Source: an uncultured Gammaproteobacteria bacterium (GTDB lineage: Bacteria; Patescibacteriota; Patescibacteriia; UBA11705; JABHMO01). Taken from it: a DNA stretch of 64,000 nt. The position numbers were made by a program, and so were the translations under genes. Where the stretch lies: NCBI GenBank assembly GCA_964590105.1, contig CAZPYM010000001.1, forward strand, positions 1,022 through 65,021, given 5' to 3'. Shown piece after piece: positions 1 to 64,000 of the stretch; position 1 is the stretch's first letter, and each line of letters begins with the position of its first letter. The notes beneath the pieces were generated by a model, which was not told where the DNA came from, made no database searches, and saw nothing but the letters and a program-made list of their open reading frames with translations.

Positions 1-129
1 CATAGAAAATAAATGACGAATAAAATTATTCTAATTGTTCTGATTATACTGAATTTTGAATTTGGGATTTGGCGCTTGAGGCTTGTTTAGAATAATTAGG
101 TTAATTAGAATAATTAGAATAATTTGTTT

Positions 130-1086
130 TTATATAAATGCAAATATTTTTCCAATAAACAGAACGTAAAAAATCACCAGCATCCAGCCTTCCCAGCGGG
201 TGATTTGTTTGTCTTGGGTAATGAAGAAATAAAGCAAAGTGGCGATGATCATTATTGGCAAACTAAAAGTAATGATGGAGGTCGGGATAATTAGCGTGCC
301 AAACAGAGCCGGAATGCCCATGACAGCGAGCGCGTTAAAAATATTTGAGCCGAGAACATTGCCGACCGCCATTTCCGGCTTGCCGCGTCGGGCCGCGCTC
401 ACTGTAACAACGAGTTCCGGCAATGAAGTGCCGAGCGCCACGGCGCTGACAGCGATCACTTCCCGGCCGATGTTTAGAAGTTCGGAAAGCGCAATTACTG
501 AATCAATGGTGTATTTTGCGCCGACATAGAGGAAAAAAGCGCTGCCAAATAAAATAGCGAATGTTGACCAATGAATTTTTTTATTTTTTATTTCTCCTTT
601 AATTTCCTTTTTCATTTCCGCGTCGCCATTGCTTTCTGCTGATACTGTATATAGTAAATAAACAACAAGGCTGACCAGGCAGATGATCGCTTCGCTAAAA
701 GTAAATTTGCCGTCCCAGATCGTTATTGCCAGGAGAAACGCTGAGCCGACAAGCAAAGGAAGATCAACATGGATTAGCTCGTGCCCAATTTTAATTTTTT
801 TGCCAATAATGGCGGCCAGGCCGAGCACTAGGAAAATATTGGCGATATTGGATCCGACAACATTGCCGACCACAATTTCCGGGGCGCCCGCGAAAACAGC
901 AATAATTGAGGAAACAAGTTCAGGCAGAGAGGTGCCGATAGCCACAATGGTCACTCCGACAATAAAAGCGGGCATACCGAGCGCCAGCCCGATTTTTTCC
1001 GCCGCCTCAGTAAAATAATCCGAAGATTTGACCAGCACGGCCAGGCTGGCGATGAAGACGATTAGCCAAAAAATAGTTGGGAGCAT
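130..1086 (-). CDS. Ca2+/Na+ antiporter (CaCA family, YrbG-like)
   Basis: The duplicated 'GTSLPELVSS / GTSLPELVVT' alpha-repeat motifs are typical of the cation/Ca2+ exchanger family. About 10 TM helices. 318 aa. Confidence 0.85.
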   Translation of the reverse strand: MLPTIFWLIVFIASLAVLVKSSDYFTEAAEKIGLALGMPAFIVGVTIVAIGTSLPELVSSIIAVFAGAPEIVVGNVVGSNIANIFLVLGLAAIIGKKIKIGHELIHVDLPLLVGSAFLLAITIWDGKFTFSEAIICLVSLVVYLLYTVSAESNGDAEMKKEIKGEIKNKKIHWSTFAILFGSAFFLYVGAKYTIDSVIALSELLNIGREVIAVSAVALGTSLPELVVTVSAARRGKPEMAVGNVLGSNIFNALAVMGIPALFGTLIIPTSIITFSLPIMIIATLLYFFITQDKQITRWEGWMLVIFYVLFIGKIFAFI

Positions 1087-1203
1087 AGAATTATAAAATT
1101 ACAAATTACAAATAACAAATTGAGCGAATTGGCGAATTAGTGTATTCTGCGCCTGCCCCCCCTTGTCTCTAACGCCCCACGCTCCACAATTTCGGGAAAA
1201 TTA

Positions 1204-1680
1204 TTATTGAAACGTCCGGCTGATCCATTCGCCGACAAAGTGCGTGATTATAATTACGGCGACAACAGTTGCGAGGTGCTCGCCGATGACTTTGTAGGGT
1301 TTTGTTTTTTGCATTTTTGCGAGGTAATAACTGAAAACGCCTAAAAGTAAAATTCCCCAGGCAATACTTGCGATGATGGCGGTGTTTAGCGGCAGTAATA
1401 AAACAGGGACAATGAAAGTCATGGCAAAAATAAATTTCGCGAGAAATGTTGAAATGGTGGCGGTCCAGATTTGTTTTGGCGTATGATGATTTTCTGATTC
1501 TTCTGAAACGTGAATTCCGAGCGCGTCGGAAAAAGCGTCGGCAATGGCAATCGTTAAAATAGCGCCAATGATTATTAATTTCGAATGAGTGCCTGAATGC
1601 AGTCCGACCATGAGGCCGAGTGTGGTGATTACGCCGGAAGTGAGTCCGAAGCTGAAGCCGATTTTTAGAGAATGTTTCAT
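1204..1680 (-). CDS. VIT1/CCC1-family membrane protein (putative Fe/Mn transporter)
   Basis: 158 aa polytopic membrane protein. The 'GLTSGVITTLGLMVG' stretch resembles the VIT-family TM core. Family assignment by eye only. Confidence 0.55.
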   Translation of the reverse strand: MKHSLKIGFSFGLTSGVITTLGLMVGLHSGTHSKLIIIGAILTIAIADAFSDALGIHVSEESENHHTPKQIWTATISTFLAKFIFAMTFIVPVLLLPLNTAIIASIAWGILLLGVFSYYLAKMQKTKPYKVIGEHLATVVAVIIITHFVGEWISRTFQ

Positions 1681-1744
1681 ATGGGGAGGCGAGTAATTCA
1701 GTAATTAGGTAATTGGGAAATTATGTAATTGAGGGAACTGCAAG

Positions 1745-2257
1745 TTAATTTTTGAGTTTCCGCATCAGCGATTCAGCATCATCATCGTCATTGCCCGGCT
1801 TTGATTTGCCGTGGAACTTTTCTTTTAGCGTACTAGACAGCGCTTGACCAAAGCCGGCGGTCGACTGATTGGCGTTTTCTTCTATTGCCGCATCAATTCC
1901 TCGTCGGATTTCTATGCCGGTAACAACGGTTGATTGTACTTTTCTTCCCTTGCCCGGCGCTGTGATAATCGTGGCGGCCAATTCTTCGCCGACTTTCGCG
2001 ATTTGCCCTGAATCATGCAGAGGATATCCGACTTTAAAACCATCGGCTTTTTCATTATAAAGTTTTATTCCGCCGGCGCTTTTTGACTGGCGTAGCATGT
2101 ATCTGTTTCCGCTCCCGGTGGTAATGATTACTCTGTCGCCTGGCTGAATATCGCCCGCGGAAAGCGATTGCGGCCGCTCCACTTTGAATTGCTTGCCCTG
2201 AAATTCGCATGATTCCTCTTTCTTTTTTCCGGTGGAAGGAAAGTCAACTTTAGACAT
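1745..2257 (-). CDS. hypothetical protein
   Basis: 170 aa ORF with no antisense competitor of equal length and an acidic C-terminus. No recognisable motif. Confidence 0.5.
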   Translation of the reverse strand: MSKVDFPSTGKKKEESCEFQGKQFKVERPQSLSAGDIQPGDRVIITTGSGNRYMLRQSKSAGGIKLYNEKADGFKVGYPLHDSGQIAKVGEELAATIITAPGKGRKVQSTVVTGIEIRRGIDAAIEENANQSTAGFGQALSSTLKEKFHGKSKPGNDDDDAESLMRKLKN

Positions 2258-2351
2258 AAATGGGTTTTATGATTTATTAAAATGGAGATAACAAAGTAAT
2301 TATAGCAAATCGCGCCGTAAAATCAAAGTAATCGAAATTTTTATCTGCGTC

Positions 2352-2597
2352 TTGACAATGCCGGCAGGTTACGTTAATCTTAAGTGTTGGAAAACAACAT
2401 GGAGGGGTGATATGAACTGGGCCAGCGTGCTTTTCTGGGGAATTGCTTTTGTTGTAATAATGATAATCATCACTGTCTGGTGGGTAAAGCGGGATACCGG
2501 TGACAATGATTTTTCCGAAGTAGCGGAAAAAATTCAGCCGCCCGAAGCTGTTTCAAAAGACGGGCCGGTCGGGTACAATGGAACGCAGTTTCAGTAA
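2352..2597 (+). CDS. small single-TM hypothetical protein
   Basis: 81 aa with one hydrophobic helix (VLFWGIAFVVIMIIITVWWV). Weak call. Confidence 0.3.
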   Translation: MTMPAGYVNLKCWKTTWRGDMNWASVLFWGIAFVVIMIIITVWWVKRDTGDNDFSEVAEKIQPPEAVSKDGPVGYNGTQFQ

Positions 2598-2940
2598 ATG
2601 AAAATTATTCAAAAACATCGAAGCCAAGCTCGGTGTTTTTCATTTTGAAATTAAGTATAAGTTGATCGGATCATCCCGAGCAAAGCCGAGGTTTTTTTTG
2701 TTGGATTGGATTGGTTGAGGTATAATGTAAGAAATGGAAGAGGGGGCAGAAGGGGACACGAAAATGGAAATTAGAAACTAGAAATTAGGGTTGATTGGAG
2801 GATGGAGAAAATTGAAATTTGTTGCGAATGAATTTTTCCCAGCTTTATCTTGATCCTGAGCATAGTCGAAGGATAGCCGTGGGGATTCAGCGGCGGGATT
2901 AGGGATTCTCATTGGCGCGAAGGTTAGCTTGCCGCAAGGC

Positions 2941-2962
2941 GGCGGGATTCGGGAATCCCGCC
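2941..2962. repeat. GC-rich palindromic element (ggcgggattc-gg-gaatcccgcc), copy 1
   Basis: A 10-bp perfect stem. A second copy lies at 18171-18192 with the same downstream 'tacaNaagatgg'. A degenerate partial copy sits about 45 bp upstream. Confidence 0.7.
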
Positions 2963-3061
2963 TACACAAGATGGCTGACTTGGGATTTGACAAAAAACAT
3001 TGTATGTGCTATGATTGAGTATTAATAAAGCCTAGTATTATTCGCAAAATTTAGTCATTTT

Positions 3062-4264
3062 ATGAAGATAGCTTTCATTGGACAAAAAGGAATACCAATG
3101 AAGTTCGGCGGTGTGGAAAAGCACGTTGAACGATTGGCAGTGGGACTCGCAAAACGGGGTCACCAAGTTTTTGTTTACACGCGTCCGTGGTATACGCCGC
3201 GGAGTTTGAAAGTTTATCAGGGCGTAAAATTAATTAGCTTGAAATCAATAAAAACAAAAAACTTTGATGCCATTACGCATACTCTCAGGGCTTGTTTTCA
3301 TGCTTTGAAAAAAGATTACGATATTATCCATTTTCACGGCGTCGGACCTTCACTTCTAGCCTGGATTCCGCGCCTGTTCAAGCCGAGCGCCAGAATTATA
3401 ATTACTTTTCATTGCATTGATCGCAGGCATCAAAAGTGGGGTCGGTTCGCGCGTTTTATTTTATATCTGGGTGAAATTACGGCAGTGAAATTTGCTCACG
3501 AAACGATTACTGTTTCCAAAACATTGCAGATGTATTGCAGTGAAAAATATAATGCCAATACAACTTATATTCCAAATGGCATTGATTTGCCGAAAAAAAT
3601 TGTGGCAAATCAGATCAAGAAAAAATATGGCTTAAAAAAAGACGGATATATTTTATTTTTATCGCGTTTGGTGAAACACAAGGGCGCGCAATATTTGATT
3701 GACGCTTATAATCAACTTAAAACTGACCTGCCTTCGTCCAGCTTAGCGGGACTTCGGCAGGCAGGTAAAAAATTGGTGATTGCCGGAGGGTCAGCTTTTA
3801 CTGATGATTATATAAAAGAAATAAAAGAGCAAGCCAAGGGCAATCCGAATATTATTTTTACCGGCAATGTTACCGGCGGCAGTACGCTTTGGAAAGAGCT
3901 TTATTCAAATGCTTATCTCATGGTGCACCCTTCAGAGAGCGAGGGCTTGCCTATTGTGGTTCTGGAGGGAATGAGCTTCGGCCTCGGAGTACTGGTTTCA
4001 GATATTCCTGAAAACATGGAAGCAATTAACGGCGGCTTTGGATTTTCATTTTATAATAAAAACATTCAGGATCTAAAAGATAAACTTCAATATTTGTTTG
4101 ATTGTCCAGAGCTGGTAAAAAAAGTTGGCGCTGACGCCCGGGCGCATGTTGAGAAAAATTATAATTGGAAAGACATTGTGGTTTCAGTTGAGCAGGTTTA
4201 CGAAGAAGTCTTGGCTGATCACGCCCGCGTCGGCAGTCATCAGGTTCGGTGCGTGAAGTGTTAA
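3062..4264 (+). CDS. glycosyltransferase family 4 (GT1/GT4 fold)
   Basis: 400 aa. The N-terminal 'MKIAFIGQKGIP..GGVEKHV' and C-terminal 'ESEGLPIVVLEGMSFG' match the EX7E-type retaining GT4 motif. Confidence 0.85.
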   Translation: MKIAFIGQKGIPMKFGGVEKHVERLAVGLAKRGHQVFVYTRPWYTPRSLKVYQGVKLISLKSIKTKNFDAITHTLRACFHALKKDYDIIHFHGVGPSLLAWIPRLFKPSARIIITFHCIDRRHQKWGRFARFILYLGEITAVKFAHETITVSKTLQMYCSEKYNANTTYIPNGIDLPKKIVANQIKKKYGLKKDGYILFLSRLVKHKGAQYLIDAYNQLKTDLPSSSLAGLRQAGKKLVIAGGSAFTDDYIKEIKEQAKGNPNIIFTGNVTGGSTLWKELYSNAYLMVHPSESEGLPIVVLEGMSFGLGVLVSDIPENMEAINGGFGFSFYNKNIQDLKDKLQYLFDCPELVKKVGADARAHVEKNYNWKDIVVSVEQVYEEVLADHARVGSHQVRCVKC

Positions 4265-4302
4265 GGACTTAAGAAAATAAAAAATTAAAGAAATAAAAAA
4301 AT

Positions 4303-4325
4303 TTCCGCGGAAGCGGGAATTTTTG
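4303..4325. terminator. bidirectional rho-independent terminator candidate
   Basis: Hairpin ttccgc-ggaa-gcggga flanked by an A-tract upstream and a T-tract downstream. It lies between convergent genes 3062-4264 (+) and 4375-4671 (-). Confidence 0.5.
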
Positions 4326-4374
4326 TTTCATTTGTCTGATTTGTCAGGCGCGTTTTCCTCCGAGTTATTCGTGT

Positions 4375-4671
4375 TTAATTCGTGTCATTTGCATGTTTTG
4401 AGCTATTCGCGTTGTTAGTTTGTTCGCTGATTTTCCATTTGTCCACAAATTGCCCAATGCCTCGTTGTTCCATTTTGTTCTTGACAGTCGCGCGTTTTTG
4501 TGACCATTCTACCAGGCTTTCAAAGTTGATTTTATAGCGGCCTTGTACTACAATAAAGCGCAGTTCTTGGCTTTTGATCGCCCTTCGTATAGTATGCTGA
4601 TCTACACCAAAAAGTCTGGCAGCTTCAGAAACTGACACTCGGACTGGGTAGTTTGGTTTATTGTCAGGCAT
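4375..4671 (-). CDS. helix-turn-helix DNA-binding protein (excisionase/AlpA-like HTH)
   Basis: 98 aa. 'VSVSEAARLFGVDQHTIRRAIKSQEL' is a classic HTH_17/excisionase-type motif. Confidence 0.6.
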   Translation of the reverse strand: MPDNKPNYPVRVSVSEAARLFGVDQHTIRRAIKSQELRFIVVQGRYKINFESLVEWSQKRATVKNKMEQRGIGQFVDKWKISEQTNNANSSKHANDTN

Positions 4672-4771
4672 AGCGGGTATAAATCACAAATTACAAATAA
4701 CAAATTACAAACAATAAAGCATAAAGCTACAAATTATAAATAAATAATTACGGGAACATATTTGTAGTTGT

Positions 4772-4793
4772 TTGTATACACTAGTGTATACAA
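4772..4793. promoter_or_regulatory. perfect 22-bp palindrome (ttgtatacac|tagtgtatacaa), candidate operator
   Basis: Perfect dyad symmetry in the divergent intergenic region between the HTH gene (4375-4671 -) and the ECF sigma gene (5077 +). Confidence 0.45.
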
Positions 4794-5076
4794 CTGGGTC
4801 TATTTTGAGCATAATTTATCTATGGAAATATGTCAAGTTTTGGCTATCTATTACTGGTGCCAAGATAGGAGATTTTACAGTCAGCTGGTGCTTTTGAAGG
4901 CGCGGCTGACTGCTATGGGCTAAAAGCGCACTTGACTGCTAATTTTAGTAAAAAGACAGTTTGAATCACAGAATTTGTTACATGTGGATTAGGTGGATTT
5001 CCCCTTTACAAAGGCATTAAAACAGTGTATATTCTTGAACAGCTGTAACTATTATATATAATCAACGTCTAATAAG

Positions 5077-5634
5077 ATGAATAAAGCATCTCTCAAAGAA
5101 AAATACCTGATTTACAAGGTTCGTCAGAATAAGGACGCGGAAAGCTATGGCCAGTTGTACGATTATTATGTTGACCGGATTTTTCGGTTTATACTGTTCA
5201 AAGTGTCGTCCGTTGAAACAGCTGAGGATTTAACATCTGAAGTATTCCTGAAAACTTGGGAATACATTAATACTACGGACAAGAAGATCGGCAATCTGAA
5301 CGCCTTGCTTTACAAAGTGGCGAGGAACGCGGTCATAGATCATTATCGCAAAAAAAGAAATGATGTTATCGGTACGGACGAGGATTTCATGCATTCAATT
5401 GCTGACCATCGGATAAACATAGAAAAAGATGCAAACCTGAAAATTGAAATTCAGAGCATTGAAAAACATTTAGGAAAGTTAAAAGATATTTATCGCGAAG
5501 TAATTATTCTAAAATATATTGAAGAATTTTCTGTAACTGAAATAGCCGAGGTGATTGACAAGAGCCGCGGCAATGTGAGAGTTCTCTTGCACCGGGCATT
5601 ACAAGCATTAAAGGAAATAGCAGGCGAGGAATAA
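5077..5634 (+). CDS. RNA polymerase sigma-70 factor, ECF subfamily
   Basis: 185 aa. The region-2-like 'EDLTSEVFLKTWEYI' and region-4 HTH 'VIILKYIEEFSVTEIAEVIDKSRGNVRVLLHRALQALKE' are both present. Confidence 0.9.
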   Translation: MNKASLKEKYLIYKVRQNKDAESYGQLYDYYVDRIFRFILFKVSSVETAEDLTSEVFLKTWEYINTTDKKIGNLNALLYKVARNAVIDHYRKKRNDVIGTDEDFMHSIADHRINIEKDANLKIEIQSIEKHLGKLKDIYREVIILKYIEEFSVTEIAEVIDKSRGNVRVLLHRALQALKEIAGEE

Positions 5635-5710
5635 AACAAGTTGGCTAGTTTAAGCGGCAGTGGATGGGTCCAAGAACTGCTGAATAAACCAGCCAACTAA
5701 AAATTATTAC

Positions 5711-6901
5711 ATGCCAAATATTACCGAACAATTAAAACAGCTAAAGCAAGTCAAGCCAAGAAAAGAATGGGTTGATTCTGAACGCGAGCTTTTGTTGTCC
5801 CAGATTACCAGACAAACTGCAGTTAAACAGCAGTCTGTTTTTGTTAATAGCTGGTATCTGGCCAAGTCGCTCATGCCAGGCAGTTTGCTTCGTTTTGTTG
5901 CTCGCCCGGTCGGAGTTTTGACGGTGATTACATTATTCATTTTTAGCTCGGGAATTTTTGGCGTCAACGCGTCCAAAAATAGTTTGCCCGGCGATTTCCT
6001 TTATTCAGTGAAGCTGACCAGCGAAAAAGTTCAAGTCGGCTTTACTGTGGCAGAGGAAAAAAAGGCGCAAATGCATATGGGTTTTGCGGAGGAAAGAGTA
6101 AATGAGATTGAAGCGGTTTCCCAAAAGGCCATTACCCCGCAAAAGAAACAGGAAAAAATAGATGTTGCGGCCGCGGGCTTGAGCCAGGAAATGAAAAAAA
6201 CCCAGCAAACATTGGAACAAGTAAAGCAGGATTCGACCAAGTCAAAACTGATAGTGGAGGCAGTTCAAAAGGTTGATCAAAAAGCAGAAGAGCTGGGAGA
6301 TAGACTTGAACAGCAAAAACAAGAATTATTGCAAAATGATGTTTTGGTCGGGAAATCTATGGACATAGCCAAAGAAGCGACAGACGTAACCGCAGTGAAA
6401 GCAGTAGAAGTGATTGTAGACAAACGAGAAAAAGGCGATGTTAGCGTGACTGACAACGAATTGGTTGAAACAATCAATAAAAAAATTAATAAAGAACAAG
6501 AAAAAATAAAACAAGTTGAAACGCAGGTTAAAGAAGCGGCGCAGGGCCAGGCAAAGCTGATAGTGGATCAGGAAAAAGATGTTGAAACTTTGGCCGTTGA
6601 TCAGAAAAATGTTGACCAGAATATTATTCCAAATCAAGCAGAACAAAAATTAACCGAAGCAAAAGATTTTCTAAATCATGGGGATTTGGGATCTGCTTTG
6701 GAAAAAATAAAAGAAAGCGCCACTTTGACTCAAGAAGCAAAAGTCGGAGCGGAAACAATTGTCAGTCAAAATAAAGAAGCGGCCGAACAAGCAGAAGAGG
6801 TTGCAACGGACCCCTCCGAGATTTTACCAATAGAAGATAAAAACGCAGAAGGCGAGAAAGAGACGACTATTGAAAACAAGGGAACGTTGAAGGTGGAGTA
6901 A
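5711..6901 (+). CDS. putative membrane-anchored anti-sigma factor (coiled-coil, DUF5667-like)
   Basis: Lies immediately downstream of the ECF sigma gene. It has a roughly 60-aa N-terminal cytoplasmic part, one TM (VLTVITLFIFSSGIFGV), and a long Lys/Glu/Gln-rich extracytoplasmic coiled-coil. Confidence 0.5.
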   Translation: MPNITEQLKQLKQVKPRKEWVDSERELLLSQITRQTAVKQQSVFVNSWYLAKSLMPGSLLRFVARPVGVLTVITLFIFSSGIFGVNASKNSLPGDFLYSVKLTSEKVQVGFTVAEEKKAQMHMGFAEERVNEIEAVSQKAITPQKKQEKIDVAAAGLSQEMKKTQQTLEQVKQDSTKSKLIVEAVQKVDQKAEELGDRLEQQKQELLQNDVLVGKSMDIAKEATDVTAVKAVEVIVDKREKGDVSVTDNELVETINKKINKEQEKIKQVETQVKEAAQGQAKLIVDQEKDVETLAVDQKNVDQNIIPNQAEQKLTEAKDFLNHGDLGSALEKIKESATLTQEAKVGAETIVSQNKEAAEQAEEVATDPSEILPIEDKNAEGEKETTIENKGTLKVE

Positions 6902-7312
6902 CGGGTGAGACATTACAAAAAACAAATAACAAATTACAAACAAATTACAATACATAAATTACAATTACAAATAAACAATAAATTGTAAAAGAAAATGTCA
7001 ATAATGATGAATGAAGCGCAAATCGTTTCATAATAAAAAAGTGTTATTTGAAACTTTTGTTTTATAGCTTGTGATTTGTTGTTTTATGCATTATTGTTTG
7101 TAGTTTGTGTCTTGTAATTTGTAATTTATATAGAAGTCACTAATTAATTTTATAATATAAATCCTAAAGAACTCTCTCTAGGTTGTAGCGGTCAGAAAGG
7201 TCGGCCCGGTTTCCGGGTGGCGGCTACATAATAAAGTATATAATTGTCAGTGTTTAATTATTTCTCTTTTTGGGAAGCGATTAAACGTTGGCTAAAAGAA
7301 AACTATTTAAGT

Positions 7313-10300
7313 ATGAAAAAAGTTTTAACACTAGGTGTTGTTTTGACAACAATCTTGTGGACTATAGGGATTGCCGCTTTTGTTCCAGTTGCTTCTGCTG
7401 CCACTTTGTCAGCGGGCGATTTGATCAAAGCTAGCGGAGCCGCAGTATATTTTTATGCTGCTGACGGCAAACGCTATACATTCCCTACAGAATCCACATA
7501 CAAAACTTGGTACGCTGATTTTTCCAGCGTAAAAACCATTACTGATGATGAATTGGCGGCTATTACTTTGGCTGGCAATGTAGTTGTCCGTCCTGGCACC
7601 GAGCTTGTCAAAATCACCACAGTTCCAAAGGTTTTCGCTGTATCGCCAAATGGTAAATTATCCTGGGTCAAGACCGAGCCAGCTGCCAAGGCGCTTTATG
7701 GTGACAATTGGAACCAAAGGATAATTGATATTCCTGATGGATTTTGGGTAAATTATATAGATACAGGCGCTGAATTAAATGGCACAGCCTTCCCAGAAGG
7801 CCAACTTGTTTCTCCTACTGATTCCGCAAATATCTACTATGTAGGTGCTGAAGGCAAGTGGAACCTGATCAAGGACGAAGCTGCTTTTACAGCCAATAAA
7901 TGGGCTTGGGGAAATGTAGTTGAAACATCTATTGCAATGGTTGCCGACGGTACAGAAATTACTGCCGTTGTCAGCGCTAATATTGATGCTTCACAAGGTG
8001 GCGGAGGTGGAACCGGGGTTGTTGTAGTTGCCGCTGGCAGTCTGTCAGTTGCGCTTAATACCACTACTCCTGCCGTTACTACTATTCCAACCAATGCAAC
8101 AGCCGCGGCCGCTAATGTCCCATTCACTTATGTGGACTTTACTGCCGGCAGTTCAGCTGTTACAGTTACTGGTTTGAAAGTAACCAGGACCGGACTAAGT
8201 CAGAACGCCGCTTTTGCAGCTATCAAGCTGTTTGATGGCGATACTCAAATTGGCACCAGCCAATCATTGAATTCATCAAACCAGGCTGTCTTCAATAATA
8301 TTTCTTTTGAAGTTCCTGCCAACAGCACAAAGACGCTGACTCTTGCGGCCACTATGACTCTTTCCGCGGCCTACACCAATCACATTCTTGCTTTGGGAAT
8401 TGCCGCAGCTAGCGATATTACAACTACTGCTACTCTTTCCGGTTTATTCCCTGTTACAGGCAATTCAATGACATTGAATTCCAGCATCACAATCGGTACA
8501 GCTACCCTTGCTAATGGTTCACTTGGAACAAGAAATACCACGAACCTAACTGTTGACACTGATGCCAAAGATGTTCGGTTCACACAGGTTAAGATTAGCG
8601 GCGGTTCTGGTGAGGCCGTAACTGTAAAATCAGTTACAGCTCTAAAGAATGGAACAGCGGCTAGCGCTGACATAACAAATATTCGTTTGGTCAATGACAC
8701 AACAGGCGAAACATTGAAGACTGTTACTACCCTGGATTCTTCAGGCAGAGCTGTTTTCAGCGGATTAAATGTTGCGATTGCCAAGGGCGAGTTTGTGGAA
8801 TTGTCAGTTTTGGCTGACATGAACAATTCCGGAGCCGGTCGAACAATAGCGTTTGACCTGTATGATGGTAATGCCTTTACAATTTCTGTTGTTGGCAATA
8901 CCTATGGATTTGGCATTACGCCGACTTCATCCGGAACAAACTTCTGCGGTGGCACTCCTTGGAACTGCACAGCGCAGACTATTAATCAGGGTTATTTGAC
9001 AGCCAGTTTGAGCGCCAATACTCCTGCCACAGGTAATGTCGCGCTTGGAGCTTCCAAAGTTCCATTGCTGAAATATAATCTGACTGCAGGTGGTGAAGGT
9101 ATCAATGTAACTTCAACTTTGTTGACAATTACAACCGGTACTGCCGAATTGAGCAAGATTACCCAGATTTCGATTTATGACAAGGATGATAAGATCGTAG
9201 CCGGACCGCAGGATGCTACAACAGCTTCCGCCGGTTCACAGAATTTGACCTTTACTGACGCTTATACAGTTCCGGCTGGTATTAACGAATATACCATATA
9301 CGCCAACACAGCCAGCGACATGTCAGCTCTTGATACTGTTTACGTTGCTTTGACTGTTAATGGTATTACTGCCAAAGGCGCTGATTCAGGCAAAACTACC
9401 TACACTACTTCAGCCGGTGCTACTGTTCCGCCTGCTTCTGTCATAACTGGCAAAACGCAGACGATCAAAGGACCGACTTTGAGAGTTATTACTGCCGCGA
9501 CTCCTATTGCTTCAACTTTTGTGGTAAATTCACAAGATGTTGACTTGGCTTACTTTGATTTGGATGCTACTGCTGGTGGTGAAGACATGAAAATAACTTC
9601 ACTTGTTGTTACTCAGACAGCCGTCACCCCGGCAAATCTATTGAATCTTGAATTGTGGGGCGATGCTGATAATACTGATGCTGACAATACAGTTGCTAAA
9701 CTGGGAACAACCAGCTCAACAGCTACTGGCGCCGCTACTAACACCTTTACTTTTCAAGTTCCTTTGAAGATTAGTAAATCAAAGATTAGCAGACTGACCT
9801 TGAAGGGTGATGTTATCGGAACAAGCGGAACAAACTTGTTCAAGATTGTTTCTGACAATGCTACAGCTGTTGGTTGGACAACAGGACAGACTGCTAGCAA
9901 GACTTACAGTGGAACTGGCCAGGCTCATACTTTGACAGCATCTGGTTCTTTGATAGTAACTGCTGCTGCTGGTAGAGCTGCTGCTGCTCAATTTGTAGCC
10001 GGCGCTACCGGTCAGTCAATGATGAGCTACAAGTTCCAAGCAACAAACGAAGAAGTCAGTGTAACTGATTTCTACATTGCCACAACCGGCACAGCGGCAA
10101 ACGCTAATATTGGCGTAGTCAAGCTTTATCTTGACGGCGCGCAAGTCGGTTCACTCAATGGTTATTCGCTTGACGCATATGGAATTGCTCACATTGTTCT
10201 AGACAGCGGAGTATTCACTGCCAAGAAGAGTCCTAGCTATACAACTTTGGATATTAAGGTTGACTTGGCTAGCAAAGATAACTTGGCTGATATATCTACC

Positions 10301-11179
10301 ATTGAGATCGGATTAGGCGACTCTGACGGTGATGATTCAGTTCTTGGTTATAACAGTGAATTTGATGGTGAATGGGGCGCAAATGGCGCTGCTGCTGCTG
10401 GCAGTTATTTAATAGTAGCTACTGGCATAAGTTCAGGCGCGACCGTTACTCCTGCTAATATTACTTCTACTGGCGCTGCAGGTGGTACTGTTGTGGCTTC
10501 TTACGTCAATTACCTGTATGACGGTATTCCAATCGTTACAGCCAATACAAGCACTCCTAGCGGTACAGCAATTGCTGGCGCGAACAAGGAAGTGTTCAGA
10601 TTTGACGTTGAGGCTGTTGGCGATGATGTCAGTATTGATGAGTTGGAATTCTGCGTGGGCGGTACTGCGACAAACAACGGCAATTTCGCGGCTGGTGCAG
10701 GTGATGTAACTCTAATGAGTTCTGACCTGAATACCACTTATGCGACTTTGACTCAAGCTTTGTTTGACGCTTATTGGACAGCTTCTGCGTTAGGAGCCGG
10801 GGTCTATCAGCCATTGGCTCCAGATAATGCGGCTGGTTCAACTTGTTTCTCACTTGGTGGCACAGCAGGGGTAACTTCCAAGACAACCACTATGGTTGAT
10901 TGGACTAACTCAGTTGACCCTGTAATTGCTGCAGGTACTACGTCGACCTTTAGATTGTTCGGTGACACAACCGGTATTGCGACAAACGAAACATTGCAGA
11001 TCAGTTTGAAAGCTAATCCAACAGCTGCATATCAGACTACGGCCGCTGGTTTGGAATGGTATAACACATCTGCTGGAATCGTTGATAACTTTACCTCTGG
11101 TTCTGAGAGTGTTGCCGCAGCTGAAGGCGCAACTCTGACAAAGAATCTACCTATCCAAGGTGGAGCACTTGTCTACTAA
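7313..11179 (+). CDS. large secreted surface (S-layer/adhesin-like) protein, Thr/Ala/Gly-rich
   Basis: The longest ORF starts at 7244, but the ATG at 7313 gives a canonical signal peptide (MKKVLTLGVVLTTILWTIGIAAFVPVASAA). There are about 1290 aa of repetitive T/A/G/S-rich beta-rich sequence. The N-terminal domain is homologous to the C-terminus of the 12442-14028 protein. Confidence 0.8.
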   Translation: MKKVLTLGVVLTTILWTIGIAAFVPVASAATLSAGDLIKASGAAVYFYAADGKRYTFPTESTYKTWYADFSSVKTITDDELAAITLAGNVVVRPGTELVKITTVPKVFAVSPNGKLSWVKTEPAAKALYGDNWNQRIIDIPDGFWVNYIDTGAELNGTAFPEGQLVSPTDSANIYYVGAEGKWNLIKDEAAFTANKWAWGNVVETSIAMVADGTEITAVVSANIDASQGGGGGTGVVVVAAGSLSVALNTTTPAVTTIPTNATAAAANVPFTYVDFTAGSSAVTVTGLKVTRTGLSQNAAFAAIKLFDGDTQIGTSQSLNSSNQAVFNNISFEVPANSTKTLTLAATMTLSAAYTNHILALGIAAASDITTTATLSGLFPVTGNSMTLNSSITIGTATLANGSLGTRNTTNLTVDTDAKDVRFTQVKISGGSGEAVTVKSVTALKNGTAASADITNIRLVNDTTGETLKTVTTLDSSGRAVFSGLNVAIAKGEFVELSVLADMNNSGAGRTIAFDLYDGNAFTISVVGNTYGFGITPTSSGTNFCGGTPWNCTAQTINQGYLTASLSANTPATGNVALGASKVPLLKYNLTAGGEGINVTSTLLTITTGTAELSKITQISIYDKDDKIVAGPQDATTASAGSQNLTFTDAYTVPAGINEYTIYANTASDMSALDTVYVALTVNGITAKGADSGKTTYTTSAGATVPPASVITGKTQTIKGPTLRVITAATPIASTFVVNSQDVDLAYFDLDATAGGEDMKITSLVVTQTAVTPANLLNLELWGDADNTDADNTVAKLGTTSSTATGAATNTFTFQVPLKISKSKISRLTLKGDVIGTSGTNLFKIVSDNATAVGWTTGQTASKTYSGTGQAHTLTASGSLIVTAAAGRAAAAQFVAGATGQSMMSYKFQATNEEVSVTDFYIATTGTAANANIGVVKLYLDGAQVGSLNGYSLDAYGIAHIVLDSGVFTAKKSPSYTTLDIKVDLASKDNLADISTIEIGLGDSDGDDSVLGYNSEFDGEWGANGAAAAGSYLIVATGISSGATVTPANITSTGAAGGTVVASYVNYLYDGIPIVTANTSTPSGTAIAGANKEVFRFDVEAVGDDVSIDELEFCVGGTATNNGNFAAGAGDVTLMSSDLNTTYATLTQALFDAYWTASALGAGVYQPLAPDNAAGSTCFSLGGTAGVTSKTTTMVDWTNSVDPVIAAGTTSTFRLFGDTTGIATNETLQISLKANPTAAYQTTAAGLEWYNTSAGIVDNFTSGSESVAAAEGATLTKNLPIQGGALVY

Positions 11180-11205
11180 TTACTGCTAGAAATTCAGATA
11201 TTGGA

Positions 11206-11236
11206 AAGGGTCCCGCCATCGGCGGGACCCTTTTAT
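11206..11236 (+). terminator. rho-independent terminator
   Basis: aagggtcccgcc-atc-ggcgggaccctt has a 12-bp GC stem followed by ttttatt. It lies directly after the stop at 11179. Confidence 0.8.
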
Positions 11237-11394
11237 TATTGGAAAATATGTTATATAATGAAATTAAGAAACTGGAAACTGGAAATTGGGGTTGATATTG
11301 AAAGTTGGGATTTGTTTTAATTTCCGCTTTTCATTGGTTTATTTCTCACCCATTTACCTAGTTACATAAGTACTTAATTTCTTTATTCAATTTT

Positions 11395-12054
11395 ATGAAA
11401 AAACGAAACATTGCGATAATCATTGTTGTGATTATCCTGGTAATAGGAGGATTGGTTTTTGTTAAGCTTCATGGCGCTGATTTGCAGGTCAGCGAGTTGA
11501 TGAAAATAAATACTACGCTTGAAATGAATGAGGCTCAACAGGCATTGTTTAGTGAACTGGAAGGTAATCTTAAAAATGACCCAAGTGATTACAGTTCGTT
11601 ATTTAAATTAGCTAGACTAAAGCAGGACATGCTTGATTTTGATGGCGCGGCTGAGCTGTATAATAAACTTTTAGAAACAAAACCGGGCGATACTTTGGTT
11701 ATGAATAATCTGGGTTCAATATATTATGATTCCAAGCAGTATGACAAAGCCGAAGAACTACAATTACAAATTATTGCGAAAACGCCTAAATGGATAGGTG
11801 CATACAAGGAATTGATGATGATTTATCGATATCAGTTAAAAGACAAGGCGCCGACTTTAGAAGATAAATTGCTTTATGGCTATAATAATTTTGCCGAGTA
11901 TAAACTTGATTTTACCAGTATGTTGTCTGTTTATTATGATGAAATAATGAATGATCCTATGAAAGCAAAGCCGTACTATGAAGAGCTGGCAGAATTACTT
12001 CCGGAAGATGCACAGGTCCAGGCGCGGTTGATTGAGATAAAGAATATAAAGTAG
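11395..12054 (+). CDS. tetratricopeptide (TPR) repeat protein, N-terminal TM anchor
   Basis: 219 aa. N-terminal hydrophobic helix, then TPR-like repeats (AAELYNKLLETKPGD..; YDKAEELQLQIIAKTP..). Confidence 0.7.
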   Translation: MKKRNIAIIIVVIILVIGGLVFVKLHGADLQVSELMKINTTLEMNEAQQALFSELEGNLKNDPSDYSSLFKLARLKQDMLDFDGAAELYNKLLETKPGDTLVMNNLGSIYYDSKQYDKAEELQLQIIAKTPKWIGAYKELMMIYRYQLKDKAPTLEDKLLYGYNNFAEYKLDFTSMLSVYYDEIMNDPMKAKPYYEELAELLPEDAQVQARLIEIKNIK

Positions 12055-12199
12055 TAGCGGCGCGGATTGGGAGACGGAATTTAATCCGAATGTTCGTGTG
12101 CTGAAATTAGAAAATTTATATTTTAAATCCGAATAATAACGCAAATAATTTAAAATAATTTTACTTGTTGCATGGAAATTTGGATTTGCAGTCGGCTAT

Positions 12200-12345
12200 G
12201 CAAAATTGCGCTATGACGAAGCGCGGCGCGCGTTAACAAAGGGCGAACGACCCCGCCGTAGGCGGGGGAGAGAGACCGGCCGGCCGCCAGGCCCATTTCT
12301 TCCCCTCCCGCGGGGAGGGGGCAGGGGGGGGGGCTGGGCTACCTG
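12200..12345. other. GC-rich structured island with G10 homopolymer and G-quadruplex-type G-runs
   Basis: Nested GC hairpins (ccccgcc-gta-ggcgggg; cccctccc-gc-gggagggg), a G10 run at 12324-12333, and four or more closely spaced G3+ runs. It sits in an otherwise AT-rich intergenic region upstream of the 12442 gene. Confidence 0.6.
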
Positions 12346-12441
12346 CCTGCAAAGCAAGTAAAGGGCAAAGAGCATGAAACTTTAAGAGTGGAACTTAGAA
12401 ATTTACAAATATAAATATAAAAAAATGAAAAATACGCATTT

Positions 12442-14028
12442 ATGATTAAAAAAATTACATTTTTATTGGTCATTGCTCTCATGATGTTTCCTTTTCTTGG
12501 CAAGGCGTCAAATGTGGTTATTGTTAATTTAAATCAGGTCAGCATGGAAACTTATTTTTATCCGTTGACTTTTGACAACCTGGCGCTGGACTTTTCAGTT
12601 GTGCCGGCGCAGAGCGATGTCTTGCAGACTTTGGTCATAAAAAATTATGGTAGCGCTCGGTTTAATTATGAAATTGAAAAATTGGTTTTGTGGTCAAGCG
12701 CCGGAAGTGATTTTATGGGATTCGCCGTTGACACCAAGCTTGGCGAAGCGACTTATGATTCTGGCAATCAAGTCTGGGTATTCAAATCTCTGAATGCCAC
12801 TGTGCCACTTAGCGGCAAGCGATTTTTTGTAACAGCTGAAACCAAAAAGAACGGTAGCGATAGCAAAACTTTTCAGTTTTTAATGCCGGCATATTCTGAT
12901 GTGGACGCTGATGGTGTTTATGATATGGGAGATACGGGGATGTTTTTTGAATCAAAAACTATTTTGCCGGAATCAGGATTATTGAACATTGATTTTGCCA
13001 CATATAAAGCAACTACCCATGATTCGTCCGGCCCGGTGACAGTTATTACTAATCTAAAAAATGGACAAACAATAACCAACTCCACTGATTTTACCATCAC
13101 AGGAGAGTCAAGAGATCAGGGCGGCTCAAACCCTGATACGCTGGAGGTTTGCATTGATGGGGGCTGCGCCAGCGCGACTAATACTAGCTCGTATTTTTTG
13201 AAATGGAAATATGACTGGACAGATATTAGCGATGGCAGTCATTCCATTTATACAAAAACCAAAGATTCGAATAACAATTTGACAACTTCAGCCACTATGA
13301 CAGTGACTAAAACAACAGTTCAAGTGGTATCAACCGCCAATTCGATCGTGTCTTTGAATAAATCTGCAGCCAAGGCGGACGGCAGCGATTCGATTCTTGT
13401 TACCGCTATAATCAAGGATTCAAACAAGCAGGCAATGCAGGGAAAAACAGTTTATTTTTCTGAATTTACTGCCGGCGGAGTCGGCGTGGTTGACAGCGAA
13501 AAAGTTACTGATGCCAGTGGGCAGGTAGTTTTTAGCGTCAAATCTTCAGCGGTCGGGACTTTTCGGGTCAGCATTATTGTTGAGGGCGGCAGTATTATAG
13601 ATGATAATATCCAGATACAGTTCATCAAAGCCGCGTCGGAAGCAATCAGTTATACTGATGGTGAATTTATCAAATTGGCTGATCAAAAAGCAGTTTATTT
13701 TCTTGACAAAAAAAATATTCGCCATGCCTATCCTTCGCAGGCGATTTGGGAGAGCTATTGGGGAAATGATTTTTCGTTTGTAAAAATTGTAAGCGCGGAC
13801 GCGATGGCCGGTTATTCTCTCGGCGTAAATGTGCCATTCAAAGCCGGCATTCTGATGAAAATCCCGTCTGTGGCAAAGGTTTATAAAGTTGAAGCCAATG
13901 GCGTTATCCATTGGATCAAGACAGAAGCAACCGCAAAAAGTTTGTACGGCAATGGCTGGGCCGCGCTGGTAAAAGACTTGTCAGAAGCGTTTTTTACGGA
14001 TTATACGGTGGGGGCGGATATTGATTAG
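12442..14028 (+). CDS. secreted protein with bacterial Ig-like (Big_1-type) domain
   Basis: Signal peptide (MIKKITFLLVIALMMFPFLGKASN). A Big_1-like segment 'VSLNKSAAKADGSDSILVTAIIKD..GKTVYF..DASGQVVFSVKS..GTFRVSII'. The C-terminal domain is homologous to the N-terminus of the 7313-11179 protein. Confidence 0.8.
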   Translation: MIKKITFLLVIALMMFPFLGKASNVVIVNLNQVSMETYFYPLTFDNLALDFSVVPAQSDVLQTLVIKNYGSARFNYEIEKLVLWSSAGSDFMGFAVDTKLGEATYDSGNQVWVFKSLNATVPLSGKRFFVTAETKKNGSDSKTFQFLMPAYSDVDADGVYDMGDTGMFFESKTILPESGLLNIDFATYKATTHDSSGPVTVITNLKNGQTITNSTDFTITGESRDQGGSNPDTLEVCIDGGCASATNTSSYFLKWKYDWTDISDGSHSIYTKTKDSNNNLTTSATMTVTKTTVQVVSTANSIVSLNKSAAKADGSDSILVTAIIKDSNKQAMQGKTVYFSEFTAGGVGVVDSEKVTDASGQVVFSVKSSAVGTFRVSIIVEGGSIIDDNIQIQFIKAASEAISYTDGEFIKLADQKAVYFLDKKNIRHAYPSQAIWESYWGNDFSFVKIVSADAMAGYSLGVNVPFKAGILMKIPSVAKVYKVEANGVIHWIKTEATAKSLYGNGWAALVKDLSEAFFTDYTVGADID

Positions 14029-14131
14029 CGGTAGCTGAAGGGACAGGACAGAATTTAATTCTGTCCTTACTGTTCTGACTGTCCTTATGAGGGGGCGAGA
14101 GGCAAGCAAAAAGTTATCCACAGTTGAATAA

Positions 14132-14167
14132 AAGATGTTGAGGCGACTCGACATCTTTTTTGTTTTT
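14132..14167 (+). terminator. rho-independent terminator candidate
   Basis: aagatgt..(12-nt loop)..acatctt hairpin followed by tttttgtttttt. An extra AT hairpin at 14049-14071 (aggacagaat-tta-attctgtcct) sits directly after the stop. Confidence 0.55.
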
Positions 14168-14326
14168 TAAAAAATGCCTCTGTAAAAACGCGAAAATTTT
14201 TGACGAGGCGGGTCGACAAGATTTGGTTGTGGGTTAAATGTTGGGTTGAGATAATAAAGTAGTAATTGATGGTGGCGTTTTCGTTATTGTGTCGTCGCGC
14301 CTCACTTCGTTCGGTGCTTCTCGCAA

Positions 14327-14413
14327 TGACAAAGGTGGACGGCACGGCGATGATTGCGACAACGCCACATTGTCATTGCGAGGAGCCGCGCGCAGCAGCG
14401 GCGACGAAGCAAT
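14327..14413. repeat. left inverted-repeat arm of the 'ctcgcaatgaca' element flanking GIY-YIG gene
   Basis: Long hairpin ctcgcaatgacaaaggtgg...ccacattgtcattgcgag. The terminal segment 'gtcattgcgaggagccgcgcgcagcagcggcgacgaagcaatc' is the reverse complement, at about 85% identity, of 14769-14815 on the other side of the GIY-YIG ORF. Confidence 0.7.
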
Positions 14414-14476
14414 CACGCCCCCATTAGCGCTTTCTAAAAGGGTGGCGTCATAATCGCTTCCTGAAAAATATAAGTT

Positions 14477-14776
14477 ATGAGGCGAAGATTATACAGCACA
14501 TATATACTGGCGAATAAAACTAATTCAGTTCTATATACCGGTGTGACTAATAATTTAAATGTAAGAATTTGGCAACATAAAACTAAATTGAACCCAAAAT
14601 CTTTTTGTGCCAGATATAACGTTAATAAATTAGTTTATTATGAAAATTACCAATACGTAATGGATGCGATCAGAAGGGAAAAGCAAATTAAAGCTGGTTC
14701 GAGGAGAAAGAAGGAGCAATTGATTCAGAGAGAGAATCCTAATTATGATGATCTTTATGAAGAATGGCTGGAATGA
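14477..14776 (+). CDS. GIY-YIG nuclease superfamily protein (YhbQ/UPF0213-like)
   Basis: 99 aa. 'YSTYILANKTNSVLYTGVTNNLNVRIWQHK' is the GIY-YIG core and 'DAIRREKQIKAGSRRKKEQLI' is the C-terminal helix typical of YhbQ-type proteins. Confidence 0.8.
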   Translation: MRRRLYSTYILANKTNSVLYTGVTNNLNVRIWQHKTKLNPKSFCARYNVNKLVYYENYQYVMDAIRREKQIKAGSRRKKEQLIQRENPNYDDLYEEWLE

Positions 14777-14788
14777 GATTGCTTCGTC

Positions 14789-14988
14789 GTTCCGCTCCGC
14801 GTGACTCCTCGCAATGACAGAGGGGAGAAGGTGGCTCCGCGTGACTTCTCGCAATGACAGAGGGGATAAGGTGGCTCCGCGTGACTTCTCGCAATGGCAG
14901 AGGGGAGAAGGTGGCTCCGCGTGACTCCTCGCAATGACAGAGGGGAGAAGGTGGCTCTGCGTGACTTCTCGCAATGACAGAGGGAATC
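14789..14988. repeat. tandem array, 5 x 40-bp unit (ggtggctccgcgtgacttctcgcaatgacagaggggagaa)
   Basis: Five head-to-tail copies with 1-3 substitutions each and no spacers. They share the 'ctcgcaatgaca' core with the inverted copies at 14327-14413. The array lies between the GIY-YIG gene and the RAYT-like gene. Confidence 0.9.
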
Positions 14989-15087
14989 GGGTTGCTTTCG
15001 CAGGATTCCTTGCAGTCATTACAGAGGGCGCTTGATGTGCGGTTAATTTAAACTAAACTAGGCGAAATAATTAATTAACCAAAATGT

Positions 15088-15804
15088 ATGAAAAAAGAAA
15101 AACCAATCGCCCCGGCTTTAGAGGGTGAAAAAAAATCCGAAGCAAAACCAAAGTACGACAAGCCGTTTCGCCAGCCAGGCGGAGTGTACTTTCACTACGG
15201 CGAAGTGATCGGGCACAAAAATGTTTTCGTGACAAAAGAATACATGGATTTGCTGGTCAATGCTTTCAAGCTGGCAGAACTGAAGCAGGATATAAAAAAC
15301 CTTGCCTATGTGATCATGCCAAACTTCTTTTTCTGGATGTTTCGTCTGCCGGAAAAAATGGATAATCCCGCTGATATTTATGGCGAAGTCAAGGGCCAAG
15401 TGGCCACGGAAGTGATGAAATATTTACGCAAGGAAATCAAGGAAGGCGCTTTTGATTTGCTCGACATCTTTAAACCAAATGACAGGGTCGGTCGCTCGTT
15501 GCCGCAGAAAATATTATGGAGCTTCGAAGAGCAGGCCAAAGCATTTGAAAATAATAAGCGCTACAAAATTTGGACGCCAAAAACGCGGACCTGCCCGATT
15601 GATAATGATGAAAAATTGCGCGCGAAATTGGCGCAAATCAAAAAAGCGCCGGTGAGCGATCGCTGGAGACTGGTGGAGTCGGCGGAAAAATACCCGTACC
15701 TTTATCTGTCCGAGGAAGTAGCTACGCTTGGCGAGGCCGGAGTTGATCTGGCGTCGTTTTGCCCGGTTATTCAGGTCAATGAATCAGTTGAAGTAAAAAC
15801 CTAG
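15088..15804 (+). CDS. IS200/RAYT-like (COG1943-type) transposase-related protein with degenerate HUH motif
   Basis: 'NLAYVIMPNFFFWMFRLPE' aligns with the family consensus 'AYVLMPNHYHLLLETPE', so both HUH histidines are replaced by Phe. 'RYKIWTPK' sits where the family has 'RYKAVLV', and 'EKYPYLY' near the C-terminus is also family-like. The catalytic-Tyr region is divergent. Family assignment by eye. Confidence 0.45.
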   Translation: MKKEKPIAPALEGEKKSEAKPKYDKPFRQPGGVYFHYGEVIGHKNVFVTKEYMDLLVNAFKLAELKQDIKNLAYVIMPNFFFWMFRLPEKMDNPADIYGEVKGQVATEVMKYLRKEIKEGAFDLLDIFKPNDRVGRSLPQKILWSFEEQAKAFENNKRYKIWTPKTRTCPIDNDEKLRAKLAQIKKAPVSDRWRLVESAEKYPYLYLSEEVATLGEAGVDLASFCPVIQVNESVEVKT

Positions 15805-15918
15805 TTTAGTTAATTCTGCCTAGCGGTGGAAGAACTAATTAATAACCCTGGGGCCGGCGGATTATATAGCGAATTTTATGGGAATTGCGTGTGACTCGCC
15901 GGCCCCTTTGAAAAATAT

Positions 15919-18165
15919 ATGAAATATATAGTTTGTTTAATGTTGATGTTTTTCTTGACAATTCCTTTTGACTTATTATTCCGTCAGGCGTGGGCGCAGG
16001 TTCCCTTGTGTTCAAATACCATAACAGACAGTCTTATTTATCAATACATTGTAATTGGTTGCGGTGAGAACCCGTGTCAAAGTTGGTTGAAGGATTTGTT
16101 GGAAAATATTGAAACAAGTGAAACCCCAAATCAGTCTTCGCAAAGCTTAGCCGGTTCAGGGCAAGCAGATGAAACAAGTGAAACGGATTTAATTTCGCAG
16201 GTGATTTTTGTGGACGGCGAAATCTTTTCACCGGCGGAAACGCTTGAAAAAGCGGAAGATAGTATAGAGGGTGAAAAATCCCTCGACTCCCCCGCACTTG
16301 GCGAAGTCGCTCGGGATGACAATGAGGTGGAACAAGAAGAGGCACAAGGTATTACGGCTAACCTAGTTGAAATTGGGCCAAAACAGATCAGAATCAATGA
16401 AATTGTTGCCGTGCCAATTGCGGGACAAAATGAGTGGGTTGAGCTTTTTAATACTTTGGATTTTGCGGTTGACCTTGACGGTTGGCAGTTGATTGAAGGC
16501 GCAGGAAAAAAAACAGAATTGTCCGGACAGATTCAGCCCGGCGGATATTTGGTTTTTGATAAAAATAATTTGAATAACAGTGGCGACGTTGTTGTTTTGC
16601 AAAATTCCGCTGGCCAGGAAATTGACCGGGTGAGCTATGGTGACTGGGAAGCGGCGACAGCGCCGGCAGCTCCGAGCGGCAATTCAATTGGTTTATTTGG
16701 CAATGAATACAAGGAAACCGAAGTTGTAACGCCGGAGCAGAAGAATGTTTTTCAGTTAGAGGTGGAAGAGGTGGAAGAGGTGGAAGAGGTGGAAGAAGTG
16801 GAAGAAGTTGATCCAGTTGATCAAGTTAACCAAGTTGATCAAGTTAACCAAGTTGATCAAGTTAACCAAGTTGATCAAGTTAATCAAGCGGATCAAGCGG
16901 AGCAAATTGGAACAATAGAAGAAAAAGCCGTTGAATATCAGTATTCAGACAAAATAATAATCAATGAATTTTTGGCGGATCCGCTTGGAAGCGATGACGC
17001 GGAATGGATTGAACTTTACAATAGCGGGGCTGAAGATGTGAATTTATTCGGCTGGAAGTTGGATGACGCAGAGGGCGGCAGTAAAGTGTTTGAAATAAAA
17101 GATCAGATTATTATCAAAGAAAATGATTACCTGATATTTTCGAAAGAAGAAACAGGTTTGGTCCTGAATAATTCATCAGATCGAATCGCTCTCATTGATC
17201 CGGCTGGCAAAATAGTCAGTTCAATTGAATACCAAAATCCGAAAGAAAATTACAGCAGGGCATTGATTGATGACGAATGGCAGGATACATCAATATTAAC
17301 CCCCGGAAAAAAGAATGAAAAACCCGGCTTGCAAATGGCGCAATTTATTGGCAAGGAAAGCGAGGAAAATAGCAAAATCCAAGCAAGTTCTTTATCAGCC
17401 GTCAAAATATATGATTTAAATGAAGTCAGGGATTTGCCCTTGAAAACAAAAGTTATAACCAGGGGGCAAGTGGCCGTACTGCCGAATGTTTTCAGTAAAA
17501 ATTTGATCTATCTGGCCGGTAGCGGCATGCAGATATCTTTTTCCAAAGCAGACTGGCCGGAAATGAACATCGGCGACCTGGTGGAAATTGAAGGCACTCT
17601 TTCGGAAAGTTATGGAGAAAAAAGAATTTTATTGAAAGATAAGCAGGAAATTAAAATTATTGAAGCCGGCGATTTGCCGGCGCCGCATTTAATTGATTCA
17701 AGGCAAATCACAGAAGATGTTGAAGGTTTTTTTGTCCAGATTGAGGGGACTTTGGTAGAAAAAAATGCCAGCAAGATGACTTTTGCTGATGAATATGGGG
17801 AATTCTTTGTTTATCTGAAACAGGGAGCGCAAATTAGTTCAAAAATTCTGAGTTTGAATGATAAAATTCAAATCACGGGAATAGTTAGTCAATATAATGA
17901 TGAATATCGGATTTTGCCGAGAAGCCAGAATGATCTGGTGAATTTTACTTGGTTGGAGAATCCGGTGGCGGGTGAAGTTCAGCAGGGCGAGCAGCAAATT
18001 CCGGCTAGTTCAAGCAGGATTAAAATACTGTGGGGATTACTGACCGGTTTTGTGATCTTGTGTTTTTGCAATTTGTATTTTCTTTGGCAAAAAAAAGCGC
18101 AGGTCGCAGAAAAATTTCAAGCTTTGAGAAAAATAGTTGTCCATAGGTGGAGGCCGGAACCTTAG
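15919..18165 (+). CDS. secreted/membrane-anchored protein with two lamin-tail domains (LTD)
   Basis: Signal peptide. Two LTD motifs ('IRINEIVAVP..NEWVELFN..DLDGWQLIEG..GGYLVFD' and 'IIINEFLADP..AEWIELYN..NLFGWKLDD..NDYLIFS'). An internal EVEEV.../QVDQVN repeat linker. A C-terminal TM helix. The gene ends in TAG. Confidence 0.8.
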   Translation: MKYIVCLMLMFFLTIPFDLLFRQAWAQVPLCSNTITDSLIYQYIVIGCGENPCQSWLKDLLENIETSETPNQSSQSLAGSGQADETSETDLISQVIFVDGEIFSPAETLEKAEDSIEGEKSLDSPALGEVARDDNEVEQEEAQGITANLVEIGPKQIRINEIVAVPIAGQNEWVELFNTLDFAVDLDGWQLIEGAGKKTELSGQIQPGGYLVFDKNNLNNSGDVVVLQNSAGQEIDRVSYGDWEAATAPAAPSGNSIGLFGNEYKETEVVTPEQKNVFQLEVEEVEEVEEVEEVEEVDPVDQVNQVDQVNQVDQVNQVDQVNQADQAEQIGTIEEKAVEYQYSDKIIINEFLADPLGSDDAEWIELYNSGAEDVNLFGWKLDDAEGGSKVFEIKDQIIIKENDYLIFSKEETGLVLNNSSDRIALIDPAGKIVSSIEYQNPKENYSRALIDDEWQDTSILTPGKKNEKPGLQMAQFIGKESEENSKIQASSLSAVKIYDLNEVRDLPLKTKVITRGQVAVLPNVFSKNLIYLAGSGMQISFSKADWPEMNIGDLVEIEGTLSESYGEKRILLKDKQEIKIIEAGDLPAPHLIDSRQITEDVEGFFVQIEGTLVEKNASKMTFADEYGEFFVYLKQGAQISSKILSLNDKIQITGIVSQYNDEYRILPRSQNDLVNFTWLENPVAGEVQQGEQQIPASSSRIKILWGLLTGFVILCFCNLYFLWQKKAQVAEKFQALRKIVVHRWRPEP
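16753..16905 (+). repeat. in-frame coding tandem repeats (9-bp gaggtggaa x5, then 18-bp caagttgatcaagttaac x~4)
   Basis: They encode EVEEVEEVEEVEEVEEV and DQVNQVDQVNQVDQVNQVDQVNQ in the LTD protein linker. All are multiples of 3. Confidence 0.9.
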
Positions 18166-18170
18166 CTGGC

Positions 18171-18235
18171 GGCGGGATTCAGGAATCCCGCCTACAGAAG
18201 ATGGAGTCAGGCGCGCTTCCGGAAGCGCGCCTGAC
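18171..18235. repeat. GC palindromic element copy 2 (ggcgggattc-ag-gaatcccgcc) plus adjacent 30-bp perfect palindrome
   Basis: The first hairpin at 18171-18192 matches 2941-2962. The second hairpin, gtcaggcgcgcttcc|ggaagcgcgcctgac, lies at 18206-18235. Both sit directly after the stop of the LTD gene. Confidence 0.75.
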
Positions 18236-18314
18236 TGTTGCCACCGTTTTAGCGGGCCGGAGCCTCTAGACATCGTTTTAGAAATTCGGTTCGTGGCTTT
18301 CATGTGTATAAACT

Positions 18315-18343
18315 TTGTTGATGTTTAAAATTTGTGGTATAAT
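18315..18343 (+). promoter_or_regulatory. sigma70-like promoter candidate (ttgttg -35 / 17 bp / tgg-tataat extended -10)
   Basis: Sequence match upstream of the first gene of the T4SS-like operon (start 18365). Confidence 0.45.
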
Positions 18344-18364
18344 TTGATTGAAACTAAATAGAAC

Positions 18365-21253
18365 TTGATGCGTAGTCATTTGAAGAAAATCTGGCTTAGT
18401 TTTAAAAGTAATCTCAAGCGGTTTTTTGGGGTTGTTAATTTTGTTTTTGTTCCGAAACGTCGGGCTTTCAGAATAGGATTAGTTTTGACTATCCTGATTA
18501 GCGTTTTTCTTGTTGGCACATCTGTCTATGCTGCAGGCGACATAAGCGACAAAATCCTGGATTTTTTCAACTGGGTTCTTTTCTATATTGCCATGGCGCT
18601 CGGCTGGGTTGCTCTAAAAGTATTTGCCTTGGTTATCATTGTCAGTTCATATAATAATTTTGTCACTTCAGCCGCCGTCACCAAGGGCTGGGTTTTGATC
18701 AGGGACGTGTGCAATTTGTTCTTTGTCCTGATACTTTTGGTGATTGCTTTTAACATTATTCTCGGCGTAGAAAAATATTCGCCAAAGAAAATGTTGTTCA
18801 ATGTTGTTATTGCCGCGATCTTGGTGAATTTTAGTAAATTAATTTGCGGGTTGGTAATCGATTTTGGCCAGGTGGTCATGATGACTTTTGTTAATGGCTA
18901 TTCAGCAACAGCCGGCGCGAATTTAGTTGAGGGGCTTGGTTTGAATTATCTTTTAAAAATGAGTGGAGACAATGCCTCGGGGGGGGCGAAGCAAATTGAG
19001 GCGCCGACCAATCTTAGTATTTTCATTGCCTTATTTATAGCGATATTTATTTTGATAATGACAATTTTTGTAACGATTTTCATTCTGGCGCTTCTGGTTA
19101 TGCGCATTGTTCAATTATGGATTTTAGTGGTTTTGTCGCCGGCCGCTTTTATGCTTGAGGCGATTCCTATCGGCGGCATGCAGAAAAGAGCTGGCGACTG
19201 GTGGAGCAAATTCGGCTGGACAGTGGCGGTTGGGCCTTTTATGGCTTTTTTCCTCTGGCTTAGTTTGCTGGTGATGTCAGATCCAGGGAAAAACATGCTG
19301 GCGGATAACATGAAGACCGCGGATGAATTGCAAGCAAAATCAGCCGGATCTACTGTGTCTGGGATTTCGCATCTGGATAAACTCGCTCAGTCGGCTATTG
19401 GACTAGCGCTACTTATGGCTAGTTTAGTGATCGCGCAGGAAGCGGGCGGAGTGGTTGGCGGGGCAGCTGGAAAATTTCAAGGGTATACTGGTAAGATCGC
19501 CAAATCAGTGGGCGGAAGGATGACCGGTTATAACGCGGGTAGAGATAGAGGCGTTGCCATGTATAAGGGATATGCTGAAAAACAGGGCGCAAAAAAAGCA
19601 GAAACAATGGCAAAATATTCAAGGGTGGGAGAAAAAGCGTTTGCGGCTAAAGAGAGCGGTATCCGAGGTTTAAAAAGAACTGCGGCTTTGCCATATACAG
19701 CGGGAAAAATGCTAGCTAAAGGGGGCGCTAAGGGCGCTAAATGGGGCGGTAGAAAGATTGCTGAAACTAAGACAGGAAAAGCTGTTGCTGCAACATATCA
19801 AAAAGTTAAAGGAAAGGCTGGTGGCGCTTTAGCGAATGCAAAGGGGAAAATTGGTGATCGTTTGGCGCAATTGCCTGGAGCTGAATTTGCGGGAAAAGCC
19901 ACAAGAGCTGTTGGAGGTTTTGTTGGAGAAAAAGCAAAGGAGGTCTGGGCAAAGACTGACAAGGCCGGCGTGAGAAATTTGGTAGCCGCTGATGCTGTTG
20001 ATCAGTCAATTCTAAAAAAAGCCAGAGAACAGGGTGGTGAAAATTTATCTGCCAGAAATATCAATAAAGAAGAAGATTTGCGTCGAGTTCTTAATGATGG
20101 CGGCGAAAATAAAGGTTCCAGAGTGGCCGCAGCTATGAAACTTGCCAAAGCCGGTGTCATAGAAAGTCCGAAAGAAGCAAAGCTGATAAGATCTCTGACC
20201 AAGGGAGACAGGGAAGCTTCAGATACAGTACGAGAAGATTTAATGAAGAAACAAGCCAATCATGCTTTTAATATGGATGATCCGAGAGAAGTTGATACAC
20301 TCCATGAAAAAATAAAGAACGGCGACATTGATATAACAAAACAGAACGCATCGGCCTACGGCGACGCCCGGTTTATGCAGGTGAGCAGAGAGGCTCTGGG
20401 TGATAAAGTTTTCGGCAAGAAAATTGGCGAAGTAGCCAAGCGTTCGGCGGAGCACAAAGAAACGGCTACCGGAACGGTCCGCGATATGGCCCAGAGCCAG
20501 CACGCTGAAATAGCGAGATTGCAGTCACTTGCCGCAGATGGAAATCAACCGGAAGCAAAACGTCAAGAAGCGGAAGCAGCTCTTCCAGAAAAGCAAAAAT
20601 CAGCTGATGATTTCAGAAGAACAGTGGCTGAAGTTACTAATGATTTAAATGAGGCTTTTGGCGCTAGAAATGTTGACGGAAGTTTAAACAAGGTGGATGG
20701 CAAGGTTAAAATCGATCCTTCTCAAGAGGCAAATATGGGACAATATATTAGAGGGCTTTCAGGAAAAAGACTGGCTGATTTTGATATGAAGGAAGACGCT
20801 CTTAGCCATATTGCAGTCAATGTGAGCGTTCAACAGCTGGCAAATTTGGCGATGTCAAATGAACCTGGTTCAAATGACAAGGTCCAGCAAATAGTAGAAA
20901 GGATCCATGAAGTAGGCGATACAAAACGCATTACCCAAGTTGCCGGTAATCAAGTGGTAATGGATGCTTTGGGTCAAGAAATAAGAACAAAAGTTGAGGC
21001 CGTTAAAGCGGCTACGCCAGCGCCAACACCGGCAGGTGTTAAAACGGCCGGTGCCGTCGCGCCAGCAGGAGGCGCAGCAACTGCGCCGACAGAAGGCGCA
21101 TCAGCCGCTCCGGCAGAAGGTGCAACAGCCGCAGAGCCGGCAAAGTCACCACTTATAGTTGGCGCAAGTGATGCTGATTTTAATAAAGCAAAACAGGATA
21201 TGAATAAAGCCGGCGGATTTGAGTCAGCGCTCCGCGGCGGCAAAGTGTCATAA
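18365..21253 (+). CDS. VirB6/PrgH-like polytopic membrane protein with long Lys/Ala/Gly-rich C-terminal extension
   Basis: 962 aa. Six or more TM helices in the first 320 aa, at the position of a VirB6 homologue in a Gram-positive-type T4SS operon. It is followed by a roughly 640-aa hydrophilic tail full of 'AGKxAKxG' repeats and an Ala/Pro-rich C-terminus. Confidence 0.5.
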   Translation: MMRSHLKKIWLSFKSNLKRFFGVVNFVFVPKRRAFRIGLVLTILISVFLVGTSVYAAGDISDKILDFFNWVLFYIAMALGWVALKVFALVIIVSSYNNFVTSAAVTKGWVLIRDVCNLFFVLILLVIAFNIILGVEKYSPKKMLFNVVIAAILVNFSKLICGLVIDFGQVVMMTFVNGYSATAGANLVEGLGLNYLLKMSGDNASGGAKQIEAPTNLSIFIALFIAIFILIMTIFVTIFILALLVMRIVQLWILVVLSPAAFMLEAIPIGGMQKRAGDWWSKFGWTVAVGPFMAFFLWLSLLVMSDPGKNMLADNMKTADELQAKSAGSTVSGISHLDKLAQSAIGLALLMASLVIAQEAGGVVGGAAGKFQGYTGKIAKSVGGRMTGYNAGRDRGVAMYKGYAEKQGAKKAETMAKYSRVGEKAFAAKESGIRGLKRTAALPYTAGKMLAKGGAKGAKWGGRKIAETKTGKAVAATYQKVKGKAGGALANAKGKIGDRLAQLPGAEFAGKATRAVGGFVGEKAKEVWAKTDKAGVRNLVAADAVDQSILKKAREQGGENLSARNINKEEDLRRVLNDGGENKGSRVAAAMKLAKAGVIESPKEAKLIRSLTKGDREASDTVREDLMKKQANHAFNMDDPREVDTLHEKIKNGDIDITKQNASAYGDARFMQVSREALGDKVFGKKIGEVAKRSAEHKETATGTVRDMAQSQHAEIARLQSLAADGNQPEAKRQEAEAALPEKQKSADDFRRTVAEVTNDLNEAFGARNVDGSLNKVDGKVKIDPSQEANMGQYIRGLSGKRLADFDMKEDALSHIAVNVSVQQLANLAMSNEPGSNDKVQQIVERIHEVGDTKRITQVAGNQVVMDALGQEIRTKVEAVKAATPAPTPAGVKTAGAVAPAGGAATAPTEGASAAPAEGATAAEPAKSPLIVGASDADFNKAKQDMNKAGGFESALRGGKVS

Positions 21254-21278
21254 GTAAAGAAAGTATAATCAAGGAACA

Positions 21279-22829
21279 ATGAATTCAAAGACAAAACCAA
21301 CAAAACCATTAGCGCAAATATTGCCACTAAATGTTGCCGCGGCGCTGAATGTTGATTTTGGTGGTCAAACTAATGTTGAGATAGCCGGAAAATTTGGCTT
21401 ATCAGTCGGGCAACTGGCAAGAATGACTGGACTCATCGGCGAGATTTATAATAAAAAAATACCAGTTGGTCAGATTGATTTTGAGCTGGCCTCGCGTTTG
21501 GGTTTGGCAAAAGATAAAGTTGCAAAACTTGCTTTGGAAATTTGCGGTAAACGATTAATGATTGTTAATACGGTCTGGTTTGACGGCGCAGTAGGGAAGA
21601 AAATCAAAGAACTTGGTGGTGTGGCGGATGATTATAATGAATTTATTGCTGAATATGTGGAAAATGTTATCAGCGAAAAAGCAGAAGAAACGGCTACGCA
21701 AAGAATAGAGCAAGAAGAGGAAAAAATTACATTGAAAAAAGCTATAAAGAAAAAGATTGAAGAGGATCCAATTATGTTGAAAGATCCGCTTGCAGAAAAG
21801 CAATCGCTGAAAAAAGTTTTTGGCACTAATGTTGTACATGTATTAAGTTCAGGGGATTATAGATTGAAAATAGAATTAAATATCCGATTGATCACTTTGT
21901 TATTAAACGATGAGCCGGAGCAGGTTTTTCACAAAGAACTTCTGACTGCCCTGTACAACAATCATGAAGTTTTAACTAGTAAAAGAATATTATTAAAAGA
22001 CGAAAAAGTTGAGCCGACTATTAGCAACTGGTTAAAAGATTATGTCGGGTCAGTCGGACAGGATGAAACCGGTAGCGCCATTCAAAAAGCCCAGTACTTT
22101 ACTTCGTCGCCTAATATCCGAGCATTACTAAAAGAAGAAAAAGAGTTGGTCGACGGATTATTTAAATTTTATATTGCTTTGCAGAATTTTTATAGCAATG
22201 TCAGAAAAATGGACATGGAAGATATTTATATTTTTCCTTTTACTCCAAAAGAACAAGAGTCTTTATTAAAAGAAATTAGCGAACTTGAATCGGAAGAAGA
22301 AGAAGAAATTGCGTCGGTTGAAGGAGAAAAAGCAGAAGTAGGGACGATTAACATAATGGAACTATATCAGGACAAACCTGACGATCGTCAGAAAATTGAT
22401 GAGGAAAAGCAAAAGATTGTTCAAAATACGCGTAAAGAATATGACAAGATCGCGGATGCGATGGAGCCATTTTTATTAAATCGAAAGAAGCATAGTATTT
22501 TAGCGTGTCTTGAGCTTTTGGTTGAAACGGGCGCTCTCGATAATATGCTCGGCCAGGATGAGCGTTATCAGGGGTTTTTGTCTGGCTATTTCAAACGCAA
22601 CAATTTGCAGGCAGAAGACGAAAAGTTCAAAAAAGATCCGTATCAGGCAAAATACGTGCAAGCATTTTTACGATTTGTGTTTTTGGAAAGACTTGGCCTG
22701 GCGCCCGAAGAAGGCGCGCGGATCGCTGCCAATTATTCCAATATTTTTCGCAATAAAGGCGCGATTCGATATTCGCAACTAGCTTATTTGGATTTAAGCG
22801 ATAATAAATTTAAGTGGAGTGAATTGTAG
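21279..22829 (+). CDS. hypothetical protein (T4SS-like operon member)
   Basis: 516 aa, cytoplasmic-looking, Glu/Lys-rich. It sits 25 bp downstream of the VirB6-like gene. No recognisable motif. Confidence 0.6.
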   Translation: MNSKTKPTKPLAQILPLNVAAALNVDFGGQTNVEIAGKFGLSVGQLARMTGLIGEIYNKKIPVGQIDFELASRLGLAKDKVAKLALEICGKRLMIVNTVWFDGAVGKKIKELGGVADDYNEFIAEYVENVISEKAEETATQRIEQEEEKITLKKAIKKKIEEDPIMLKDPLAEKQSLKKVFGTNVVHVLSSGDYRLKIELNIRLITLLLNDEPEQVFHKELLTALYNNHEVLTSKRILLKDEKVEPTISNWLKDYVGSVGQDETGSAIQKAQYFTSSPNIRALLKEEKELVDGLFKFYIALQNFYSNVRKMDMEDIYIFPFTPKEQESLLKEISELESEEEEEIASVEGEKAEVGTINIMELYQDKPDDRQKIDEEKQKIVQNTRKEYDKIADAMEPFLLNRKKHSILACLELLVETGALDNMLGQDERYQGFLSGYFKRNNLQAEDEKFKKDPYQAKYVQAFLRFVFLERLGLAPEEGARIAANYSNIFRNKGAIRYSQLAYLDLSDNKFKWSEL

Positions 22830-22904
22830 GGGCGGGGAGTAGTAATTAGTAAGTAGTGAGATCTTCACTCACCATTCACCACTTTTCACTCGTTTCTGTT
22901 TAAT

Positions 22905-24113
22905 ATGCTAAACGATTATATATTAGTAAAAGACAAAGACGGCGAGCTGAAATATTTCAAGGACGGCAAATTTTTTAGTGTTGAGGAAATCGCCGAACAA
23001 AACAAGCAACGGGTTTTGCAAGCCCGGGAGCCAAAAAAGAAAGAATTAAAGCCTGACTTTACTTTGGAAACGCAAAAAAAAGCTGCTGTCAAGCCGATAA
23101 TTATTAAAAAAGAACAAGAAAAACCAATAATTATTGAAAAAGTACCTAAAAAATCAAGCGCCATTGAAAAAGCGCTGGAAAAAACGGTGCGTCCGCTAAT
23201 TCCGCCATTGCCTGCTCATGAAATTGAGTTTGAACAATTGGCCGGCGAAGATGATTTCAATAGCAAAAGATTGGCGGAACAAAAGCTTGTCGGCGTTAAA
23301 GTTGACGAGGCAATAAAAAAATTAAAAATTCAATTCAGCGATCCGCAGATCGAGAGCCGTTTCCGAAATATTTTAACCACTTTTTTCCGCGGAGTCCGAA
23401 CTGTGAGAGAACTCGGTTATATGCTTGGATTGCCGAAAGTCAGCGGAGGATTGGAATTACCAAAAGATAAAATAAGTTTAATATTGGCGGTTTTGGAACA
23501 AGAGCTCGTGGAAATGAACAAAGAGCGCCGTCAGATCGCGGCCAGAATAGAACAAAAGCCGGTTGATTTGGAGCACCGGCTGGAGCCGCCGCCGCCCTTG
23601 ATTATTAAAAAACCTGAGGATCGTTCAGCGGTTGAAAAAACAGCCCGCCGGCTTCAATCCTCTCCGTCTTTGATTAGGAATGAAGTTGGCGCAGATTTAA
23701 GCAGGACTCGCGTTAGCCGGCCGCAACCCGCTCTGCAAAAAAATGTTTTTGCACCGCGGCCAAGAATTGAAGACATGAAGGGGAATCGTCAATTAATCGG
23801 ACCGGTTGAAGAATTGGAAACCATGGAGCTAGGCGATTTTCGTCGGCTTGGCCGAGAAGAACAGGAAATAAAAAAACACTTGCTGGAAAAATTCAAGGTG
23901 CTTGCCGACCAGTCGTTATTAAAAAAATTACAAGGATTAAAAGCCTGGAAATCTTCACCTGTGTATAAAATATATTTATCGATGACTGTTGCAGGGATTA
24001 GAAACAGAGTGCCTCTTTCTCAGGTAATTGAAGATCGTCAATTAAATCATCAAGCGACGTTGACGTTAAGCGAATATGAAATGATTGGACAGCTGAATCA
24101 GGAATTGGAGTAG
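22905..24113 (+). CDS. hypothetical protein (T4SS-like operon member)
   Basis: 402 aa, with a Lys/Pro/Ile-rich N-terminus. No recognisable motif. Confidence 0.6.
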   Translation: MLNDYILVKDKDGELKYFKDGKFFSVEEIAEQNKQRVLQAREPKKKELKPDFTLETQKKAAVKPIIIKKEQEKPIIIEKVPKKSSAIEKALEKTVRPLIPPLPAHEIEFEQLAGEDDFNSKRLAEQKLVGVKVDEAIKKLKIQFSDPQIESRFRNILTTFFRGVRTVRELGYMLGLPKVSGGLELPKDKISLILAVLEQELVEMNKERRQIAARIEQKPVDLEHRLEPPPPLIIKKPEDRSAVEKTARRLQSSPSLIRNEVGADLSRTRVSRPQPALQKNVFAPRPRIEDMKGNRQLIGPVEELETMELGDFRRLGREEQEIKKHLLEKFKVLADQSLLKKLQGLKAWKSSPVYKIYLSMTVAGIRNRVPLSQVIEDRQLNHQATLTLSEYEMIGQLNQELE

Positions 24114-24211
24114 CAATAGAAAAGAAACTGGAAACTGGAAATTAGGGTTTATTGGAGAAAAGAAAAGCCCTGAATTATGCTTGGTAATATTAGATACGAG
24201 AAACAAAAATT

Positions 24212-24658
24212 ATGCAGCAATTTATCGTGCCCCAATTTATTGATGTGGAAGATAAAATTATTGGCCCGATCACTACGCGGCAATTTGTTATTGTGTTGGT
24301 CGGAGCGCTCGTAACTTTTATTTTATTTAAATTATTAGCTTTTGCGTATTTTGTTTTATCAGCCATCGTGGTGATGCCACTTGCGGCGATGCTGGCTTTT
24401 GCTCGGGTCAATGGCCGACCGGTTCATTTTTTTCTGTTGAATTTTCTTCAGACCTCAAAAAGATCAAAGTTGCGCGTTTGGAATAGAGAAGCGTATGTGA
24501 ATGTAGTCCAGGTGGTGGAAAGCCAAATTAAAGAAAAACCAAAGGTGCAGGCAGTCAAAGCAGCTGTTTCCGGTTCCCGTCTGCGCGATATTTCGCTGGT
24601 GGTAAATACTGGTGGCATTTATCAGGGTGAAGAGATTGCGAATGATTTATCTCAATAA
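24212..24658 (+). CDS. PrgI/VirB3-like small membrane protein
   Basis: The N-terminal 'VPQFIDVEDKIIGPITTRQFVIVLVGALVTF' matches the PrgI/TcpE-family signature (xPkdl..yedk..G.lt.RQ..) followed by two TM helices. It lies directly upstream of the VirB4 genes, as in Gram-positive T4SS operons. Confidence 0.55.
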   Translation: MQQFIVPQFIDVEDKIIGPITTRQFVIVLVGALVTFILFKLLAFAYFVLSAIVVMPLAAMLAFARVNGRPVHFFLLNFLQTSKRSKLRVWNREAYVNVVQVVESQIKEKPKVQAVKAAVSGSRLRDISLVVNTGGIYQGEEIANDLSQ

Positions 24659-24770
24659 TAATTTTAATTAAATAATTTCTTCCCCGCTTTAGCGGGATCT
24701 CCTACGTTGGCAGACGGTCAGACTAAGGCCTGCTTGTCGACAGGCAGGCCTGGCGGAAATTAAATTATAT

Positions 24771-25451
24771 ATGCACAGCAAAAAATTAGCCGGCAACAAA
24801 ATAACTCAGTCAACGCAATTATTTTTGGACATTGCCGAAATAAAAAATGACGCCGTGATTTTAAAAGACGGAACTTTGCGAGCGGTTCTGATGGTTTCGA
24901 GCATTAATTTTGCCCTAAAATCAGAAGATGAGCAAAATGCATTGGTTTCTGCTTATGTTACTTTTTTGAATTATTTGAATTTTCCAATTCAGATTGTAAT
25001 TCAATCCAGAAAGCTGGACATTGATGCCTATATCAAGAGAATCGAGGAGGCAGAGAAGAATTTAACTAATGATTTGCTTCGGCGACAGATTGTCAATTAC
25101 AAAGCATATATTAGAGAGCTGGTGGAGCTGGGTGATATTATGAGCAAGCATTTTTTTATTGTGGTGCCGTACAGCCCGCTCGATAGCTCGAAAAGCAGTT
25201 TTTCCAGCCGGTTGTCCGCGGTTTTTACTCCGGCCAAAGTGATCCAACTCAAACAAGAAAGATTTGAAAAATACGCGCATGAATTAAACCAGCGGTTGGA
25301 GCATGTCAACATGAACATTTCCTCTCTCGGCCTCACGACTGCGCGCCTTGATACGCAGAGCTTGATAGAGCTTTATTACAACGTTTATAATCCGGCCATT
25401 GCCAGAAGTCAAAAACTGGTTGATTTGGAAAAATTAAGAGTTGAACACTAA
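24771..25451 (+). CDS. VirB4/TraE-like N-terminal domain (separate ORF)
   Basis: 'LFLDIAEIKNDAVILKDGTLRAVLMVSSINFALKSEDEQNALVSAYVTFLNYLNFPIQIVIQSRKLD' resembles the N-terminal domain of Gram-positive VirB4 homologues. It ends in TAA 30 bp before the ATPase ORF. Confidence 0.5.
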   Translation: MHSKKLAGNKITQSTQLFLDIAEIKNDAVILKDGTLRAVLMVSSINFALKSEDEQNALVSAYVTFLNYLNFPIQIVIQSRKLDIDAYIKRIEEAEKNLTNDLLRRQIVNYKAYIRELVELGDIMSKHFFIVVPYSPLDSSKSSFSSRLSAVFTPAKVIQLKQERFEKYAHELNQRLEHVNMNISSLGLTTARLDTQSLIELYYNVYNPAIARSQKLVDLEKLRVEH

Positions 25452-25483
25452 TAATTTGAATAAAATAATTGAAAGAATAAAAT

Positions 25484-27379
25484 ATGTTTAAACCAGAAGA
25501 TGTCAAGAAAGCTCCGATAATTTCTGCGCCAATAGCGGTGCCGGAGACTTCTGAGCTACAAAAGACACAAAAAACAGAGCAAGAGGTGGTTGTTCAAAAA
25601 GTGACCATGGAGCAGGAAAAAACTTATAGGGGCGGATTGACATCGGTCCTCGACATTATTGCCCCGGCTGCTTTTGAAGTGACCCCCGATTCTGTGCGGA
25701 TAGGCGGTTTATTTGCCAGAACATTATTTGTAATGACTTACCCCCGCTATATTGCTGTCGGCTGGTTTGCCCCGATTCTTAATTATAATGCCACGCTTGA
25801 TGTAAGTATGTTTTTTTATCCGATGGAGTCTCCGGTTGTTTTAAAACAGTTGAGAAATAAGGTCGGAATTCTGACCGCCCAACTTACTACTGACGCGGAA
25901 AAAGGAGCACCGCGCGATCCAATGAGGGAAACAGCGTTGCGCGATATTGAAAAACTGCGCGATGATTTGACTCAAGGAGTGGAAAAATTTTTCCAGTTTT
26001 CGCTCTATATCACGCTTTATGAAAAAGACATGAAAGCCCTTGATATGCTAACCGAAGATATAGAAGCTGTGCTGGGTACGCGTTCGATCTTGTCAAAAAG
26101 AACTTTTTATCAGGCGGAACAGGGGTTCAGTTCAACCGCGCCTCTTTGCAATGATGAACTGATGATTACCGCCAATCTTAATTCCTCGCCGATTGCCGCT
26201 TCTTTTCCTTTTATTTCCTCGGAACTGACTTCAGATGAAGGAATTTTATTTGGCATCAATCGCCACAATAATAGCTTAATTCTTTTTGACCGGTTTTCTT
26301 TGCAAAATGCCAATTCTTGCGTATTTGCCACTTCCGGCGCCGGTAAAAGTTATACAATCAAACTGGAAGTTTTGCGCAGTATGATGCTCGGCACGGATGT
26401 GATCATTATTGATCCGGAAAGAGAATACAAGAATTTAGCTTCAGCTGTCGGCGGTACCTATATTAATATTTCACTTAATTCGGAAAGTAAAATTAATCCA
26501 TTTGATTTGCCGAGAAAAATGGGCGATATGAGTACGGCAGACATCATCCGGAGCGCTGTCATTACTTTGAAGGGGCTAATGCGCATCATGATCGGTGATA
26601 TGACCCATCAGGAGGATTCAATCATGGATCGAGCCTTGATTGAAACTTACGCGAAAAAAGATATTACTCCGGAAGCTGATTTGGAGAAAATTGAACCGCC
26701 GATTATGCAGGACCTCTATGAGGTGCTTGACGGCATGGAGGGCGCGTCGGATCTGGCGCTCCGGTTGAAAAAATTTACTACCGGCACTTTTTCCGGTTTG
26801 TTCAATTCGCCGACAAATGTGGACATGAATAATCAGCTGGTTTGTTTCACTGTTCGGGATTTGGAAGATGAACTTCGGCCAATGGCGATTTACAATATTG
26901 TTAATTATATTTGGAATGTTGTCCGCTCGGAAATTAAAAAAAGAATATTGGTAATTGACGAGGCCTGGTGGCTGATGCAGCACGAGGATTCGGCGCGATT
27001 CATTTTTGCGCTAGTAAAAAGATGTCGCAAATATTACCTTGGCGTGACTACGATTACGCAGGATGTAAATGATTTTTTGCTTTCACAGTATGGGCAGGCT
27101 ATTGTTACCAATTCAGCCCTAAAAATACTTTTGAAACAAGCGCCGTCTTCAATGGAATTGGTGCAAAAAGTTTTCCAGCTTACCGAAGGTGAAAAATATC
27201 TGCTTCTGGAGTGTAATATCGGCGAAGGAATATTTTTTGCCGGTAATCGGCACGCGGCTATTCGAGTAGTGGCTTCAGGTCTTGAAGACCAGCTGATCAC
27301 GACTGATCCGCGTCAGCTTTTGGAACAAGAAAAAAAGCAAAAGCAGGCTACGGAAGACGAAGCAGAGGTAGCAGTGTAA
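25484..27379 (+). CDS. virB4: VirB4/TraE/PrgJ-like type IV secretion ATPase
   Basis: Central 'FARTLFVMTYPRYIAVGWFAPIL' CagE/TrbE/VirB4 signature. Walker A 'ATSGAGKSY'. Walker B 'RILVIDEAWWLMQ'. 631 aa. Confidence 0.85.
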   Translation: MFKPEDVKKAPIISAPIAVPETSELQKTQKTEQEVVVQKVTMEQEKTYRGGLTSVLDIIAPAAFEVTPDSVRIGGLFARTLFVMTYPRYIAVGWFAPILNYNATLDVSMFFYPMESPVVLKQLRNKVGILTAQLTTDAEKGAPRDPMRETALRDIEKLRDDLTQGVEKFFQFSLYITLYEKDMKALDMLTEDIEAVLGTRSILSKRTFYQAEQGFSSTAPLCNDELMITANLNSSPIAASFPFISSELTSDEGILFGINRHNNSLILFDRFSLQNANSCVFATSGAGKSYTIKLEVLRSMMLGTDVIIIDPEREYKNLASAVGGTYINISLNSESKINPFDLPRKMGDMSTADIIRSAVITLKGLMRIMIGDMTHQEDSIMDRALIETYAKKDITPEADLEKIEPPIMQDLYEVLDGMEGASDLALRLKKFTTGTFSGLFNSPTNVDMNNQLVCFTVRDLEDELRPMAIYNIVNYIWNVVRSEIKKRILVIDEAWWLMQHEDSARFIFALVKRCRKYYLGVTTITQDVNDFLLSQYGQAIVTNSALKILLKQAPSSMELVQKVFQLTEGEKYLLLECNIGEGIFFAGNRHAAIRVVASGLEDQLITTDPRQLLEQEKKQKQATEDEAEVAV

Positions 27380-27402
27380 AAAATAAAATAAAATTTTGAC
27401 TT

Positions 27403-27984
27403 ATGTCCAATAGAGCAAAAGTAATCACAATTATCGTTGTCGGATTATTGGTTATCGCCGGGATAATTTATTTTTTCGTGCGTTCTGAAATGGAGCAAAA
27501 AGGCGTGAAGATGATAGATGAAAATGCGCCAGTGCCTCAGGCGGAAAACACTTTAGGCCAGGAGCCGGCGATCAAAGTTGCGCCGCCCACAAAAGAAGAA
27601 AAGCAGGCTTCCTCAGTAAAAGCAGTGGCGCAGACTTTTGCCGAAAGGTTTGGTTCATATTCAAATCACGCCAAGTATAAGAACTTTGACGAACTTTACT
27701 CCATGATGACTGCCGGAATGGAAGATTGGGTTAAAAACACATATATTCCCCAGTTAAATAATGAGCATAGTTCTGAAGGATTTTATTATCAGATCACCAC
27801 GGAAGCGCCGGTAGTAAATATCGTCGCGCAAACAGAAACAGCGGTAAAGGTTTTGCTTTCAACGCAGAGAAGGGAGCAATCAGGCGAGCAGAGTTCGGAA
27901 TTTTTGCAGGATTTGGAGCTGACTTTGGTGAAACAGGGTAATAATTGGTTTGTTGATGCGGCATTCTGGCAAGAAAGGGAGTAA
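27403..27984 (+). CDS. VirB8/PrgL-like bitopic membrane protein (candidate)
   Basis: 193 aa. One N-terminal TM, then a roughly 150-aa periplasmic domain of the size and Trp/aromatic pattern of NTF2-like VirB8. The call rests on position in the operon plus topology. Confidence 0.35.
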   Translation: MSNRAKVITIIVVGLLVIAGIIYFFVRSEMEQKGVKMIDENAPVPQAENTLGQEPAIKVAPPTKEEKQASSVKAVAQTFAERFGSYSNHAKYKNFDELYSMMTAGMEDWVKNTYIPQLNNEHSSEGFYYQITTEAPVVNIVAQTETAVKVLLSTQRREQSGEQSSEFLQDLELTLVKQGNNWFVDAAFWQERE

Positions 27985-28004
27985 AGTGTTTTTGCCCTAT
28001 AGGA

Positions 28005-28724
28005 ATGAAAAGCAATTGTAAAATAGTGTTCAATAAAATTTGGGAAAATGCGCTTGACTGTATTTTCCCAAAAGAATGTTATGATTGTGGAAAAGAGGGG
28101 GAATATTTATGCCCCTCTTGTTTTGATAATATTCAGTTGATTGAAAATTTCCCCTGTTTCTTTTGCAATGAACCTGGACACGACAGGGGCGTTTGTTCGG
28201 TTTGTTCGGCCAAGACGCAAATTGACCGGGCGATCGTGGCGGCAACTTATCTGAATAATTTAACCGGCAAGCTGGTGGAGGAATTTAAATACAATTTTGT
28301 TGAAGATTTAAAAAATATTCTGGTTAAGATTTTACAGCGGCAGATTGATCGCCGGCAGCTGGCAGGCGTTTTTTGGAACCACGTTTTGCTTCCGATACCT
28401 CTTCACAAAAAACGCCTGGCCGAGCGCGGGTTCAACCAATCCGCCGAGCTTGCCAAAGGGCTCCGGATAAAATATAATTGCACAGTGGATGAGAGCCTTT
28501 TGAAGCGGGCGAAAAACACCAGCCAGCAGGCCAAGCTGAACCGCGAACAGAGGCTGGACAATCTGCAAAACGCCTTTGTATTTAATCTAAAAAAACAACC
28601 GCCGGAAAGAGTAATTTTGCTTGACGATGTGCTGACCACAGGCGCGACTTTTTGCGAGGCGGCCAGAGTTTTAAAAGAAAGAGGCGTAAAAGAGGTGATT
28701 TGTCTGGCGATTTGCCATGGATAG
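28005..28724 (+). CDS. comFC: ComF family protein (ComFC, PRTase-type competence protein)
   Basis: N-terminal double CxxC zinc finger. 'PLHKKRLAERGFNQSAELA' and the PRTase motif 'VILLDDVLTTGATF'. Confidence 0.85.
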   Translation: MKSNCKIVFNKIWENALDCIFPKECYDCGKEGEYLCPSCFDNIQLIENFPCFFCNEPGHDRGVCSVCSAKTQIDRAIVAATYLNNLTGKLVEEFKYNFVEDLKNILVKILQRQIDRRQLAGVFWNHVLLPIPLHKKRLAERGFNQSAELAKGLRIKYNCTVDESLLKRAKNTSQQAKLNREQRLDNLQNAFVFNLKKQPPERVILLDDVLTTGATFCEAARVLKERGVKEVICLAICHG

Positions 28725-28909
28725 AAATTTCAATAATCAAATCCAATATGACGGAGCGCTCCGGTTTGTTGATGGCGAGAGTTCAGGCATTGAGGTTTTT
28801 TCTTTAGCAGAGTTAAAACAAGAAATAAAAGAAAAACCGGAAAAGTTTACAGAAGACATTAAATACATGATGATAAAATTTAATAAATATATTAAAGCAA
28901 TTAAATAAA

Positions 28910-30001
28910 ATGAAAATAATTTTTGTCGGAGGCGGCACAATCGGATCAGTCAGTCCATTACTGGCGATCAAAGACAAGTTGATCGAGCAAAAAATTTGTT
29001 CAGATTTTTTGTGGATTGGCACAGAGGGCGGGATTGAAAAGCAGATTATCGAAAAGGAAAAATTGCCTTATTTTAGCGTAAAATGTGGTAAAATTAGAAG
29101 ATATTTTTCTCTCAAAAATTTTTCTGCGCCATTTTTAACTCTGTTTGGAGTTTTTCAGTCGCTGAAAATTATTTGGAAATACAAGCCTGATGCCGTGCTG
29201 TCCGCCGGCAGTTTTGTGGGCGTGCCGGCAGTGATTGCCGCGAGAATTTTGCGGCGCAAAACATTTATTCATCAGCAGGATATCCGGCCGGGCCTTGCCA
29301 ATAAACTTTGCGCGCCGTGGGCCACAACAGTCACTGTTAGCTTCGAACAGTCAAAAAAATATTTTTCAGCGGCCAAGACCATTGTGACTGGTAATCCGGT
29401 CAGAGAGAAAATATTTAATGGGAGGAAAGACGAAGCAATAAAAAAATTTGGTTTGGAGGCTGATCTGCCGACACTACTTATTATGGGCGGAAGTTTGGGG
29501 GCGGAAAAACTGAATGAGCTGGTATTTGGCGCCGTACCGTATTTAATAGATTTTTGTCAGATAATTCATATTACTGGCATGGGACAGATTATTGACTGGG
29601 AGGACAAAGAAAAATTTGGCGTCAGGGCGAGCCGCTATCATTCAATCGAATATTTATATGATGATTTAGTCGAGGCTTATGCAGTTGCGGATCTGGTTGT
29701 CTGCCGCTCCGGCATGTCAACGCTGACCGAACTCGCGGCGCTCAAAAAAGCCATTGTTACGATTCCTATTCCCGACAATCAGCAAGAAGAGAACGCCCAA
29801 TATTTTGACAGCAAAAACGCGATTGTTATTTTGGATCAGGAAAAAACCTCGAGCAATGATTTTTTCATTATTATCAAGGGGTTAATGGAAAATGTTAATA
29901 GTTTGGAGCGGCTGCGGGACAATATTGCTCCCGTTATGATCAGCGAGGCAACAAAACGATACGTTGATTTGTTAGTTTCCTCGCTTACAGCAAAAAAATA
30001 A
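28910..30001 (+). CDS. murG: undecaprenyldiphospho-muramoylpentapeptide beta-N-acetylglucosaminyltransferase MurG
   Basis: 'MKIIFVGGGTIGSVSPLLAI' and the C-terminal 'LIMGGSLGAEKLN..ADLVVCRSGMSTLTELAALKKA' GT28 motifs. Confidence 0.9.
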   Translation: MKIIFVGGGTIGSVSPLLAIKDKLIEQKICSDFLWIGTEGGIEKQIIEKEKLPYFSVKCGKIRRYFSLKNFSAPFLTLFGVFQSLKIIWKYKPDAVLSAGSFVGVPAVIAARILRRKTFIHQQDIRPGLANKLCAPWATTVTVSFEQSKKYFSAAKTIVTGNPVREKIFNGRKDEAIKKFGLEADLPTLLIMGGSLGAEKLNELVFGAVPYLIDFCQIIHITGMGQIIDWEDKEKFGVRASRYHSIEYLYDDLVEAYAVADLVVCRSGMSTLTELAALKKAIVTIPIPDNQQEENAQYFDSKNAIVILDQEKTSSNDFFIIIKGLMENVNSLERLRDNIAPVMISEATKRYVDLLVSSLTAKK

Positions 30002-30010
30002 GAGTATTGT

Positions 30011-30652
30011 ATGAATAAAAACAATGAGTTTCATTTGCGTGAAAATGAAAAAATAATCGAGGAAGTTTATCACCATTTAGTCATTGTTGTACCGCATTTA
30101 ATCGTGGCGCTTCTGATTATAATTCTAAATTTTTTTCTAATGTATTTTTTATTTTTGCAAGGCTGGTGGGGCGTTGCTTTATTTGTGGCAGTCATTCTCC
30201 TTGTGGTTTTTTATGTCCTGCGGCTATTTTTCCTTTATCGCAAAAACAAATTTTTAATTACCAATAAAAGGATCGTTGATTTTGAACAGCCAGGTTTTTT
30301 TGAGAAGTTTATTAATGAATTTCCTTTTCCAAAAATTGTAGAGGTCAAAGCGATTGTCAAGGGTGTCTGGCCGACCATTTTTCGCTACGGAAATTTAAAA
30401 TTAATGCTAGCCGAAGACTTGGGTCCATTCGAGCTTTACAAAATATCCAATCCTGCCAAATTGCAATATTTAATAAATGAAATGCTGCAAAGTAATGAGG
30501 CTAGCGAGGCGGCAAAAGCGTCAAAATGCGTTGATTCGATTTCAATGGTAATGGCGGAGATTTCACTCCTGACTACCAATGAGAAAGAGGAAATTATCCG
30601 GAGGATAGAACAGCAGCTCCTGGATGGCAGGGGCAAGGTTGGCGCGGAATAA
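30011..30652 (+). CDS. membrane protein with bacterial PH-like (YdbS/DUF304-type) domain
   Basis: Two TM helices followed by 'FLITNKRIVDFE', which is typical of bPH_2 domains. Confidence 0.5.
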   Translation: MNKNNEFHLRENEKIIEEVYHHLVIVVPHLIVALLIIILNFFLMYFLFLQGWWGVALFVAVILLVVFYVLRLFFLYRKNKFLITNKRIVDFEQPGFFEKFINEFPFPKIVEVKAIVKGVWPTIFRYGNLKLMLAEDLGPFELYKISNPAKLQYLINEMLQSNEASEAAKASKCVDSISMVMAEISLLTTNEKEEIIRRIEQQLLDGRGKVGAE

Positions 30653-30702
30653 CGAATAAATTATAGGTTTTTAATAATTTAATTCCTGTGCTATAATATT
30701 TT

Positions 30703-31128
30703 ATGAGAAAAGAAATTCGTCAGAAAAAACAGAGGAGTTTTTTTTCGAGTTTTGCCATAGTTTTTGGGATCATTTTCTTGGCTGTGCTCTGCCTGGGTAT
30801 AGTGCAGGAATACGCAAAGCGGAGTGAACTGGACCGGGAAGTTGCCGGCCTGGAGCAGGAACTGGAAAAATTGAAATTTCAGAAAAATAATTTTTTGAGT
30901 TCTATTGAAACATATCAGACTGAATTTTTTGTCGAGCAGGAGGCCAGAACAAAATTCAATCTCAAAAAACCCGGCGAAAAAGTTTCTGTTATTCCGACTC
31001 AGGGAATTGGATTAGTCAGTAGTGGCAATAATCAGCTGGCGGCAAACGGGCAAGACTCTTTTACTGTGACTGAATCAGCCTTGCAGAATGCGCTTAATTG
31101 GTGGGATTATTTTTTCAAGCAAACTTGA
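30703..31128 (+). CDS. septum formation initiator (FtsB/DivIC-like) protein
   Basis: 141 aa. Single TM, then the coiled-coil 'REVAGLEQELEKLKFQKNNFLSSIETYQTEFFVEQEARTKFNLKKPGEKV', which is typical of FtsB/DivIC. Confidence 0.6.
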   Translation: MRKEIRQKKQRSFFSSFAIVFGIIFLAVLCLGIVQEYAKRSELDREVAGLEQELEKLKFQKNNFLSSIETYQTEFFVEQEARTKFNLKKPGEKVSVIPTQGIGLVSSGNNQLAANGQDSFTVTESALQNALNWWDYFFKQT

Positions 31129-31269
31129 AAGAATAAGAAATTAATAAATTAAAAATTAAGAAATTAAGAAAACAAGAAAACAAGAAATTGGGAAGCCTGA
31201 TAGTTAGAAATAATAAAACACCTGGCCGTCTCGCCAAGGCGAGGGCGGAGGGAATAAAAAAAATAATTT

Positions 31270-32319
31270 ATGGAAACAGAAAATGGACATGGGGCTTGCG
31301 AGCATCATGAGCATCACGCTCATAATGATGATAAAAATTCATCGGAGCATAACAGTGGCAGTCAATGGGAAAAATTAGCCCAGCGAGGTGAAGTTTTGGC
31401 CGCCGGCATTGGGAAGAAAATAAAAAAAACTAATAAAAAAATTGTTCTGCTGATAGTGAGCATTTTGGTTTTAATTGTCTGCGCGCTCGGAGCGGCTGGT
31501 TTTGGCGTTTATTATTTCAAATGGAACAACAGTTTTATAAATGGCGTGACGAAAGTCCTGCCTTATCCGGCCGCGATTGTTGACGGTCGGATTATTACTT
31601 ATCAGGATTGGCGATATGAAGTGGAAGCGGTGACCAAGTTTAGCCAGAAAAAATTTGGGGAAGCCAAGCCGCAAGAAATCGAAAAAGAAGTTTTGGATAA
31701 ATTAATTTATCAAATGATATTTAAAAAAATTGCCAGAGAATATAAGATTGAAGCGCTGGATGCGGATGTTGAAAAAAGTTTAGAACAAATTGAGAGCCAA
31801 ATGGGCGGAAAAGAAGAAACAGAAAAAGCGGTTGCGGATTTTTTTGGCTGGGATATGGCGACTTTCAAAGAGAGAATTGTCCGGCCGGAAACATTAAAAC
31901 AAAAGCTTTATGAAGGGCTCGGCCAGTCAGAAAAATTTTTGAAGCAAACGGAAAAAAGGGCTCAGCAAGTGTTAAAAGAGGTGAAAGCCGGGGACAAAAG
32001 CTTTGAAGAACTGGCCACGGAATATAGTGAGGATCCTGGTTCAGCGGAAAATGGCGGTGATTTGGGTTGGTTCCCAAAAGGGGTGATGGTCAAGGAATTT
32101 GAAGACGCGGCCTTTGCCTTGAATTCGGGAGAAGTCAGCGATTTGATTAAAACGGATTATGGCTATCATATTATAAAATTGAAAGACCGGCGGCAGTCAG
32201 AAGAAGGTGAGGAAGAAATAAATGCCAGCCATATTCTGATCCGTTTTACTGATTTTGATAAGTATTTGACAGAGTATGAAAACAAGGCAACAATTTATAA
32301 ATTTGTTGCCTTGGATTAG
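31270..32319 (+). CDS. PpiC-type peptidyl-prolyl cis-trans isomerase (PrsA/SurA-like), membrane-anchored
   Basis: Parvulin motif '[47 protein letters not shown]'. N-terminal His-rich tail, then a TM helix. Confidence 0.8.
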
Positions 32320-32365
32320 TTTACTAAATAATTCTTACTTAAGGCTGAGACTGTTTTCTGAAAAA

Positions 32366-32440
32366 TGGAGCCGACCGTGGGAATCGAACCCACGACCTAC
32401 GCGTTACGAGTGCGTTGCTCTACCACTGAGCTAGGTCGGC
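32366..32440 (-). tRNA. tRNA-Thr (anticodon CGT)
   Basis: The reverse complement folds as a cloverleaf: acceptor GCCGACC/GGTCGGC, T-arm GTGGG-TTCGATT-CCCAC, anticodon loop CTCGTAA. CCA is encoded. Confidence 0.8.
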
Positions 32441-32465
32441 GTCAGTTAAATAATAATAGATTTAA

Positions 32466-33239
32466 ATGAATTGCGCAAATATAGAGAGAAAATATTGGTT
32501 GGCGTCAGGAGTGATTGCTCTTTTTGCTTGTCTTGTGGCTGGCGGAGCGGCAATGGCTATGACTGTAACGCTGATTACTGATATTAATATTGATCAGGCA
32601 ACGATTTCCCGCGGTTATACCGTGACTAGCAATGATCAAAATTTCCGTTTGGGAATTTATCCGGAAGTATTGGCCGAAGAAACAAGAGTTGTCATTAAGC
32701 AGTACGATTGCGAGTTATTTGAATATCCTGAAAATTGGCTACCGGCGAGTGATGTGTATGAATTTGATATTTTTAATAAGCAGGCATTTAAAAATGAAAA
32801 ACCGCTAAAAATCAGAATTAAAACTTTGGACCAAACAAATAATCTAAAAAAAATATTTTTTTGGAACGGAGTTCTGAGTGAATGGGTCGAATTGCCGTCT
32901 GAAGTCGGCGACTCGGAAACCATGAAATCAATTTTACATTTGCCGTACGCCAAGATGATTGTTCTGGAAAATAAAAACATCTTACAAATCGGCGACGCCA
33001 GCTGGTATGGATACAAGGGGTGCCTGTGCGCGGCTTCGCCTGATTATGAAAAAGGAACCATGCTCAATGTTAAAGACTTGGATAGCGGCAAAGAAGTTGT
33101 CGTCAAGGTGAATGATTACGGACCTGACCGCTCGCTTTTTCCAAATAGAGTGGTTGATCTGGACAAAATCGCATTTCAAAAACTTGGTAAATTGAGTTGT
33201 GGGATTTTGCGCAATGTTTTGGTGACAAAAGTAAATTAA
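32466..33239 (+). CDS. RlpA-like double-psi beta-barrel (DPBB) domain protein
   Basis: The C-terminal 'GDASWYGYKGCLCAASPDYEKGTMLNVKDLDSGKEVVVKVNDYGP' matches the RlpA/expansin-like DPBB signature. N-terminal TM. Confidence 0.7.
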   Translation: MNCANIERKYWLASGVIALFACLVAGGAAMAMTVTLITDINIDQATISRGYTVTSNDQNFRLGIYPEVLAEETRVVIKQYDCELFEYPENWLPASDVYEFDIFNKQAFKNEKPLKIRIKTLDQTNNLKKIFFWNGVLSEWVELPSEVGDSETMKSILHLPYAKMIVLENKNILQIGDASWYGYKGCLCAASPDYEKGTMLNVKDLDSGKEVVVKVNDYGPDRSLFPNRVVDLDKIAFQKLGKLSCGILRNVLVTKVN

Positions 33240-33280
33240 AAATTTTTCATGGTAGTGTTTCAAAAAATTAAAACAAAATT

Positions 33281-33961
33281 ATGATAAAATTTCATCAAGT
33301 GACAAAATACTACCCGCCGGACACCTATGCGCTCAAAGGTGTTAGTTTGCGAGTGACGCCTGGGGAATTTGTTTCAATTATTGGACAAAGTGGCAGTGGA
33401 AAAACGACGTTGGTAAAATTGTTAACAGCTGAAGAGAGATTGACTAATGGCAGTATTGATATCAGCGGCTGGGATATTTCCAATATTAATTACCGGGAGG
33501 TACCGATATTGCGGCGTCAGATTGGCGTTATTTTTCAGGATTACAAATTACTGCCACAAAAAACTGTTTACGAAAATATTGCTTTTGCGCTCGAAGCCTG
33601 CGGCGCATCGAATTCAAAAATAAAAAAAATTGTTCCGCAAATACTAAGGGTTGTGAATTTGGGACACAAGGTGGACAAATATCCGCGCCAGCTTTCCGGC
33701 GGTGAACAACAGCGGGTGGGGATTGCGCGGTCTTTGATTCACAGGCCAAAAATTTTAGTGGCGGATGAACCAACCGGTAATTTGGATTTGGCGAATACAA
33801 AAGAAATTATTGAATTATTGCAAAAAATAAATGAGCTCGGAACAACAGTATTATTAGTAACTCATAATCGGGATGTAGTGAACATGTTGAAGAAAAGAGT
33901 CGTTGTACTTGACCGCGGACAAGTTGTCAGCGATCAAAAAGTTGGACGTTATGTGATCTAA
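33281..33961 (+). CDS. ftsE: cell division ATP-binding protein FtsE
   Basis: Walker A 'GQSGSGKTT', ABC signature 'LSGGEQQRVGIARSL', Walker B 'ILVADEPTGNLD'. Immediately upstream of ftsX. Confidence 0.9.
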   Translation: MIKFHQVTKYYPPDTYALKGVSLRVTPGEFVSIIGQSGSGKTTLVKLLTAEERLTNGSIDISGWDISNINYREVPILRRQIGVIFQDYKLLPQKTVYENIAFALEACGASNSKIKKIVPQILRVVNLGHKVDKYPRQLSGGEQQRVGIARSLIHRPKILVADEPTGNLDLANTKEIIELLQKINELGTTVLLVTHNRDVVNMLKKRVVVLDRGQVVSDQKVGRYVI

Positions 33962-33980
33962 AAAAATAAATATAAAATTT

Positions 33981-34895
33981 GTGAATCATTCTTCTCTTCG
34001 AGTATTAAAATACGCTTTTCAGGATTTCGGACGTAATATCTGGCTTTCAATTGTGACGATTACCGTTTTGGTTTTAGCTTTGCTGTCTGTGAATATTCTG
34101 ATTTCTTTGAATGCGATTTCAGATAGCATCGTGGGGTCAGTCAAAGACAGGGTAGATGTGAGTGTTTTTTTCAAAAAAGAAACTCCCCAGGCTACGGTTG
34201 ATAATTTTCAGGAAAAAATAAGAGTTTTGCCGGAAGTCAAAGAAGTCGTCTTTATTGCCAAGGATCAGGCGTTGGTTGAGTTTACGGAAAAACACCGCGA
34301 TGACCCGGCCATTCTTGAAGCGTTAAAGGAAGTGGAGAAAAATCCTTTGATGGATGCGCTCATTATCAAGGCGCAAAACACTGAAGATTATCAGCAAATA
34401 TTAACGATCTTGAATTCAGCGGAAAATCAGGAAATTATTAAATATCAAAATTACACTGATCATCGGAAAATCATCGACCGCATCACTGTTATCAGCGATA
34501 AAGTCGGGAAAGTCAGCCTTGGGCTTACGGGGATTTTTTCTTTGATAGCGATTTTAATTGTTTTTAATGCTATTCGCGTGACAATTTATACGCACCGCGA
34601 AGATATTGGAGTAATGCGTCTGGTCGGAGCCAACAATTCATTTATTCGGGCGCCGTTTCTTTTGGAAGGAGTTCTGTATGCTGTTTTCGCCAGTTTAATA
34701 ACCGTGCTTTTGCTTTATGCGATTTTTGGCGCGATCGGCCCGTACCTTAGTTCATTCCTGGAAACATATAATTTTAATCTGGTGGAATACTATAATAGCA
34801 ATTTTGTTGAAATAGTTGTCCCGGAGCTTTTAGCGGTTATTTTACTTAATGTTGTGAGCAGTAGTATTGCCGTTGGGCGGTATTTAAAGGTTTGA
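33981..34895 (+). CDS. ftsX: cell division permease FtsX
   Basis: GTG start. TM1, a large extracytoplasmic loop, and three C-terminal TMs (FtsX fold). Paired with ftsE. Confidence 0.85.
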   Translation: MNHSSLRVLKYAFQDFGRNIWLSIVTITVLVLALLSVNILISLNAISDSIVGSVKDRVDVSVFFKKETPQATVDNFQEKIRVLPEVKEVVFIAKDQALVEFTEKHRDDPAILEALKEVEKNPLMDALIIKAQNTEDYQQILTILNSAENQEIIKYQNYTDHRKIIDRITVISDKVGKVSLGLTGIFSLIAILIVFNAIRVTIYTHREDIGVMRLVGANNSFIRAPFLLEGVLYAVFASLITVLLLYAIFGAIGPYLSSFLETYNFNLVEYYNSNFVEIVVPELLAVILLNVVSSSIAVGRYLKV

Positions 34896-35018
34896 CATAA
34901 GCGAGAAAATAAGCTAAAGTTGACGCGCGCAAATGGAAAATAGTTATTTATAATTGCTTGTTAAGATGAATCCTGAATTTTTGTTGAATCTTGAATTTTG
35001 AGTTTAGGGTTTTATTGT

Positions 35019-35254
<236 letters not shown>

Positions 35255-35275
35255 GCCAGGCATAAAATTATTAGT

Positions 35276-35554
35276 ATGGGTTATTTTGTATATTTTGCGC
35301 GTTGTCAGGATAAGAGTTTGTATATCGGTTGTACTGATGATCCGAATCAACGATTAAAGCGTCATAATAGAGGTGAAGGAAGCGAATGGATTAAACAGCA
35401 TGGTCCGGCAGAAATAGTATATTTTGAAGAATAGGATACTCTTATTGAAGCGAGAAGAAGAGAGCGGCAAGTAAAAAAATGGAGTCGAGTCAAGAAAGAA
35501 AATTTGATTAAGTGGGGGCATCCAATTCCCGAAAAATTGAAGGAGAAAAAATAA
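35276..35554 (+). pseudogene. GIY-YIG (YhbQ-like) nuclease gene interrupted by in-frame TAG at 35435
   Basis: 'MGYFVYFARCQDKSLYIGCTDDPNQRLKRHNRG..GPAEIVYFEE' up to the TAG, then in the same frame 'DTLIEARRRERQVKKWSRVKKENLI...', which is the conserved C-terminal helix of the family. The TAA stop abuts tRNA-Ser(TGA). Confidence 0.6.
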
Positions 35555-35646
35555 GGAGAGATGGCTGAGCGGTTGAAGGCGACGGTCTTGAAAACCGTTG
35601 AACCTGTCAAAGGGTTCCGTGGGTTCGAATCCCACTCTCTCCGCCA
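35555..35646 (+). tRNA. tRNA-Ser (anticodon TGA), class II
   Basis: GGAGAGA acceptor, anticodon stem ACGGT/ACCGT with loop CTTGAAA, long variable arm, T-arm GGTTCGAATCC. CCA is encoded. Confidence 0.85.
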
Positions 35647-35776
35647 TAAACCACTTACCCCTTCGGGGTTATAGTAGTCCACCGAATAAGCAGTAATAAT
35701 TTCTAAAAATAAGACAAAAATAAAAAGCCCCGCACTAGTCCTCGCTCTGCTCGGACGGTTCAGGGCAAGCAAAAAT

Positions 35777-36298
35777 ATGAAAAAGCATTTAATTCGCCTC
35801 CTAACGCCACATATACCGGAGGATGTTGGCGACGTTCATGTCAGTTGGGAGTTTCCGGAGTATGTTCAAATGCCTCGGACTCGCCTGTGGTATATAATTG
35901 TCTCTATTGTCTTGGCTTTGCTGGTCCTTTACGCTGTTCTCACCGCTAATTTTCTGTTCGCCATTATTCTGCTTCTTGGCGCTTTTATTTTGATTTTTCA
36001 GTATTTTCAACAGGCGAGGACTATCCCTGTAGTTATTGCGGAGGATGGAGTGATCGTGGACAGCCAGTTTTTTCCGTACCGTATACTGACAAGTTTCTCA
36101 ATTATTTACGAGCCGCCCGAGATCAAAATGCTGTATTTGGATTTCAGAAGCGACATGCGTCAGAGTCTGCCTATCCCGTTGGAAGATATTAATCCTTTGA
36201 AGGTCAGAGACGCTCTGCTTAATTACCTCGATGAAAATGTTGAACGTGAAGAAGAAGAGCTTGGTGAAACATTTGAAAGAGTTTTTCGGCTGCGTTAA
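35777..36298 (+). CDS. hypothetical membrane protein
   Basis: 173 aa with two adjacent TM helices after residue 40. No motif recognised. Confidence 0.5.
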   Translation: MKKHLIRLLTPHIPEDVGDVHVSWEFPEYVQMPRTRLWYIIVSIVLALLVLYAVLTANFLFAIILLLGAFILIFQYFQQARTIPVVIAEDGVIVDSQFFPYRILTSFSIIYEPPEIKMLYLDFRSDMRQSLPIPLEDINPLKVRDALLNYLDENVEREEEELGETFERVFRLR

Positions 36299-36374
36299 AT
36301 AAATAGAATTTAATTGCTATTATTGCAATCTTTTGTGCTGTTTTAATTTTACTTTGAAAAGTTGAATTTTTTTT

Positions 36375-36449
36375 GTCCCCGTAGTTCAACGGATAGAATG
36401 TGAGCTTGCGGAGCTTAAGATCCAGGTTCGATTCCTGGCGGGGGCACCA
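36375..36449 (+). tRNA. tRNA-Arg (anticodon GCG)
   Basis: Cloverleaf: acceptor GTCCCCG/CGGGGGC, D-stem GTTC/GAAT, anticodon stem TGAGC/GCTTA with loop TTGCGGA (U33, G37), T-arm CCAGG-TTCGATT-CCTGG. CCA is encoded. A20 and C35 fit Arg identity. Confidence 0.7.
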
Positions 36450-36515
36450 AAATCAGTGGACGGCGCAGTGCGCCGACAACGAAAAAGCTGGTCAATTTTT
36501 TGAAAGTAAGATTTT

Positions 36516-36642
36516 GGTGTGTCTTTACGGTTTGGCTTGAACTCATTTGATTCGAAACTTCTGACCGAAACCAATCCCCCCGCCGCTCGCAAAGCTCGCG
36601 TGCCAAGCAAAAACATTTTCTTTGCATTTTTTGATTTCGCGC
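36516..36642. repeat. left copy of ~130-bp inverted repeat pair
   Basis: This is the reverse complement, at about 80% identity, of 39236-39376. The conserved blocks are gcaaagaaaatgtttttgcttggcaYgcgagctttgYgagcg and aatgagttcRagccaaRcYgtaaagacacac. Confidence 0.8.
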
Positions 36643-36690
36643 ACCACCCTCAAATTTTTTTTAATTAAGAAAAAGAAAATATTTTTCCCT

Positions 36691-37293
36691 ATGGAACAGA
36701 AAAACAATGTGTGGATAATCGCTCTCACCATCATCGTCACTACAGTTGTGGTCGGTGGTGGAGTTTACCTGTGGCAACAAAACAAGGTTGTTCAGAAAGT
36801 AGTTATAGAGGTAGCAACTGATACAGCTGCGAACAAAGGGGAGCCAAAAGAACCTCTCACTTATTCAACAAGTGGCGTTTCCGTTTCTGTTTCCAAAGAG
36901 ACGGCACCATTTGGTTTCACCGCTGACCAGTTGGTATCAAGGGCGGAAGAGTGCGGCAACGAACAGACGGTAAGTTATTTTAATAGCATAGTTTCAAAAT
37001 TTAGCGGTGCAACTAGAAGCGTGTACAATTTTAAATACACTGGAGCAAGTCAAGGATCTGACACTTTTGTCGTAACACTTTTGCCAAACAAAACGGGTTA
37101 CTCCTCTCTTGATGAGTTCAAAAAAGATTTTGATCAGTGTTACGCCGGTGGAGACGCTTATCCTAAAATGCTCAATGATGATTGGATCCTTTTTGTCAAT
37201 TCCTGCGGAACTGGTTTTAGTGATGGCTCGGGTAACCCAATTGGATGCCAGGAAGTCCGAGATGTGATTGAACCAACATTAAAGCTCAACTAA
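36691..37293 (+). CDS. hypothetical membrane-anchored secreted protein
   Basis: Start set at the internal ATG (MEQKNNVWIIALTIIVTTVVVGGGVYLW), downstream of the inverted repeat. One TM, then a roughly 170-aa extracytoplasmic domain. Confidence 0.5.
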   Translation: MEQKNNVWIIALTIIVTTVVVGGGVYLWQQNKVVQKVVIEVATDTAANKGEPKEPLTYSTSGVSVSVSKETAPFGFTADQLVSRAEECGNEQTVSYFNSIVSKFSGATRSVYNFKYTGASQGSDTFVVTLLPNKTGYSSLDEFKKDFDQCYAGGDAYPKMLNDDWILFVNSCGTGFSDGSGNPIGCQEVRDVIEPTLKLN

Positions 37294-37462
37294 AGATAAG
37301 GAACAAGGTTTAGCTGTTCAATTTGATTTATTAAAAGCTTAATTACAGTTATTGTCGCGCAATTTAGAGTGCTAGCCGGTGTTGCCGGATTATGTTTTGG
37401 AAATGGAAAATCGTGGAGAATCTATTTGGCAAGCTAAGGAAAAGATTTATTAACGCAAAAAT

Positions 37463-38122
37463 ATGAAAAAAATATTATATTTATCAATAGCCGTTTTTAT
37501 AACTGTTTTTATGGTCGGGTGCAGTCTACTGCCATCTTCAAAAAATATTGATGTTCCTTTTACATCCCAGGCGCCAGCCGGCAATTGGTCTGAACCGTGG
37601 AAAAACGCGTGTGAAGAAACTTCAATTTATATGGTTAGTAGTTTTTATGCTGATGATACAATCAAACGCGCCGAGGCTATTGAGAGGATTAAAGAAATAA
37701 TCGCCGCAAAAAATGCCGAATTTCAAATAAGTAAGGACGAGTCTTTACAAAAAATTTCAGAATTAATTATGTTGTTGGGGCTTCCTTGGGAAACAGAGAT
37801 AATAGAGAATCCTCCCATTGAAGATGTAAAAATACAGCTAGCTAATAATCAACCAATTATTGCCCCGGTTTTTGCGCCAGCTTTGGGCATTGCTGAAGAT
37901 GGTCCTGATTATCATGTTATGGTAATAACTGGGTATGATGACGCGACTAATGAATTTATTGTAAATGATCCAGCTCTAAAAAATGGTAAAGGAATCCGTT
38001 TTAAATATGATATCTTTATGAAAGCGATTCATGATTTAAACCAAACAAATTATAAGGCTGGTAAAAAAGCTTTGCTTTTTACTAAACTAAAAACAGGAAC
38101 CGATTGGTTCAATCTAAATTAA
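37463..38122 (+). CDS. lipoprotein with papain-like (peptidase C39-like) domain
   Basis: Lipobox (FMVGCSLL). Candidate catalytic Cys in 'WKNACEETSIYMV' and His in 'DYHVMVITGYDD', arranged like C39_2-type peptidases. Confidence 0.5.
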   Translation: MKKILYLSIAVFITVFMVGCSLLPSSKNIDVPFTSQAPAGNWSEPWKNACEETSIYMVSSFYADDTIKRAEAIERIKEIIAAKNAEFQISKDESLQKISELIMLLGLPWETEIIENPPIEDVKIQLANNQPIIAPVFAPALGIAEDGPDYHVMVITGYDDATNEFIVNDPALKNGKGIRFKYDIFMKAIHDLNQTNYKAGKKALLFTKLKTGTDWFNLN

Positions 38123-38138
38123 TTAAAATTTACGTCTT

Positions 38139-39044
38139 ATGAAAAAGTTTATTACATTGGTAGTTCTGTCGTTTGGAATTGTCTTTCTCGTCGGTTGTAG
38201 TCAACAGCCAATTACGCCAGTTCAACCAATTGAACCGGCCACTTCAATTCCAGTCGTCGTAGCGCCACCGTCAACCCTGCCCAATCAAGATATTAACTAC
38301 GAAAATCAAACTTTTGGTTTTACTTTAACTTTTCCGCAAACATGGGAGGGGTTTAATACTTCTGAACTGACATATGATAGTTACAGTAGTGTTTGTTTTA
38401 GCTTCAAAAAACCACAGCCGTTTTGTATATTTCAAATAACCAAATTTACCAAAAATCAGTGGGAGCAAGTAAAGTTTAAAGATACGAAAAATATCTTGTC
38501 GGAAACTGCTGATTTGGTTACTATTTGTGATGGATGTTGCGAACAGGGCGGTGATACAACTGGCGGCGGACAATTTGATCAATTCCAAATTGAAAGATGT
38601 AAGGAAGTGCCAAATATTATAAAAACCTATACTCAAATTGCCCAGGTTACAAACAAAATTAATGTCTTTGTGTCATTTCCCAATAATCAACTTTACCCAA
38701 ACATGTTGGATTGCGCGAAAGTCTTTGGAACCCCCCGAACAATTGATGAAACATTGGCAGTCGGTAGAGCCGCCCTTGAAGAGTTGTTTAAAGGGCCAAC
38801 GGCGCAAGAAACAAAAGATGGGTATTTTACCAATATACCCGCGGGCGTTAAAATTCAAAAATTAACCATAGAAAATGGTTTGGCAGAAGTTGACTTGAGC
38901 AATGAACTTCAACAGGGAGTCGGCGGATCATGCCGCGTTGACTCCATCCGAGCAGAGATTACAGAAACGCTTAAACAATTTCCAACCGTGCAATCTGTTA
39001 CCATCTCTATTAATGGCAAAACTGAAGATATTTTGCAGCCTTAA
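38139..39044 (+). CDS. lipoprotein with C-terminal GerMN domain
   Basis: Lipobox (FLVGCSQQ). The C-terminal 'AALEELFKGPTAQETKDGYFTNIPAGVKIQKLTIENGLAEVDLSNEL' resembles a GerMN (sporulation/germination) domain. Confidence 0.6.
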   Translation: MKKFITLVVLSFGIVFLVGCSQQPITPVQPIEPATSIPVVVAPPSTLPNQDINYENQTFGFTLTFPQTWEGFNTSELTYDSYSSVCFSFKKPQPFCIFQITKFTKNQWEQVKFKDTKNILSETADLVTICDGCCEQGGDTTGGGQFDQFQIERCKEVPNIIKTYTQIAQVTNKINVFVSFPNNQLYPNMLDCAKVFGTPRTIDETLAVGRAALEELFKGPTAQETKDGYFTNIPAGVKIQKLTIENGLAEVDLSNELQQGVGGSCRVDSIRAEITETLKQFPTVQSVTISINGKTEDILQP

Positions 39045-39235
39045 TATTTTTGCGTCAGATTTCAAAATCCACGTTTGGATGATGTGGGTTTTTGAAATTA
39101 TTTGTTTCCACCTATAAAAATGGACCGCTATATACATCGCAAGCATTCCTAACAAAAATTCAGAGGATGATAATTTCGTGCCACGCAGTCTATCCGCGTC
39201 GCCCACAAACCATAATTGGAAAAAATTGGGGGTGG

Positions 39236-39376
39236 CGCTCGAAATTCAAAAACGCAAAGAAAATGTTTTTGCTTGGCATGCGAGCTTTGTGAGCGACGGC
39301 GGGGCTGGCTTTTTTGGTCTAGTTTCGCTCAGCTGTTTTTGATAAAATGAGTTCGAGCCAAGCTGTAAAGACACAC
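39236..39376. repeat. right copy of ~130-bp inverted repeat pair
   Basis: See 36516-36642. Together the two copies bracket three secreted-protein or lipoprotein genes. Confidence 0.8.
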
Positions 39377-39502
39377 TAGGAACCACTTGTCCCTTCGGGG
39401 CGCGGGTTCATGCTTGGCCTATATTTGAACAAAGTGAGTAGCTAGACTTGAGTAAAAGAAAAACTGACAATAGGCAGTTTTTTTTGATTAGCGCGAAGAA
39501 TA

Positions 39503-41584
39503 ATGGTAAAATATAATGGTTATAAAGATAATATGGATCTGCAAACGCCGATCAGCGAACTCACGCGCGTGGGCAAAACTACGGCCGCGCGTTTGAAAAA
39601 TCTTGGCATGCAAACAATTCAGGATCTAATTTTTTATTTTCCGTTCCGTTATGAAGATTTTAGTTTAATTAAAGATATCAATGAGCTGATTCCAAATGAG
39701 CCGGTGACAGTCAGGGGTAAAGTGCAATTAATCGCCAACCGAAGAAGTTTTCGTAAAAGAAAAATTGTTACAGAGGCTTTGGTTACTGACGAAACCGGCA
39801 GTGTCAAGGTGATCTGGTTTAATCAGCCATTTATTTCGAAAATAATTAAAGTCGGAGATGAGGTTTTTTTGTCTGGAAAATTGGATGAAGAGCGCTTGCA
39901 GTTTGTCAGTCCTGAATATGAAAAAGCAAAAGCCAATTCTTTGACTGTGCATACGGCCAGATTGGTCCCGATTTATCATTTGACGCAGGGAGTAACGCAA
40001 AAGCAGTTGCGTTTTCTGATCAGCCAAACCGATAAAGTGATTTTGCAAATTGAAGATTATCTGCCCGAAGAAATTATCAGCAAATATAAGTTTTTGCGGC
40101 TAAATAAAGCTTTGTTTAATATTCATTTTCCTTCAGGTAAGCAAAACGCAGAAGCAGCCAGAAAGAGATTGCAATTTGACGAACTTTTCTTGATCCAATT
40201 GGGGATTCAAAAATTAAAAAAAGAACTTCAGCAAAACAAATCGTCAAAAATAAAATTTCTGGAAAAGCAGACAAAAGATTTTGTGGCAGATCTTCCGTTT
40301 AAGCTAACCAATGCCCAAAAAAAATGTTCATGGGAAATAATTCGGGATCTGGAGAAAGCCAGGCCTATGAACCGTTTGTTGGAGGGCGATGTCGGGTCAG
40401 GCAAAACAGTAGTCGTGGCGCTGGCTATTCTGAATGCAGTCCTCAATGGCTACAAAGTTGTAATGATGGCGCCAACGGAAATTTTAGCGATTCAGCATTA
40501 TCAAACATTACAAAAATTATTCGCAAAACAAAAATTTTCCATTGCTTTATTCACCGGGAGTAGGCAGGAGGTTAACGGAGAAAAGGCAGGAAAAAAACTT
40601 CTTTTGCAAAAGCTTGCACTTGGTGAATTTGATATTGTTATTGGAACACAGGCCTTAATCCAGGAAAACGTCAAAATAAAAGATTTAGGGCTAGTGGTAG
40701 TGGACGAACAGCACCGGTTTGGCGTCAGCCAGCGGAAATCATTGGTTCAACGCGGGAAAAAGGATTATCTGCCGCACTTTCTTTCTCTGACCGCCACGCC
40801 AATTCCGCGCACTTTAGTTCTAACTTTGTACGGCGACCTGGATTTGTCAATAATCAATGAAATGCCGCCGGGCCGCAAACCAGTAATCACCCGCGTTGTT
40901 TATGAACAGCAGAGGTTGCAGACCTATGAATTTATCCGCCAGCAGGTGCGGTCAGGTCGGCAGGTATTTGTAATTTGTCCTTTAATTGATCCTTCCGACA
41001 GCATGGGGGTAAAATCAGTAAAACAAGAATTTGAAAGGTTGGACAAGCAGGTTTTTCCGGATTTAAAAATTAGCTTAATGCACGGACGGTTAAAACCAAA
41101 AGAAAAAGAACAGGCAATGAAGGAGTTCAATGAGGGAAAATCAAATATTTTGGTGTCCACTTCAGTGATTGAAGTCGGGATTGACATACCGAACGCCGTG
41201 ATTATGATGATCGAAGGCGCGGACAGATTTGGCCTGGCTCAATTGCATCAATTTCGCGGACGGGTCGGTCGGGGAGAGCATCAATCTTATTGTTTTGTTT
41301 TCAGCGAGAGTAATTCACCGGTAACAAAAAGGCGCCTGAAATATTTTGAAGAATGTTCTGATGGTTTCAAGCTGGCGGAAAAAGATCTTGAATTGCGAGG
41401 TTCTGGTGAAGTGTACGGCACCAGACAATCCGGCTTGCCAGATTTGAAAATTGCCAGCCTGACTGATGTGGCGCTGATTCAGGTCGCTCAGACCGAGGCG
41501 CTGGCGCTTGTTGAACAGGATAAAATCAGCGTTGCGTTGGAAAAGGTTTTAGCTAAACAAAATTTAAGTTTGCATTTTGAATAA
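39503..41584 (+). CDS. recG: ATP-dependent DNA helicase RecG
   Basis: 693 aa. Wedge/OB N-terminus, helicase motifs 'EGDVGSGKT', 'VVVDEQHRFG', 'QLHQFRGRVGRG'. Confidence 0.9.
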   Translation: MVKYNGYKDNMDLQTPISELTRVGKTTAARLKNLGMQTIQDLIFYFPFRYEDFSLIKDINELIPNEPVTVRGKVQLIANRRSFRKRKIVTEALVTDETGSVKVIWFNQPFISKIIKVGDEVFLSGKLDEERLQFVSPEYEKAKANSLTVHTARLVPIYHLTQGVTQKQLRFLISQTDKVILQIEDYLPEEIISKYKFLRLNKALFNIHFPSGKQNAEAARKRLQFDELFLIQLGIQKLKKELQQNKSSKIKFLEKQTKDFVADLPFKLTNAQKKCSWEIIRDLEKARPMNRLLEGDVGSGKTVVVALAILNAVLNGYKVVMMAPTEILAIQHYQTLQKLFAKQKFSIALFTGSRQEVNGEKAGKKLLLQKLALGEFDIVIGTQALIQENVKIKDLGLVVVDEQHRFGVSQRKSLVQRGKKDYLPHFLSLTATPIPRTLVLTLYGDLDLSIINEMPPGRKPVITRVVYEQQRLQTYEFIRQQVRSGRQVFVICPLIDPSDSMGVKSVKQEFERLDKQVFPDLKISLMHGRLKPKEKEQAMKEFNEGKSNILVSTSVIEVGIDIPNAVIMMIEGADRFGLAQLHQFRGRVGRGEHQSYCFVFSESNSPVTKRRLKYFEECSDGFKLAEKDLELRGSGEVYGTRQSGLPDLKIASLTDVALIQVAQTEALALVEQDKISVALEKVLAKQNLSLHFE

Positions 41585-41591
41585 AAAAATT

Positions 41592-41617
41592 ACTACCATG
41601 ATACATATCATGGTAGT
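41592..41617 (+). terminator. hairpin terminator candidate after recG
   Basis: Perfect hairpin actaccatgat-acat-atcatggtagt followed by gaggggttttggg. Confidence 0.45.
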
Positions 41618-41641
41618 GAGGGGTTTTGGGACTGAATATTC

Positions 41642-42085
41642 TTGACGCAGTTTTTTTACTGTGATACCATTTTTTCACAGTTCTTTTTTTTAATGCAGGG
41701 AGGGGAAATGCAATCAGGATCGGTCTGGTGTCCGAAATGTAGGATGCAAGTGAAGGAGATTGAACAATCAGTGAATTTTTGTAATCAGAGAGTTCATAAG
41801 GCCTGTCTTTTGAAAGAGGGAGTGAACCTCATCGGCAACATGTTTCATTCCGATAGTGAAATGATTGCCCTGTGTCGCAAAGTAAAAGGGAATTGGACCG
41901 CTTTTGGCCAGCTTGCTCTCGAGGCATATCGTCGAGTTTGCTGGGACGCCGAGGTCTTCCCGGAGAGCCGGCAATTTGTATTTGACATCCTGCGTCAATG
42001 CTTTTGTCAGATTCTGGAAGGAGCTTTTGACGAATCAGACGAAGTTATCCCCATGACAGTCAAAGCAGGATCAGAACAAAATTAA
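41642..42085 (+). CDS. hypothetical Cys-rich protein
   Basis: 147 aa containing 'CPKCRMQV' and several other Cys. The start is uncertain. Confidence 0.35.
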   Translation: MTQFFYCDTIFSQFFFLMQGGEMQSGSVWCPKCRMQVKEIEQSVNFCNQRVHKACLLKEGVNLIGNMFHSDSEMIALCRKVKGNWTAFGQLALEAYRRVCWDAEVFPESRQFVFDILRQCFCQILEGAFDESDEVIPMTVKAGSEQN

Positions 42086-42100
42086 TCCTAAAAAACTAAA

Positions 42101-42130
42101 ACTGACCGCCCTCGAGCGATCAGTTTTTTC
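42101..42130. terminator. bidirectional rho-independent terminator
   Basis: actgaccgcc-ctcgag-cgatcagt hairpin followed by tttttt. It lies between convergent genes 41642-42085 (+) and radA (-). Confidence 0.6.
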
Positions 42131-42151
42131 TTTTTCCCATTATTGGCGGAA

Positions 42152-43495
42152 TTATTTAATCAGTTCTTTGATGTTTTTTGCTTTGGTAATTTTTATTTTA
42201 TAATTTTTTGATAATTTGACATCTGGAATAATGATTTGCTGGAAGCCCAGTTTTTCCGCTTCAGAAATTCTTTTTTCTATATTAGAAACTGGTCTTATTT
42301 CTCCGCCAAGTCCGAGTTCTCCGAGAGCCAGTGTATCTTTTGGAATAATATAATTTTTCAACGCCGAGCTGATTGCAAGCGCAACTGCCAGATCAACGGC
42401 CGGTTCTGTTATTTTGAATCCACCAACAATATTCAGATGAATGTCTTGATTATTGAGATTCAAATTTGCCCGTTTGAACAAGACTGCGGCGATCATTTGT
42501 AGTCTATTTAAATCATAGCCTGATGTTTTGCGTTGCGGATAGCCGAAGATAGTCGGCGTAACTAGAGCCTGAACTTCAACCAAAAAAGCGCGCGTGCCCT
42601 CCATAAAACAACTGATTACCGAGCCGGCAATATTTTGGTTTGAATCGGATAAAAATGCTTTAGTCGGATCTTTTACTTCAATTAATCCGGCGCTAGTCAT
42701 TTCCAAAACCCCGATTTCATTGGTGGAGCCAAATCTGTTTTTGGTACTCCGTAGAATTCTGTAACCGTGGAACTTGTCTCCTTCGAGATACAAAACAACA
42801 TCAACCAAGTGTTCCAGCGTTTTTGGCCCGGCTACCGAACCGTCTTTAGTCACATGTCCGGTAATAATAACCGGCACATGGGTGGTTTTTGCCGCTTCAA
42901 GGAGCTTTACTGTGCAGGCACGGATTTGCGAAACATTGCCGGCTTCTGATTCAACATCACTCGAATAAATTGTTTGAATGGAATCGATAACAGCAATCCG
43001 TGGTTTTAATTGATGAATGGCCGCAGAAATTTGCTCAACATTTGTTTCGGAAAGGAATTTTAGTTTGTCGGCCTTGTAATTTAGCCGATCCATTCTGAGT
43101 TTAATTTGTTGGGCGGATTCTTCGCCGGAAATATAAAGAAGATGCTCTCCTGCCCCTTCCAATTGTTTTAGAATTTGCAGGACAAGCGTTGATTTGCCAA
43201 TACCGGGTTCGCCGCCAATCAGTATTATGCTTCCTCTGACTATCCCGCCACCAAAGATTTGATCTATTTCATTTAGGCCGAGTTTTATACGTTCAAAATT
43301 TTTTGATGATATCTGATTAAAATCCACTAACTTTTTATTATCAAAGGCGATTGTTTTACTTACTTTTACCTTTTCACTTTGACCATGTGACTCTTCAACT
43401 GTTCCCCATGCTCCACAACTCAAACAACGCCCAGACCATTTTGGAAACTGGGCGTCGCATTTGGAGCAAAAATAAATTATTTTCTGGCTTGTCAT
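42152..43495 (-). CDS. radA: DNA repair protein RadA/Sms
   Basis: N-terminal C4 zinc finger (CSKCDAQFPKWSGRCLSCGAW), Walker A 'GGEPGIGKSTL', KNRFG motif, Lon-like C-terminus. Confidence 0.92.
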   Translation of the reverse strand: MTSQKIIYFCSKCDAQFPKWSGRCLSCGAWGTVEESHGQSEKVKVSKTIAFDNKKLVDFNQISSKNFERIKLGLNEIDQIFGGGIVRGSIILIGGEPGIGKSTLVLQILKQLEGAGEHLLYISGEESAQQIKLRMDRLNYKADKLKFLSETNVEQISAAIHQLKPRIAVIDSIQTIYSSDVESEAGNVSQIRACTVKLLEAAKTTHVPVIITGHVTKDGSVAGPKTLEHLVDVVLYLEGDKFHGYRILRSTKNRFGSTNEIGVLEMTSAGLIEVKDPTKAFLSDSNQNIAGSVISCFMEGTRAFLVEVQALVTPTIFGYPQRKTSGYDLNRLQMIAAVLFKRANLNLNNQDIHLNIVGGFKITEPAVDLAVALAISSALKNYIIPKDTLALGELGLGGEIRPVSNIEKRISEAEKLGFQQIIIPDVKLSKNYKIKITKAKNIKELIK

Positions 43496-43517
43496 GAATC
43501 GACTTTAACACCATTTA

Positions 43518-45122
43518 TTATGGCATGCAAACATGTTGCATTAAATCACAGATTGGCCCGATTGGAGCATTTATACAATCATCATCATCTTCGCAACTGC
43601 CGGGAGTAAGTTCGCATTTGCCTGATTGGCAGGTTTCCCAAGCTTGGCAGGCGGGAGTACATGTAAGGCTTTGTCCAGCAGGGTCATAACATTTATGGTT
43701 AATAACATCGCAAGTGCTTTTTGCGGGATCGACAAGACAATCTCCATCATTATTGCACGCGCCAGTTTTTGGATAGCAGCTACCCTCGTCACATATTTCC
43801 CAGCTAGCACAGACTGGCACACAAGGAATATAAAGTTTTCCGCATTTACCAGGAGTCCATGTGCTGCCGGAGGCGCCACCTTTGGTAGTCATGTTTTTGT
43901 ATTGATCTCGATTGGCTGTAAATACAGAGCACCAGTCTTCTGTGATTGTTTCTTTAAGTTTGTCAGTTTTTCCAGTTGTGGCGTTTTTTGCGGTGGCAGT
44001 GCAACAACCTTGAGGCGCTGGGGTTTCTGTAGGTGAAGGATAGAATACCACACCCCAAGTTGGACCGATTGCTAGTTTTGTCCAAGCTTGGTTATAGCCA
44101 CACCCATCAGATTTGAAGTGACCGGAGGCTGGACCTTCGCCGATTATCAATGAGCAAAAGTTGCAGCCATTTGGATCTGCCATGGCATCGTCGACTTTTT
44201 TTTGACAGCCTTTAAATCGACTATAACCTTCTGCACCGGATTGAAATTCCATTCCATCGCCCAGTGATACGCCCACATGACCGAATTTCCAAAGTAGTCC
44301 GACGGGCAGGTTGTTTTTATTTGCCGATGTAACTACTTCCGTAATCCACCCTTTATTTTCTGCATTTTTCCCAGATTGTTGAGCGCTACCATTATAGGGT
44401 AGGTCGCAACCGATATATTTGAGAAACTTGGTGGCGGTGTATGCGCAATGACAAGGCCCCATGCAGATATTTAAGTCATGTAATTTTTGCGCTGCATCTT
44501 GAGCTGCTTTTTTTGAACAAGGAGGAAGAGTATTTGGCCCGATTAAATCTTCTATTTCATTTCCCGCGCCGAGTGGAGCTGTCATCGAGGCTGGTGGTTC
44601 TTCTGAAAAATCCTCGACTTGTTTAACTGTTTCAGTGTTTAGGCCACTCAATTTAACTAGATTTGGATTAATAATACTCAAAACTAAGTGCGCGCACATG
44701 AGTACGGCCAGACCGGTAATGGCGCCGAAAATCATTGTATTGGCTTTTTTAACATTTGCCGGTATGCCGCCGGCTGTCAGGTATAATATGCCTCCAATCA
44801 TTAAAATTACAACAGCAAAAATTGATCCTAGCGTAATGCTGTATTTATAAATTGCCACCATATACTCGGCAATCCATGGAATAGAAACAGTTTCTCCCGG
44901 GGTAAATTCATAAGTAGCAAGGCTAGGCATCCCTGGAATAGGAATGTTAATTTTTGGCGCGTCCATTTGTTGCTTGGGGGCGGGTGTTTGGGCAAAACAA
45001 ATCAGGGGCAGTAGAATAAAACTGGCGATTATAAAAACAATGAATAAACGCCCGGGCTTTATTTTTGAGAATGTTTTCATATTTTGTTTTAGCAAAACAG
45101 GAGTTGATTTTTGTCTGCCCAC
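43518..45122 (-). CDS. secreted Cys-rich protein with two-helix hydrophobic module and CHAP-like peptidase domain
   Basis: Signal peptide. Conserved module 'PKINIPIPGMPSLATYEFTPGETVSIPWIAEYMVAIYKYSITLGSIFAVVILMIGGILYLTAGG...TMIFGAITGLAVLMCAHLVLSIINPNLVKLSG'. CHAP-like Cys ('GPCHCAYTATKFL') and His ('KFGHVGVSLGDG'). The C-terminus carries 14 or more Cys in 'C-x4-DC-x5-8-CD' modules. Confidence 0.6.
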   Translation of the reverse strand: MGRQKSTPVLLKQNMKTFSKIKPGRLFIVFIIASFILLPLICFAQTPAPKQQMDAPKINIPIPGMPSLATYEFTPGETVSIPWIAEYMVAIYKYSITLGSIFAVVILMIGGILYLTAGGIPANVKKANTMIFGAITGLAVLMCAHLVLSIINPNLVKLSGLNTETVKQVEDFSEEPPASMTAPLGAGNEIEDLIGPNTLPPCSKKAAQDAAQKLHDLNICMGPCHCAYTATKFLKYIGCDLPYNGSAQQSGKNAENKGWITEVVTSANKNNLPVGLLWKFGHVGVSLGDGMEFQSGAEGYSRFKGCQKKVDDAMADPNGCNFCSLIIGEGPASGHFKSDGCGYNQAWTKLAIGPTWGVVFYPSPTETPAPQGCCTATAKNATTGKTDKLKETITEDWCSVFTANRDQYKNMTTKGGASGSTWTPGKCGKLYIPCVPVCASWEICDEGSCYPKTGACNNDGDCLVDPAKSTCDVINHKCYDPAGQSLTCTPACQAWETCQSGKCELTPGSCEDDDDCINAPIGPICDLMQHVCMP

Positions 45123-45223
45123 CCCTGCGAGATTTAGTCAGAATTATTTTTCTTCTGGCCACCTCACCGTCGAAAATTTGGTTTATTTCCTTAATTCAAT
45201 TTTTGCTCTCCCTTATGTTTTTG

Positions 45224-48200
45224 TTAATGACACTTGCCGGTATGTATATCTGTGCTGCAAATGAGGCTTGTAATGATATCGTGCGGGGTGTATGGAGCGA
45301 GACAGCTTCCGCCCGATGACCAGCTACCAAATAAACTGTCGCAAGTTGGTTTGTTAACGCTTATACCGTTTTGGGCCGCACTGACATCATTTGTTTTATA
45401 TTTGGAATGAAGTATTAAATCAGATTTACAACAACCCAGGGTTGTATCTGCCGGATTAATAACTGGAAAGAAGATAGCATTGACTCCCTTGATTCTGTTG
45501 TTTTTGGTATATGCGATGCATTGATTTTTTTCACCTTGAAATCCACCGTCACCATCTGGGGTTTCTCCACAGTTAAAAACTGAACGATGAACATCGACGG
45601 CGTTCATGTTTGGAATATTCATTCCTCCTTGCAGGCAGGCGGTTTTCATTTGCGGCGTGGCATTTTTTGCGCAGGTTGTTTTTTGCGCTTGGCTACAGCC
45701 ACTTGATTGGCAAGCACTAAAGACAGTTGATGATTCTACATCACCGCCTTGGCCGGTTGAAATTGATACATGCTGGACTGCATTAAAACCTCCGCTATAC
45801 AAAAGACCAACCGGCATTTGAGAATAGTAGTTTTGTGCCGCCCCTCCTTTGCCGCCGACAATTAGTCCTTTCCAGCCAAGCGCTGTCAATTGATCTTTGG
45901 CGCTACCAATAGATCCGAACCCTGGAATTTTACACCCGGCGTTACGGATAATCCTGGAGGCGATAAGAGCGCAGGTATTTGGTGCAGTAACAATATGTGA
46001 ATTTCCCCAAAGCATAGCGGTGCTTTTAATTTGTTCCGGGGTACAAGAAAGTTTGGCATCATAGCAGCCATTAGTTGAATATGGTGAAAGATCAAGAGCA
46101 CCTGCATGACAGGCGCCCGCAGTAACGGTGGCTGGACCAGAGGGTGCGCCAGGATCAGAAGTTAGCAATTCAGGCACTTTTCCATAATTTCCTTTTTGAT
46201 ATATGTATACAATGTCATAAACGCCACAGGCATCCCATAAGTCCGTTTCAGTAGCTGTTTTGGCATCTCCGCCGCATTCATTTTTAGTTTTATGACTGGG
46301 ATCATGTATTTGGTAAGTTGTTCCGTCATAATTGGCAACTACAATATAATGTCCGCCAGCAGTGAAAGGGCAACAAGGCGCTTTATTACCAGCTTTATCT
46401 TTGGTTTTAACATGAAAAATTATTGGAATACCTTTGCTTAAGAGTTGTTTAATTTCAGCTTTGTTCGATTGGCTCATTTGTTTGGCGTCTAGTCCGTTGC
46501 CTTTGGTAAAAGCCTCTATGCCCTTGTTATCCACGCCGCAACAAGTAGGCGCAGAAGTCCCTGCTACACTACCGGCCGGAGACCGTATGCCATTCTCCTG
46601 AACCCATCTGGCGACATCAGGAGGAATGACGCTTAGGCCATTAAAAGTGGCGACCATGGCGGTTGATGTTAATCCACAGCCAGAAGCTTGGATATTGTTT
46701 ACATTACGATTGGTTGTGCCGGTTACATTTTTACAGTATGCCACAAAATTATTTTTACCGTATGGATTTTTTTCGCACCAGGCGGCATCTTTTAAGTTTG
46801 GGTTTTTGCACATCTCTGATACATGATAGGTTGCTTCAATCGCTTCACAATTACTTTTTTCTCTGCAAACGGTTATCCCTTTTTCTTGTCCCGCTGGCCA
46901 GGGTAAAGTACTTACTCCCGGAAAGGTGGGTTTATATCCTTTTGGAATTCCGCAAGATAATGTTTCTCCGTCAACTTTACTGTCTTGATAGCTACATTTA
47001 TTGCCGGTCAGAGGAAAACAGGCCCATTTGCTATCAAATTGATAGTAATAAGGTAAATTTCCCGGTGTAGACAAGGTTGGATTGACCGTTGCAATGGAGC
47101 CCCATTCGCCCTCAATAATATTACCAATTGGCTTGACGGTTTCTATTGTTGTCCCACTCAGCTTCACTAGATTTGGATTGATAATATTTAAAATAAGGTA
47201 CGCACTCAGGAGAACAACTATTCCGCTGACAGCGCCGAACATCATGGTCTTTCCCTTTTGAATAAATTCACTGCTCCCGCCTGATGTAATATAGATAATT
47301 CCGCCAAACATAAAAATTAAAACAGCCAGAATTGCGCCGAGAATGATTGCATAGCTGTACACTGCAACAATATATTGAGCAATCCATGGAATTGAAACTG
47401 TCTCTCCGGCAGTATATTCTTGAGTTTCAAAATCTGCCAGTCCGGGGATAGGTATGTTGATTTTTGGTTTGACCATTTGCAGCTTCGCAGCAGCGGCGGG
47501 TGTTGACGTTCCTGATGTCGGAGCAGTAGGAGCAACTGGCGCAGCCGCTGGCTCAGTGCATTTGCCGGCTGTTGACGGCGGAGTAACTTCGCATTTTCCA
47601 GACTGGCAAGCGGCTTCATTGTTTATATTGCAGTCTGCATCTTTGCCAAGTTTGTCAACACAAAGTCCGGAATCCAAGCCTGTTCCGTCTGCGCAGTATT
47701 TTCCGTCCGGACATTGATCGTTTTTTTTGCAAATACAAATATCCTGTGGCGCGTTTGGTGGAATAATTTTATTTTCACAAATGCCGGAAATACAATGAGT
47801 TATATCGGTAGGGCATTGCTGGCCAATAGCGATTTTATCAACGCATGATTTGTCTGCATTGTTGCAATATTGATTGCCGGGACAATTGGCATCTGAAGTA
47901 CAGCCGCCGGCGCCGGCTGCTTCCAGCTTTGCCGCTTCTTCTGCCGTGAGTGGCAGGAGTATTGCTCCTTTGGAACTTTCGCAATAATGAAGGTCAAAAG
48001 ATTCGGGTGCTCCATCCTTGCATTCCCATATTTCGTTTGGATCGGAAATCCCGCCATTTAGCAGTGAAGCCTCAAGTTCGCAGTCATTTTGTGTTTTGCA
48101 AACGCAGAAATTGTCTCCCGCAACTGTCAGCGAGCTGTCTTCACAATCTCCTGAGGCGCATTCGGAGGTAGGAAGATCTAAATTGTTTGTGCATTTTTCG

Positions 48201-48310
48201 CCTATATTCAGTTTTGGATCTTCGGCCAGAGTTATAGTCGGAAATAAAAAAACAATCGCGCAAAATAATATCAGGGAGTATTTTATGTTTGTTTTTAGAG
48301 AAGAACTCAT
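45224..48310 (-). CDS. large secreted Cys-rich protein with the same hydrophobic module and two CHAP/C39-like domains
   Basis: 1028 aa. Signal peptide. About 250 aa of Cys-rich repeats. The module 'KPKINIPIPGLADFETQEYTAGETVSIPWIAQYIVAVYSYAIILGAILAVLIFMFGGIIYITSGG...NPNLVKLSG' is about 60% identical to that of the neighbouring 534-aa protein. Papain-like Cys/His pairs ('ASGCGLTSTAMV'...'GGHYIVVANYDG'; 'CALIASRIIRNAG'...'VQHVSIST'). Confidence 0.6.
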   Translation of the reverse strand: MSSSLKTNIKYSLILFCAIVFLFPTITLAEDPKLNIGEKCTNNLDLPTSECASGDCEDSSLTVAGDNFCVCKTQNDCELEASLLNGGISDPNEIWECKDGAPESFDLHYCESSKGAILLPLTAEEAAKLEAAGAGGCTSDANCPGNQYCNNADKSCVDKIAIGQQCPTDITHCISGICENKIIPPNAPQDICICKKNDQCPDGKYCADGTGLDSGLCVDKLGKDADCNINNEAACQSGKCEVTPPSTAGKCTEPAAAPVAPTAPTSGTSTPAAAAKLQMVKPKINIPIPGLADFETQEYTAGETVSIPWIAQYIVAVYSYAIILGAILAVLIFMFGGIIYITSGGSSEFIQKGKTMMFGAVSGIVVLLSAYLILNIINPNLVKLSGTTIETVKPIGNIIEGEWGSIATVNPTLSTPGNLPYYYQFDSKWACFPLTGNKCSYQDSKVDGETLSCGIPKGYKPTFPGVSTLPWPAGQEKGITVCREKSNCEAIEATYHVSEMCKNPNLKDAAWCEKNPYGKNNFVAYCKNVTGTTNRNVNNIQASGCGLTSTAMVATFNGLSVIPPDVARWVQENGIRSPAGSVAGTSAPTCCGVDNKGIEAFTKGNGLDAKQMSQSNKAEIKQLLSKGIPIIFHVKTKDKAGNKAPCCPFTAGGHYIVVANYDGTTYQIHDPSHKTKNECGGDAKTATETDLWDACGVYDIVYIYQKGNYGKVPELLTSDPGAPSGPATVTAGACHAGALDLSPYSTNGCYDAKLSCTPEQIKSTAMLWGNSHIVTAPNTCALIASRIIRNAGCKIPGFGSIGSAKDQLTALGWKGLIVGGKGGAAQNYYSQMPVGLLYSGGFNAVQHVSISTGQGGDVESSTVFSACQSSGCSQAQKTTCAKNATPQMKTACLQGGMNIPNMNAVDVHRSVFNCGETPDGDGGFQGEKNQCIAYTKNNRIKGVNAIFFPVINPADTTLGCCKSDLILHSKYKTNDVSAAQNGISVNKPTCDSLFGSWSSGGSCLAPYTPHDIITSLICSTDIHTGKCH

Positions 48311-48362
48311 ATTTGTTTTGCGGGATTAAGATTTATTTTAGTTTAGTTTTACATTTTGTGAA

Positions 48363-49640
48363 TTATTTTAACTTCATCAAATGCACTTCATGCGTTTCTT
48401 TGTCGGTAAAGTATAGGTTTGAGCCGTCTTCGGAAACCTGCATTTGTTCGATTGTAAAGCCGTATTGCGGCTCGGCGATGAAGCTTTTGACTCCGGTTTG
48501 CAGATTGACTTTGTAAATATAATCCGGAATATCATCCGCCAGGCGGGGAACTAAACCGGCGCCGTAAGGCATTTCTTTTGGCACGGCGCAATACATAATA
48601 TCGGCTGACTCAAAGGTGCATTTGCTGGCCCAGGTATTGAGCTTCAGGCTGTTGTGATTGTAGCCGACACTGTCGCCGACCGCATCAACAACATGGAGCA
48701 GAGGTTTATGGTCACTGAAAGCGTTTTGTGCGCTGTAAACAAGCTTTGAACCATCGGGCGTCCAGGCGGTTTCCAGCGCGTAGCCATTGACAGTAATCGC
48801 TTTGAATTTTTCATCGTATTGTCCGACGAAATATAGCTTGGCCGTGGAGCCTGTCTCGCCGGTTTTGTACTGAGCGATCATTTTGTTATTTGGTGACCAG
48901 TCAATTTTAAAATCTTTGTAATCATCGCCCATGTATTCAAGATAATTTTGTCCGGATCCGTCGGCATTGGCAATGCCCATGAAACGATATTCTTTGTTTT
49001 GATTTAAATCTTTGAAAGCGATTTTACTGCCGGTCGGGCTGAAACTGAAATCACTCCAGTCTTTTGGCAAGGATATTTGTTTTTCAGTTTTGAAGTTAAA
49101 TAAGATATTACTGCTATCCGGAAATTCCAAAATTGCTTGATCTTTTGTCGGGCTCCAGGCAATATTCTGGACATCTTTGTAGGTTTTGTCAGACAAAGAT
49201 ACTTTATTGCCGCGGTCGTCAACTGTATAGAATTTTCCAGAATCAGCATTGTAAATCATGGCGTTGTCACCGGTAGAATCAAGAGTAATCTTTGCGGCCG
49301 GCTCATAATCAAGCGTTATCACTTTTGTCAGGCCGCCCTTGGCAATTTGATCCACTTGCACGCCTAATGGTTCAGCCGGAATTTTAGTAACTGCCTTGGG
49401 CGTGACTTTTTCAACGCCGATTTTTTCTTCGCCGACCTCTTCGCCGACTAAACCAGGTTGAAGACCTTCATCTGCTCCGGGTAGCTGGCCGATCACGCCT
49501 TCTTCTGGCGCAGGCAGGGCCGGGGGCAGGGCTGGTTTGAAGAACAAAGAATAGATAAAATAAGCAATGACAAGACAAATTACAATAAAACCGGCAATAA
49601 TCGCGATTTTTTTCCAATCAACATTCTGAAGATTAAACAT
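48363..49640 (-). CDS. membrane-anchored PD40/TolB-like beta-propeller repeat protein
   Basis: N-terminal TM, then a Pro/Gly/Glu linker. Repeated 'WSPTKDQAILEF', 'FSPTGSKIAFK', 'WSPNNKMIAQYK', 'WTPDGSKLVYSA' PD40-type blades. Confidence 0.6.
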   Translation of the reverse strand: MFNLQNVDWKKIAIIAGFIVICLVIAYFIYSLFFKPALPPALPAPEEGVIGQLPGADEGLQPGLVGEEVGEEKIGVEKVTPKAVTKIPAEPLGVQVDQIAKGGLTKVITLDYEPAAKITLDSTGDNAMIYNADSGKFYTVDDRGNKVSLSDKTYKDVQNIAWSPTKDQAILEFPDSSNILFNFKTEKQISLPKDWSDFSFSPTGSKIAFKDLNQNKEYRFMGIANADGSGQNYLEYMGDDYKDFKIDWSPNNKMIAQYKTGETGSTAKLYFVGQYDEKFKAITVNGYALETAWTPDGSKLVYSAQNAFSDHKPLLHVVDAVGDSVGYNHNSLKLNTWASKCTFESADIMYCAVPKEMPYGAGLVPRLADDIPDYIYKVNLQTGVKSFIAEPQYGFTIEQMQVSEDGSNLYFTDKETHEVHLMKLK

Positions 49641-49670
49641 AAGTTTATTTTTATTATTATTTGATTGTTG

Positions 49671-51395
49671 TTAGAAAAGTTGCGTGATAAAGTCAAAAAG
49701 AGTATCAAGGTCAATTATTTCCCCGAGAAGCTTGGCCGTAAAAAACAGAACGATTAAGACCATGATAAAAGGCAAAAGCATTTGAATTATGGTTAGGATA
49801 CAACTGCATCCCAGGCAACAGCAAAATATCCGGTCGGTTGTTTTTCCTTTATCTTTGAAAAATTCATCGAGAAAATCAGGGATCATGAACATGCCCTTTA
49901 GATTTAGGATTATTCTAATCAACGTTCCCACTGCCGGAGCAACCGGAATGCAACATTTGCCCTTGAGCATTCGTCCGAGAGTTTTTTGTAAGCCCTTGGC
50001 TTTTGATCCTTGCGAAGCGCTTGCGGCGGCCTCGGCGGCTCGCGCTTTTAGTCCTTTTCCTTTTTCTTGTTGCGACCTGGCTTCCTGCTGGTTGCGTTGT
50101 AATTCTCTTTTCTTGGCGTCTTGTTCTTGTGGTGAAACAGTGTCTAGCTTTTGAGCGGGACCTTTTCCTTTCGGTTGAACGAGTGAAGGCGCTCCGGGCG
50201 GTGTTTTACTGCCTGCGTCTTCACCGATTTTTGACGTTGCTCGACCGCCCATTGTTTTCTCCCATTTTTTGTTCATCGCTGCTTCTTTTCTTGCTCCAGC
50301 TTGATTCATTTTAGTCATGGAACCTGGAACTGATTTTCCGCCGGGTTTTGTTAATTGCTCCATTTCTTTTTTTCGCTGTTCGTCAATTGGTTTTTGGCGG
50401 TCAATTCTTGACTTAGCGGCTTTTTCAAAATTAATGTCGCCGGTGGCTTTGCCACCTAATGGTTCTGCAAATCTTGGCTTCGCGCCGTTTTGAGCTTTTG
50501 TTTCTGGCTTTTGGTTTTGTTGGCGCTTGAGTTCACGTTTTATGCCCTGTTGATATTGAGCAAGTGGCGTTGCTTTGATTTTAGGGTTTTCTTCTTGATT
50601 TTTCTGTTGCGCTTGCGCGTCAGCCTGCTTTTTCTGTGCTTTGCCCTTTTCTTTCACTTTATCGCCGGCTTTTTCAATTTTTTTACCAGCCTTTTCAACT
50701 CCCTTGCCGGCTTTATCTACACCTTTACCAGTTGCTTTAGCTCCCTTCCCACCCAAACCCGCAAGTTTGCCGACTGCTGATAACGGAACACCAACGATAG
50801 CCCCTAATTTAGTTGCACTTAAGGCTTTGCCAGCTGCATCAAGTCCTTTACCTGCTACTTCTAATCCTTTACCTGCTACTTCTACGCCTTTGCCCGCTAC
50901 TTGTACGCCTTTGCCCGCTACTTTCATTCCTGTGCCCGCTGCTTTTGCTCCTTGCCCCGAGGCTTTCTTTACTTGACCGGATTTTGATTTAGGGCTTTCT
51001 GGTTGTGTGTTTTGATTAGACAAATGTTCATTTGCCGCGCTGGCATTTTCAGGTGTTATCCCTTCCTTATTTATTTTGTTTTCTGGGTCTTGTGAATCCT
51101 GTTGTTGTTCTAGTCCTTGTGCGGATTCATCTCTAGCACGTTGCTTGTATTGTTCCATTGTGTCGCCGGTTCTTTCCATTTCTGATTTAGTTCTGTTAAC
51201 GGCCTCCTCTCTTTGTGGTGCTAATGGCTTGTAACCCTCAACAGTGTCTTTAAATTCAGCATCCTGTTTTTTTAGTGCCTCTGGGTCTCTTTGCATCAAA
51301 CTAAGATCACGTTGACGTGAAAACTTTTGTTTAGTTTCTTCTCTTGATTTTTGTAGAGACGCAAGAGTTTTATTTTTATCTGATTGATTTGTCAT
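49671..51395 (-). CDS. Lys/Gly/Ala-rich protein with C-terminal multi-TM/Cys-rich membrane anchor
   Basis: 574 aa. A hydrophilic N-terminus with (V/L)AGKG(V/L)(E/Q/D) heptad-like repeats. The C-terminal 'CCIPVAP...FCCCLGCSCILTIIQMLLPFIMVLIVLFF' is hydrophobic. Composition resembles the tail of the 18365 protein. Confidence 0.5.
   Translation of the reverse strand: MTNQSDKNKTLASLQKSREETKQKFSRQRDLSLMQRDPEALKKQDAEFKDTVEGYKPLAPQREEAVNRTKSEMERTGDTMEQYKQRARDESAQGLEQQQDSQDPENKINKEGITPENASAANEHLSNQNTQPESPKSKSGQVKKASGQGAKAAGTGMKVAGKGVQVAGKGVEVAGKGLEVAGKGLDAAGKALSATKLGAIVGVPLSAVGKLAGLGGKGAKATGKGVDKAGKGVEKAGKKIEKAGDKVKEKGKAQKKQADAQAQQKNQEENPKIKATPLAQYQQGIKRELKRQQNQKPETKAQNGAKPRFAEPLGGKATGDINFEKAAKSRIDRQKPIDEQRKKEMEQLTKPGGKSVPGSMTKMNQAGARKEAAMNKKWEKTMGGRATSKIGEDAGSKTPPGAPSLVQPKGKGPAQKLDTVSPQEQDAKKRELQRNQQEARSQQEKGKGLKARAAEAAASASQGSKAKGLQKTLGRMLKGKCCIPVAPAVGTLIRIILNLKGMFMIPDFLDEFFKDKGKTTDRIFCCCLGCSCILTIIQMLLPFIMVLIVLFFTAKLLGEIIDLDTLFDFITQLF
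50848..50975 (-). repeat. in-frame 21-bp coding tandem repeats (~6 units, encode VAGKG(L/V)E)
   Basis: cctttRccYgctacttStaNN units read on the plus strand, inside gene 49671-51395. Confidence 0.75.
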
Positions 51396-51418
51396 CTGAA
51401 GTTACTTTTTGAGCCAAT

Positions 51419-53839
51419 TTATTTAACTATAATTTTGTTTTGATGTTTACTTAAGTTTAGAGTTTTCTTTTTTTGTGTCATCAGTGTTTCCATTAGATTA
51501 TTTTCAATCTGCTGTTTGATAATATTTTGCACGGCTCTTGCCCCGCTGTTCTCGGCGGCCGCCTGTTTTGCCAGGAAGGCGACAATGGGCGAAGAAAATT
51601 TTAGAGCAACATTTTTTTTCTGAAGTTTTTTAAGAAGAATATTTAATTCTTTTCTGGTTATTGCTTCCAGGTCTTTGGCGGTGAGAGAATTAAAAATAAT
51701 TATGTTATTGATCCTGTTGATAAGTTCAGGTTTGAATTGTTTTTTTAGTTCAGGTAAATGCGCGGAAAGTTTATTGGTATTTTCTTCCGATGAATTGAAT
51801 CCCAGAGTGCCGGCAGACAGTTTATCAGCCAAAATATTTGAGGTCATGAAGATGATGGCGTTTTTGAAATTTATTTTTTTGCCGGCGCTGTCAGTCAGGT
51901 GGCCGTGCTCAAGTATTTGCAATAATAAATCCAGCACGTCAGGATGAGCTTTTTCGATCTCATCCAGGAGCAGGATGCAGTGCGGATTTTTTCTAACTAA
52001 ATCAGTAAACTTATTTGCTTCGCGATAGCCGACATAGCCGGCCGGCGCGCCAATCAGTTTGCTGGATTGAAATTTTTCATTGAATTCCGACATGTCCAGT
52101 TGGATGAATGCTTCGCTGTCTTTGAACATCAGTGCGGCTAATTCCCTGACCAGCGAGGTTTTTCCGCTACCGCTCGGGCCAAGCAGGAGAAAGCTGGCCA
52201 ATGGCCGATTTTCGTCAGCCAGTCCCAATTTGGCATGTGAAATCGTTTTGATGACTTGTTGAATTTGTTCATCTTGGCCGATAATAATTTTTTTCAATTG
52301 ATTGCTGATTTTTCCGAGCCGCCGGTATTCATCCTCTGTTAATTCGGCAATCGGGATTTTTGTTTTTTGTGAAACCATGTTCAGAATGTCTATTTTGGTA
52401 ACTTTTGAATGGTTTGCCTTGTGGATAAGTTTTTCGCTCAGTTTTTTTAATTCAGCCGCTAGGCCTTGTTCAGTTTGCTTGATTTTAATGGCTTGATTAA
52501 AATTTTCCGACAAAACAGCTTGTTCTTTTTCAACGCGAGCTTTTTCCAGCTGATCTTCGAGTAGCAATCGGCGGCGGAATAATTTGTCGCGTGACTGATA
52601 TTTGATTTTTACTTTGGCTGCGGCTTCGTCGATTAGATCAATGGCTTTGTCGGGAAATAATTTATCCTGAATGTAGCGCTGGCTAAGGGTTACCGCCGCT
52701 TCGAGAGCGTCATCGGTAAATTCAACTTGGTGAAAATTTTGATAGTTTTGTTTTACTCCGCGCAGGATTTCCAGCGTTTGTTCCGGCGTTGGCTCAGACA
52801 AATATATTGGCTGGAAGCGTCGGTCCAGCGCCGGGTCGGTTTCAATATGCTTTTTGTATTCATTCATGGTGGTGGCGCCGATACAGCGCAGGCGGCCGCG
52901 CGACAGCATTGGTTTCAGCAGATTGGCCGCATCCATCGTGCCTTGGGCAGAACCTGCGCCCATGATATTGTGAAGCTCGTCGATGAAAAGGATAATATTG
53001 GGATTTGATTCAACTTCGTCCATAATCATTTTGAGCCGATTTTCAAATTCTCCGCGATACATAGTGCCGGCAACAATAAGGCCGAGATCAAGGTTTAAGA
53101 TTTTTTTATTTAATAATATTGAAGGCGCGCTTTTTTCCATTATTTTTCTCGCCAATCCTTCAACTATCGCTGTTTTGCCGACTCCGGCGTCGCCAAGGAG
53201 CACAGGATTGTTTTTGTCTTTACGACAAAGAATCTGAATTAGGCGTTGTATTTCTTCTTCTCTGCCGATCACCGGATTGAGATCTTTTTGATTTTGCTCG
53301 TTGGTCAGATCGGTTGTAAAACAATCAAGCGCGGTTGGAGCTTGATTATTAGCTTGAGGGATATTTATATTTTGGGGATTTAATTTAAAAATTTTAGAAA
53401 AATTGGGAATATGGGAACTGCTTTTAAAAACCGTAACTAAATGTTTTTTAATTTTTTCTTTTTGCCAGTTGGCAGGTACTATTTTGTCAACCGGTAATTC
53501 AAGAAGCGCAGACAAAAGGTGCTCTGTGCCAATGTAATGATGTTTGTGTTGATAAGCAATATTTGCCGCGCGTTGAAAAGATTGTTTGGTTTCATTGCTC
53601 ATGGCTGGTATAAAATTTGAATCAGTTTTTAGAACAGATGATTTTTCTTGTTTGGCAATTGGTTTTAATTGGGCTAAGATATCAAAAGCTAAACAACCTT
53701 TGGTTTTTTCGAGCGCGCTAAGTAAATGTTTTGGATAGAGCTCAGCCGCGCCCGCCAGCTGGCATATTTGAACAGCCCGGCGAATGGTCTCAATAAGTTT
53801 TTCAGAAAAGGCGAGCATATGGCAAGTATAATTCGACAA
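51419..53839 (-). CDS. ATP-dependent Clp protease ATP-binding subunit (ClpC-like class I AAA+)
   Basis: 806 aa. Clp-N domain, two AAA+ modules (Walker A 'LLGDAGVGKTAI' and 'LLLGPSGSGKTSL'). No long ClpB-type M-domain. Confidence 0.85.
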   Translation of the reverse strand: MSNYTCHMLAFSEKLIETIRRAVQICQLAGAAELYPKHLLSALEKTKGCLAFDILAQLKPIAKQEKSSVLKTDSNFIPAMSNETKQSFQRAANIAYQHKHHYIGTEHLLSALLELPVDKIVPANWQKEKIKKHLVTVFKSSSHIPNFSKIFKLNPQNINIPQANNQAPTALDCFTTDLTNEQNQKDLNPVIGREEEIQRLIQILCRKDKNNPVLLGDAGVGKTAIVEGLARKIMEKSAPSILLNKKILNLDLGLIVAGTMYRGEFENRLKMIMDEVESNPNIILFIDELHNIMGAGSAQGTMDAANLLKPMLSRGRLRCIGATTMNEYKKHIETDPALDRRFQPIYLSEPTPEQTLEILRGVKQNYQNFHQVEFTDDALEAAVTLSQRYIQDKLFPDKAIDLIDEAAAKVKIKYQSRDKLFRRRLLLEDQLEKARVEKEQAVLSENFNQAIKIKQTEQGLAAELKKLSEKLIHKANHSKVTKIDILNMVSQKTKIPIAELTEDEYRRLGKISNQLKKIIIGQDEQIQQVIKTISHAKLGLADENRPLASFLLLGPSGSGKTSLVRELAALMFKDSEAFIQLDMSEFNEKFQSSKLIGAPAGYVGYREANKFTDLVRKNPHCILLLDEIEKAHPDVLDLLLQILEHGHLTDSAGKKINFKNAIIFMTSNILADKLSAGTLGFNSSEENTNKLSAHLPELKKQFKPELINRINNIIIFNSLTAKDLEAITRKELNILLKKLQKKNVALKFSSPIVAFLAKQAAAENSGARAVQNIIKQQIENNLMETLMTQKKKTLNLSKHQNKIIVK

Positions 53840-54001
53840 GCTGGATTATTGTTATATTAATATCAAAATATCATTAGAACAACGAAACTGTTTTAATGCG
53901 CAGCTGTTTATATTTTTCTGCTAATATTGTATAATTAACAATGTTAAAAGTCAAAGAAAAAAGTTGATAAATAATCTAATAACTAAGGTTTTAAAAAAAA
54001 C

Positions 54002-55126
54002 ATGAAAAACAAGTATCTGGTAGGCGTTTTTTTGCTTTTAATTCTCTTTGTTCCATTGGCGGCGGGAGCTGTCGGATCCATGGATGAGAATATTTTTATT
54101 ACTAGGGAGCAAATCATTGATTACAATTATTGGCGGCTGGCTGGTACCCTCGATATTTCCGGAACAATGAAAAAAGATGTGGTGGCTCTGGCCGAGTCAG
54201 TAGTGATAGACGGCGTTATTGAGGGCGATCTGATCGGCGCGGCCAATACTTTGATAATTAATGGAGAAGTGAAAGGCAATGTGCGTTTCGTAGCCGAGAG
54301 TATCAAAATAAACGGTATAGTGGGCAAGAATTTGCTAACTGCAAGTTCATATTTGGAAGTGAATAAACCTGTCGGTTGGGGCATTACTGCTGCGGCTAAT
54401 GATTTTATTTTGAATTCCGAACAGCCGGCTGATGTGAATTTTTACGGACAGAATGCGCAGATCAAGAATAATATTGGCGGTAATTTATTTTTAAATACCG
54501 GCGAAAACGGCCAGGTGGCTTTTTCCGACGACATTCAGGTCGGTGGAGACTTTGAATACTCGCCAACCAAACAGTCGATGGAAAATTTTGACAAGGTGTT
54601 GGTCGCCGGCCAGTCAAAACAATTGGAAAGTAATAGGGGACAGGGATTACTTGGCGCGGAGTGGAATTATATTTATCTGTACAGTCGTTTGATTTATTTC
54701 TTCGGTTTGTTGCTGATTGGCTATATTTGTTTGAGCTTTTTACCGCGTCTAACCGGCGCCTTGGCTGAGATTGTTTCGGCCAAGCCGTTAATTTGCTTTA
54801 ACAGGGGATTCTGGTGGTTGATTTTAACTCCCCTTGCCTGTTTAGTCGCCGCCCTCACAATTATTGGTCTGCCTTTGTCTATGATTGTCGCCGGTTTATA
54901 TGTAATCGCATTTTATATTTCAAAAGTATTTGCCGGGCTGGCGATTGGTTTGTATTTATTCAAAAAACAAGAGCAAGGCAAAAATAAATTCTGGCCCATG
55001 TTCCTGGGTTTATTTATCGTTGTTGTTCTGATTTCCTTACCTTTTGTGGGCTTTTTGTTCAGCTTAATTGTCGGGACTATGGGAATGGGCGCGGTTTATT
55101 TATTAATTAGAAAACCAGTAAAGTAA
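54002..55126 (+). CDS. membrane protein with bactofilin-like (polymer-forming) beta-helical repeats
   Basis: Signal/TM. Repeated 'V.IDG.IEGDLIGAANTLIINGEVKGNVRFVAESIKINGIVGKNL' left-handed beta-helix-like units. Four C-terminal TM helices. Confidence 0.5.
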   Translation: MKNKYLVGVFLLLILFVPLAAGAVGSMDENIFITREQIIDYNYWRLAGTLDISGTMKKDVVALAESVVIDGVIEGDLIGAANTLIINGEVKGNVRFVAESIKINGIVGKNLLTASSYLEVNKPVGWGITAAANDFILNSEQPADVNFYGQNAQIKNNIGGNLFLNTGENGQVAFSDDIQVGGDFEYSPTKQSMENFDKVLVAGQSKQLESNRGQGLLGAEWNYIYLYSRLIYFFGLLLIGYICLSFLPRLTGALAEIVSAKPLICFNRGFWWLILTPLACLVAALTIIGLPLSMIVAGLYVIAFYISKVFAGLAIGLYLFKKQEQGKNKFWPMFLGLFIVVVLISLPFVGFLFSLIVGTMGMGAVYLLIRKPVK

Positions 55127-55271
55127 TGAAATTAATTAAGTTAATTAATTTAATCAGGTTAACTAAGTTAATTAACTAATTAACAAATCTCCGCCAAAGG
55201 CGGCGTCACCTATGGCGCAAACGAATTAACCAATACCTGTCCGTCCTTGGCGGAAATAAAACAATAAAATT

Positions 55272-56609
55272 ATGTCTATTGATGAGACAATTTTCAAAGC
55301 TTACGATTTCCGCGGGATATATCCGACGCAATTTAATGAAGAAATAATGGCGCGTATCGGTCGGGCGTTTGTACAGTATTTTAATATTAAGGAATTAATG
55401 GTTGGTCGGGATATGCGTATTTCCGCGCCGCAAATGTCAGACGCTTTTATTGCGGGCGCAGTAAAGCAGGGAGCAAAAGTAATTAAACTCGGACTTATCA
55501 GTACGGATACGCTTTATTTCGGAGCCGGCAAGTACAATTCTTACGGCGCCATGATAACAGCTTCGCACAATCCAAAAGATTATATCGGCGTAAAATTTTG
55601 CCGGCCTGGCGCAGAGCCGATTGGCCGCGATTCCGGACTTTTGGAAATTCAAAAACTTGTTCTTGATAATGAATTTGTGGCGACTGAACAAGGTTTTGTT
55701 GAGGAAAAACAAAATATATTAAAGGAATTTGCTGAACATTGTCATGGGTTTATTGATAAAGAAAAAATAAAGCCGCTCAAAATTGTTGTTGACGCTGGTA
55801 ATGGCATGGCCGGGAAAATTGTGCCGGAAGTTTTTGCCGGATTACCGTGTGAAATTATTCCGCTTTATTTTGCACTCGACGGCAATTTTCCAAATCATCA
55901 GCCAAGCCCGATTGAACTGGAAAACAATCTTGATTTGATCGCCAAAGTGAAAGAAGTCAATGCTGATTTGGGATTGTCTTTTGACGGCGACGCTGACCGA
56001 GTATTTTTTATTGATGAAAAAGGTGAAATGATTGACAGCTCGTGGATTACGGCTATGATTGCCAAGAAAATGCTGGAAAAAACTCCGGGCGCCACTATTA
56101 TATATAATGTGGTTGTAAGTAAGGCTGTGCCGGAATTGGTGGGAAAAATGGGCGGCAAGTCGTTTATGAGCAAAGTTGGACATTCGTATATTAAGCAGGA
56201 CATGAAAGAAACCGGCGCGGTTTTTGCCGGCGAACATTCGGGACATTACTATTTCAAGGAAAATTTTCGCGCGGATAGCGGGATTATTGCTGCTTTGATT
56301 GTGATTCAGATGCTTAGCGAAGCAAATAAGCCATTTTCAGAATTGATTCGAGAGTTTCAAACATATTTTAAAATTGAAGAAACAAATTCAAAAGTTGAAA
56401 GCGTTGAGGCAACTTTAAATAAACTCAAGGAAAAATTCAAAGCAAATATTACGCAGGAATTTGATGGCATCACTTTTGACTTCGTCGATTGGTGGTTCAA
56501 TGTTCGGCCGAGTAATACTGAGCCGGTTTTGCGTTTGAACCTGGAAGCGAAGACAAAAAAAGTAATGGAAGAAAAAATAGCTGAAATATTAAAAATAATT
56601 CGGAAATAA
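55272..56609 (+). CDS. phosphoglucomutase/phosphomannomutase family protein
   Basis: Active-site loop 'ITASHNPKDYIGVKF', Mg-binding 'FDGDADR', sugar-binding 'GEHSGHYYF'. Confidence 0.85.
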   Translation: MSIDETIFKAYDFRGIYPTQFNEEIMARIGRAFVQYFNIKELMVGRDMRISAPQMSDAFIAGAVKQGAKVIKLGLISTDTLYFGAGKYNSYGAMITASHNPKDYIGVKFCRPGAEPIGRDSGLLEIQKLVLDNEFVATEQGFVEEKQNILKEFAEHCHGFIDKEKIKPLKIVVDAGNGMAGKIVPEVFAGLPCEIIPLYFALDGNFPNHQPSPIELENNLDLIAKVKEVNADLGLSFDGDADRVFFIDEKGEMIDSSWITAMIAKKMLEKTPGATIIYNVVVSKAVPELVGKMGGKSFMSKVGHSYIKQDMKETGAVFAGEHSGHYYFKENFRADSGIIAALIVIQMLSEANKPFSELIREFQTYFKIEETNSKVESVEATLNKLKEKFKANITQEFDGITFDFVDWWFNVRPSNTEPVLRLNLEAKTKKVMEEKIAEILKIIRK

Positions 56610-56691
56610 GCGGATAATTCGGAGGAAGAAGAGGATTAAAGAAGATTGAAAAAGATAGTTTGTTGAAAGGTGAGATAAAATAGCTAAAATT

Positions 56692-56733
56692 AAAACAGCC
56701 TGGGGCGCGGTGGCGTGGGGCTGTTTTGTTTGT
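56692..56733. terminator. bidirectional hairpin terminator candidate
   Basis: aaaacagcc..(GC-rich loop)..ggctgtttt followed by gtttgttt. It lies between the convergent pgm-like gene (+) and gene 56737 (-). Confidence 0.5.
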
Positions 56734-56736
56734 TTA

Positions 56737-57027
56737 CTATATGGGTTTGATCCAGCTTTCGTTTTCAGCGAGAAAGCCTGTAACACGATCATAGGCGGCC
56801 ATGTGATCATCCGGCGCGACTTCGCGCAAAAGATCGTGAAGCGCGCAGCTTAATTCGGAACTGGTATGCGGGGATAGCAGGATTACCTCTTGCTCCATTT
56901 TGGGAAAGCCGTTCTCATACAGAATTTTGATTCTGAGGCAAAGAGTCGGCTCTACTTGCCGATGAAATTCACTGAGTTCTACTTCGCAGCCTTCTCGTGG
57001 TGGCAAAAGAATTACTCTGACTGCCAT
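56737..57027 (-). CDS. hypothetical small protein (partner A of two-gene minus-strand cassette)
   Basis: 96 aa starting from the internal Met (MAVRVILLPP..). It lies 17 bp downstream of 57045-57350. No motif recognised. Confidence 0.4.
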   Translation of the reverse strand: MAVRVILLPPREGCEVELSEFHRQVEPTLCLRIKILYENGFPKMEQEVILLSPHTSSELSCALHDLLREVAPDDHMAAYDRVTGFLAENESWIKPI

Positions 57028-57044
57028 GTTCTTCCCTCCATTGG

Positions 57045-57350
57045 TTATACTCTCACGAAATACGGCCATTCGATTACGATTGCGCGAATAATCTTGAGGG
57101 CTTCTTCCGGATTCCAAATGCCTTCAAGTGCTTTATTAAACTTCAGTTGAAGTCTCCACAAACAAGAATTGAGCCTGTCTGCGCGAGTTGTCGCGACAAA
57201 TTCAGCCAGAATATCAGGCGGTAATGGTAGTCTTTTGTTAATCTTGAGCAATTGTATTATTATCACTGCTGTTAAGTTGTGGCATACGCGATCCGGAATG
57301 ATACGAAGTTCCCATACATTCAGAGAAGCGCTGACGGTAGCTTTTCCCAT
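57045..57350 (-). CDS. hypothetical small protein (partner B)
   Basis: 101 aa starting from MGKATVSASL. It is co-oriented with partner A and tightly spaced, between the convergent pgm and murI genes. Confidence 0.4.
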   Translation of the reverse strand: MGKATVSASLNVWELRIIPDRVCHNLTAVIIIQLLKINKRLPLPPDILAEFVATTRADRLNSCLWRLQLKFNKALEGIWNPEEALKIIRAIVIEWPYFVRV

Positions 57351-57612
57351 GTGTTTACCCCCATGCAATGATTCGCACTTGGAAATATCTTGATTCGGTT
57401 TCCAGTGTTACGGAAATGCCATTATTCATGAGGCCTCCTTTGATTGTTAGTGAACAAATATTATTAGAATTTACATTGTTTAGTTAATTTTGTCAAGGAG
57501 AGGTGTTTTTTATTTTATTGATTTTTTATGCTTTTACAATTATACTGAAGAAATAGTAATCGGGTGTTTTGTCTTGTTGCCTTATTCCGCCTTATTTAGC
57601 CATATTATAATT

Positions 57613-58476
57613 ATGATAGGAATTTTTGACAGCGGTCTTGGCGGTTTGACCGTATTAAAAGAGATTAAAAAAGTTTTGCCGGAATACGATTATCTGTACC
57701 TTGGCGATACGCTTCATCTTCCATATGGAAACAGATCTGACGGGGGTGTTTATGATTTAACAAAAAATGCCTGCGATTATTTATTTGAACAAGGATGTAA
57801 ATTAATTATCATTGCCTGTAATACGGCAACGGCAAAGGCGCTAAGAAAATTGCAAACAGAGTATTTGAAAGAAAGACAAACAGCACAAGGGGAACAGGTT
57901 AATATTCTTGGAGTGGTGAGACCGATGGTTGAAGCGGTGGCAAAAATTGGAAAGAAAAAAGTCGGGGTGATTGGAACAAGGGGAACTGTTAATTCTAAAA
58001 TTTATATGCTAGAATTGAAAGAGCAAAGAGAAAATCAAGATTCAAGCGTCAAGCTTCAAGAACAACAAGCAGTAAAAAACAAATTTGAAATTTTTCAAAA
58101 CTCGTGTCCATTGCTCGTGCCGTTGATCGAAGAGGGCTGGCTCAAACGAAAAGAATTAAAATCCATTTTAAGATATTATTTGCGGCCGCTAAAGTCGGCG
58201 CAGGTGGAAGTTTTAATTCTTGGCTGTACTCATTATCCTTTGTTGTTAGAACAAATCAAAAATATTATGGGGCGGCGTTGTCAGGTTCCCAATCCCGGAG
58301 AGATTGTAGCTAAGTCATTGAAAGATTATTTACAAAGGCATTCTGAAATTGAGAATGGCCTGGAAAAAAATTCGCAAACAAAATATTTGGTAACTGATTT
58401 AAATGATAATTTTCAACAACTGGCCCGCCGGTTTTTGGGGCAGGAGATTGAAATTCGACAGATAGATTTAAAATAA
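57613..58476 (+). CDS. murI: glutamate racemase MurI
   Basis: Start set at the internal ATG that gives 'MIGIFDSGLGGLTVL'. Catalytic motifs 'IACNTATA' and 'LGCTHYPLL'. Confidence 0.9.
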   Translation: MIGIFDSGLGGLTVLKEIKKVLPEYDYLYLGDTLHLPYGNRSDGGVYDLTKNACDYLFEQGCKLIIIACNTATAKALRKLQTEYLKERQTAQGEQVNILGVVRPMVEAVAKIGKKKVGVIGTRGTVNSKIYMLELKEQRENQDSSVKLQEQQAVKNKFEIFQNSCPLLVPLIEEGWLKRKELKSILRYYLRPLKSAQVEVLILGCTHYPLLLEQIKNIMGRRCQVPNPGEIVAKSLKDYLQRHSEIENGLEKNSQTKYLVTDLNDNFQQLARRFLGQEIEIRQIDLK

Positions 58477-58501
58477 ATTAAATAATACAAAAAAATAAAT
58501 T

Positions 58502-59665
58502 ATGCTTTTTACGATTGTTGTTTTCGTCATTATACTCGGTCTTTTGGTTTTTGTGCATGAACTTGGACATTTTGCCACCGCGCGCAAATTAGGCGTTAAA
58601 GCGGAGGAATTTGGTTTTGGCTTTCCGCCGAGAATTTGCGGCTGGAAAAAAATAAACGGTAAAAGAATATTTTTTCTCGGCAACAAGGACATTGAACATA
58701 TTAAGTCAGAAGATACTGTTTATTCTTTTAATTGGATCCCGCTTGGTGGCTTTGTGAAAATTAAGGGCGAAGACGGAGAAAATAAATCTGATCAGGATAG
58801 TTTTGCTGGCAAAAAAATTTGGAAGCGCGCAGTTATCCTCAGCGCCGGTGTTTTTATGAACGTTGTTTTGTGCGCAGTCTGCCTGATGATTGCTTTTTCG
58901 CTCGGCGCACCGCAAGTGGTGGACGGGATGGACACCGGCGCGGTCATTGAAAATCAAAAAATTCAGGTGGTATCCTTGACCGCGTTTTCGCCGGCCAAGG
59001 AAGCCGGTGTGAATTTGGGCGACGCGATTTTAAAATTAGATGATCAGCAAATAACTTCAATTGAACAGATTCAGGAATATGTTTCTGCTCGAGACGGTCA
59101 ATCAATTCAGTTAACCGTAGAAAGATATGGAGAAGAATTGACTATCGCCGTGGTGCCTCAGATGGTGGAAGAAATAAAAAATGCAGGGTTGGGGGTCGGT
59201 CTTGCCGAAACCGGCATAGTTTCATATCCGTGGTACAAAGCAATCTGGCTCGGAATCAAAGGAACATATTTCATGGCCGTGAAAATTATTGTGGCTTTTG
59301 CCTTGGTTATCAAGAACGCGGTAACCGGCCAGCCTCTTGGCGTGGATGTAGCCGGACCGGTGGGTATTGCCGTCATGACCGGACAAGTGGCGCGCATGGG
59401 ATTTATTTATATTTTACAATTTACTGCTTTGCTTTCACTGAATCTGGCAATTATTAATTTTTTGCCATTTCCCGCGCTTGACGGCGGGCGGGTGCTTTTC
59501 CTGATTATAGAAAAAATAAAAGGCAGCGCAGTCAATCAAAAAGTTGAGCAGATAGTACATACAATTGGGTTTGTTTTGTTAATGGTTTTAATTATAGTTG
59601 TAACTGGTCGCGATATTTATAAGTTTAAAGAATTTTTTGTTGAGCTATGGCAAAAAATAATTTAG
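58502..59665 (+). CDS. rseP: RIP metalloprotease RseP (site-2 protease, M50)
   Basis: 'HELGHF' zinc motif in TM1, a PDZ domain, and 'LNLAIINFLPFPALDGGRVLF' (LDG motif). Confidence 0.85.
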   Translation: MLFTIVVFVIILGLLVFVHELGHFATARKLGVKAEEFGFGFPPRICGWKKINGKRIFFLGNKDIEHIKSEDTVYSFNWIPLGGFVKIKGEDGENKSDQDSFAGKKIWKRAVILSAGVFMNVVLCAVCLMIAFSLGAPQVVDGMDTGAVIENQKIQVVSLTAFSPAKEAGVNLGDAILKLDDQQITSIEQIQEYVSARDGQSIQLTVERYGEELTIAVVPQMVEEIKNAGLGVGLAETGIVSYPWYKAIWLGIKGTYFMAVKIIVAFALVIKNAVTGQPLGVDVAGPVGIAVMTGQVARMGFIYILQFTALLSLNLAIINFLPFPALDGGRVLFLIIEKIKGSAVNQKVEQIVHTIGFVLLMVLIIVVTGRDIYKFKEFFVELWQKII

Positions 59666-60234
59666 CGGAAAAACCAAAACCAATTCAAGCCGAAGCATTG
59701 CCGGAGCATCGCGAGCGGGCAGTGCCGGATTTGGAATTGATTGAAAATAAAATCGTGAAAATTAAGGATTATATTGAAAAAGCTGACAGTCTTTTGGCTT
59801 GGCAAATAAATCCGGAATCAGTGAAAATGCCAAGTGATTATAATGATCCTGAAAAATTAGCCGTTGCTAATAATAACAAACTTCGCACAAACTGGTTTTC
59901 TCGTTGCTTTGAATTAATGCAGACTCTTGGTGAGAAATTGGAAATTAATAATAGTGACGCTTTTGCTTTGTGGGCGGAATTGAGAGAGCTTTTGAAAGAA
60001 GAAGGAAAAGTCAGCAAAGATGAAGTTGACAATTCATTAACAAACTACGGTATTCAAATCTTGAACGACCCAAAAGCCTTGGCTGAGTTGGCGGCTCAAG
60101 GGAAAAAGAAAGCGGCGCAACAATTTGTTGAGCAAAAAACTAAGTTTGTAGTCAAATTTGAAAAATTGTTAGCACATTATCTGGAGGCCCTGGAACAGTT
60201 AAAAATGCGTTATGAAAAAGACAAGGAAGTGTAA
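59647..60234 (+). CDS. hypothetical protein
   Basis: 195 aa, soluble, Lys/Glu-rich. It overlaps the rseP stop by 19 bp. Confidence 0.5.
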   Translation: MAKNNLAEKPKPIQAEALPEHRERAVPDLELIENKIVKIKDYIEKADSLLAWQINPESVKMPSDYNDPEKLAVANNNKLRTNWFSRCFELMQTLGEKLEINNSDAFALWAELRELLKEEGKVSKDEVDNSLTNYGIQILNDPKALAELAAQGKKKAAQQFVEQKTKFVVKFEKLLAHYLEALEQLKMRYEKDKEV

Positions 60235-60967
60235 ATTTAATTTACAAGGAGTTGCGATCATTGTTTTGTTAGCGCTTCTTGTATTTTTTTTAATGTTTTC
60301 CGCCTACATTTACTTTGATATAAAAAAAGTGGAGCAAGGTGTTTTCAATTTATATCAGCAAATGAAAACCACCAATGACAAGATTACTCAATTTTCAGTT
60401 TCCGATGAGGAAGTGGCGCAAAAGTCAATGAAATTTACCGAGGCGACCAAGCAATGGCGGATTTATCAGAATAGCGATCATCTTTTCCAATTCAAGAGTC
60501 CGGCAAATTGGGGCAGTTTTATTTTCGAAACCCGAGATGATAAAAAAGTCGAATATTATTCCGGGCAAAGACTATATGGCGGGTTTACGAATGCCGCCAG
60601 CAGTAATTCTCTGGATTTAATGCTCGTGACTTATGATTTTTCTCTGCCGTCGAAAATTGATTATGCCAGTAGGGAAGTACAACAAGCGGTGGAAAAAAGC
60701 GAGGACGGCGAGTGCCCGCATGATTTGTTTGAGAGTCTGAAAAAATTAAACATCGGGGAGATTAGAAATTGTTATGTTCAGGAGAATATTTTAAATCAGA
60801 AATTTATTGTATTTCATTACGTGCAGGTTTTGCCTGATATCGCCGGGATTAATGACGAGGTTATTGCTGTGTGTCCGCGCGGCGATTATTATATAAAAAT
60901 TGATCTGCCAAATGAAATCAGCCCGGAAATAGAGTACTTTATCCAGAGTGTTGTTTTCTTGAATTAA
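60212..60967 (+). CDS. hypothetical membrane-anchored protein
   Basis: 251 aa with an N-terminal TM (VAIIVLLALLVFFLMFSAYIYF). Confidence 0.5.
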   Translation: MKKTRKCKFNLQGVAIIVLLALLVFFLMFSAYIYFDIKKVEQGVFNLYQQMKTTNDKITQFSVSDEEVAQKSMKFTEATKQWRIYQNSDHLFQFKSPANWGSFIFETRDDKKVEYYSGQRLYGGFTNAASSNSLDLMLVTYDFSLPSKIDYASREVQQAVEKSEDGECPHDLFESLKKLNIGEIRNCYVQENILNQKFIVFHYVQVLPDIAGINDEVIAVCPRGDYYIKIDLPNEISPEIEYFIQSVVFLN

Positions 60968-61232
60968 AAAAAGTGGTATAATGAAAATAATAAATTACAA
61001 ATTACAAAATACAAATTACAAAATACAAATTACAAGGTAAAAGGGAAAAGGGCGGAAATTACAAATAATAAAGAGAAAATCACAAATAAGAAATTAAAAA
61101 AATAAAAAAATATTAGTTTCGCGCGGAATGACAATAAAGAGAAATAAATACTTAGTCGCTGTTGTGAAAGCATTTTACAGTTTAGCAATTTAACAATTTA
61201 GTAATTTAAATCTCGCCTTATAATTTTCATTT

Positions 61233-61994
61233 TTGTTCATTATGCCAAAATCAAAACAAACAAAAACCAAAAAAACAGTTCAAACAAAATCAAAGCCGGA
61301 AAAACTAAAACCAGCGGAAACTGACGATCAAATTAGAATCCGATTATTAAAAACAGAAGTTCATTATTTCAAGGGGCTCGCTATTTCAATCACAGTACTC
61401 ATAATGTGCGTATTTGTGGCTTTTGGCGTGCTTTTCAGCGCCATGTATTTGGAGGCGCGAGCTACCAGAGTGATATTTCAGTATGCTCTAAGAGATATTT
61501 TGAGAGACGGTTTGTCAATAGCTGCGCCAGGTATTAATGAGCAAGATGCAACAGCTGATGACTTGGGCGACGAGGAGGTGTGCTGTGATACCGGTGAAGA
61601 TGAAATCGTGGCTGACGAGGATGTTGGCTGGCTCTGGTTTTCCAAATACGGATTTACCGCTCATTTCCCAAATAGCTGGACATATTTTGACCGTCCGTAT
61701 GAAAAACAAGTTTATTTTTTTGCCGATGGCGTAGTCCGGCCGGACAATTCAGCTGACATTGGCGACTTTGTGGCCGCAGTTGTGGAGAGGGACAAATACA
61801 AAGACGATTATCAGGGAACGCTTGCGACGATTGGCAACAAGATTGGGTATTCCTATGACCTGAGTAATTTACGGGTTGTAGTAGTTCCATTCGACAAAAA
61901 TTACGTTGAATTGAAGTTCAATCAAAAAAATCCGTTTTTGACTGACGAGCTGATCAAGCAGTTTTTGGCCAGGTTTGAATTTAGTGAAAAATAA
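61233..61994 (+). CDS. hypothetical membrane-anchored protein
   Basis: 253 aa. Lys-rich N-terminus, one TM, an acidic region, then a roughly 130-aa C-terminal domain. Confidence 0.5.
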   Translation: MFIMPKSKQTKTKKTVQTKSKPEKLKPAETDDQIRIRLLKTEVHYFKGLAISITVLIMCVFVAFGVLFSAMYLEARATRVIFQYALRDILRDGLSIAAPGINEQDATADDLGDEEVCCDTGEDEIVADEDVGWLWFSKYGFTAHFPNSWTYFDRPYEKQVYFFADGVVRPDNSADIGDFVAAVVERDKYKDDYQGTLATIGNKIGYSYDLSNLRVVVVPFDKNYVELKFNQKNPFLTDELIKQFLARFEFSEK

Positions 61995-62108
61995 TAGTTT
62001 AAAGTTATAGGGCCGAGTTATACAGACTCGGCCTTTTGTATTTCTAGAATATATCAAAGGAATCTGCTATAATATACCCAGGTAATAACAATTTAAATTA
62101 ATATTAGT

Positions 62109-63101
62109 ATGATTAAAATCGCGATTAACGGTTTTGGCCGTGTCGGTCGAGCTGCATTTAAAATTGCGCTTGCCAAAAAGAATTGTCAGATTGTGGCTAT
62201 CAATGATCTGGGGGATATTAACAATCTGGCTTATCTTTTGAAGTATGATAGTGTTTATCGTCGTTATGATCGTTCTGTCAGTGTGAGTGGCAATAATCTG
62301 GTTGTGGCCGGGAAAAAGTTTCCGGTTTATGCTATTGCTGAGCCGGAAAAATTACCCTGGAAAAAACACAAGGTTGATGTGGTTCTGGAGTGTACCGGCG
62401 TATTTACAAAAAAAGAAGATGCTAGTAAGCATTTAAAAGCCGGCGCAAAAAACGTAATCATTTCTGCGCCAACCAAGAGTGAAGGCGTGGCAACCATTGT
62501 CCGCGGAGTGAATGACAAGAACGCCAAAAAAGAAAAATTAATGGCCAATGCTTCTTGCACCACTAATTGCGTGGCGCCGATAATGGCGGTTTTGGAAAGC
62601 GCTTTTGGAATTGAAAAGGCTTTGTTGACCACTGTGCACGCCGTGACAGCCAGCCAGCGCGCAGTCGATCTTCCTTATGCGAAAAATTGGCGCGAGGGCA
62701 GAGCGGCCGGCATTAATATTATTCCGTCAACAACCGGAGCGGCGATCGCTACTGCTTTAACCTTGCCAAGTCTGAAAGACAAGTTTGACGGCGTGGCCTT
62801 GCGCGTGCCGGTAATTTGCGGCTCTATTTCCGATATTGTTGTTTTGTTGAAAAAAAATGTAACGGTTGAGCAGGTGAATGGCGCTTTCAAGCGTGCGGCT
62901 AAAAGCCCGATTTACAAAGGAATCCTAGTGGCGTCAGACGAAGAACTGGTTTCTTCTGACATTCTTGGCACTTCAGCTTCAGCAATTGTTGATCTGAAAT
63001 TTACGCGAGTCGTGGGCGGCAATTTAGTGAAGGTTTTGGCCTGGTACGACAATGAATGGGGATATTCAAACAGGCTGGTGGAAATGGCGGAGAGGATTTA
63101 A
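62109..63101 (+). CDS. gap: type I glyceraldehyde-3-phosphate dehydrogenase
   Basis: 'MIKIAINGFGRVGR' Rossmann motif and catalytic 'ASCTTNCVAP'. Confidence 0.92.
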   Translation: MIKIAINGFGRVGRAAFKIALAKKNCQIVAINDLGDINNLAYLLKYDSVYRRYDRSVSVSGNNLVVAGKKFPVYAIAEPEKLPWKKHKVDVVLECTGVFTKKEDASKHLKAGAKNVIISAPTKSEGVATIVRGVNDKNAKKEKLMANASCTTNCVAPIMAVLESAFGIEKALLTTVHAVTASQRAVDLPYAKNWREGRAAGINIIPSTTGAAIATALTLPSLKDKFDGVALRVPVICGSISDIVVLLKKNVTVEQVNGAFKRAAKSPIYKGILVASDEELVSSDILGTSASAIVDLKFTRVVGGNLVKVLAWYDNEWGYSNRLVEMAERI

Positions 63102-63268
63102 ATACTAATGAGCGGAGCGCGAATGATACAAATATGCGAATGACGCGAATTGGAAAAGTCAATTAGAGAACTGGAGAATTAGTGAATTAAGGAAAGTGAA
63201 TTAAGTGAATTTAGATTCCTGAATTGAACTTTGTTTAACCTCTTAATTTTATTGTTTTTTTGATTTTA

Positions 63269-64000
63269 TGTTTTATTACTTCATTACAGGCATAGCCGGA
63301 CTTTGCATTGGCAGTTTTCTGAATGTTGTTATTTGCCGTCTGCCGGAAAAAAAGTCGATTGCGAAAGGGCGATCGGCATGCCCGCATTGCAAGGAAAATT
63401 TAAAAGCCCGCGACCTTGTCCCGCTACTTAGTTTTTTGCTTTTAAAAGGAAAATGCCGCCAATGCCATAAAAAAATTTCCTGGCAATATCCTTTGGTTGA
63501 GTTTTTCACCGGTGCGATCTTTGTTTTTCTGGCCTGGCATCATCTGGCGGATCAGGTTTTGGCCAATCCGTTTTTTTTCCGCGATTTGGTCTTTGCCGCC
63601 GGCTTAATTGTTATTTTTACAACTGATTTGCGTTTTTATTTAATTCTGGACGCGGTGACAATTCCGCTGGCTGTATTTGCTTTTGCGGTTAATTTTTTTC
63701 TGTTAAGCACTTCAGCCAACTATTTGCAGGTTGCCATGAATTTAATTATTGCGGGCGCGGTTGGCGGCGGGATATTTTTGCTTCAGCATTTGATTTCCAA
63801 AGGAAAATGGGTTGGCGCGGGCGATATCAGGCTCGGCGTGCTGATGGGCTTTATGCTCGGCTGGCCGAGTATCGGCGTGGCTCTTTTCCTGGCCTATATT
63901 GCTGGCGCGGTTGTCGGCATTATTCTGGTAATCTGTAAAAAGAAAAAAATGCAGAGCCAGTTGCCATTTGGCGTTTTCTTGAGCCTGGCAACTTTTGTAA
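63269..64000 (+). CDS. pilD: prepilin peptidase (A24 family, PilD-like), 3'-partial at window edge
   Basis: This ORF runs off the window end, so it is missing from the ORF track. It has an N-terminal CxxC...CxxC zinc finger (CPHCKENL..CRQCHKKISWQYPLVE) and the A24 catalytic region 'GAGDIRLGVLMGFMLGW'. Confidence 0.8.

Follow-up and report, generated by a model that had tools for sequence, protein, structure and literature searches.

Immediately downstream of a tRNA-Arg(GCG) gene in a member of the Patescibacteria, three co-directional genes are bracketed by two inverted copies of one sequence. The initial annotation of this DNA regarded the arrangement as a tRNA-adjacent island or a decayed composite element, or alternatively as a duplicated small-RNA gene on either side of the three genes. 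This raises the question of what the repeats are and how they came to enclose these genes. The locus was analysed within a window of 64,000 nucleotides (64 kb), the whole stretch of DNA under study, and compared with related loci (L001-L035). On balance, the unit at positions 36457-39377 is probably a decayed, non-autonomous member of a Patescibacteria cassette family with terminal inverted repeats of ~330 bp.

The inverted repeat is real and lies far above chance. In a blastn comparison within the window, the two arms match at 77% identity over 165 aligned columns (E=5e-32), and no third copy is found in the 64 kb. Overall the arms are ~83% identical, and a MAFFT alignment shows one 14-nt indel between them. 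A repeat scan resolves the match into 36568-36659/39220-39311 (92 nt, 85% complementary) and 36517-36571/39322-39376 (55 nt, 82% complementary). An identical 25-mer, TGCCAAGCAAAAACATTTTCTTTGC, is common to both arms, with 0 matches expected in shuffles. Homology to the family profile carries both arms further inward than the extents first given, 36516-36642 and 39236-39376. The left arm (36517-36690, plus strand; 36515-36690 by the profile match) is the 5′ half of the terminal inverted repeat of the family, at profile positions 1-183 of ~340 (nhmmer E=1e-55), and its outer terminus is (G)TGTGTCTTTAC. As the tRNA-Arg(GCG) gene occupies 36375-36449, this arm begins 67 nt beyond the tRNA, close to the ~65 bp noted earlier. 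The right arm (39210-39377, minus strand) is the 5′ half of the same repeat, at profile positions 2-163 (nhmmer E=5.2e-52), with its outer terminus at 39377. The peptides MFLLG(T/M)RAL, read from opposite-strand ORFs at 36386..36616 (minus) and 39092..39292 (plus), are translations of the repeat, as had been supposed.

The repeat is not confined to this locus, the finding that would have counted against the initial annotation. Nine other metagenome contigs, their flanks unrelated, carry it at 82-93% identity, and more divergent copies were reached through ORFs called over the repeat. The full element measures ~330 nt, and its complete copies stand as inverted pairs around cassettes in metagenome contigs of the Patescibacteria. 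The usual layout, present in seven of eight cassette types, runs from the outer terminus TGTGTCTTTAC through the repeat, ~100 nt, a 66-73-aa HTH_3 gene and the cargo operon to the inverted repeat, with both outer termini facing outward. The YcaO cassette (L018/L019) has a subtype of the repeat at its borders and lacks the HTH gene. Whatever the cargo, the HTH proteins compared from eight cassettes all fall into a single family at 39-77% identity, reaching 96% between the two copies of the HaeII cassette. The cargo across the family includes several restriction-modification (R-M) systems (HaeII/Dcm/Vsr, Tsp45I, TdeIII), a GH130 operon and a P-type ATPase. Literature searches found no described CPR element of this kind, and the family is apparently undescribed.

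Outward-facing inverted pairs enclose cargo at four other loci: L029, where full-length repeats ~98% identical over ~330 nt surround SLFN/Vsr/HaeII/Dcm/HTH; L025, with the same cassette as L029; L030, with a pair around the GH130 operon and an HTH gene; and L019, with a pair around YcaO. The arms of the window show this same arrangement, inverted, with the outer termini outward and cargo between them. One cassette can also stand between unrelated flanks, as in L025 and L029 (87% identity over 4.4 kb) and in L018 and L019. The family HTH gene is absent from the window, where tblastn with three family HTH proteins gave nothing below E=0.4. Intact copies are 92-99% identical to each other; the left arm is 87-89% identical to intact group-A copies and the right arm 87-88% to intact copies, each arm being nearer to the outside copies than to its partner. 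That the arms are only 83% identical to each other, against 87-89% to intact copies, indicates that they have decayed independently and did not arise by duplication in situ.

Other identities for the repeat were tried and rejected. ORFs of 102-167 aa called over it in several assemblies were aligned as a possible protein. Conservation is found only in GC-rich DNA blocks, the N- and C-termini are unrelated, the 14-nt indel between the window copies breaks the frame and a hairpin is flipped in L021; these ORFs are thus frame artefacts. The repeat terminus was also considered as tRNA-like, its reverse complement reading ...GTTCGAGCC...ACACCA, but it gives no match to the tRNA model at E<=10 and no T-arm can be drawn. 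Insertion beside terminator hairpins does not hold as a rule: a hairpin stands at the terminus in L029 (z=-8.6) and weakly in L025, and the other 11 junctions have none. A viral origin was dismissed, as a 24-mer and a 35-mer of the repeat have no IMG/VR match and two 18-mer matches are chance.

The site of the unit can be compared with that of relatives. The tRNA-Arg(GCG) gene (plus strand; ARAGORN, 61.4 bits with the Rfam tRNA model) ends 8 nt ahead of the start of the inserted unit. It is syntenic with the tRNA of L012 and L014, yet only 73-75% identical to it. Outside the left arm lies ~60 nt of end-specific sequence (36457..36516, plus strand), a palindrome GGCGCAGTGCGCC followed by AAAAAGCTGGTCAATTTTTTGAAAGTAAGATTTTGG, which in the cassette family forms part of the HTH-proximal end. 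It is 85-90% identical to the sequence ahead of the repeat in L026, L029 (right end) and L031, and in L031 it occurs without a tRNA. The same left junction, with a flank ~90% identical, leads into different contents: an R-M cassette in L029 and a repeat interrupted by IS110 in L026. In two other cassettes the HTH-proximal end abuts the 3′ end of a tRNA, tRNA-Val in L027 and tRNA-Leu in L020. A 15-nt string, CACCAAAATCTGACT, is common to the repeat end and the tRNA-Leu trailer of L020.

On the right, promoter and terminator scans of the flank up to recG (39378..39532, plus strand) located a hairpin at 39378-39394 that abuts the arm, a T-run at 39478-39486 and a promoter-like site, TTGATT-17-TAAAAT, at 39484-39512. 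The promoter layout ahead of recG is comparable in L012, L013 and L014. The true start of recG is placed at 39533 as the probable codon; its relatives align only from residue 11. An empty site, which the initial annotation had proposed to seek in relatives, exists in L012, where tRNA-Arg is followed by ~100 nt and then directly by recG, while L014 has a different small ORF at this site. L012 is a fairly distant relative (79% identity to the window for RecG, 80% for RadA and 76% for FtsX), and the difference represents either insertion here or loss in L012. Contigs of the same species are all identical to the window and so offer no population evidence of movement.

The three enclosed genes are as first described, namely g1 with an N-terminal membrane anchor, a C39-like lipoprotein and a GerMN lipoprotein (lipoboxes VGC), and none has a paralogue in the window. 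This cargo is a mosaic, made up of a promoter-less g1, a LytR-like stub, a low-GC C39 gene and GerMN. The g1 gene (36691..37293, plus strand) encodes a 200-aa membrane-anchored protein of a Patescibacteria-restricted family, with 82 homologues at up to 80% identity and no Pfam domain match. Its nucleotide homology to relatives is confined to 36686-37294, and in those relatives the gene sits in other contexts. It is a bare ORF without native promoter or UTR that starts where the left repeat breaks off, and any transcription must come, at most, from the side of the tRNA or from inside the left arm. What follows (37292..37444, plus strand) is a LytR-like pseudogene fragment with in-frame stops, the remains of ~55 codons from the 3′ end of a LytR_cpsA_psr-like gene of 397 aa (61% identity by tblastn, E=1e-12; 74% over 171 nt by blastn against L001, L002 and L003).

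In relatives the LytR_cpsA_psr-like gene precedes GerMN, whose orthologues there have a LytR-like / GerMN / ATP-grasp / DEAD-helicase context. In the window, the gene for the C39-like (papain-fold) lipoprotein (37463..38122, plus strand; Pfam Peptidase_C39_2 1.9e-14) lies between the LytR-like fragment and GerMN. The comparison of base composition suggested by the initial annotation sets this gene apart, with a GC of 34.8% and a GC3 of 26% against a window background of 42±2% and 40±4%, and L001-L035 contain no C39 match. The GerMN (Germane) gene itself (38139..39044, plus strand; Pfam Germane 2.8e-18) has homologues at 74-81% identity. The 165-nt spacer beyond it (39045..39209) has homology to none of the related loci compared. 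Its 9-bp hairpin at 39064-39092 could be the terminator of the GerMN transcript and is not flagged by the terminator scan.

The absence of an integrase or transposase inside the unit was correctly noted at the outset, as Pfam finds no such domain in the enclosed genes. Furthermore, no transposase or recombinase lies between any pair of repeats, and no autonomous element combining the same repeats with a transposase was found among ~16 loci; IS110 (L026) and IS1595 (L020) have ends of their own and inserted secondarily. In L018 and L031 only, a large serine recombinase gene adjoins the repeat on the outside, lying divergently next to the cassette, and the repeat subtypes at that locus differ. 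The enzyme is of the large integrase type (>203 aa), its sequence continuing past the catalytic domain, and it has no relative in IMG/VR. A target-site duplication, and with it the signature of classical DDE cut-and-paste, is found neither in the window, where it may have decayed, nor in L029, where the contig may end short of the true proximal boundary.

In the explanation favoured here, this lineage would once have had a cassette of the family in the intergenic site that separates tRNA-Arg(GCG) from recG. The cassette would later have lost its interior: the inward half of each repeat, the HTH gene and the cargo it first carried. The replacement would be a patchwork of the promoter-less g1, the LytR-like stub with its neighbour GerMN, and the compositionally foreign C39 gene, while the two arms would have drifted independently since. 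The window arms are probably without function of their own. The family would move as DNA through an enzyme acting in trans that cuts and joins the termini of the repeats; no candidate was seen other than the large serine recombinase encoded beside two copies. The inner part of the repeat, which is folded, may act single-stranded or as an insulator.

This folding provides the case for the strongest of the alternatives. The intact repeat folds strongly (z=-5.8 and -6.4), both strands equally well, and intact copies conserve the fold. Thirteen pairs are changed on both sides, a number matched in 0 of 500 shuffles, and compensatory changes are present in five of eight helices; 96.8% of cells are paired, against ~50% in slid controls. 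The window arms give z values of -0.02 to -0.68 over both strands and lack the 3′ strands of helices 1-3 and 5-8. In the right arm the 3′ strands of all conserved helices are absent, and in the left arm a degenerate trace of that of the long stem is found at 36672-36686. The stable hairpin named in the initial annotation is really one strand of this 17-20-bp long-range stem, whose partner strand the right arm has lost and the left arm keeps in degenerate form. Rfam 15 gave no family for the repeat, whether the window was searched, the arms at E<=10, nine loci with fuller copies or an intact copy at E<=10. The suggested test of the conserved blocks gave covariation in intact repeats and nothing from Rfam, and the idea that the window copies are a duplicated small-RNA gene finds no support in the empty Rfam search or in their folding. 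Chance hairpin matches far below gathering scores were the only hits in Rfam.

The repeat could be a structured RNA, for instance one that insulates, terminates or stabilises in cis, or a regulatory RNA in its own right, though this is the less likely reading. It would bracket HTH-controlled operons, its inverted pairing would give the same sense RNA from transcription on either side, and the window copies would be truncated pseudogenes of it. Beyond the compensatory changes and a folding energy very low against shuffles, the loops of L031 and L032 carry added hairpins, as in structured RNAs, and helix 8 is swapped for a different, still paired hairpin at the two ends of one cassette. Against it, Rfam is silent, the upstream flanks are unrelated between copies and hold no conserved promoter, and a consensus scan finds no sigma-70-like site inside the repeat. 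The strand is not betrayed either, since both fold equally well and G-U against A-C pairs number 10 to 7 with three helix-end pairs set aside. The second hairpin is flipped as DNA in L021. A sharp common outer terminus and inverted-pair architecture with variable cargo are typical of DNA elements, and a structured RNA leaves the same cassette at different sites unexplained. Nonetheless, covariation of helices is not needed for a double-stranded transposase site and points to a single-stranded or RNA role, for which the cassette explanation has no account.

A more speculative reading, held at rather lower probability than the structured RNA, is that the 330-nt repeat is a folded ssDNA or RNA recombination substrate of a CPR-specific cassette capture-and-exchange system. 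It would be an analogue of integrons or pdif modules, served perhaps by the divergent large serine recombinase, and repeat-bounded defence, metabolic and envelope cassettes would be swapped at a few fixed docking sites, the tRNA-Arg flank among them. If this is true, its footprints would be the differing cargo that follows one ~60-nt docking sequence (window, L026, L029, L031), the unlike repeat subtypes that adjoin one recombinase locus in L018 and L031, and a patchwork in the window that is precise to the ORF. The pdif modules of Acinetobacter plasmids, reportedly described by Blackwell and Hall in 2017 as bounded by inversely oriented XerC/XerD sites, resemble the cassettes as discrete accessory modules that have a single recombination sequence at both borders, in inverse orientation, contain no recombinase and are exchanged between the same sites. 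Their sites, however, are 28 bp and use the host Xer recombinases, whereas the elements here are chromosomal and the 330-nt repeat revealed no Xer-type site. Like integron attC sites, the repeat conserves a structure, with covariation, beyond the needs of double-stranded binding, and at two loci a recombinase gene lies divergent beside the cassette like intI and attI. In contrast, attC sites are 60-140 nt, occur once per cassette in direct orientation and use a tyrosine enzyme (IntI), while here two inverted 330-nt repeats enclose multi-gene cargo with a serine recombinase nearby, a putative link.

That the repeats are crossover sites of a site-specific invertase, in a flip-flop switch of the Hin/Gin type, is improbable. 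The discrete segment flanked by inverted repeats, the serine recombinase gene beside the repeat in L018 and L031 and the inverted hairpin loop of L021 would suit a switch. However, the window has no recombinase, no match to the L018/L031 enzyme, itself of the large integrase type, and no relatives of the L026 IS110 or L020 IS1595 transposases, and its arms are only ~83% identical and truncated. Intact cassettes have their own HTH gene with a promoter-like region just ahead, so that flipping would change nothing obvious. Six other contigs of the same strain show one orientation, which is weak evidence since they are identical in sequence.

Slightly less probable still is a tRNA-integrated island of a tyrosine integrase, or an IS-bounded composite transposon, whose mobility gene has since been lost. 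The unit adjoins the 3′ end of tRNA-Arg, L012 has an empty site, and HTH-proximal ends stand at tRNA-Val (L027) and tRNA-Leu (L020) 3′ ends. The far boundary, however, has no direct repeat of the tRNA 3′ end (local alignment score 13, against 13.9±2.1 in shuffles), no integrase is present and the boundaries are inverted, not direct, repeats. Of the original proposal, a tRNA-adjacent insertion with decayed repeat ends stands, and a "composite element" in the IS sense does not, as each arm is a piece of a 330-nt element that is non-coding, not an insertion sequence. A one-off local inverted duplication or chance similarity, which would suit the mere two copies in the 64-kb window, is hardly credible given E=5e-32 within it, the same sequence in nine contigs with unrelated flanks and the closer kinship of each arm to outside copies.

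The decayed-cassette explanation has parallels among known elements. Mobile insertion cassettes (MICs) hold passenger genes between IS- or Tn3-type inverted repeats, have no transposase and are mobilised in trans, as in MIC231 of Bacillus cereus and the TnXax1-derived MICs of Xanthomonas (PMC4337579). The family shares with them the cargo between two inverted terminal repeats, the lack of an internal transposase, the same repeats around many cargoes and the same cassette at different sites. MIC repeats, however, are <100 bp, against ~330 bp here, and belong to a known IS/Tn family and transposase, with target duplications (5 bp for TnXax1 MICs) that were not found here. The present family differs further in its covariation-supported hairpins and the conserved HTH gene of most types, and its parent transposon was not found. 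Transposon-like R-M units with imperfect inverted repeats have also been described (Furuta, Abe and Kobayashi 2010, PMC2853133), and there, too, a non-autonomous transposon mobilised in trans was suggested. Both kinds have imperfect inverted repeats and no mobility gene, both were recognised against an empty site, and several members here carry R-M systems. The repeats of those units are 26-65 bp, unique per unit and flanked by 8-bp target duplications, whereas here one long repeat family surrounds both R-M and non-R-M cargo, and the member in the window has no R-M genes.

The Patescibacteria (CPR) have tiny genomes, mostly without CRISPR, and rely on restriction-modification systems, and their mobile elements are poorly charted. 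For annotation of the window, the three "secreted-protein" genes would be a secondary patchwork inside a dead cassette instead of a native operon, and neither arm is a small-RNA gene. The family poses the mechanistic question of why base-pairing is conserved in the 330-bp ends of a DNA element. A structurally constrained, common end-repeat would help to find and delimit the flexible gene pool of these bacteria in metagenomes, and would also explain assembly breaks at such points.

The segment between tRNA-Arg(GCG) and recG is bounded by two inverted arms, the left at 36517-36690 on the forward strand and the right at 39210-39377 on the reverse strand. The existence of this inverted repeat, proposed in the initial annotation, is borne out. 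A repeat search of the window returned two collinear inverted blocks, 36568-36659/39220-39311 (92 nt, 85% identity) and 36517-36571/39322-39376 (55 nt, 82%), which merge under MAFFT into one alignment of approximately 160 nt with a single 14-nt indel. The right arm is the sole blastn match of the left arm in the whole window (E=5e-32), the rest being at noise level, and the arms share an identical 25-mer where 0 matches are expected. An nhmmer profile of the repeat family, built from its copies, has just two hits in the window, 36515-36690 (profile 1-183, E=1e-55) and 39377-39210 (profile 2-163, E=5e-52). Six same-strain contigs recovered from other samples have identical sequence, with the segment in the same orientation.

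A shared 24-mer was scanned against public metagenome contigs, which gave nine loci that are 82-93% similar to the arms over the full arm length. Similarity among the nine runs approximately 170 nt past the arm end, through a GC-rich, hairpin-forming region that is missing from the window, and the flanks of the copies are unrelated from locus to locus. Judged from these alignments, the window arms are pieces of a more extensive element that occurs elsewhere. Spurious ORFs are called over the repeat, so that a protein search with one of them brought in more divergent copies. A protein-coding repeat was rejected, since the alignment keeps only GC-rich DNA blocks and the ends are unrelated; the repeat was treated as non-coding. 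Its outer terminus is invariably (G)TGTGTCTTTAC. The two ends of a cassette are distinguishable, as they cease to match at around GGGATTTGT and the final hairpin beyond is end-specific: ATTTTGC/GCAAAAT on the HTH side, GCCAGC/GCTGGC on the opposite side. On the HTH-side end, approximately 60 nt outside the repeat are also conserved, in the window (36457-36516) and in the related loci L026, L029 and L031.

The intact repeat is strongly folded: the two strands of an intact copy gave z=-5.8 and z=-6.4. RNAalifold predicted 60 pairs from 12 copies, 14 of them with compensatory changes. In the named structure 96.8% of cells are paired and 13 pairs have changed on both sides (35 such cells), values equalled by 0 of 500 shuffles; with the partners slid by 1-3 columns, pairing falls to approximately 50%, with 0-2 compensatory pairs. 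The 17-bp stem by itself has five covarying pairs, and divergent copies (L031, L032) carry extra hairpins in their loops. In L021 (~2130-2180) the second hairpin, GCGCGGCGGAA-loop-TTCCGCCGCGC, is the exact reverse complement of that in all other copies, which is a flip at the DNA level. G-U outnumbers A-C by only 10 to 7 after removal of three helix-end pairs, a count that does not single out either strand. Among the roles that base-pairing of the ends could have are formation of a single-stranded intermediate, action as RNA, and shielding of the cassette from transcription that enters from outside.

The window arms have lost this fold. The alternative offered in the initial annotation, a duplicated small-RNA gene, is not supported for these copies: Rfam gave no match to either arm, whether the cut-off was the gathering score or E<=10, and neither strand folds better than shuffled sequence (z of -0.02 to -0.68 over both strands). 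The supposed local hairpin GCAAA...TTTGC is in fact one strand of a 17-20-bp stem whose partner lies approximately 75 nt downstream in intact copies; of this partner the left arm keeps a degenerate version (36672-36686) and the right arm nothing. Recent local duplication as the origin of the arms does not agree with their star-like identity pattern. Each arm is 87-89% identical to the intact group-A copies, which are 92-99% identical among themselves, whereas the arms match each other at only 83%. This pattern is consistent with two ends decaying independently once function was lost.

Elsewhere, locus L029 has two full-length inverted repeats, approximately 98% identical over ~330 nt, enclosing five genes: SLFN/AlbA_2, Vsr, HaeII endonuclease, Dcm methylase and an HTH_3 gene. 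Inverted pairs cut by contig ends enclose the same HaeII cassette (L025), a YcaO gene (L019), and a set of cupin, HAD hydrolase, CTP-transferase, two GH130 genes and an HTH gene (L030). Single ends with an HTH gene accompany an N6/N4 methylase (L031), DUF5655 (L032), an Hsp70-like protein (L022), Tsp45I plus methylase (L028), a 1292-aa GNAT-containing protein (L027) and a P-type ATPase (L020), and a further cassette end in L021 accompanies a methylase and a TdeIII endonuclease. Whatever their cargo, eight cassettes encode HTH proteins of a single family, at 39-77% identity, with those of the two HaeII-cassette copies reaching 96%. A free-standing LAGLIDADG endonuclease gene (L019:5620-6108, 162 aa, Pfam E=2.5e-7) lies directly outside the YcaO-cassette repeat.

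The outer flanks of the HaeII cassette are unrelated between L025 and L029, as are those of the YcaO cassette between L018 and L019. Among loci of RecG relatives compared with their flanks, an empty site was found in L012, in the order FtsX, tRNA-Ser, tRNA-Ser, DUF5673, tRNA-Arg(GCG), RecG, RadA, with identities to the window proteins of 79% (RecG), 80% (RadA) and 76% (FtsX). The gap from tRNA-Arg to recG is approximately 100 nt there versus 3,083 nt in the window. In L013 the upstream gene differs from that of the window, and the tRNA-Arg/recG site is variable across the clade. In L014 (7575-7903) the gap is filled by a different ORF of ~100 aa with its own promoter-like sequence. The left junction of the window is found again at approximately 90% identity in L026 and L029, followed by an IS110-interrupted repeat and the HaeII R-M cassette, respectively. 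In L026 (300-1709) a repeat copy is broken in the loop of the second GC-rich hairpin, and an IS110-family transposase gene (388 aa, 543..1709) comes next; it looks as if IS110 inserted into this hairpin at a site orthologous to the left junction.

HTH-side ends abut the 3′ end of a tRNA in three cases: tRNA-Arg (window; 36375-36449, 3′ end at 36449), tRNA-Val (L027) and tRNA-Leu (L020). No target-site duplication was found in the window or L029, and at the right boundary no repetition of the tRNA-Arg 3′ end was seen. The window tRNA-Arg(GCG) is only 73-75% identical to its syntenic counterparts in L012 and L014, compared with 84-92% for the two neighbouring tRNA-Ser genes; the tRNA adjoining the cassette is unusually diverged or replaced. 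Between the tRNA-Ser genes (35148-35434) lies a short ORF (35252..35434, 60 aa, YFVYFARCQDKSLYIGCTDD...RLKRHN) that is GIY-YIG-nuclease-like by eye. In L020 (2997-4300) a high-GC IS1595-type transposase (316 aa) with its own ~19-bp inverted repeats (CATATCCGGTT.A.TCAAC) has replaced the HTH-side repeat and first HTH codons directly beside tRNA-Leu, and the tRNA-Leu trailer CCAAAATCTGACT shares a 15-nt identity with the reverse-complemented sequence that borders the repeat on its outer side in L026, L029 and L031.

The three genes between the arms fit their initial description. The membrane-anchored gene g1 (36691-37293) has an N-terminal anchor and no Pfam match, and is followed by lipoprotein genes with the Pfam domains Peptidase_C39_2 (37463-38122) and Germane (GerMN; 38139-39044). 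At the nucleotide level g1 is homologous to its relatives (78-80%) only across 36686-37294, a stretch that opens 5 nt ahead of the ATG and closes with the stop codon; it lacks the promoter and trailer that relatives have, and its ORF abuts the broken repeat. A LytR_cpsA_psr-like fragment (37292-37444), which comprises ~55 codons from the 3′ end of a 397-aa gene and contains in-frame stops, starts right at the g1 stop. The full gene directly precedes GerMN in L001 and L002, and in the window the C39 ORF is placed between stub and GerMN. The C39 gene has a GC of 34.8% and GC3 of 26%, against 42±2% and 40±4% in the long ORFs of the window. GerMN orthologues in relatives (74-81%) occupy another, conserved neighbourhood with no repeat nearby. 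Taken together, the bare g1, the stub, the deviant C39 gene and the repeat-free setting of GerMN in relatives mark the three-gene module as secondary filling rather than the load that the cassette first carried. In one relative, GerMN N- and C-terminal halves match a single 520-aa ORF (L004:4388-5950 and L005:387-1949), an expanded or fused form with ~180 additional residues between them. At the right side, the probable recG start is the ATG at 39533 rather than 39503, since a promoter-like TTGATT-17-TAAAAT (39484-39535 region) overlaps the start of the longer ORF and the alignment with relatives does not begin until residue 11.

Neither the HTH gene nor the inner half of either repeat remains in the window. 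The reading as an island or decayed element is supported and made more precise; the feature is a dead remnant. Homologue names and neighbours (FtsE/X, RecG, RadA) point to Patescibacteria, near Magasanikbacteria and Kuenenbacteria.

The data support a DNA cassette between long inverted repeats, without its own mobility gene, whose location and cargo vary. In L018 (1-609) and L031 (1-528) a large serine recombinase is encoded divergently, ~200 nt from the repeat on its outer side, with a Resolvase N-terminal domain (E=4e-24) and sequence extending past it. It is the sole enzyme seen that is a candidate for cassette movement. The two recombinases are 80% identical, yet accompany different repeat subtypes and cargo (YcaO versus HTH plus methylase). 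Of the systems described so far, mobile insertion cassettes (PMC4337579) and the transposon-like R-M units reported by Furuta et al. (PMC2853133) come closest. The patescibacterial family differs from both in repeat length, the covariation-supported fold of the repeat, the conserved HTH gene in most cassette types and the lack of any target duplications found. Rfam (arms, nine loci, intact copy) and the literature on CPR elements gave no described match, and this family of repeat-bounded cassettes appears to be undescribed. It is worth a systematic survey.

Follow-up and report, generated by a model that had tools for sequence, protein, structure and literature searches.

Two adjoining genes in the DNA analysed here (the window, 64 kb in full) raise the question of whether a conjugative-pilin-like module can be fused, within one secreted and cysteine-rich polypeptide, to cell wall hydrolases, and whether such proteins could supply parts that are missing from a T4SS operon in the same window. 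The original prediction placed two minus-strand genes of 534 and 1028 aa side by side, and both ORFs are present. The features of this region are the following.

42098..42127, minus strand: terminator-like hairpin 3' of radA (13-bp stem and T-run; consensus match only)
43518..45122, minus strand: gene for a 534-aa protein with a pilin module, an NlpC/P60-like domain and a Cys-rich region (ORF, GTG start)
43521..44015, minus strand: predicted disulfide-rich C-terminal region (residues 370-534) of the smaller protein (sequence, Cys positions)
44088..44555, minus strand: putative cysteine peptidase domain with an NlpC/P60-CHAP fold at residues 190-345 of the smaller protein (candidate triad C226, H282, Q294)
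44601..44981, minus strand: two-helix VirB2/T4SS_pilin-like module at residues 48-174 of the smaller protein (BLASTP; PF18895; module HMM, 195 bits)
44991..45080, minus strand: predicted Sec signal peptide at residues 15-44 of the smaller protein, MKTFSKIKPGRLFIVFIIASFILLPLICFAQ (hydrophobic segment spanning 20-49)
45224..48310, minus strand: gene for a 1028-aa Cys-rich protein with a pilin module, a C39_2 domain and an NlpC/P60-like domain (ORF)
45611..46078, minus strand: putative second papain-fold domain of the larger protein, NlpC/P60-CHAP-like, residues 745-900 (homology to the smaller protein, fold; candidate residues C780, H847, E859)
46298..46690, minus strand: Peptidase_C39_2 domain of the larger protein, residues 541-671, with C545/H654/D670 (Pfam PF13529)
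47111..47491, minus strand: two-helix VirB2/T4SS_pilin-like module at residues 274-400 of the larger protein (PF18895, BLASTP, module HMM)
47546..48310, minus strand: predicted signal peptide (residues 1-29; hydrophobic segment at 8-32) and N-terminal Cys-rich ectodomain (30-255) of the larger protein
48363..49640, minus strand: gene for a membrane-anchored PD40/TolB-like beta-propeller protein, 425 aa
49671..51395, minus strand: gene for a Lys/Gly/Ala-rich protein, 574 aa, with C-terminal Cys-studded TM segments (sequence)

Translation of the smaller gene probably begins at M15 (45080); the resulting length of 520 aa is the one called in other assemblies, and a classical signal peptide remains. 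An identical copy of the 1028-aa protein was found on a 563,767-bp NCBI contig. Both genes are part of a minus-strand string that runs from clpB to radA with intergenic gaps of 22-101 bp, and the hairpin 3' of radA likely marks its end. On this strand the PD40 and Lys/Gly/Ala-rich genes, which had been called downstream, lie upstream (5') of the fusion genes, and the gene 3' of the pair is radA. The PD40 protein is membrane-anchored, as had been proposed, with one N-terminal TM segment (6-39), a PD40 match of 27.1 bits against a cutoff of 20.9, and a weak TolB match; among the neighbours of the arrays of related genes described below, its gene is the best conserved. The Lys/Gly/Ala-rich gene does contain the 21-bp coding repeats that had been noted (5.5 copies, 50844-50957), but their echo of the tail of the VirB6-like protein proved to be compositional only (BLASTP E 0.59, composition-corrected). 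The encoded protein had no match in Pfam or NCBIfam and is conserved in the closest loci only, at 25-38% identity, and it is uncertain whether it belongs to the fusion-array system.

The module that is common to the two proteins spans 127 aa (residues 48-174 of the smaller and 274-400 of the larger protein) with 74 identities (58%; BLASTP E 7e-45), and IINPNLVKLSG is present in both, in agreement with the shared module of about 110 aa and about 60% identity, ending in this motif, that had been described. The two copies are only 45% identical at third codon positions, which indicates that their likeness reflects constraint at the protein level and rules out recent gene conversion as its source. 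Between the two proteins the module is 58% identical versus 27% for the enzyme domain, and it is under strong constraint. In the smaller protein helices are predicted at residues 82-116 and 125-159, and in the larger one hydropathy places the hydrophobic segments of the module at 309-346 and 355-382. The helices, at about 35 residues each, exceed what a plain TM anchor needs, and the loop that joins them is short and has a nearly invariant Lys.

The resemblance to VirB2/TrbC-type pilins that had been suggested is borne out by profile comparisons. The Pfam family PF18895 (T4SS_pilin) matched the smaller protein at 19.7 bits (E 9e-4) and the larger protein at 20.2 bits (E 6e-4), both below the curated gathering score of 26.6 bits. 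The same family is matched by 73 of 96 close relatives, its cutoff is exceeded by the relatives P0058, P0145, P0005, P0007, P0013 and P0023, and the last of these, with eight tandem modules, passes the TrbC/VirB2 cutoff too; some of the relatives above the PF18895 cutoff are stand-alone. Moreover, the module profile matches 33 proteins (E 2e-40 to 1.5e-6), 30 of which carry a precomputed PF18895 assignment. The PF18895 proteins retrieved in this manner are stand-alone pilins of 100-230 aa, and two of them are encoded two gene positions 3' of VirB4 in PrgI-TraC-VirB4 operons. No VirB2 or TraA structure was found when the profile was compared with solved structures. Outside the hydrophobic helices, the module has the motifs IPW before helix 1 and NP.L after helix 2, and both also occur in the stand-alone pilins of T4SS operons. 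The fusion proteins have the layout of PF18895 proteins, in which a signal peptide (here predicted) precedes two long hydrophobic helices with a short basic loop. At 520/534 and 1028 aa, however, the two proteins do not have the size of small stand-alone subunits (precursors of about 100-200 aa), and at least 100 aa follow the module in 118 of 128 single-module relatives. The module is a divergent PF18895 T4SS_pilin (VirB2/TrbC-like) hairpin, and the fusion proteins may function as pilus subunits.

The regions that flank the module are rich in cysteine, with 31 Cys residues (5.8%) in the 534-aa and 57 (5.5%) in the 1028-aa protein, matching the dozens reported earlier. Cys makes up 6.8% of the N-flanks and 4.0% of the C-flanks, versus 0.8% of the module. 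Residues 370-534 of the smaller protein comprise two copies of a C..C..WE.C..G.C...G.C..D.DC......CD...H.C unit and had no match in Pfam, and the first ~135 residues of the larger protein recur N-terminally in about 50 of its 150 closest relatives. The C-x4-DC-x5-8-C module of the original prediction is a real motif but covers only a minority of the cysteines, as the strict pattern C-x4-[DNQ]C-x5-9-C matches just twice per protein (at 456 and 510 in the smaller one), and the eukaryote-like appearance attributed to it carries no weight. The flanks are predicted to be extracytoplasmic and their cysteines may form disulfides; a DsbA-like gene lies directly 5' of two arrays.

Papain-like Cys/His domains, likewise anticipated, were found in both proteins. 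Peptidase_C39_2 (PF13529) matched the larger protein at 58.4 bits (gathering score 24; E 1.5e-15), and its triad is conserved among relatives (C545 in 13/13, H654 in 13/13 and D670 in 12/13). The second Cys/His domain is shared by the two proteins (residues 202-307 versus 756-868; 27% identity, BLASTP E 4e-7). The Pfam matches expected for these domains were thus obtained for C39_2, but neither the CHAP nor the NLPC_P60 HMM matched either window protein at E <= 0.1. The profile of the second domain gave only weak matches in the PDB (E 0.05-2), all 13 of which are NlpC/P60 chains, and its Cys-Ala and His are invariant in 9/9 sequences, most of which have E or Q as the third residue. In a moderately confident model (pLDDT 62) the Cys starts a helix (37-47), the His starts a strand (93-99), and the fold resembles Tae3, Tse1 and Tae4; it is a papain-like alpha+beta fold of the NlpC/P60/CHAP type. 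The hydrolase domains would thereby be carried on a membrane-anchored extracytoplasmic protein, as in VirB1-type enzymes, with the pilin hairpin as the anchor.

A search of related sequences placed the two proteins in a very large Patescibacteria family. The module profile matches 40,762 protein clusters, and in the nearest relatives the same module is combined with Amidase_2, VanY, M15_4, SLT, C39_2 (in 7 of 96 family members), NlpC_P60, Glucosaminidase, M23 or 3D, so that peptidoglycan hydrolases are interchangeable on one pilin module; relatives with 2-8 tandem modules per polypeptide also exist. The genes occur in arrays with one to four members, and a single array typically combines complementary hydrolase types. 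A PD40 propeller gene is directly 5' of the array in 24 of 37 loci, RadA/RecG are directly 3' in 22 of 35, and the synteny with clpB, radA and recG is kept across distant Patescibacteria. Array genes abut or overlap, as in locus L031 (8358-9608 and 9584-11041) and likewise in L039 and L055, and small intervening immunity-type ORFs are absent between the array members of these three loci. The earlier statement that no such system has been described holds in so far as pilin-hydrolase fusions are not mentioned in the T4SS literature searched, but the architecture is abundant in databases; consistent with these searches, it is undescribed and not rare.

The relation of the fusion genes to the T4SS was assessed from the operon encoded elsewhere in the window.

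18365..27984, plus strand: linked T4SS operon (Pfam TraC_F_IV, P-loop_TraG and PrgI; TM scan)
18365-21253, plus strand: gene for a VirB6-like polytopic protein (TM scan)
24212-24658, plus strand: gene for a PrgI/VirB3-like protein (Pfam PrgI)
24771-25451 and 25484-27379, plus strand: split VirB4

This operon, which also holds two unknown genes and the gene for a 193-aa TM protein (p193), lies about 16 kb from the fusion genes (VirB4 end at 27379) and on the opposite strand, as had been stated. No other pilin module was found in any frame of the 64-kb window. The gene order ClpB-PD40-array-RadA-RecG-...-ComF-p193-VirB4-PrgI is conserved: the distance between array and VirB4 is 5-8 kb in loci L038/L047 and L055, and ComF-p193 is near the array at the edge of locus L023. 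The T4SS and array loci are linked in a conserved super-locus (see also PMC12102498, section 14). These observations are consistent with the proposal that the cluster supplies the parts missing from the T4SS operon. At least eight arrays elsewhere lack T4SS genes within 10 kb; the gene 5' of these arrays is a pyruvate/2-oxoacid:ferredoxin oxidoreductase (POR_N) gene at six loci and a DsbA-like gene at two.

The explanation that we prefer, with confidence that is evenly balanced, is that each fusion protein is at once a VirB2-like and a VirB1-like subunit and presents wall hydrolases at the T4SS or where the cell contacts its host. Both proteins would be exported by Sec, with a VirB2/TrbC-type membrane hairpin as their conserved core, and the topology of this hairpin would put both flanks, with their disulfide-rich modules and papain-fold peptidoglycan peptidases, outside the cell. 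One polypeptide would then merge the pilin-equivalent (VirB2) and wall-lytic (VirB1) roles that are otherwise missing from the T4SS operon. The pilin module may dock the proteins to the T4SS or co-assemble with it, holding the hydrolases at the cell surface, where they could cut the peptide stems of peptidoglycan in the part of the cell's own wall that surrounds the machine, in the host wall at the contact site, or in both. Polymerisation is doubtful, as no known conjugative pilin comes anywhere near a subunit size of 520-1028 aa.

The closest known counterparts are the T4SS pilins of Patescibacteria (Southlakia epibionticum ML1, Nanosynbacter lyticus TM7x; PF18895), which have a homologous two-helix module and, like the fusion genes, form tandem arrays of sequence-divergent, Patescibacteria-specific paralogues. 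These pilins are linked to an MPF-FATA-like VirB4 system without a relaxase and usually without VirB1 (Wang et al. 2023, PMC10633639; Quinonero-Coronel et al. 2025, PMC12102498). They have been treated as small, stand-alone proteins inside the T4SS cluster (PMC10633639, PMC12102498), whereas the fusion module sits in proteins of 520-1028 aa with Cys-rich ectodomains and hydrolases, encoded about 16 kb from virB4 and 3' of a PD40 gene. PF18895 matches are given in the published survey without protein length or extra domains. The multidomain VirB1-like hydrolases PrgK (pCF10), TraG (pIP501) and CwlT (ICEBs1) of Gram-positive, monoderm T4SSs are likewise membrane-anchored, extracytoplasmic and peptidoglycan-cleaving (SLT, CHAP/NlpC-P60), as summarised in PMC12102498 and in part generally known. 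Their anchor is a single TM segment or lipid and not a pilin hairpin; furthermore, their genes belong to the transfer operon, and these enzymes are not Cys-rich and do not form arrays with swapped enzyme types, whereas the fusion genes lie outside the T4SS operon. T6SS Tae/Tge effectors and LXG toxins resemble the fusion family in that one conserved carrier module is combined with many, C-terminally variable hydrolase domains. Unlike these, the arrays have no adjacent immunity genes (the next gene 3' in the window being radA) and keep their chromosomal position, and their module is a mid-protein integral-membrane hairpin and not a soluble N-terminal delivery domain. In another filament system, flagellinolysin is a flagellin with an inserted metallopeptidase domain, a polymerising subunit that bears a catalytic domain on the filament surface; it offers a model of an enzyme-bearing filament subunit for the fusion proteins, in which polymerisation is putative.

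An alternative that we consider unlikely, and still deserving of serious weight, is that the proteins are housekeeping autolysins, in which a hairpin of pilin ancestry is a mere membrane anchor and which remodel the cell's own wall for growth and division together with the PD40/TolB-like propeller, independently of the T4SS. The fusion genes lie outside the VirB4 operon, in a string with the housekeeping genes clpB and radA whose synteny extends to distant Patescibacteria, and the 15 kb between them and the T4SS operon are full of genes for wall biogenesis (MurG, FtsEX, MurI, GlmM-like); an RlpA-like DPBB gene also belongs to the wall and division genes of the neighbourhood. This setting and location fit ordinary autolysins equally well. 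The arrays beside POR_N or DsbA-like genes without T4SS genes nearby also speak for this reading, as do the complementary hydrolase types per array, which recall an autolysin set. Against this stand the better conservation of the module than of the enzyme domains, the IPW and NP.L motifs in common with T4SS-operon pilins, a T4SS operon in the window without another pilin, and the repeated linkage of array and VirB4 operon.

More improbable, in our view, is that the proteins are precursors. Proteolysis at the module borders, near PKINIPIPG on the upstream side and INPNLVKLSG on the downstream side, would free a T4SS pilin of normal size and, as soluble secreted enzymes or effectors, the parts with the hydrolases and the Cys-rich regions, with the C39-like peptidase possibly taking part in processing. 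Canonical TrbC/VirB2 pilins mature by N- and C-terminal cleavage, and the C39 family consists of processing peptidases. Both borders of the module are conserved, and the relatives with 2-8 tandem modules look like polyproteins. However, C39_2 cannot be a general processing enzyme because it is present in so few family members, and a dedicated TraF-like peptidase was not seen in a non-exhaustive search of the window. That the proteins act as polymorphic toxins against other bacteria, with delivery into or onto competitors, or as adhesins with inactive enzyme-like domains, is very improbable: members of an array abut or overlap and have no small immunity-type genes between them, the locus is chromosomally conserved and neither variable nor mobile, the extreme C-terminus is not where the enzyme domains lie, and the intact catalytic residues argue against pure adhesins.

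As combined VirB2-like and VirB1-like subunits, such fusion proteins in an ultra-small (Patescibacteria/CPR) bacterium may represent a route by which parasites breach cell walls.

The genes encoding the 534-aa and 1028-aa proteins are part of a minus-strand string that extends from 53839 to 42152 with intergenic gaps of 22-101 bp, and consists of, in order of transcription:

51419-53839, minus strand: ClpB-like ATPase, first gene of the string
49671-51395, minus strand: Lys/Gly/Ala-rich protein of 574 aa
48363-49640, minus strand: PD40/TolB-like propeller protein of 425 aa with one N-terminal transmembrane (TM) segment
45224-48310, minus strand: 1028-aa protein, 3' of the PD40 gene
43518-45122, minus strand: 534-aa protein, between the 1028-aa gene and radA
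42152-43495, minus strand: RadA, last gene of the string

The PD40 and Lys/Gly/Ala-rich genes, which the original prediction had placed downstream of the two genes, thus lie upstream by direction of transcription. A strong hairpin with a T-run is found directly 3' of radA, and solely on the basis of the short gaps and this hairpin we infer an operon structure; relative to shuffled sequences, the region showed no enrichment of promoter- or terminator-like sites. The mechanical call of the 534-aa ORF (window GC content approximately 0.42) begins with a GTG located 14 codons 5' of a likely ATG, and its true start is probably M15 (45080), which exposes a typical signal peptide; the product is called as 520 aa in other assemblies. 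By its gene content the genome belongs to Patescibacteria (CPR), and a protein identical to the 1028-aa one occurs on an NCBI contig of 563,767 bp. The 574-aa Lys/Gly/Ala-rich protein has no family match, is kept only in the closest loci, and displays heptad-like AGKGVxV repeats as well as C-terminal hydrophobic segments with CC and CCC clusters. The 21-bp tandem repeat underlying these heptad-like repeats is real (5.5 copies, 50844-50957); its proposed echo of the VirB6-like tail was dropped, the similarity being merely compositional.

The segment shared by the two proteins comprises 127 residues with 58% identity (E 7e-45) and ends in both with IINPNLVKLSG, as had been proposed. Third-codon positions within it are just 45% identical and the same codon is used at 36 of the 74 conserved residues, so that recent gene conversion was rejected as the source of the module identity. 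In Pfam, both proteins matched PF18895 (T4SS_pilin) at E ~1e-3, under the gathering score, and the same family was matched by 73 of the 96 best relatives found with the module profile. Its cutoff was exceeded by stand-alone relatives of 150-200 aa and by relatives with several tandem modules, including one (P0023; 820 aa, eight modules, no Cys) that scored above both the PF18895 and the TrbC/VirB2 cutoffs. With a broader module profile, 33 proteins were found, mostly of 100-230 aa and nearly all with a precomputed PF18895 match, the few named ones being designated 'hypothetical protein'; two of these (P0167 and P0175) are encoded two gene positions 3' of VirB4 in PrgI - TraC-like - VirB4 operons adjoining dnaA. 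These retrievals indicate that, as judged from sequence profiles, homology to the small pilins reported from T4SS operons of Patescibacteria (PMC10633639, PMC12102498) extends over the entire module. The pilin-like designation therefore holds at the profile level, with the window proteins themselves remaining sub-cutoff for PF18895. Comparison of the module profile with PDB sequences yielded only chance membrane-protein matches and no VirB2 or TraA, and hence no sequence link to solved structures; neither NCBIfam nor public sources provided a name for the two proteins.

The single-sequence AlphaFold model of the 534-aa protein was poor (pLDDT 41) and was used exclusively for the two long module helices, predicted at approximately 35 residues each. 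The hairpin loop contains a nearly invariant Lys. Cysteines total 31 in the 534-aa and 57 in the 1028-aa protein, and Cys content amounts to 0.8% in the module, 6.8% in the N-terminal flanks, and 4.0% in the C-terminal flanks; this distribution, together with the N-terminal signal peptides, fits a hairpin of which both flanks would be located outside the cell and be disulfide-bonded.

Exhaustive scoring of the module profile against 1.84 billion cluster representatives gave 40,762 proteins at E <= 1e-3 and 9,380 at E <= 1e-10; a word-index homologue search returned no matches with the 127-aa module alone and only 4 with the whole 1028-aa protein. Among the 150 best representatives, 128 contain one module and 24 contain two to eight, and of the single-module proteins 118 continue for 100 residues or more past the module and just 8 are pilin-sized. 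The C-terminal parts (n=96) matched Amidase_2 (11), VanY (10), SLT (9), Peptidase_M15_4 (8), Peptidase_C39_2 (7), and more rarely NLPC_P60 (4), Glucosaminidase (2), GDSL lipase (2), and M23 (1), and the same range of domains was found in the syntenic loci. On these domain matches, a single conserved pilin-like module carries many alternative peptidoglycan hydrolases. Moreover, the 1028-aa protein begins with a Cys-rich domain of ~135 residues, which is also present at the N-terminus of approximately 50 of the 150 best relatives. The multi-module relatives, with two to eight modules head to tail (8 in P0023, 6 in P0013 and P0051, 4 followed by SLT in P0005), resemble pilin polyproteins or membrane proteins with several hairpins.

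Both window proteins had been predicted to contain CHAP/papain-like domains. In the 1028-aa protein, residues 541-671 match Peptidase_C39_2 (58 bits versus a Pfam cutoff of 24), of which C545 and H654 are conserved in 13/13 relatives and D670 in 12/13. A second enzyme domain is delimited by a segment common to both proteins (residues 190-345 of the 534-aa and 745-900 of the 1028-aa protein; 27% identity, E 4e-7, over residues 202-307 and 756-868) that contains a Cys and a His, and for which Pfam gave no matches in either protein. In an alignment of nine homologues, every one from a pilin-module protein, a Cys-Ala, several cysteines, and a His that precedes G-x-G are invariant, and the resulting profile gave 13 weak matches among PDB sequences, all of them NlpC/P60 enzymes aligned at the His motif. 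C226/H282/Q294 is the candidate triad of the smaller protein, and C780/H847/E859 that of the larger one. Along with the C39_2 match, these motifs and profile matches bear out the CHAP/papain-like assignment for both proteins. A stand-alone 219-aa Peptidase_C39_2/C70-like cysteine peptidase (37463-38122, plus strand), homologous to the C39_2 domain of the 1028-aa protein, is encoded between the T4SS operon and the array, i.e., the tandem genes encoding pilin-module proteins.

The T4SS operon of the window comprises the following features:

18365-27984, plus strand: whole operon, with a 962-aa polytopic VirB6-like protein, then two proteins without family match
within the operon, plus strand: PrgI/VirB3-like protein (39 bits versus a cutoff of 27)
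24771-25451, plus strand: TraC-like N-domain of VirB4
25484-27379, plus strand: P-loop ATPase part of VirB4
end of the operon, plus strand: 193-aa TM protein, with ComF next

The division of VirB4 over two ORFs recurs in two unrelated metagenome contigs (L060, 5792-8271; L061, 5892-8412) and is thus a conserved arrangement rather than a frameshift. No recognisable VirB1 was seen in the operon. A six-frame search of the 64 kb, covering all ORFs and all open frames from 40 codons upwards with HMMER filters off, matched the module profile only in the two genes, which excludes a hidden stand-alone pilin in the window. Beside and between the T4SS operon and the array (28005-41584 and 55272-59665) the DNA is dense in envelope genes, including ComF, MurG, SurA/PpiC-like, RlpA-like DPBB, FtsE, FtsX, GerM-like, GlmM-like mutase, Asp/Glu racemase, and RseP-like protease genes. 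Three large putative surface proteins are encoded 5' of the VirB6-like gene (7244-11179, 12442-14028, and 15919-18165, plus strand), namely a 1311-aa Thr/Ala/Gly-rich protein without family match, a Big_1/invasin-like Ig-domain protein, and a protein with two lamin-tail domains and acidic VEE/VDQ repeats, which could serve the same system as adhesins.

Scans of one-genome-per-species contigs and JGI metagenomes, the latter with a 12-sequence module alignment, provided 55 loci, the named ones belonging to Falkowbacteria, Parcubacteria, Uhrbacteria, and unclassified Patescibacteria, each with one to four tandem module genes encoding products of 270-950 aa. A PD40 homologue is located directly upstream of the array in 24 of the 37 loci with enough flank, and RadA or RecG directly downstream in 22/35. 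The gene order common to the window and these loci is PGM-like, ClpB, PD40, array, RadA, RecG, w35777 (a small conserved gene), ComF, 193-aa TM protein, VirB4, PrgI, which agrees with the published remark that comF, recG, and radA are common in ABY1-class T4SS loci. The VirB4 operon is merely 5-8 kb from the array in L038/L047 and L055, and in L023 ComF and the 193-aa gene lie at the edge of the fetched DNA; in the remaining loci, VirB4 would fall beyond the 10-kb flank if spaced as in the window. Six arrays (L009, L014, L020, L037, L049, and L053) are preceded not by PD40 but by a pyruvate/2-oxoacid:ferredoxin oxidoreductase (Pfam POR_N) gene, and two four-gene Cys-rich arrays have a DsbA-like thioredoxin gene directly upstream (L039, 6950-7672; L041, 8921-9685), which fits a need for extracytoplasmic disulfide formation. 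These eight arrays have no T4SS genes within 10 kb.

The best-supported reading, to which we give an even chance, is that a VirB2-like pilin module and VirB1-like wall hydrolases are combined in these proteins, and that they are functionally tied to the T4SS. Sec would export the two proteins and the hairpin would hold them in the membrane, with enzymes and Cys-rich modules exposed outside the cell; the pilin module would provide the functional tie to the T4SS, and the peptidoglycan cut would be that surrounding the machine, that of the host wall, or both. The main alternative, which we regard as possible but rather unlikely, takes the hairpin as a mere anchor and the proteins as ordinary autolysins working with the PD40 propeller, a view favoured by the wall-biogenesis genes around the two genes and by the occurrence of some arrays in non-T4SS contexts. 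Cleavage at the conserved module borders, releasing a normal pilin and free enzymes, is hinted at by the tandem-module 'polyproteins' and appears very doubtful. A toxin or adhesin role is the least likely, in view of the conserved locus, the intact catalytic residues, and the lack of any immunity genes seen within arrays. A bolder form of the T4SS-tied reading, quite unlikely in our estimate, is an 'enzymatic pilus' of ABY1-type and related Patescibacteria, in which a T4SS filament or stalk would be built from, or be tipped and decorated with, pilin subunits each bearing a peptidoglycan hydrolase and disulfide-rich binding modules, merging VirB1 and VirB2 and cutting the wall of the host bacterium at the contact site.

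In the sole species tested, epibiotic growth requires the Patescibacteria T4SS, for which neither a substrate nor a mode of action has been established (PMC10633639, PMC12857230). A genome survey counted PF18895 matches as 'VirB2 pilins' and judged VirB1-type hydrolases mostly missing (PMC12102498); the entries in the published supplementary table come without lengths or extra domains. The literature searched covers small VirB2-like pilins, pilin arrays, and the apparent VirB1 absence in Patescibacteria, and mentions neither pilin-hydrolase fusions nor Cys-rich ectodomains nor a PD40 partner. The original statement that no such system is described thus agrees with the literature searched; the components are all of known kinds and the architecture itself is abundant in databases. 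Its interest lies in its direct bearing on the role of the essential Patescibacteria T4SS. If a high proportion of the surveyed 'pilins' are in fact fused to amidases, carboxypeptidases, lytic transglycosylases, and cysteine peptidases, this would account for the missing wall-lytic function, which would have a testable role at the host surface in local wall breaching or wall-fragment harvesting. Together with the fusion array, the PD40 propeller gene offers a conserved set of targets in relatives amenable to genetics. Finally, an enzymatic pilus, if true, would explain both the essentiality of the T4SS for epibiotic growth and the seeming absence of VirB1 in the phylum.
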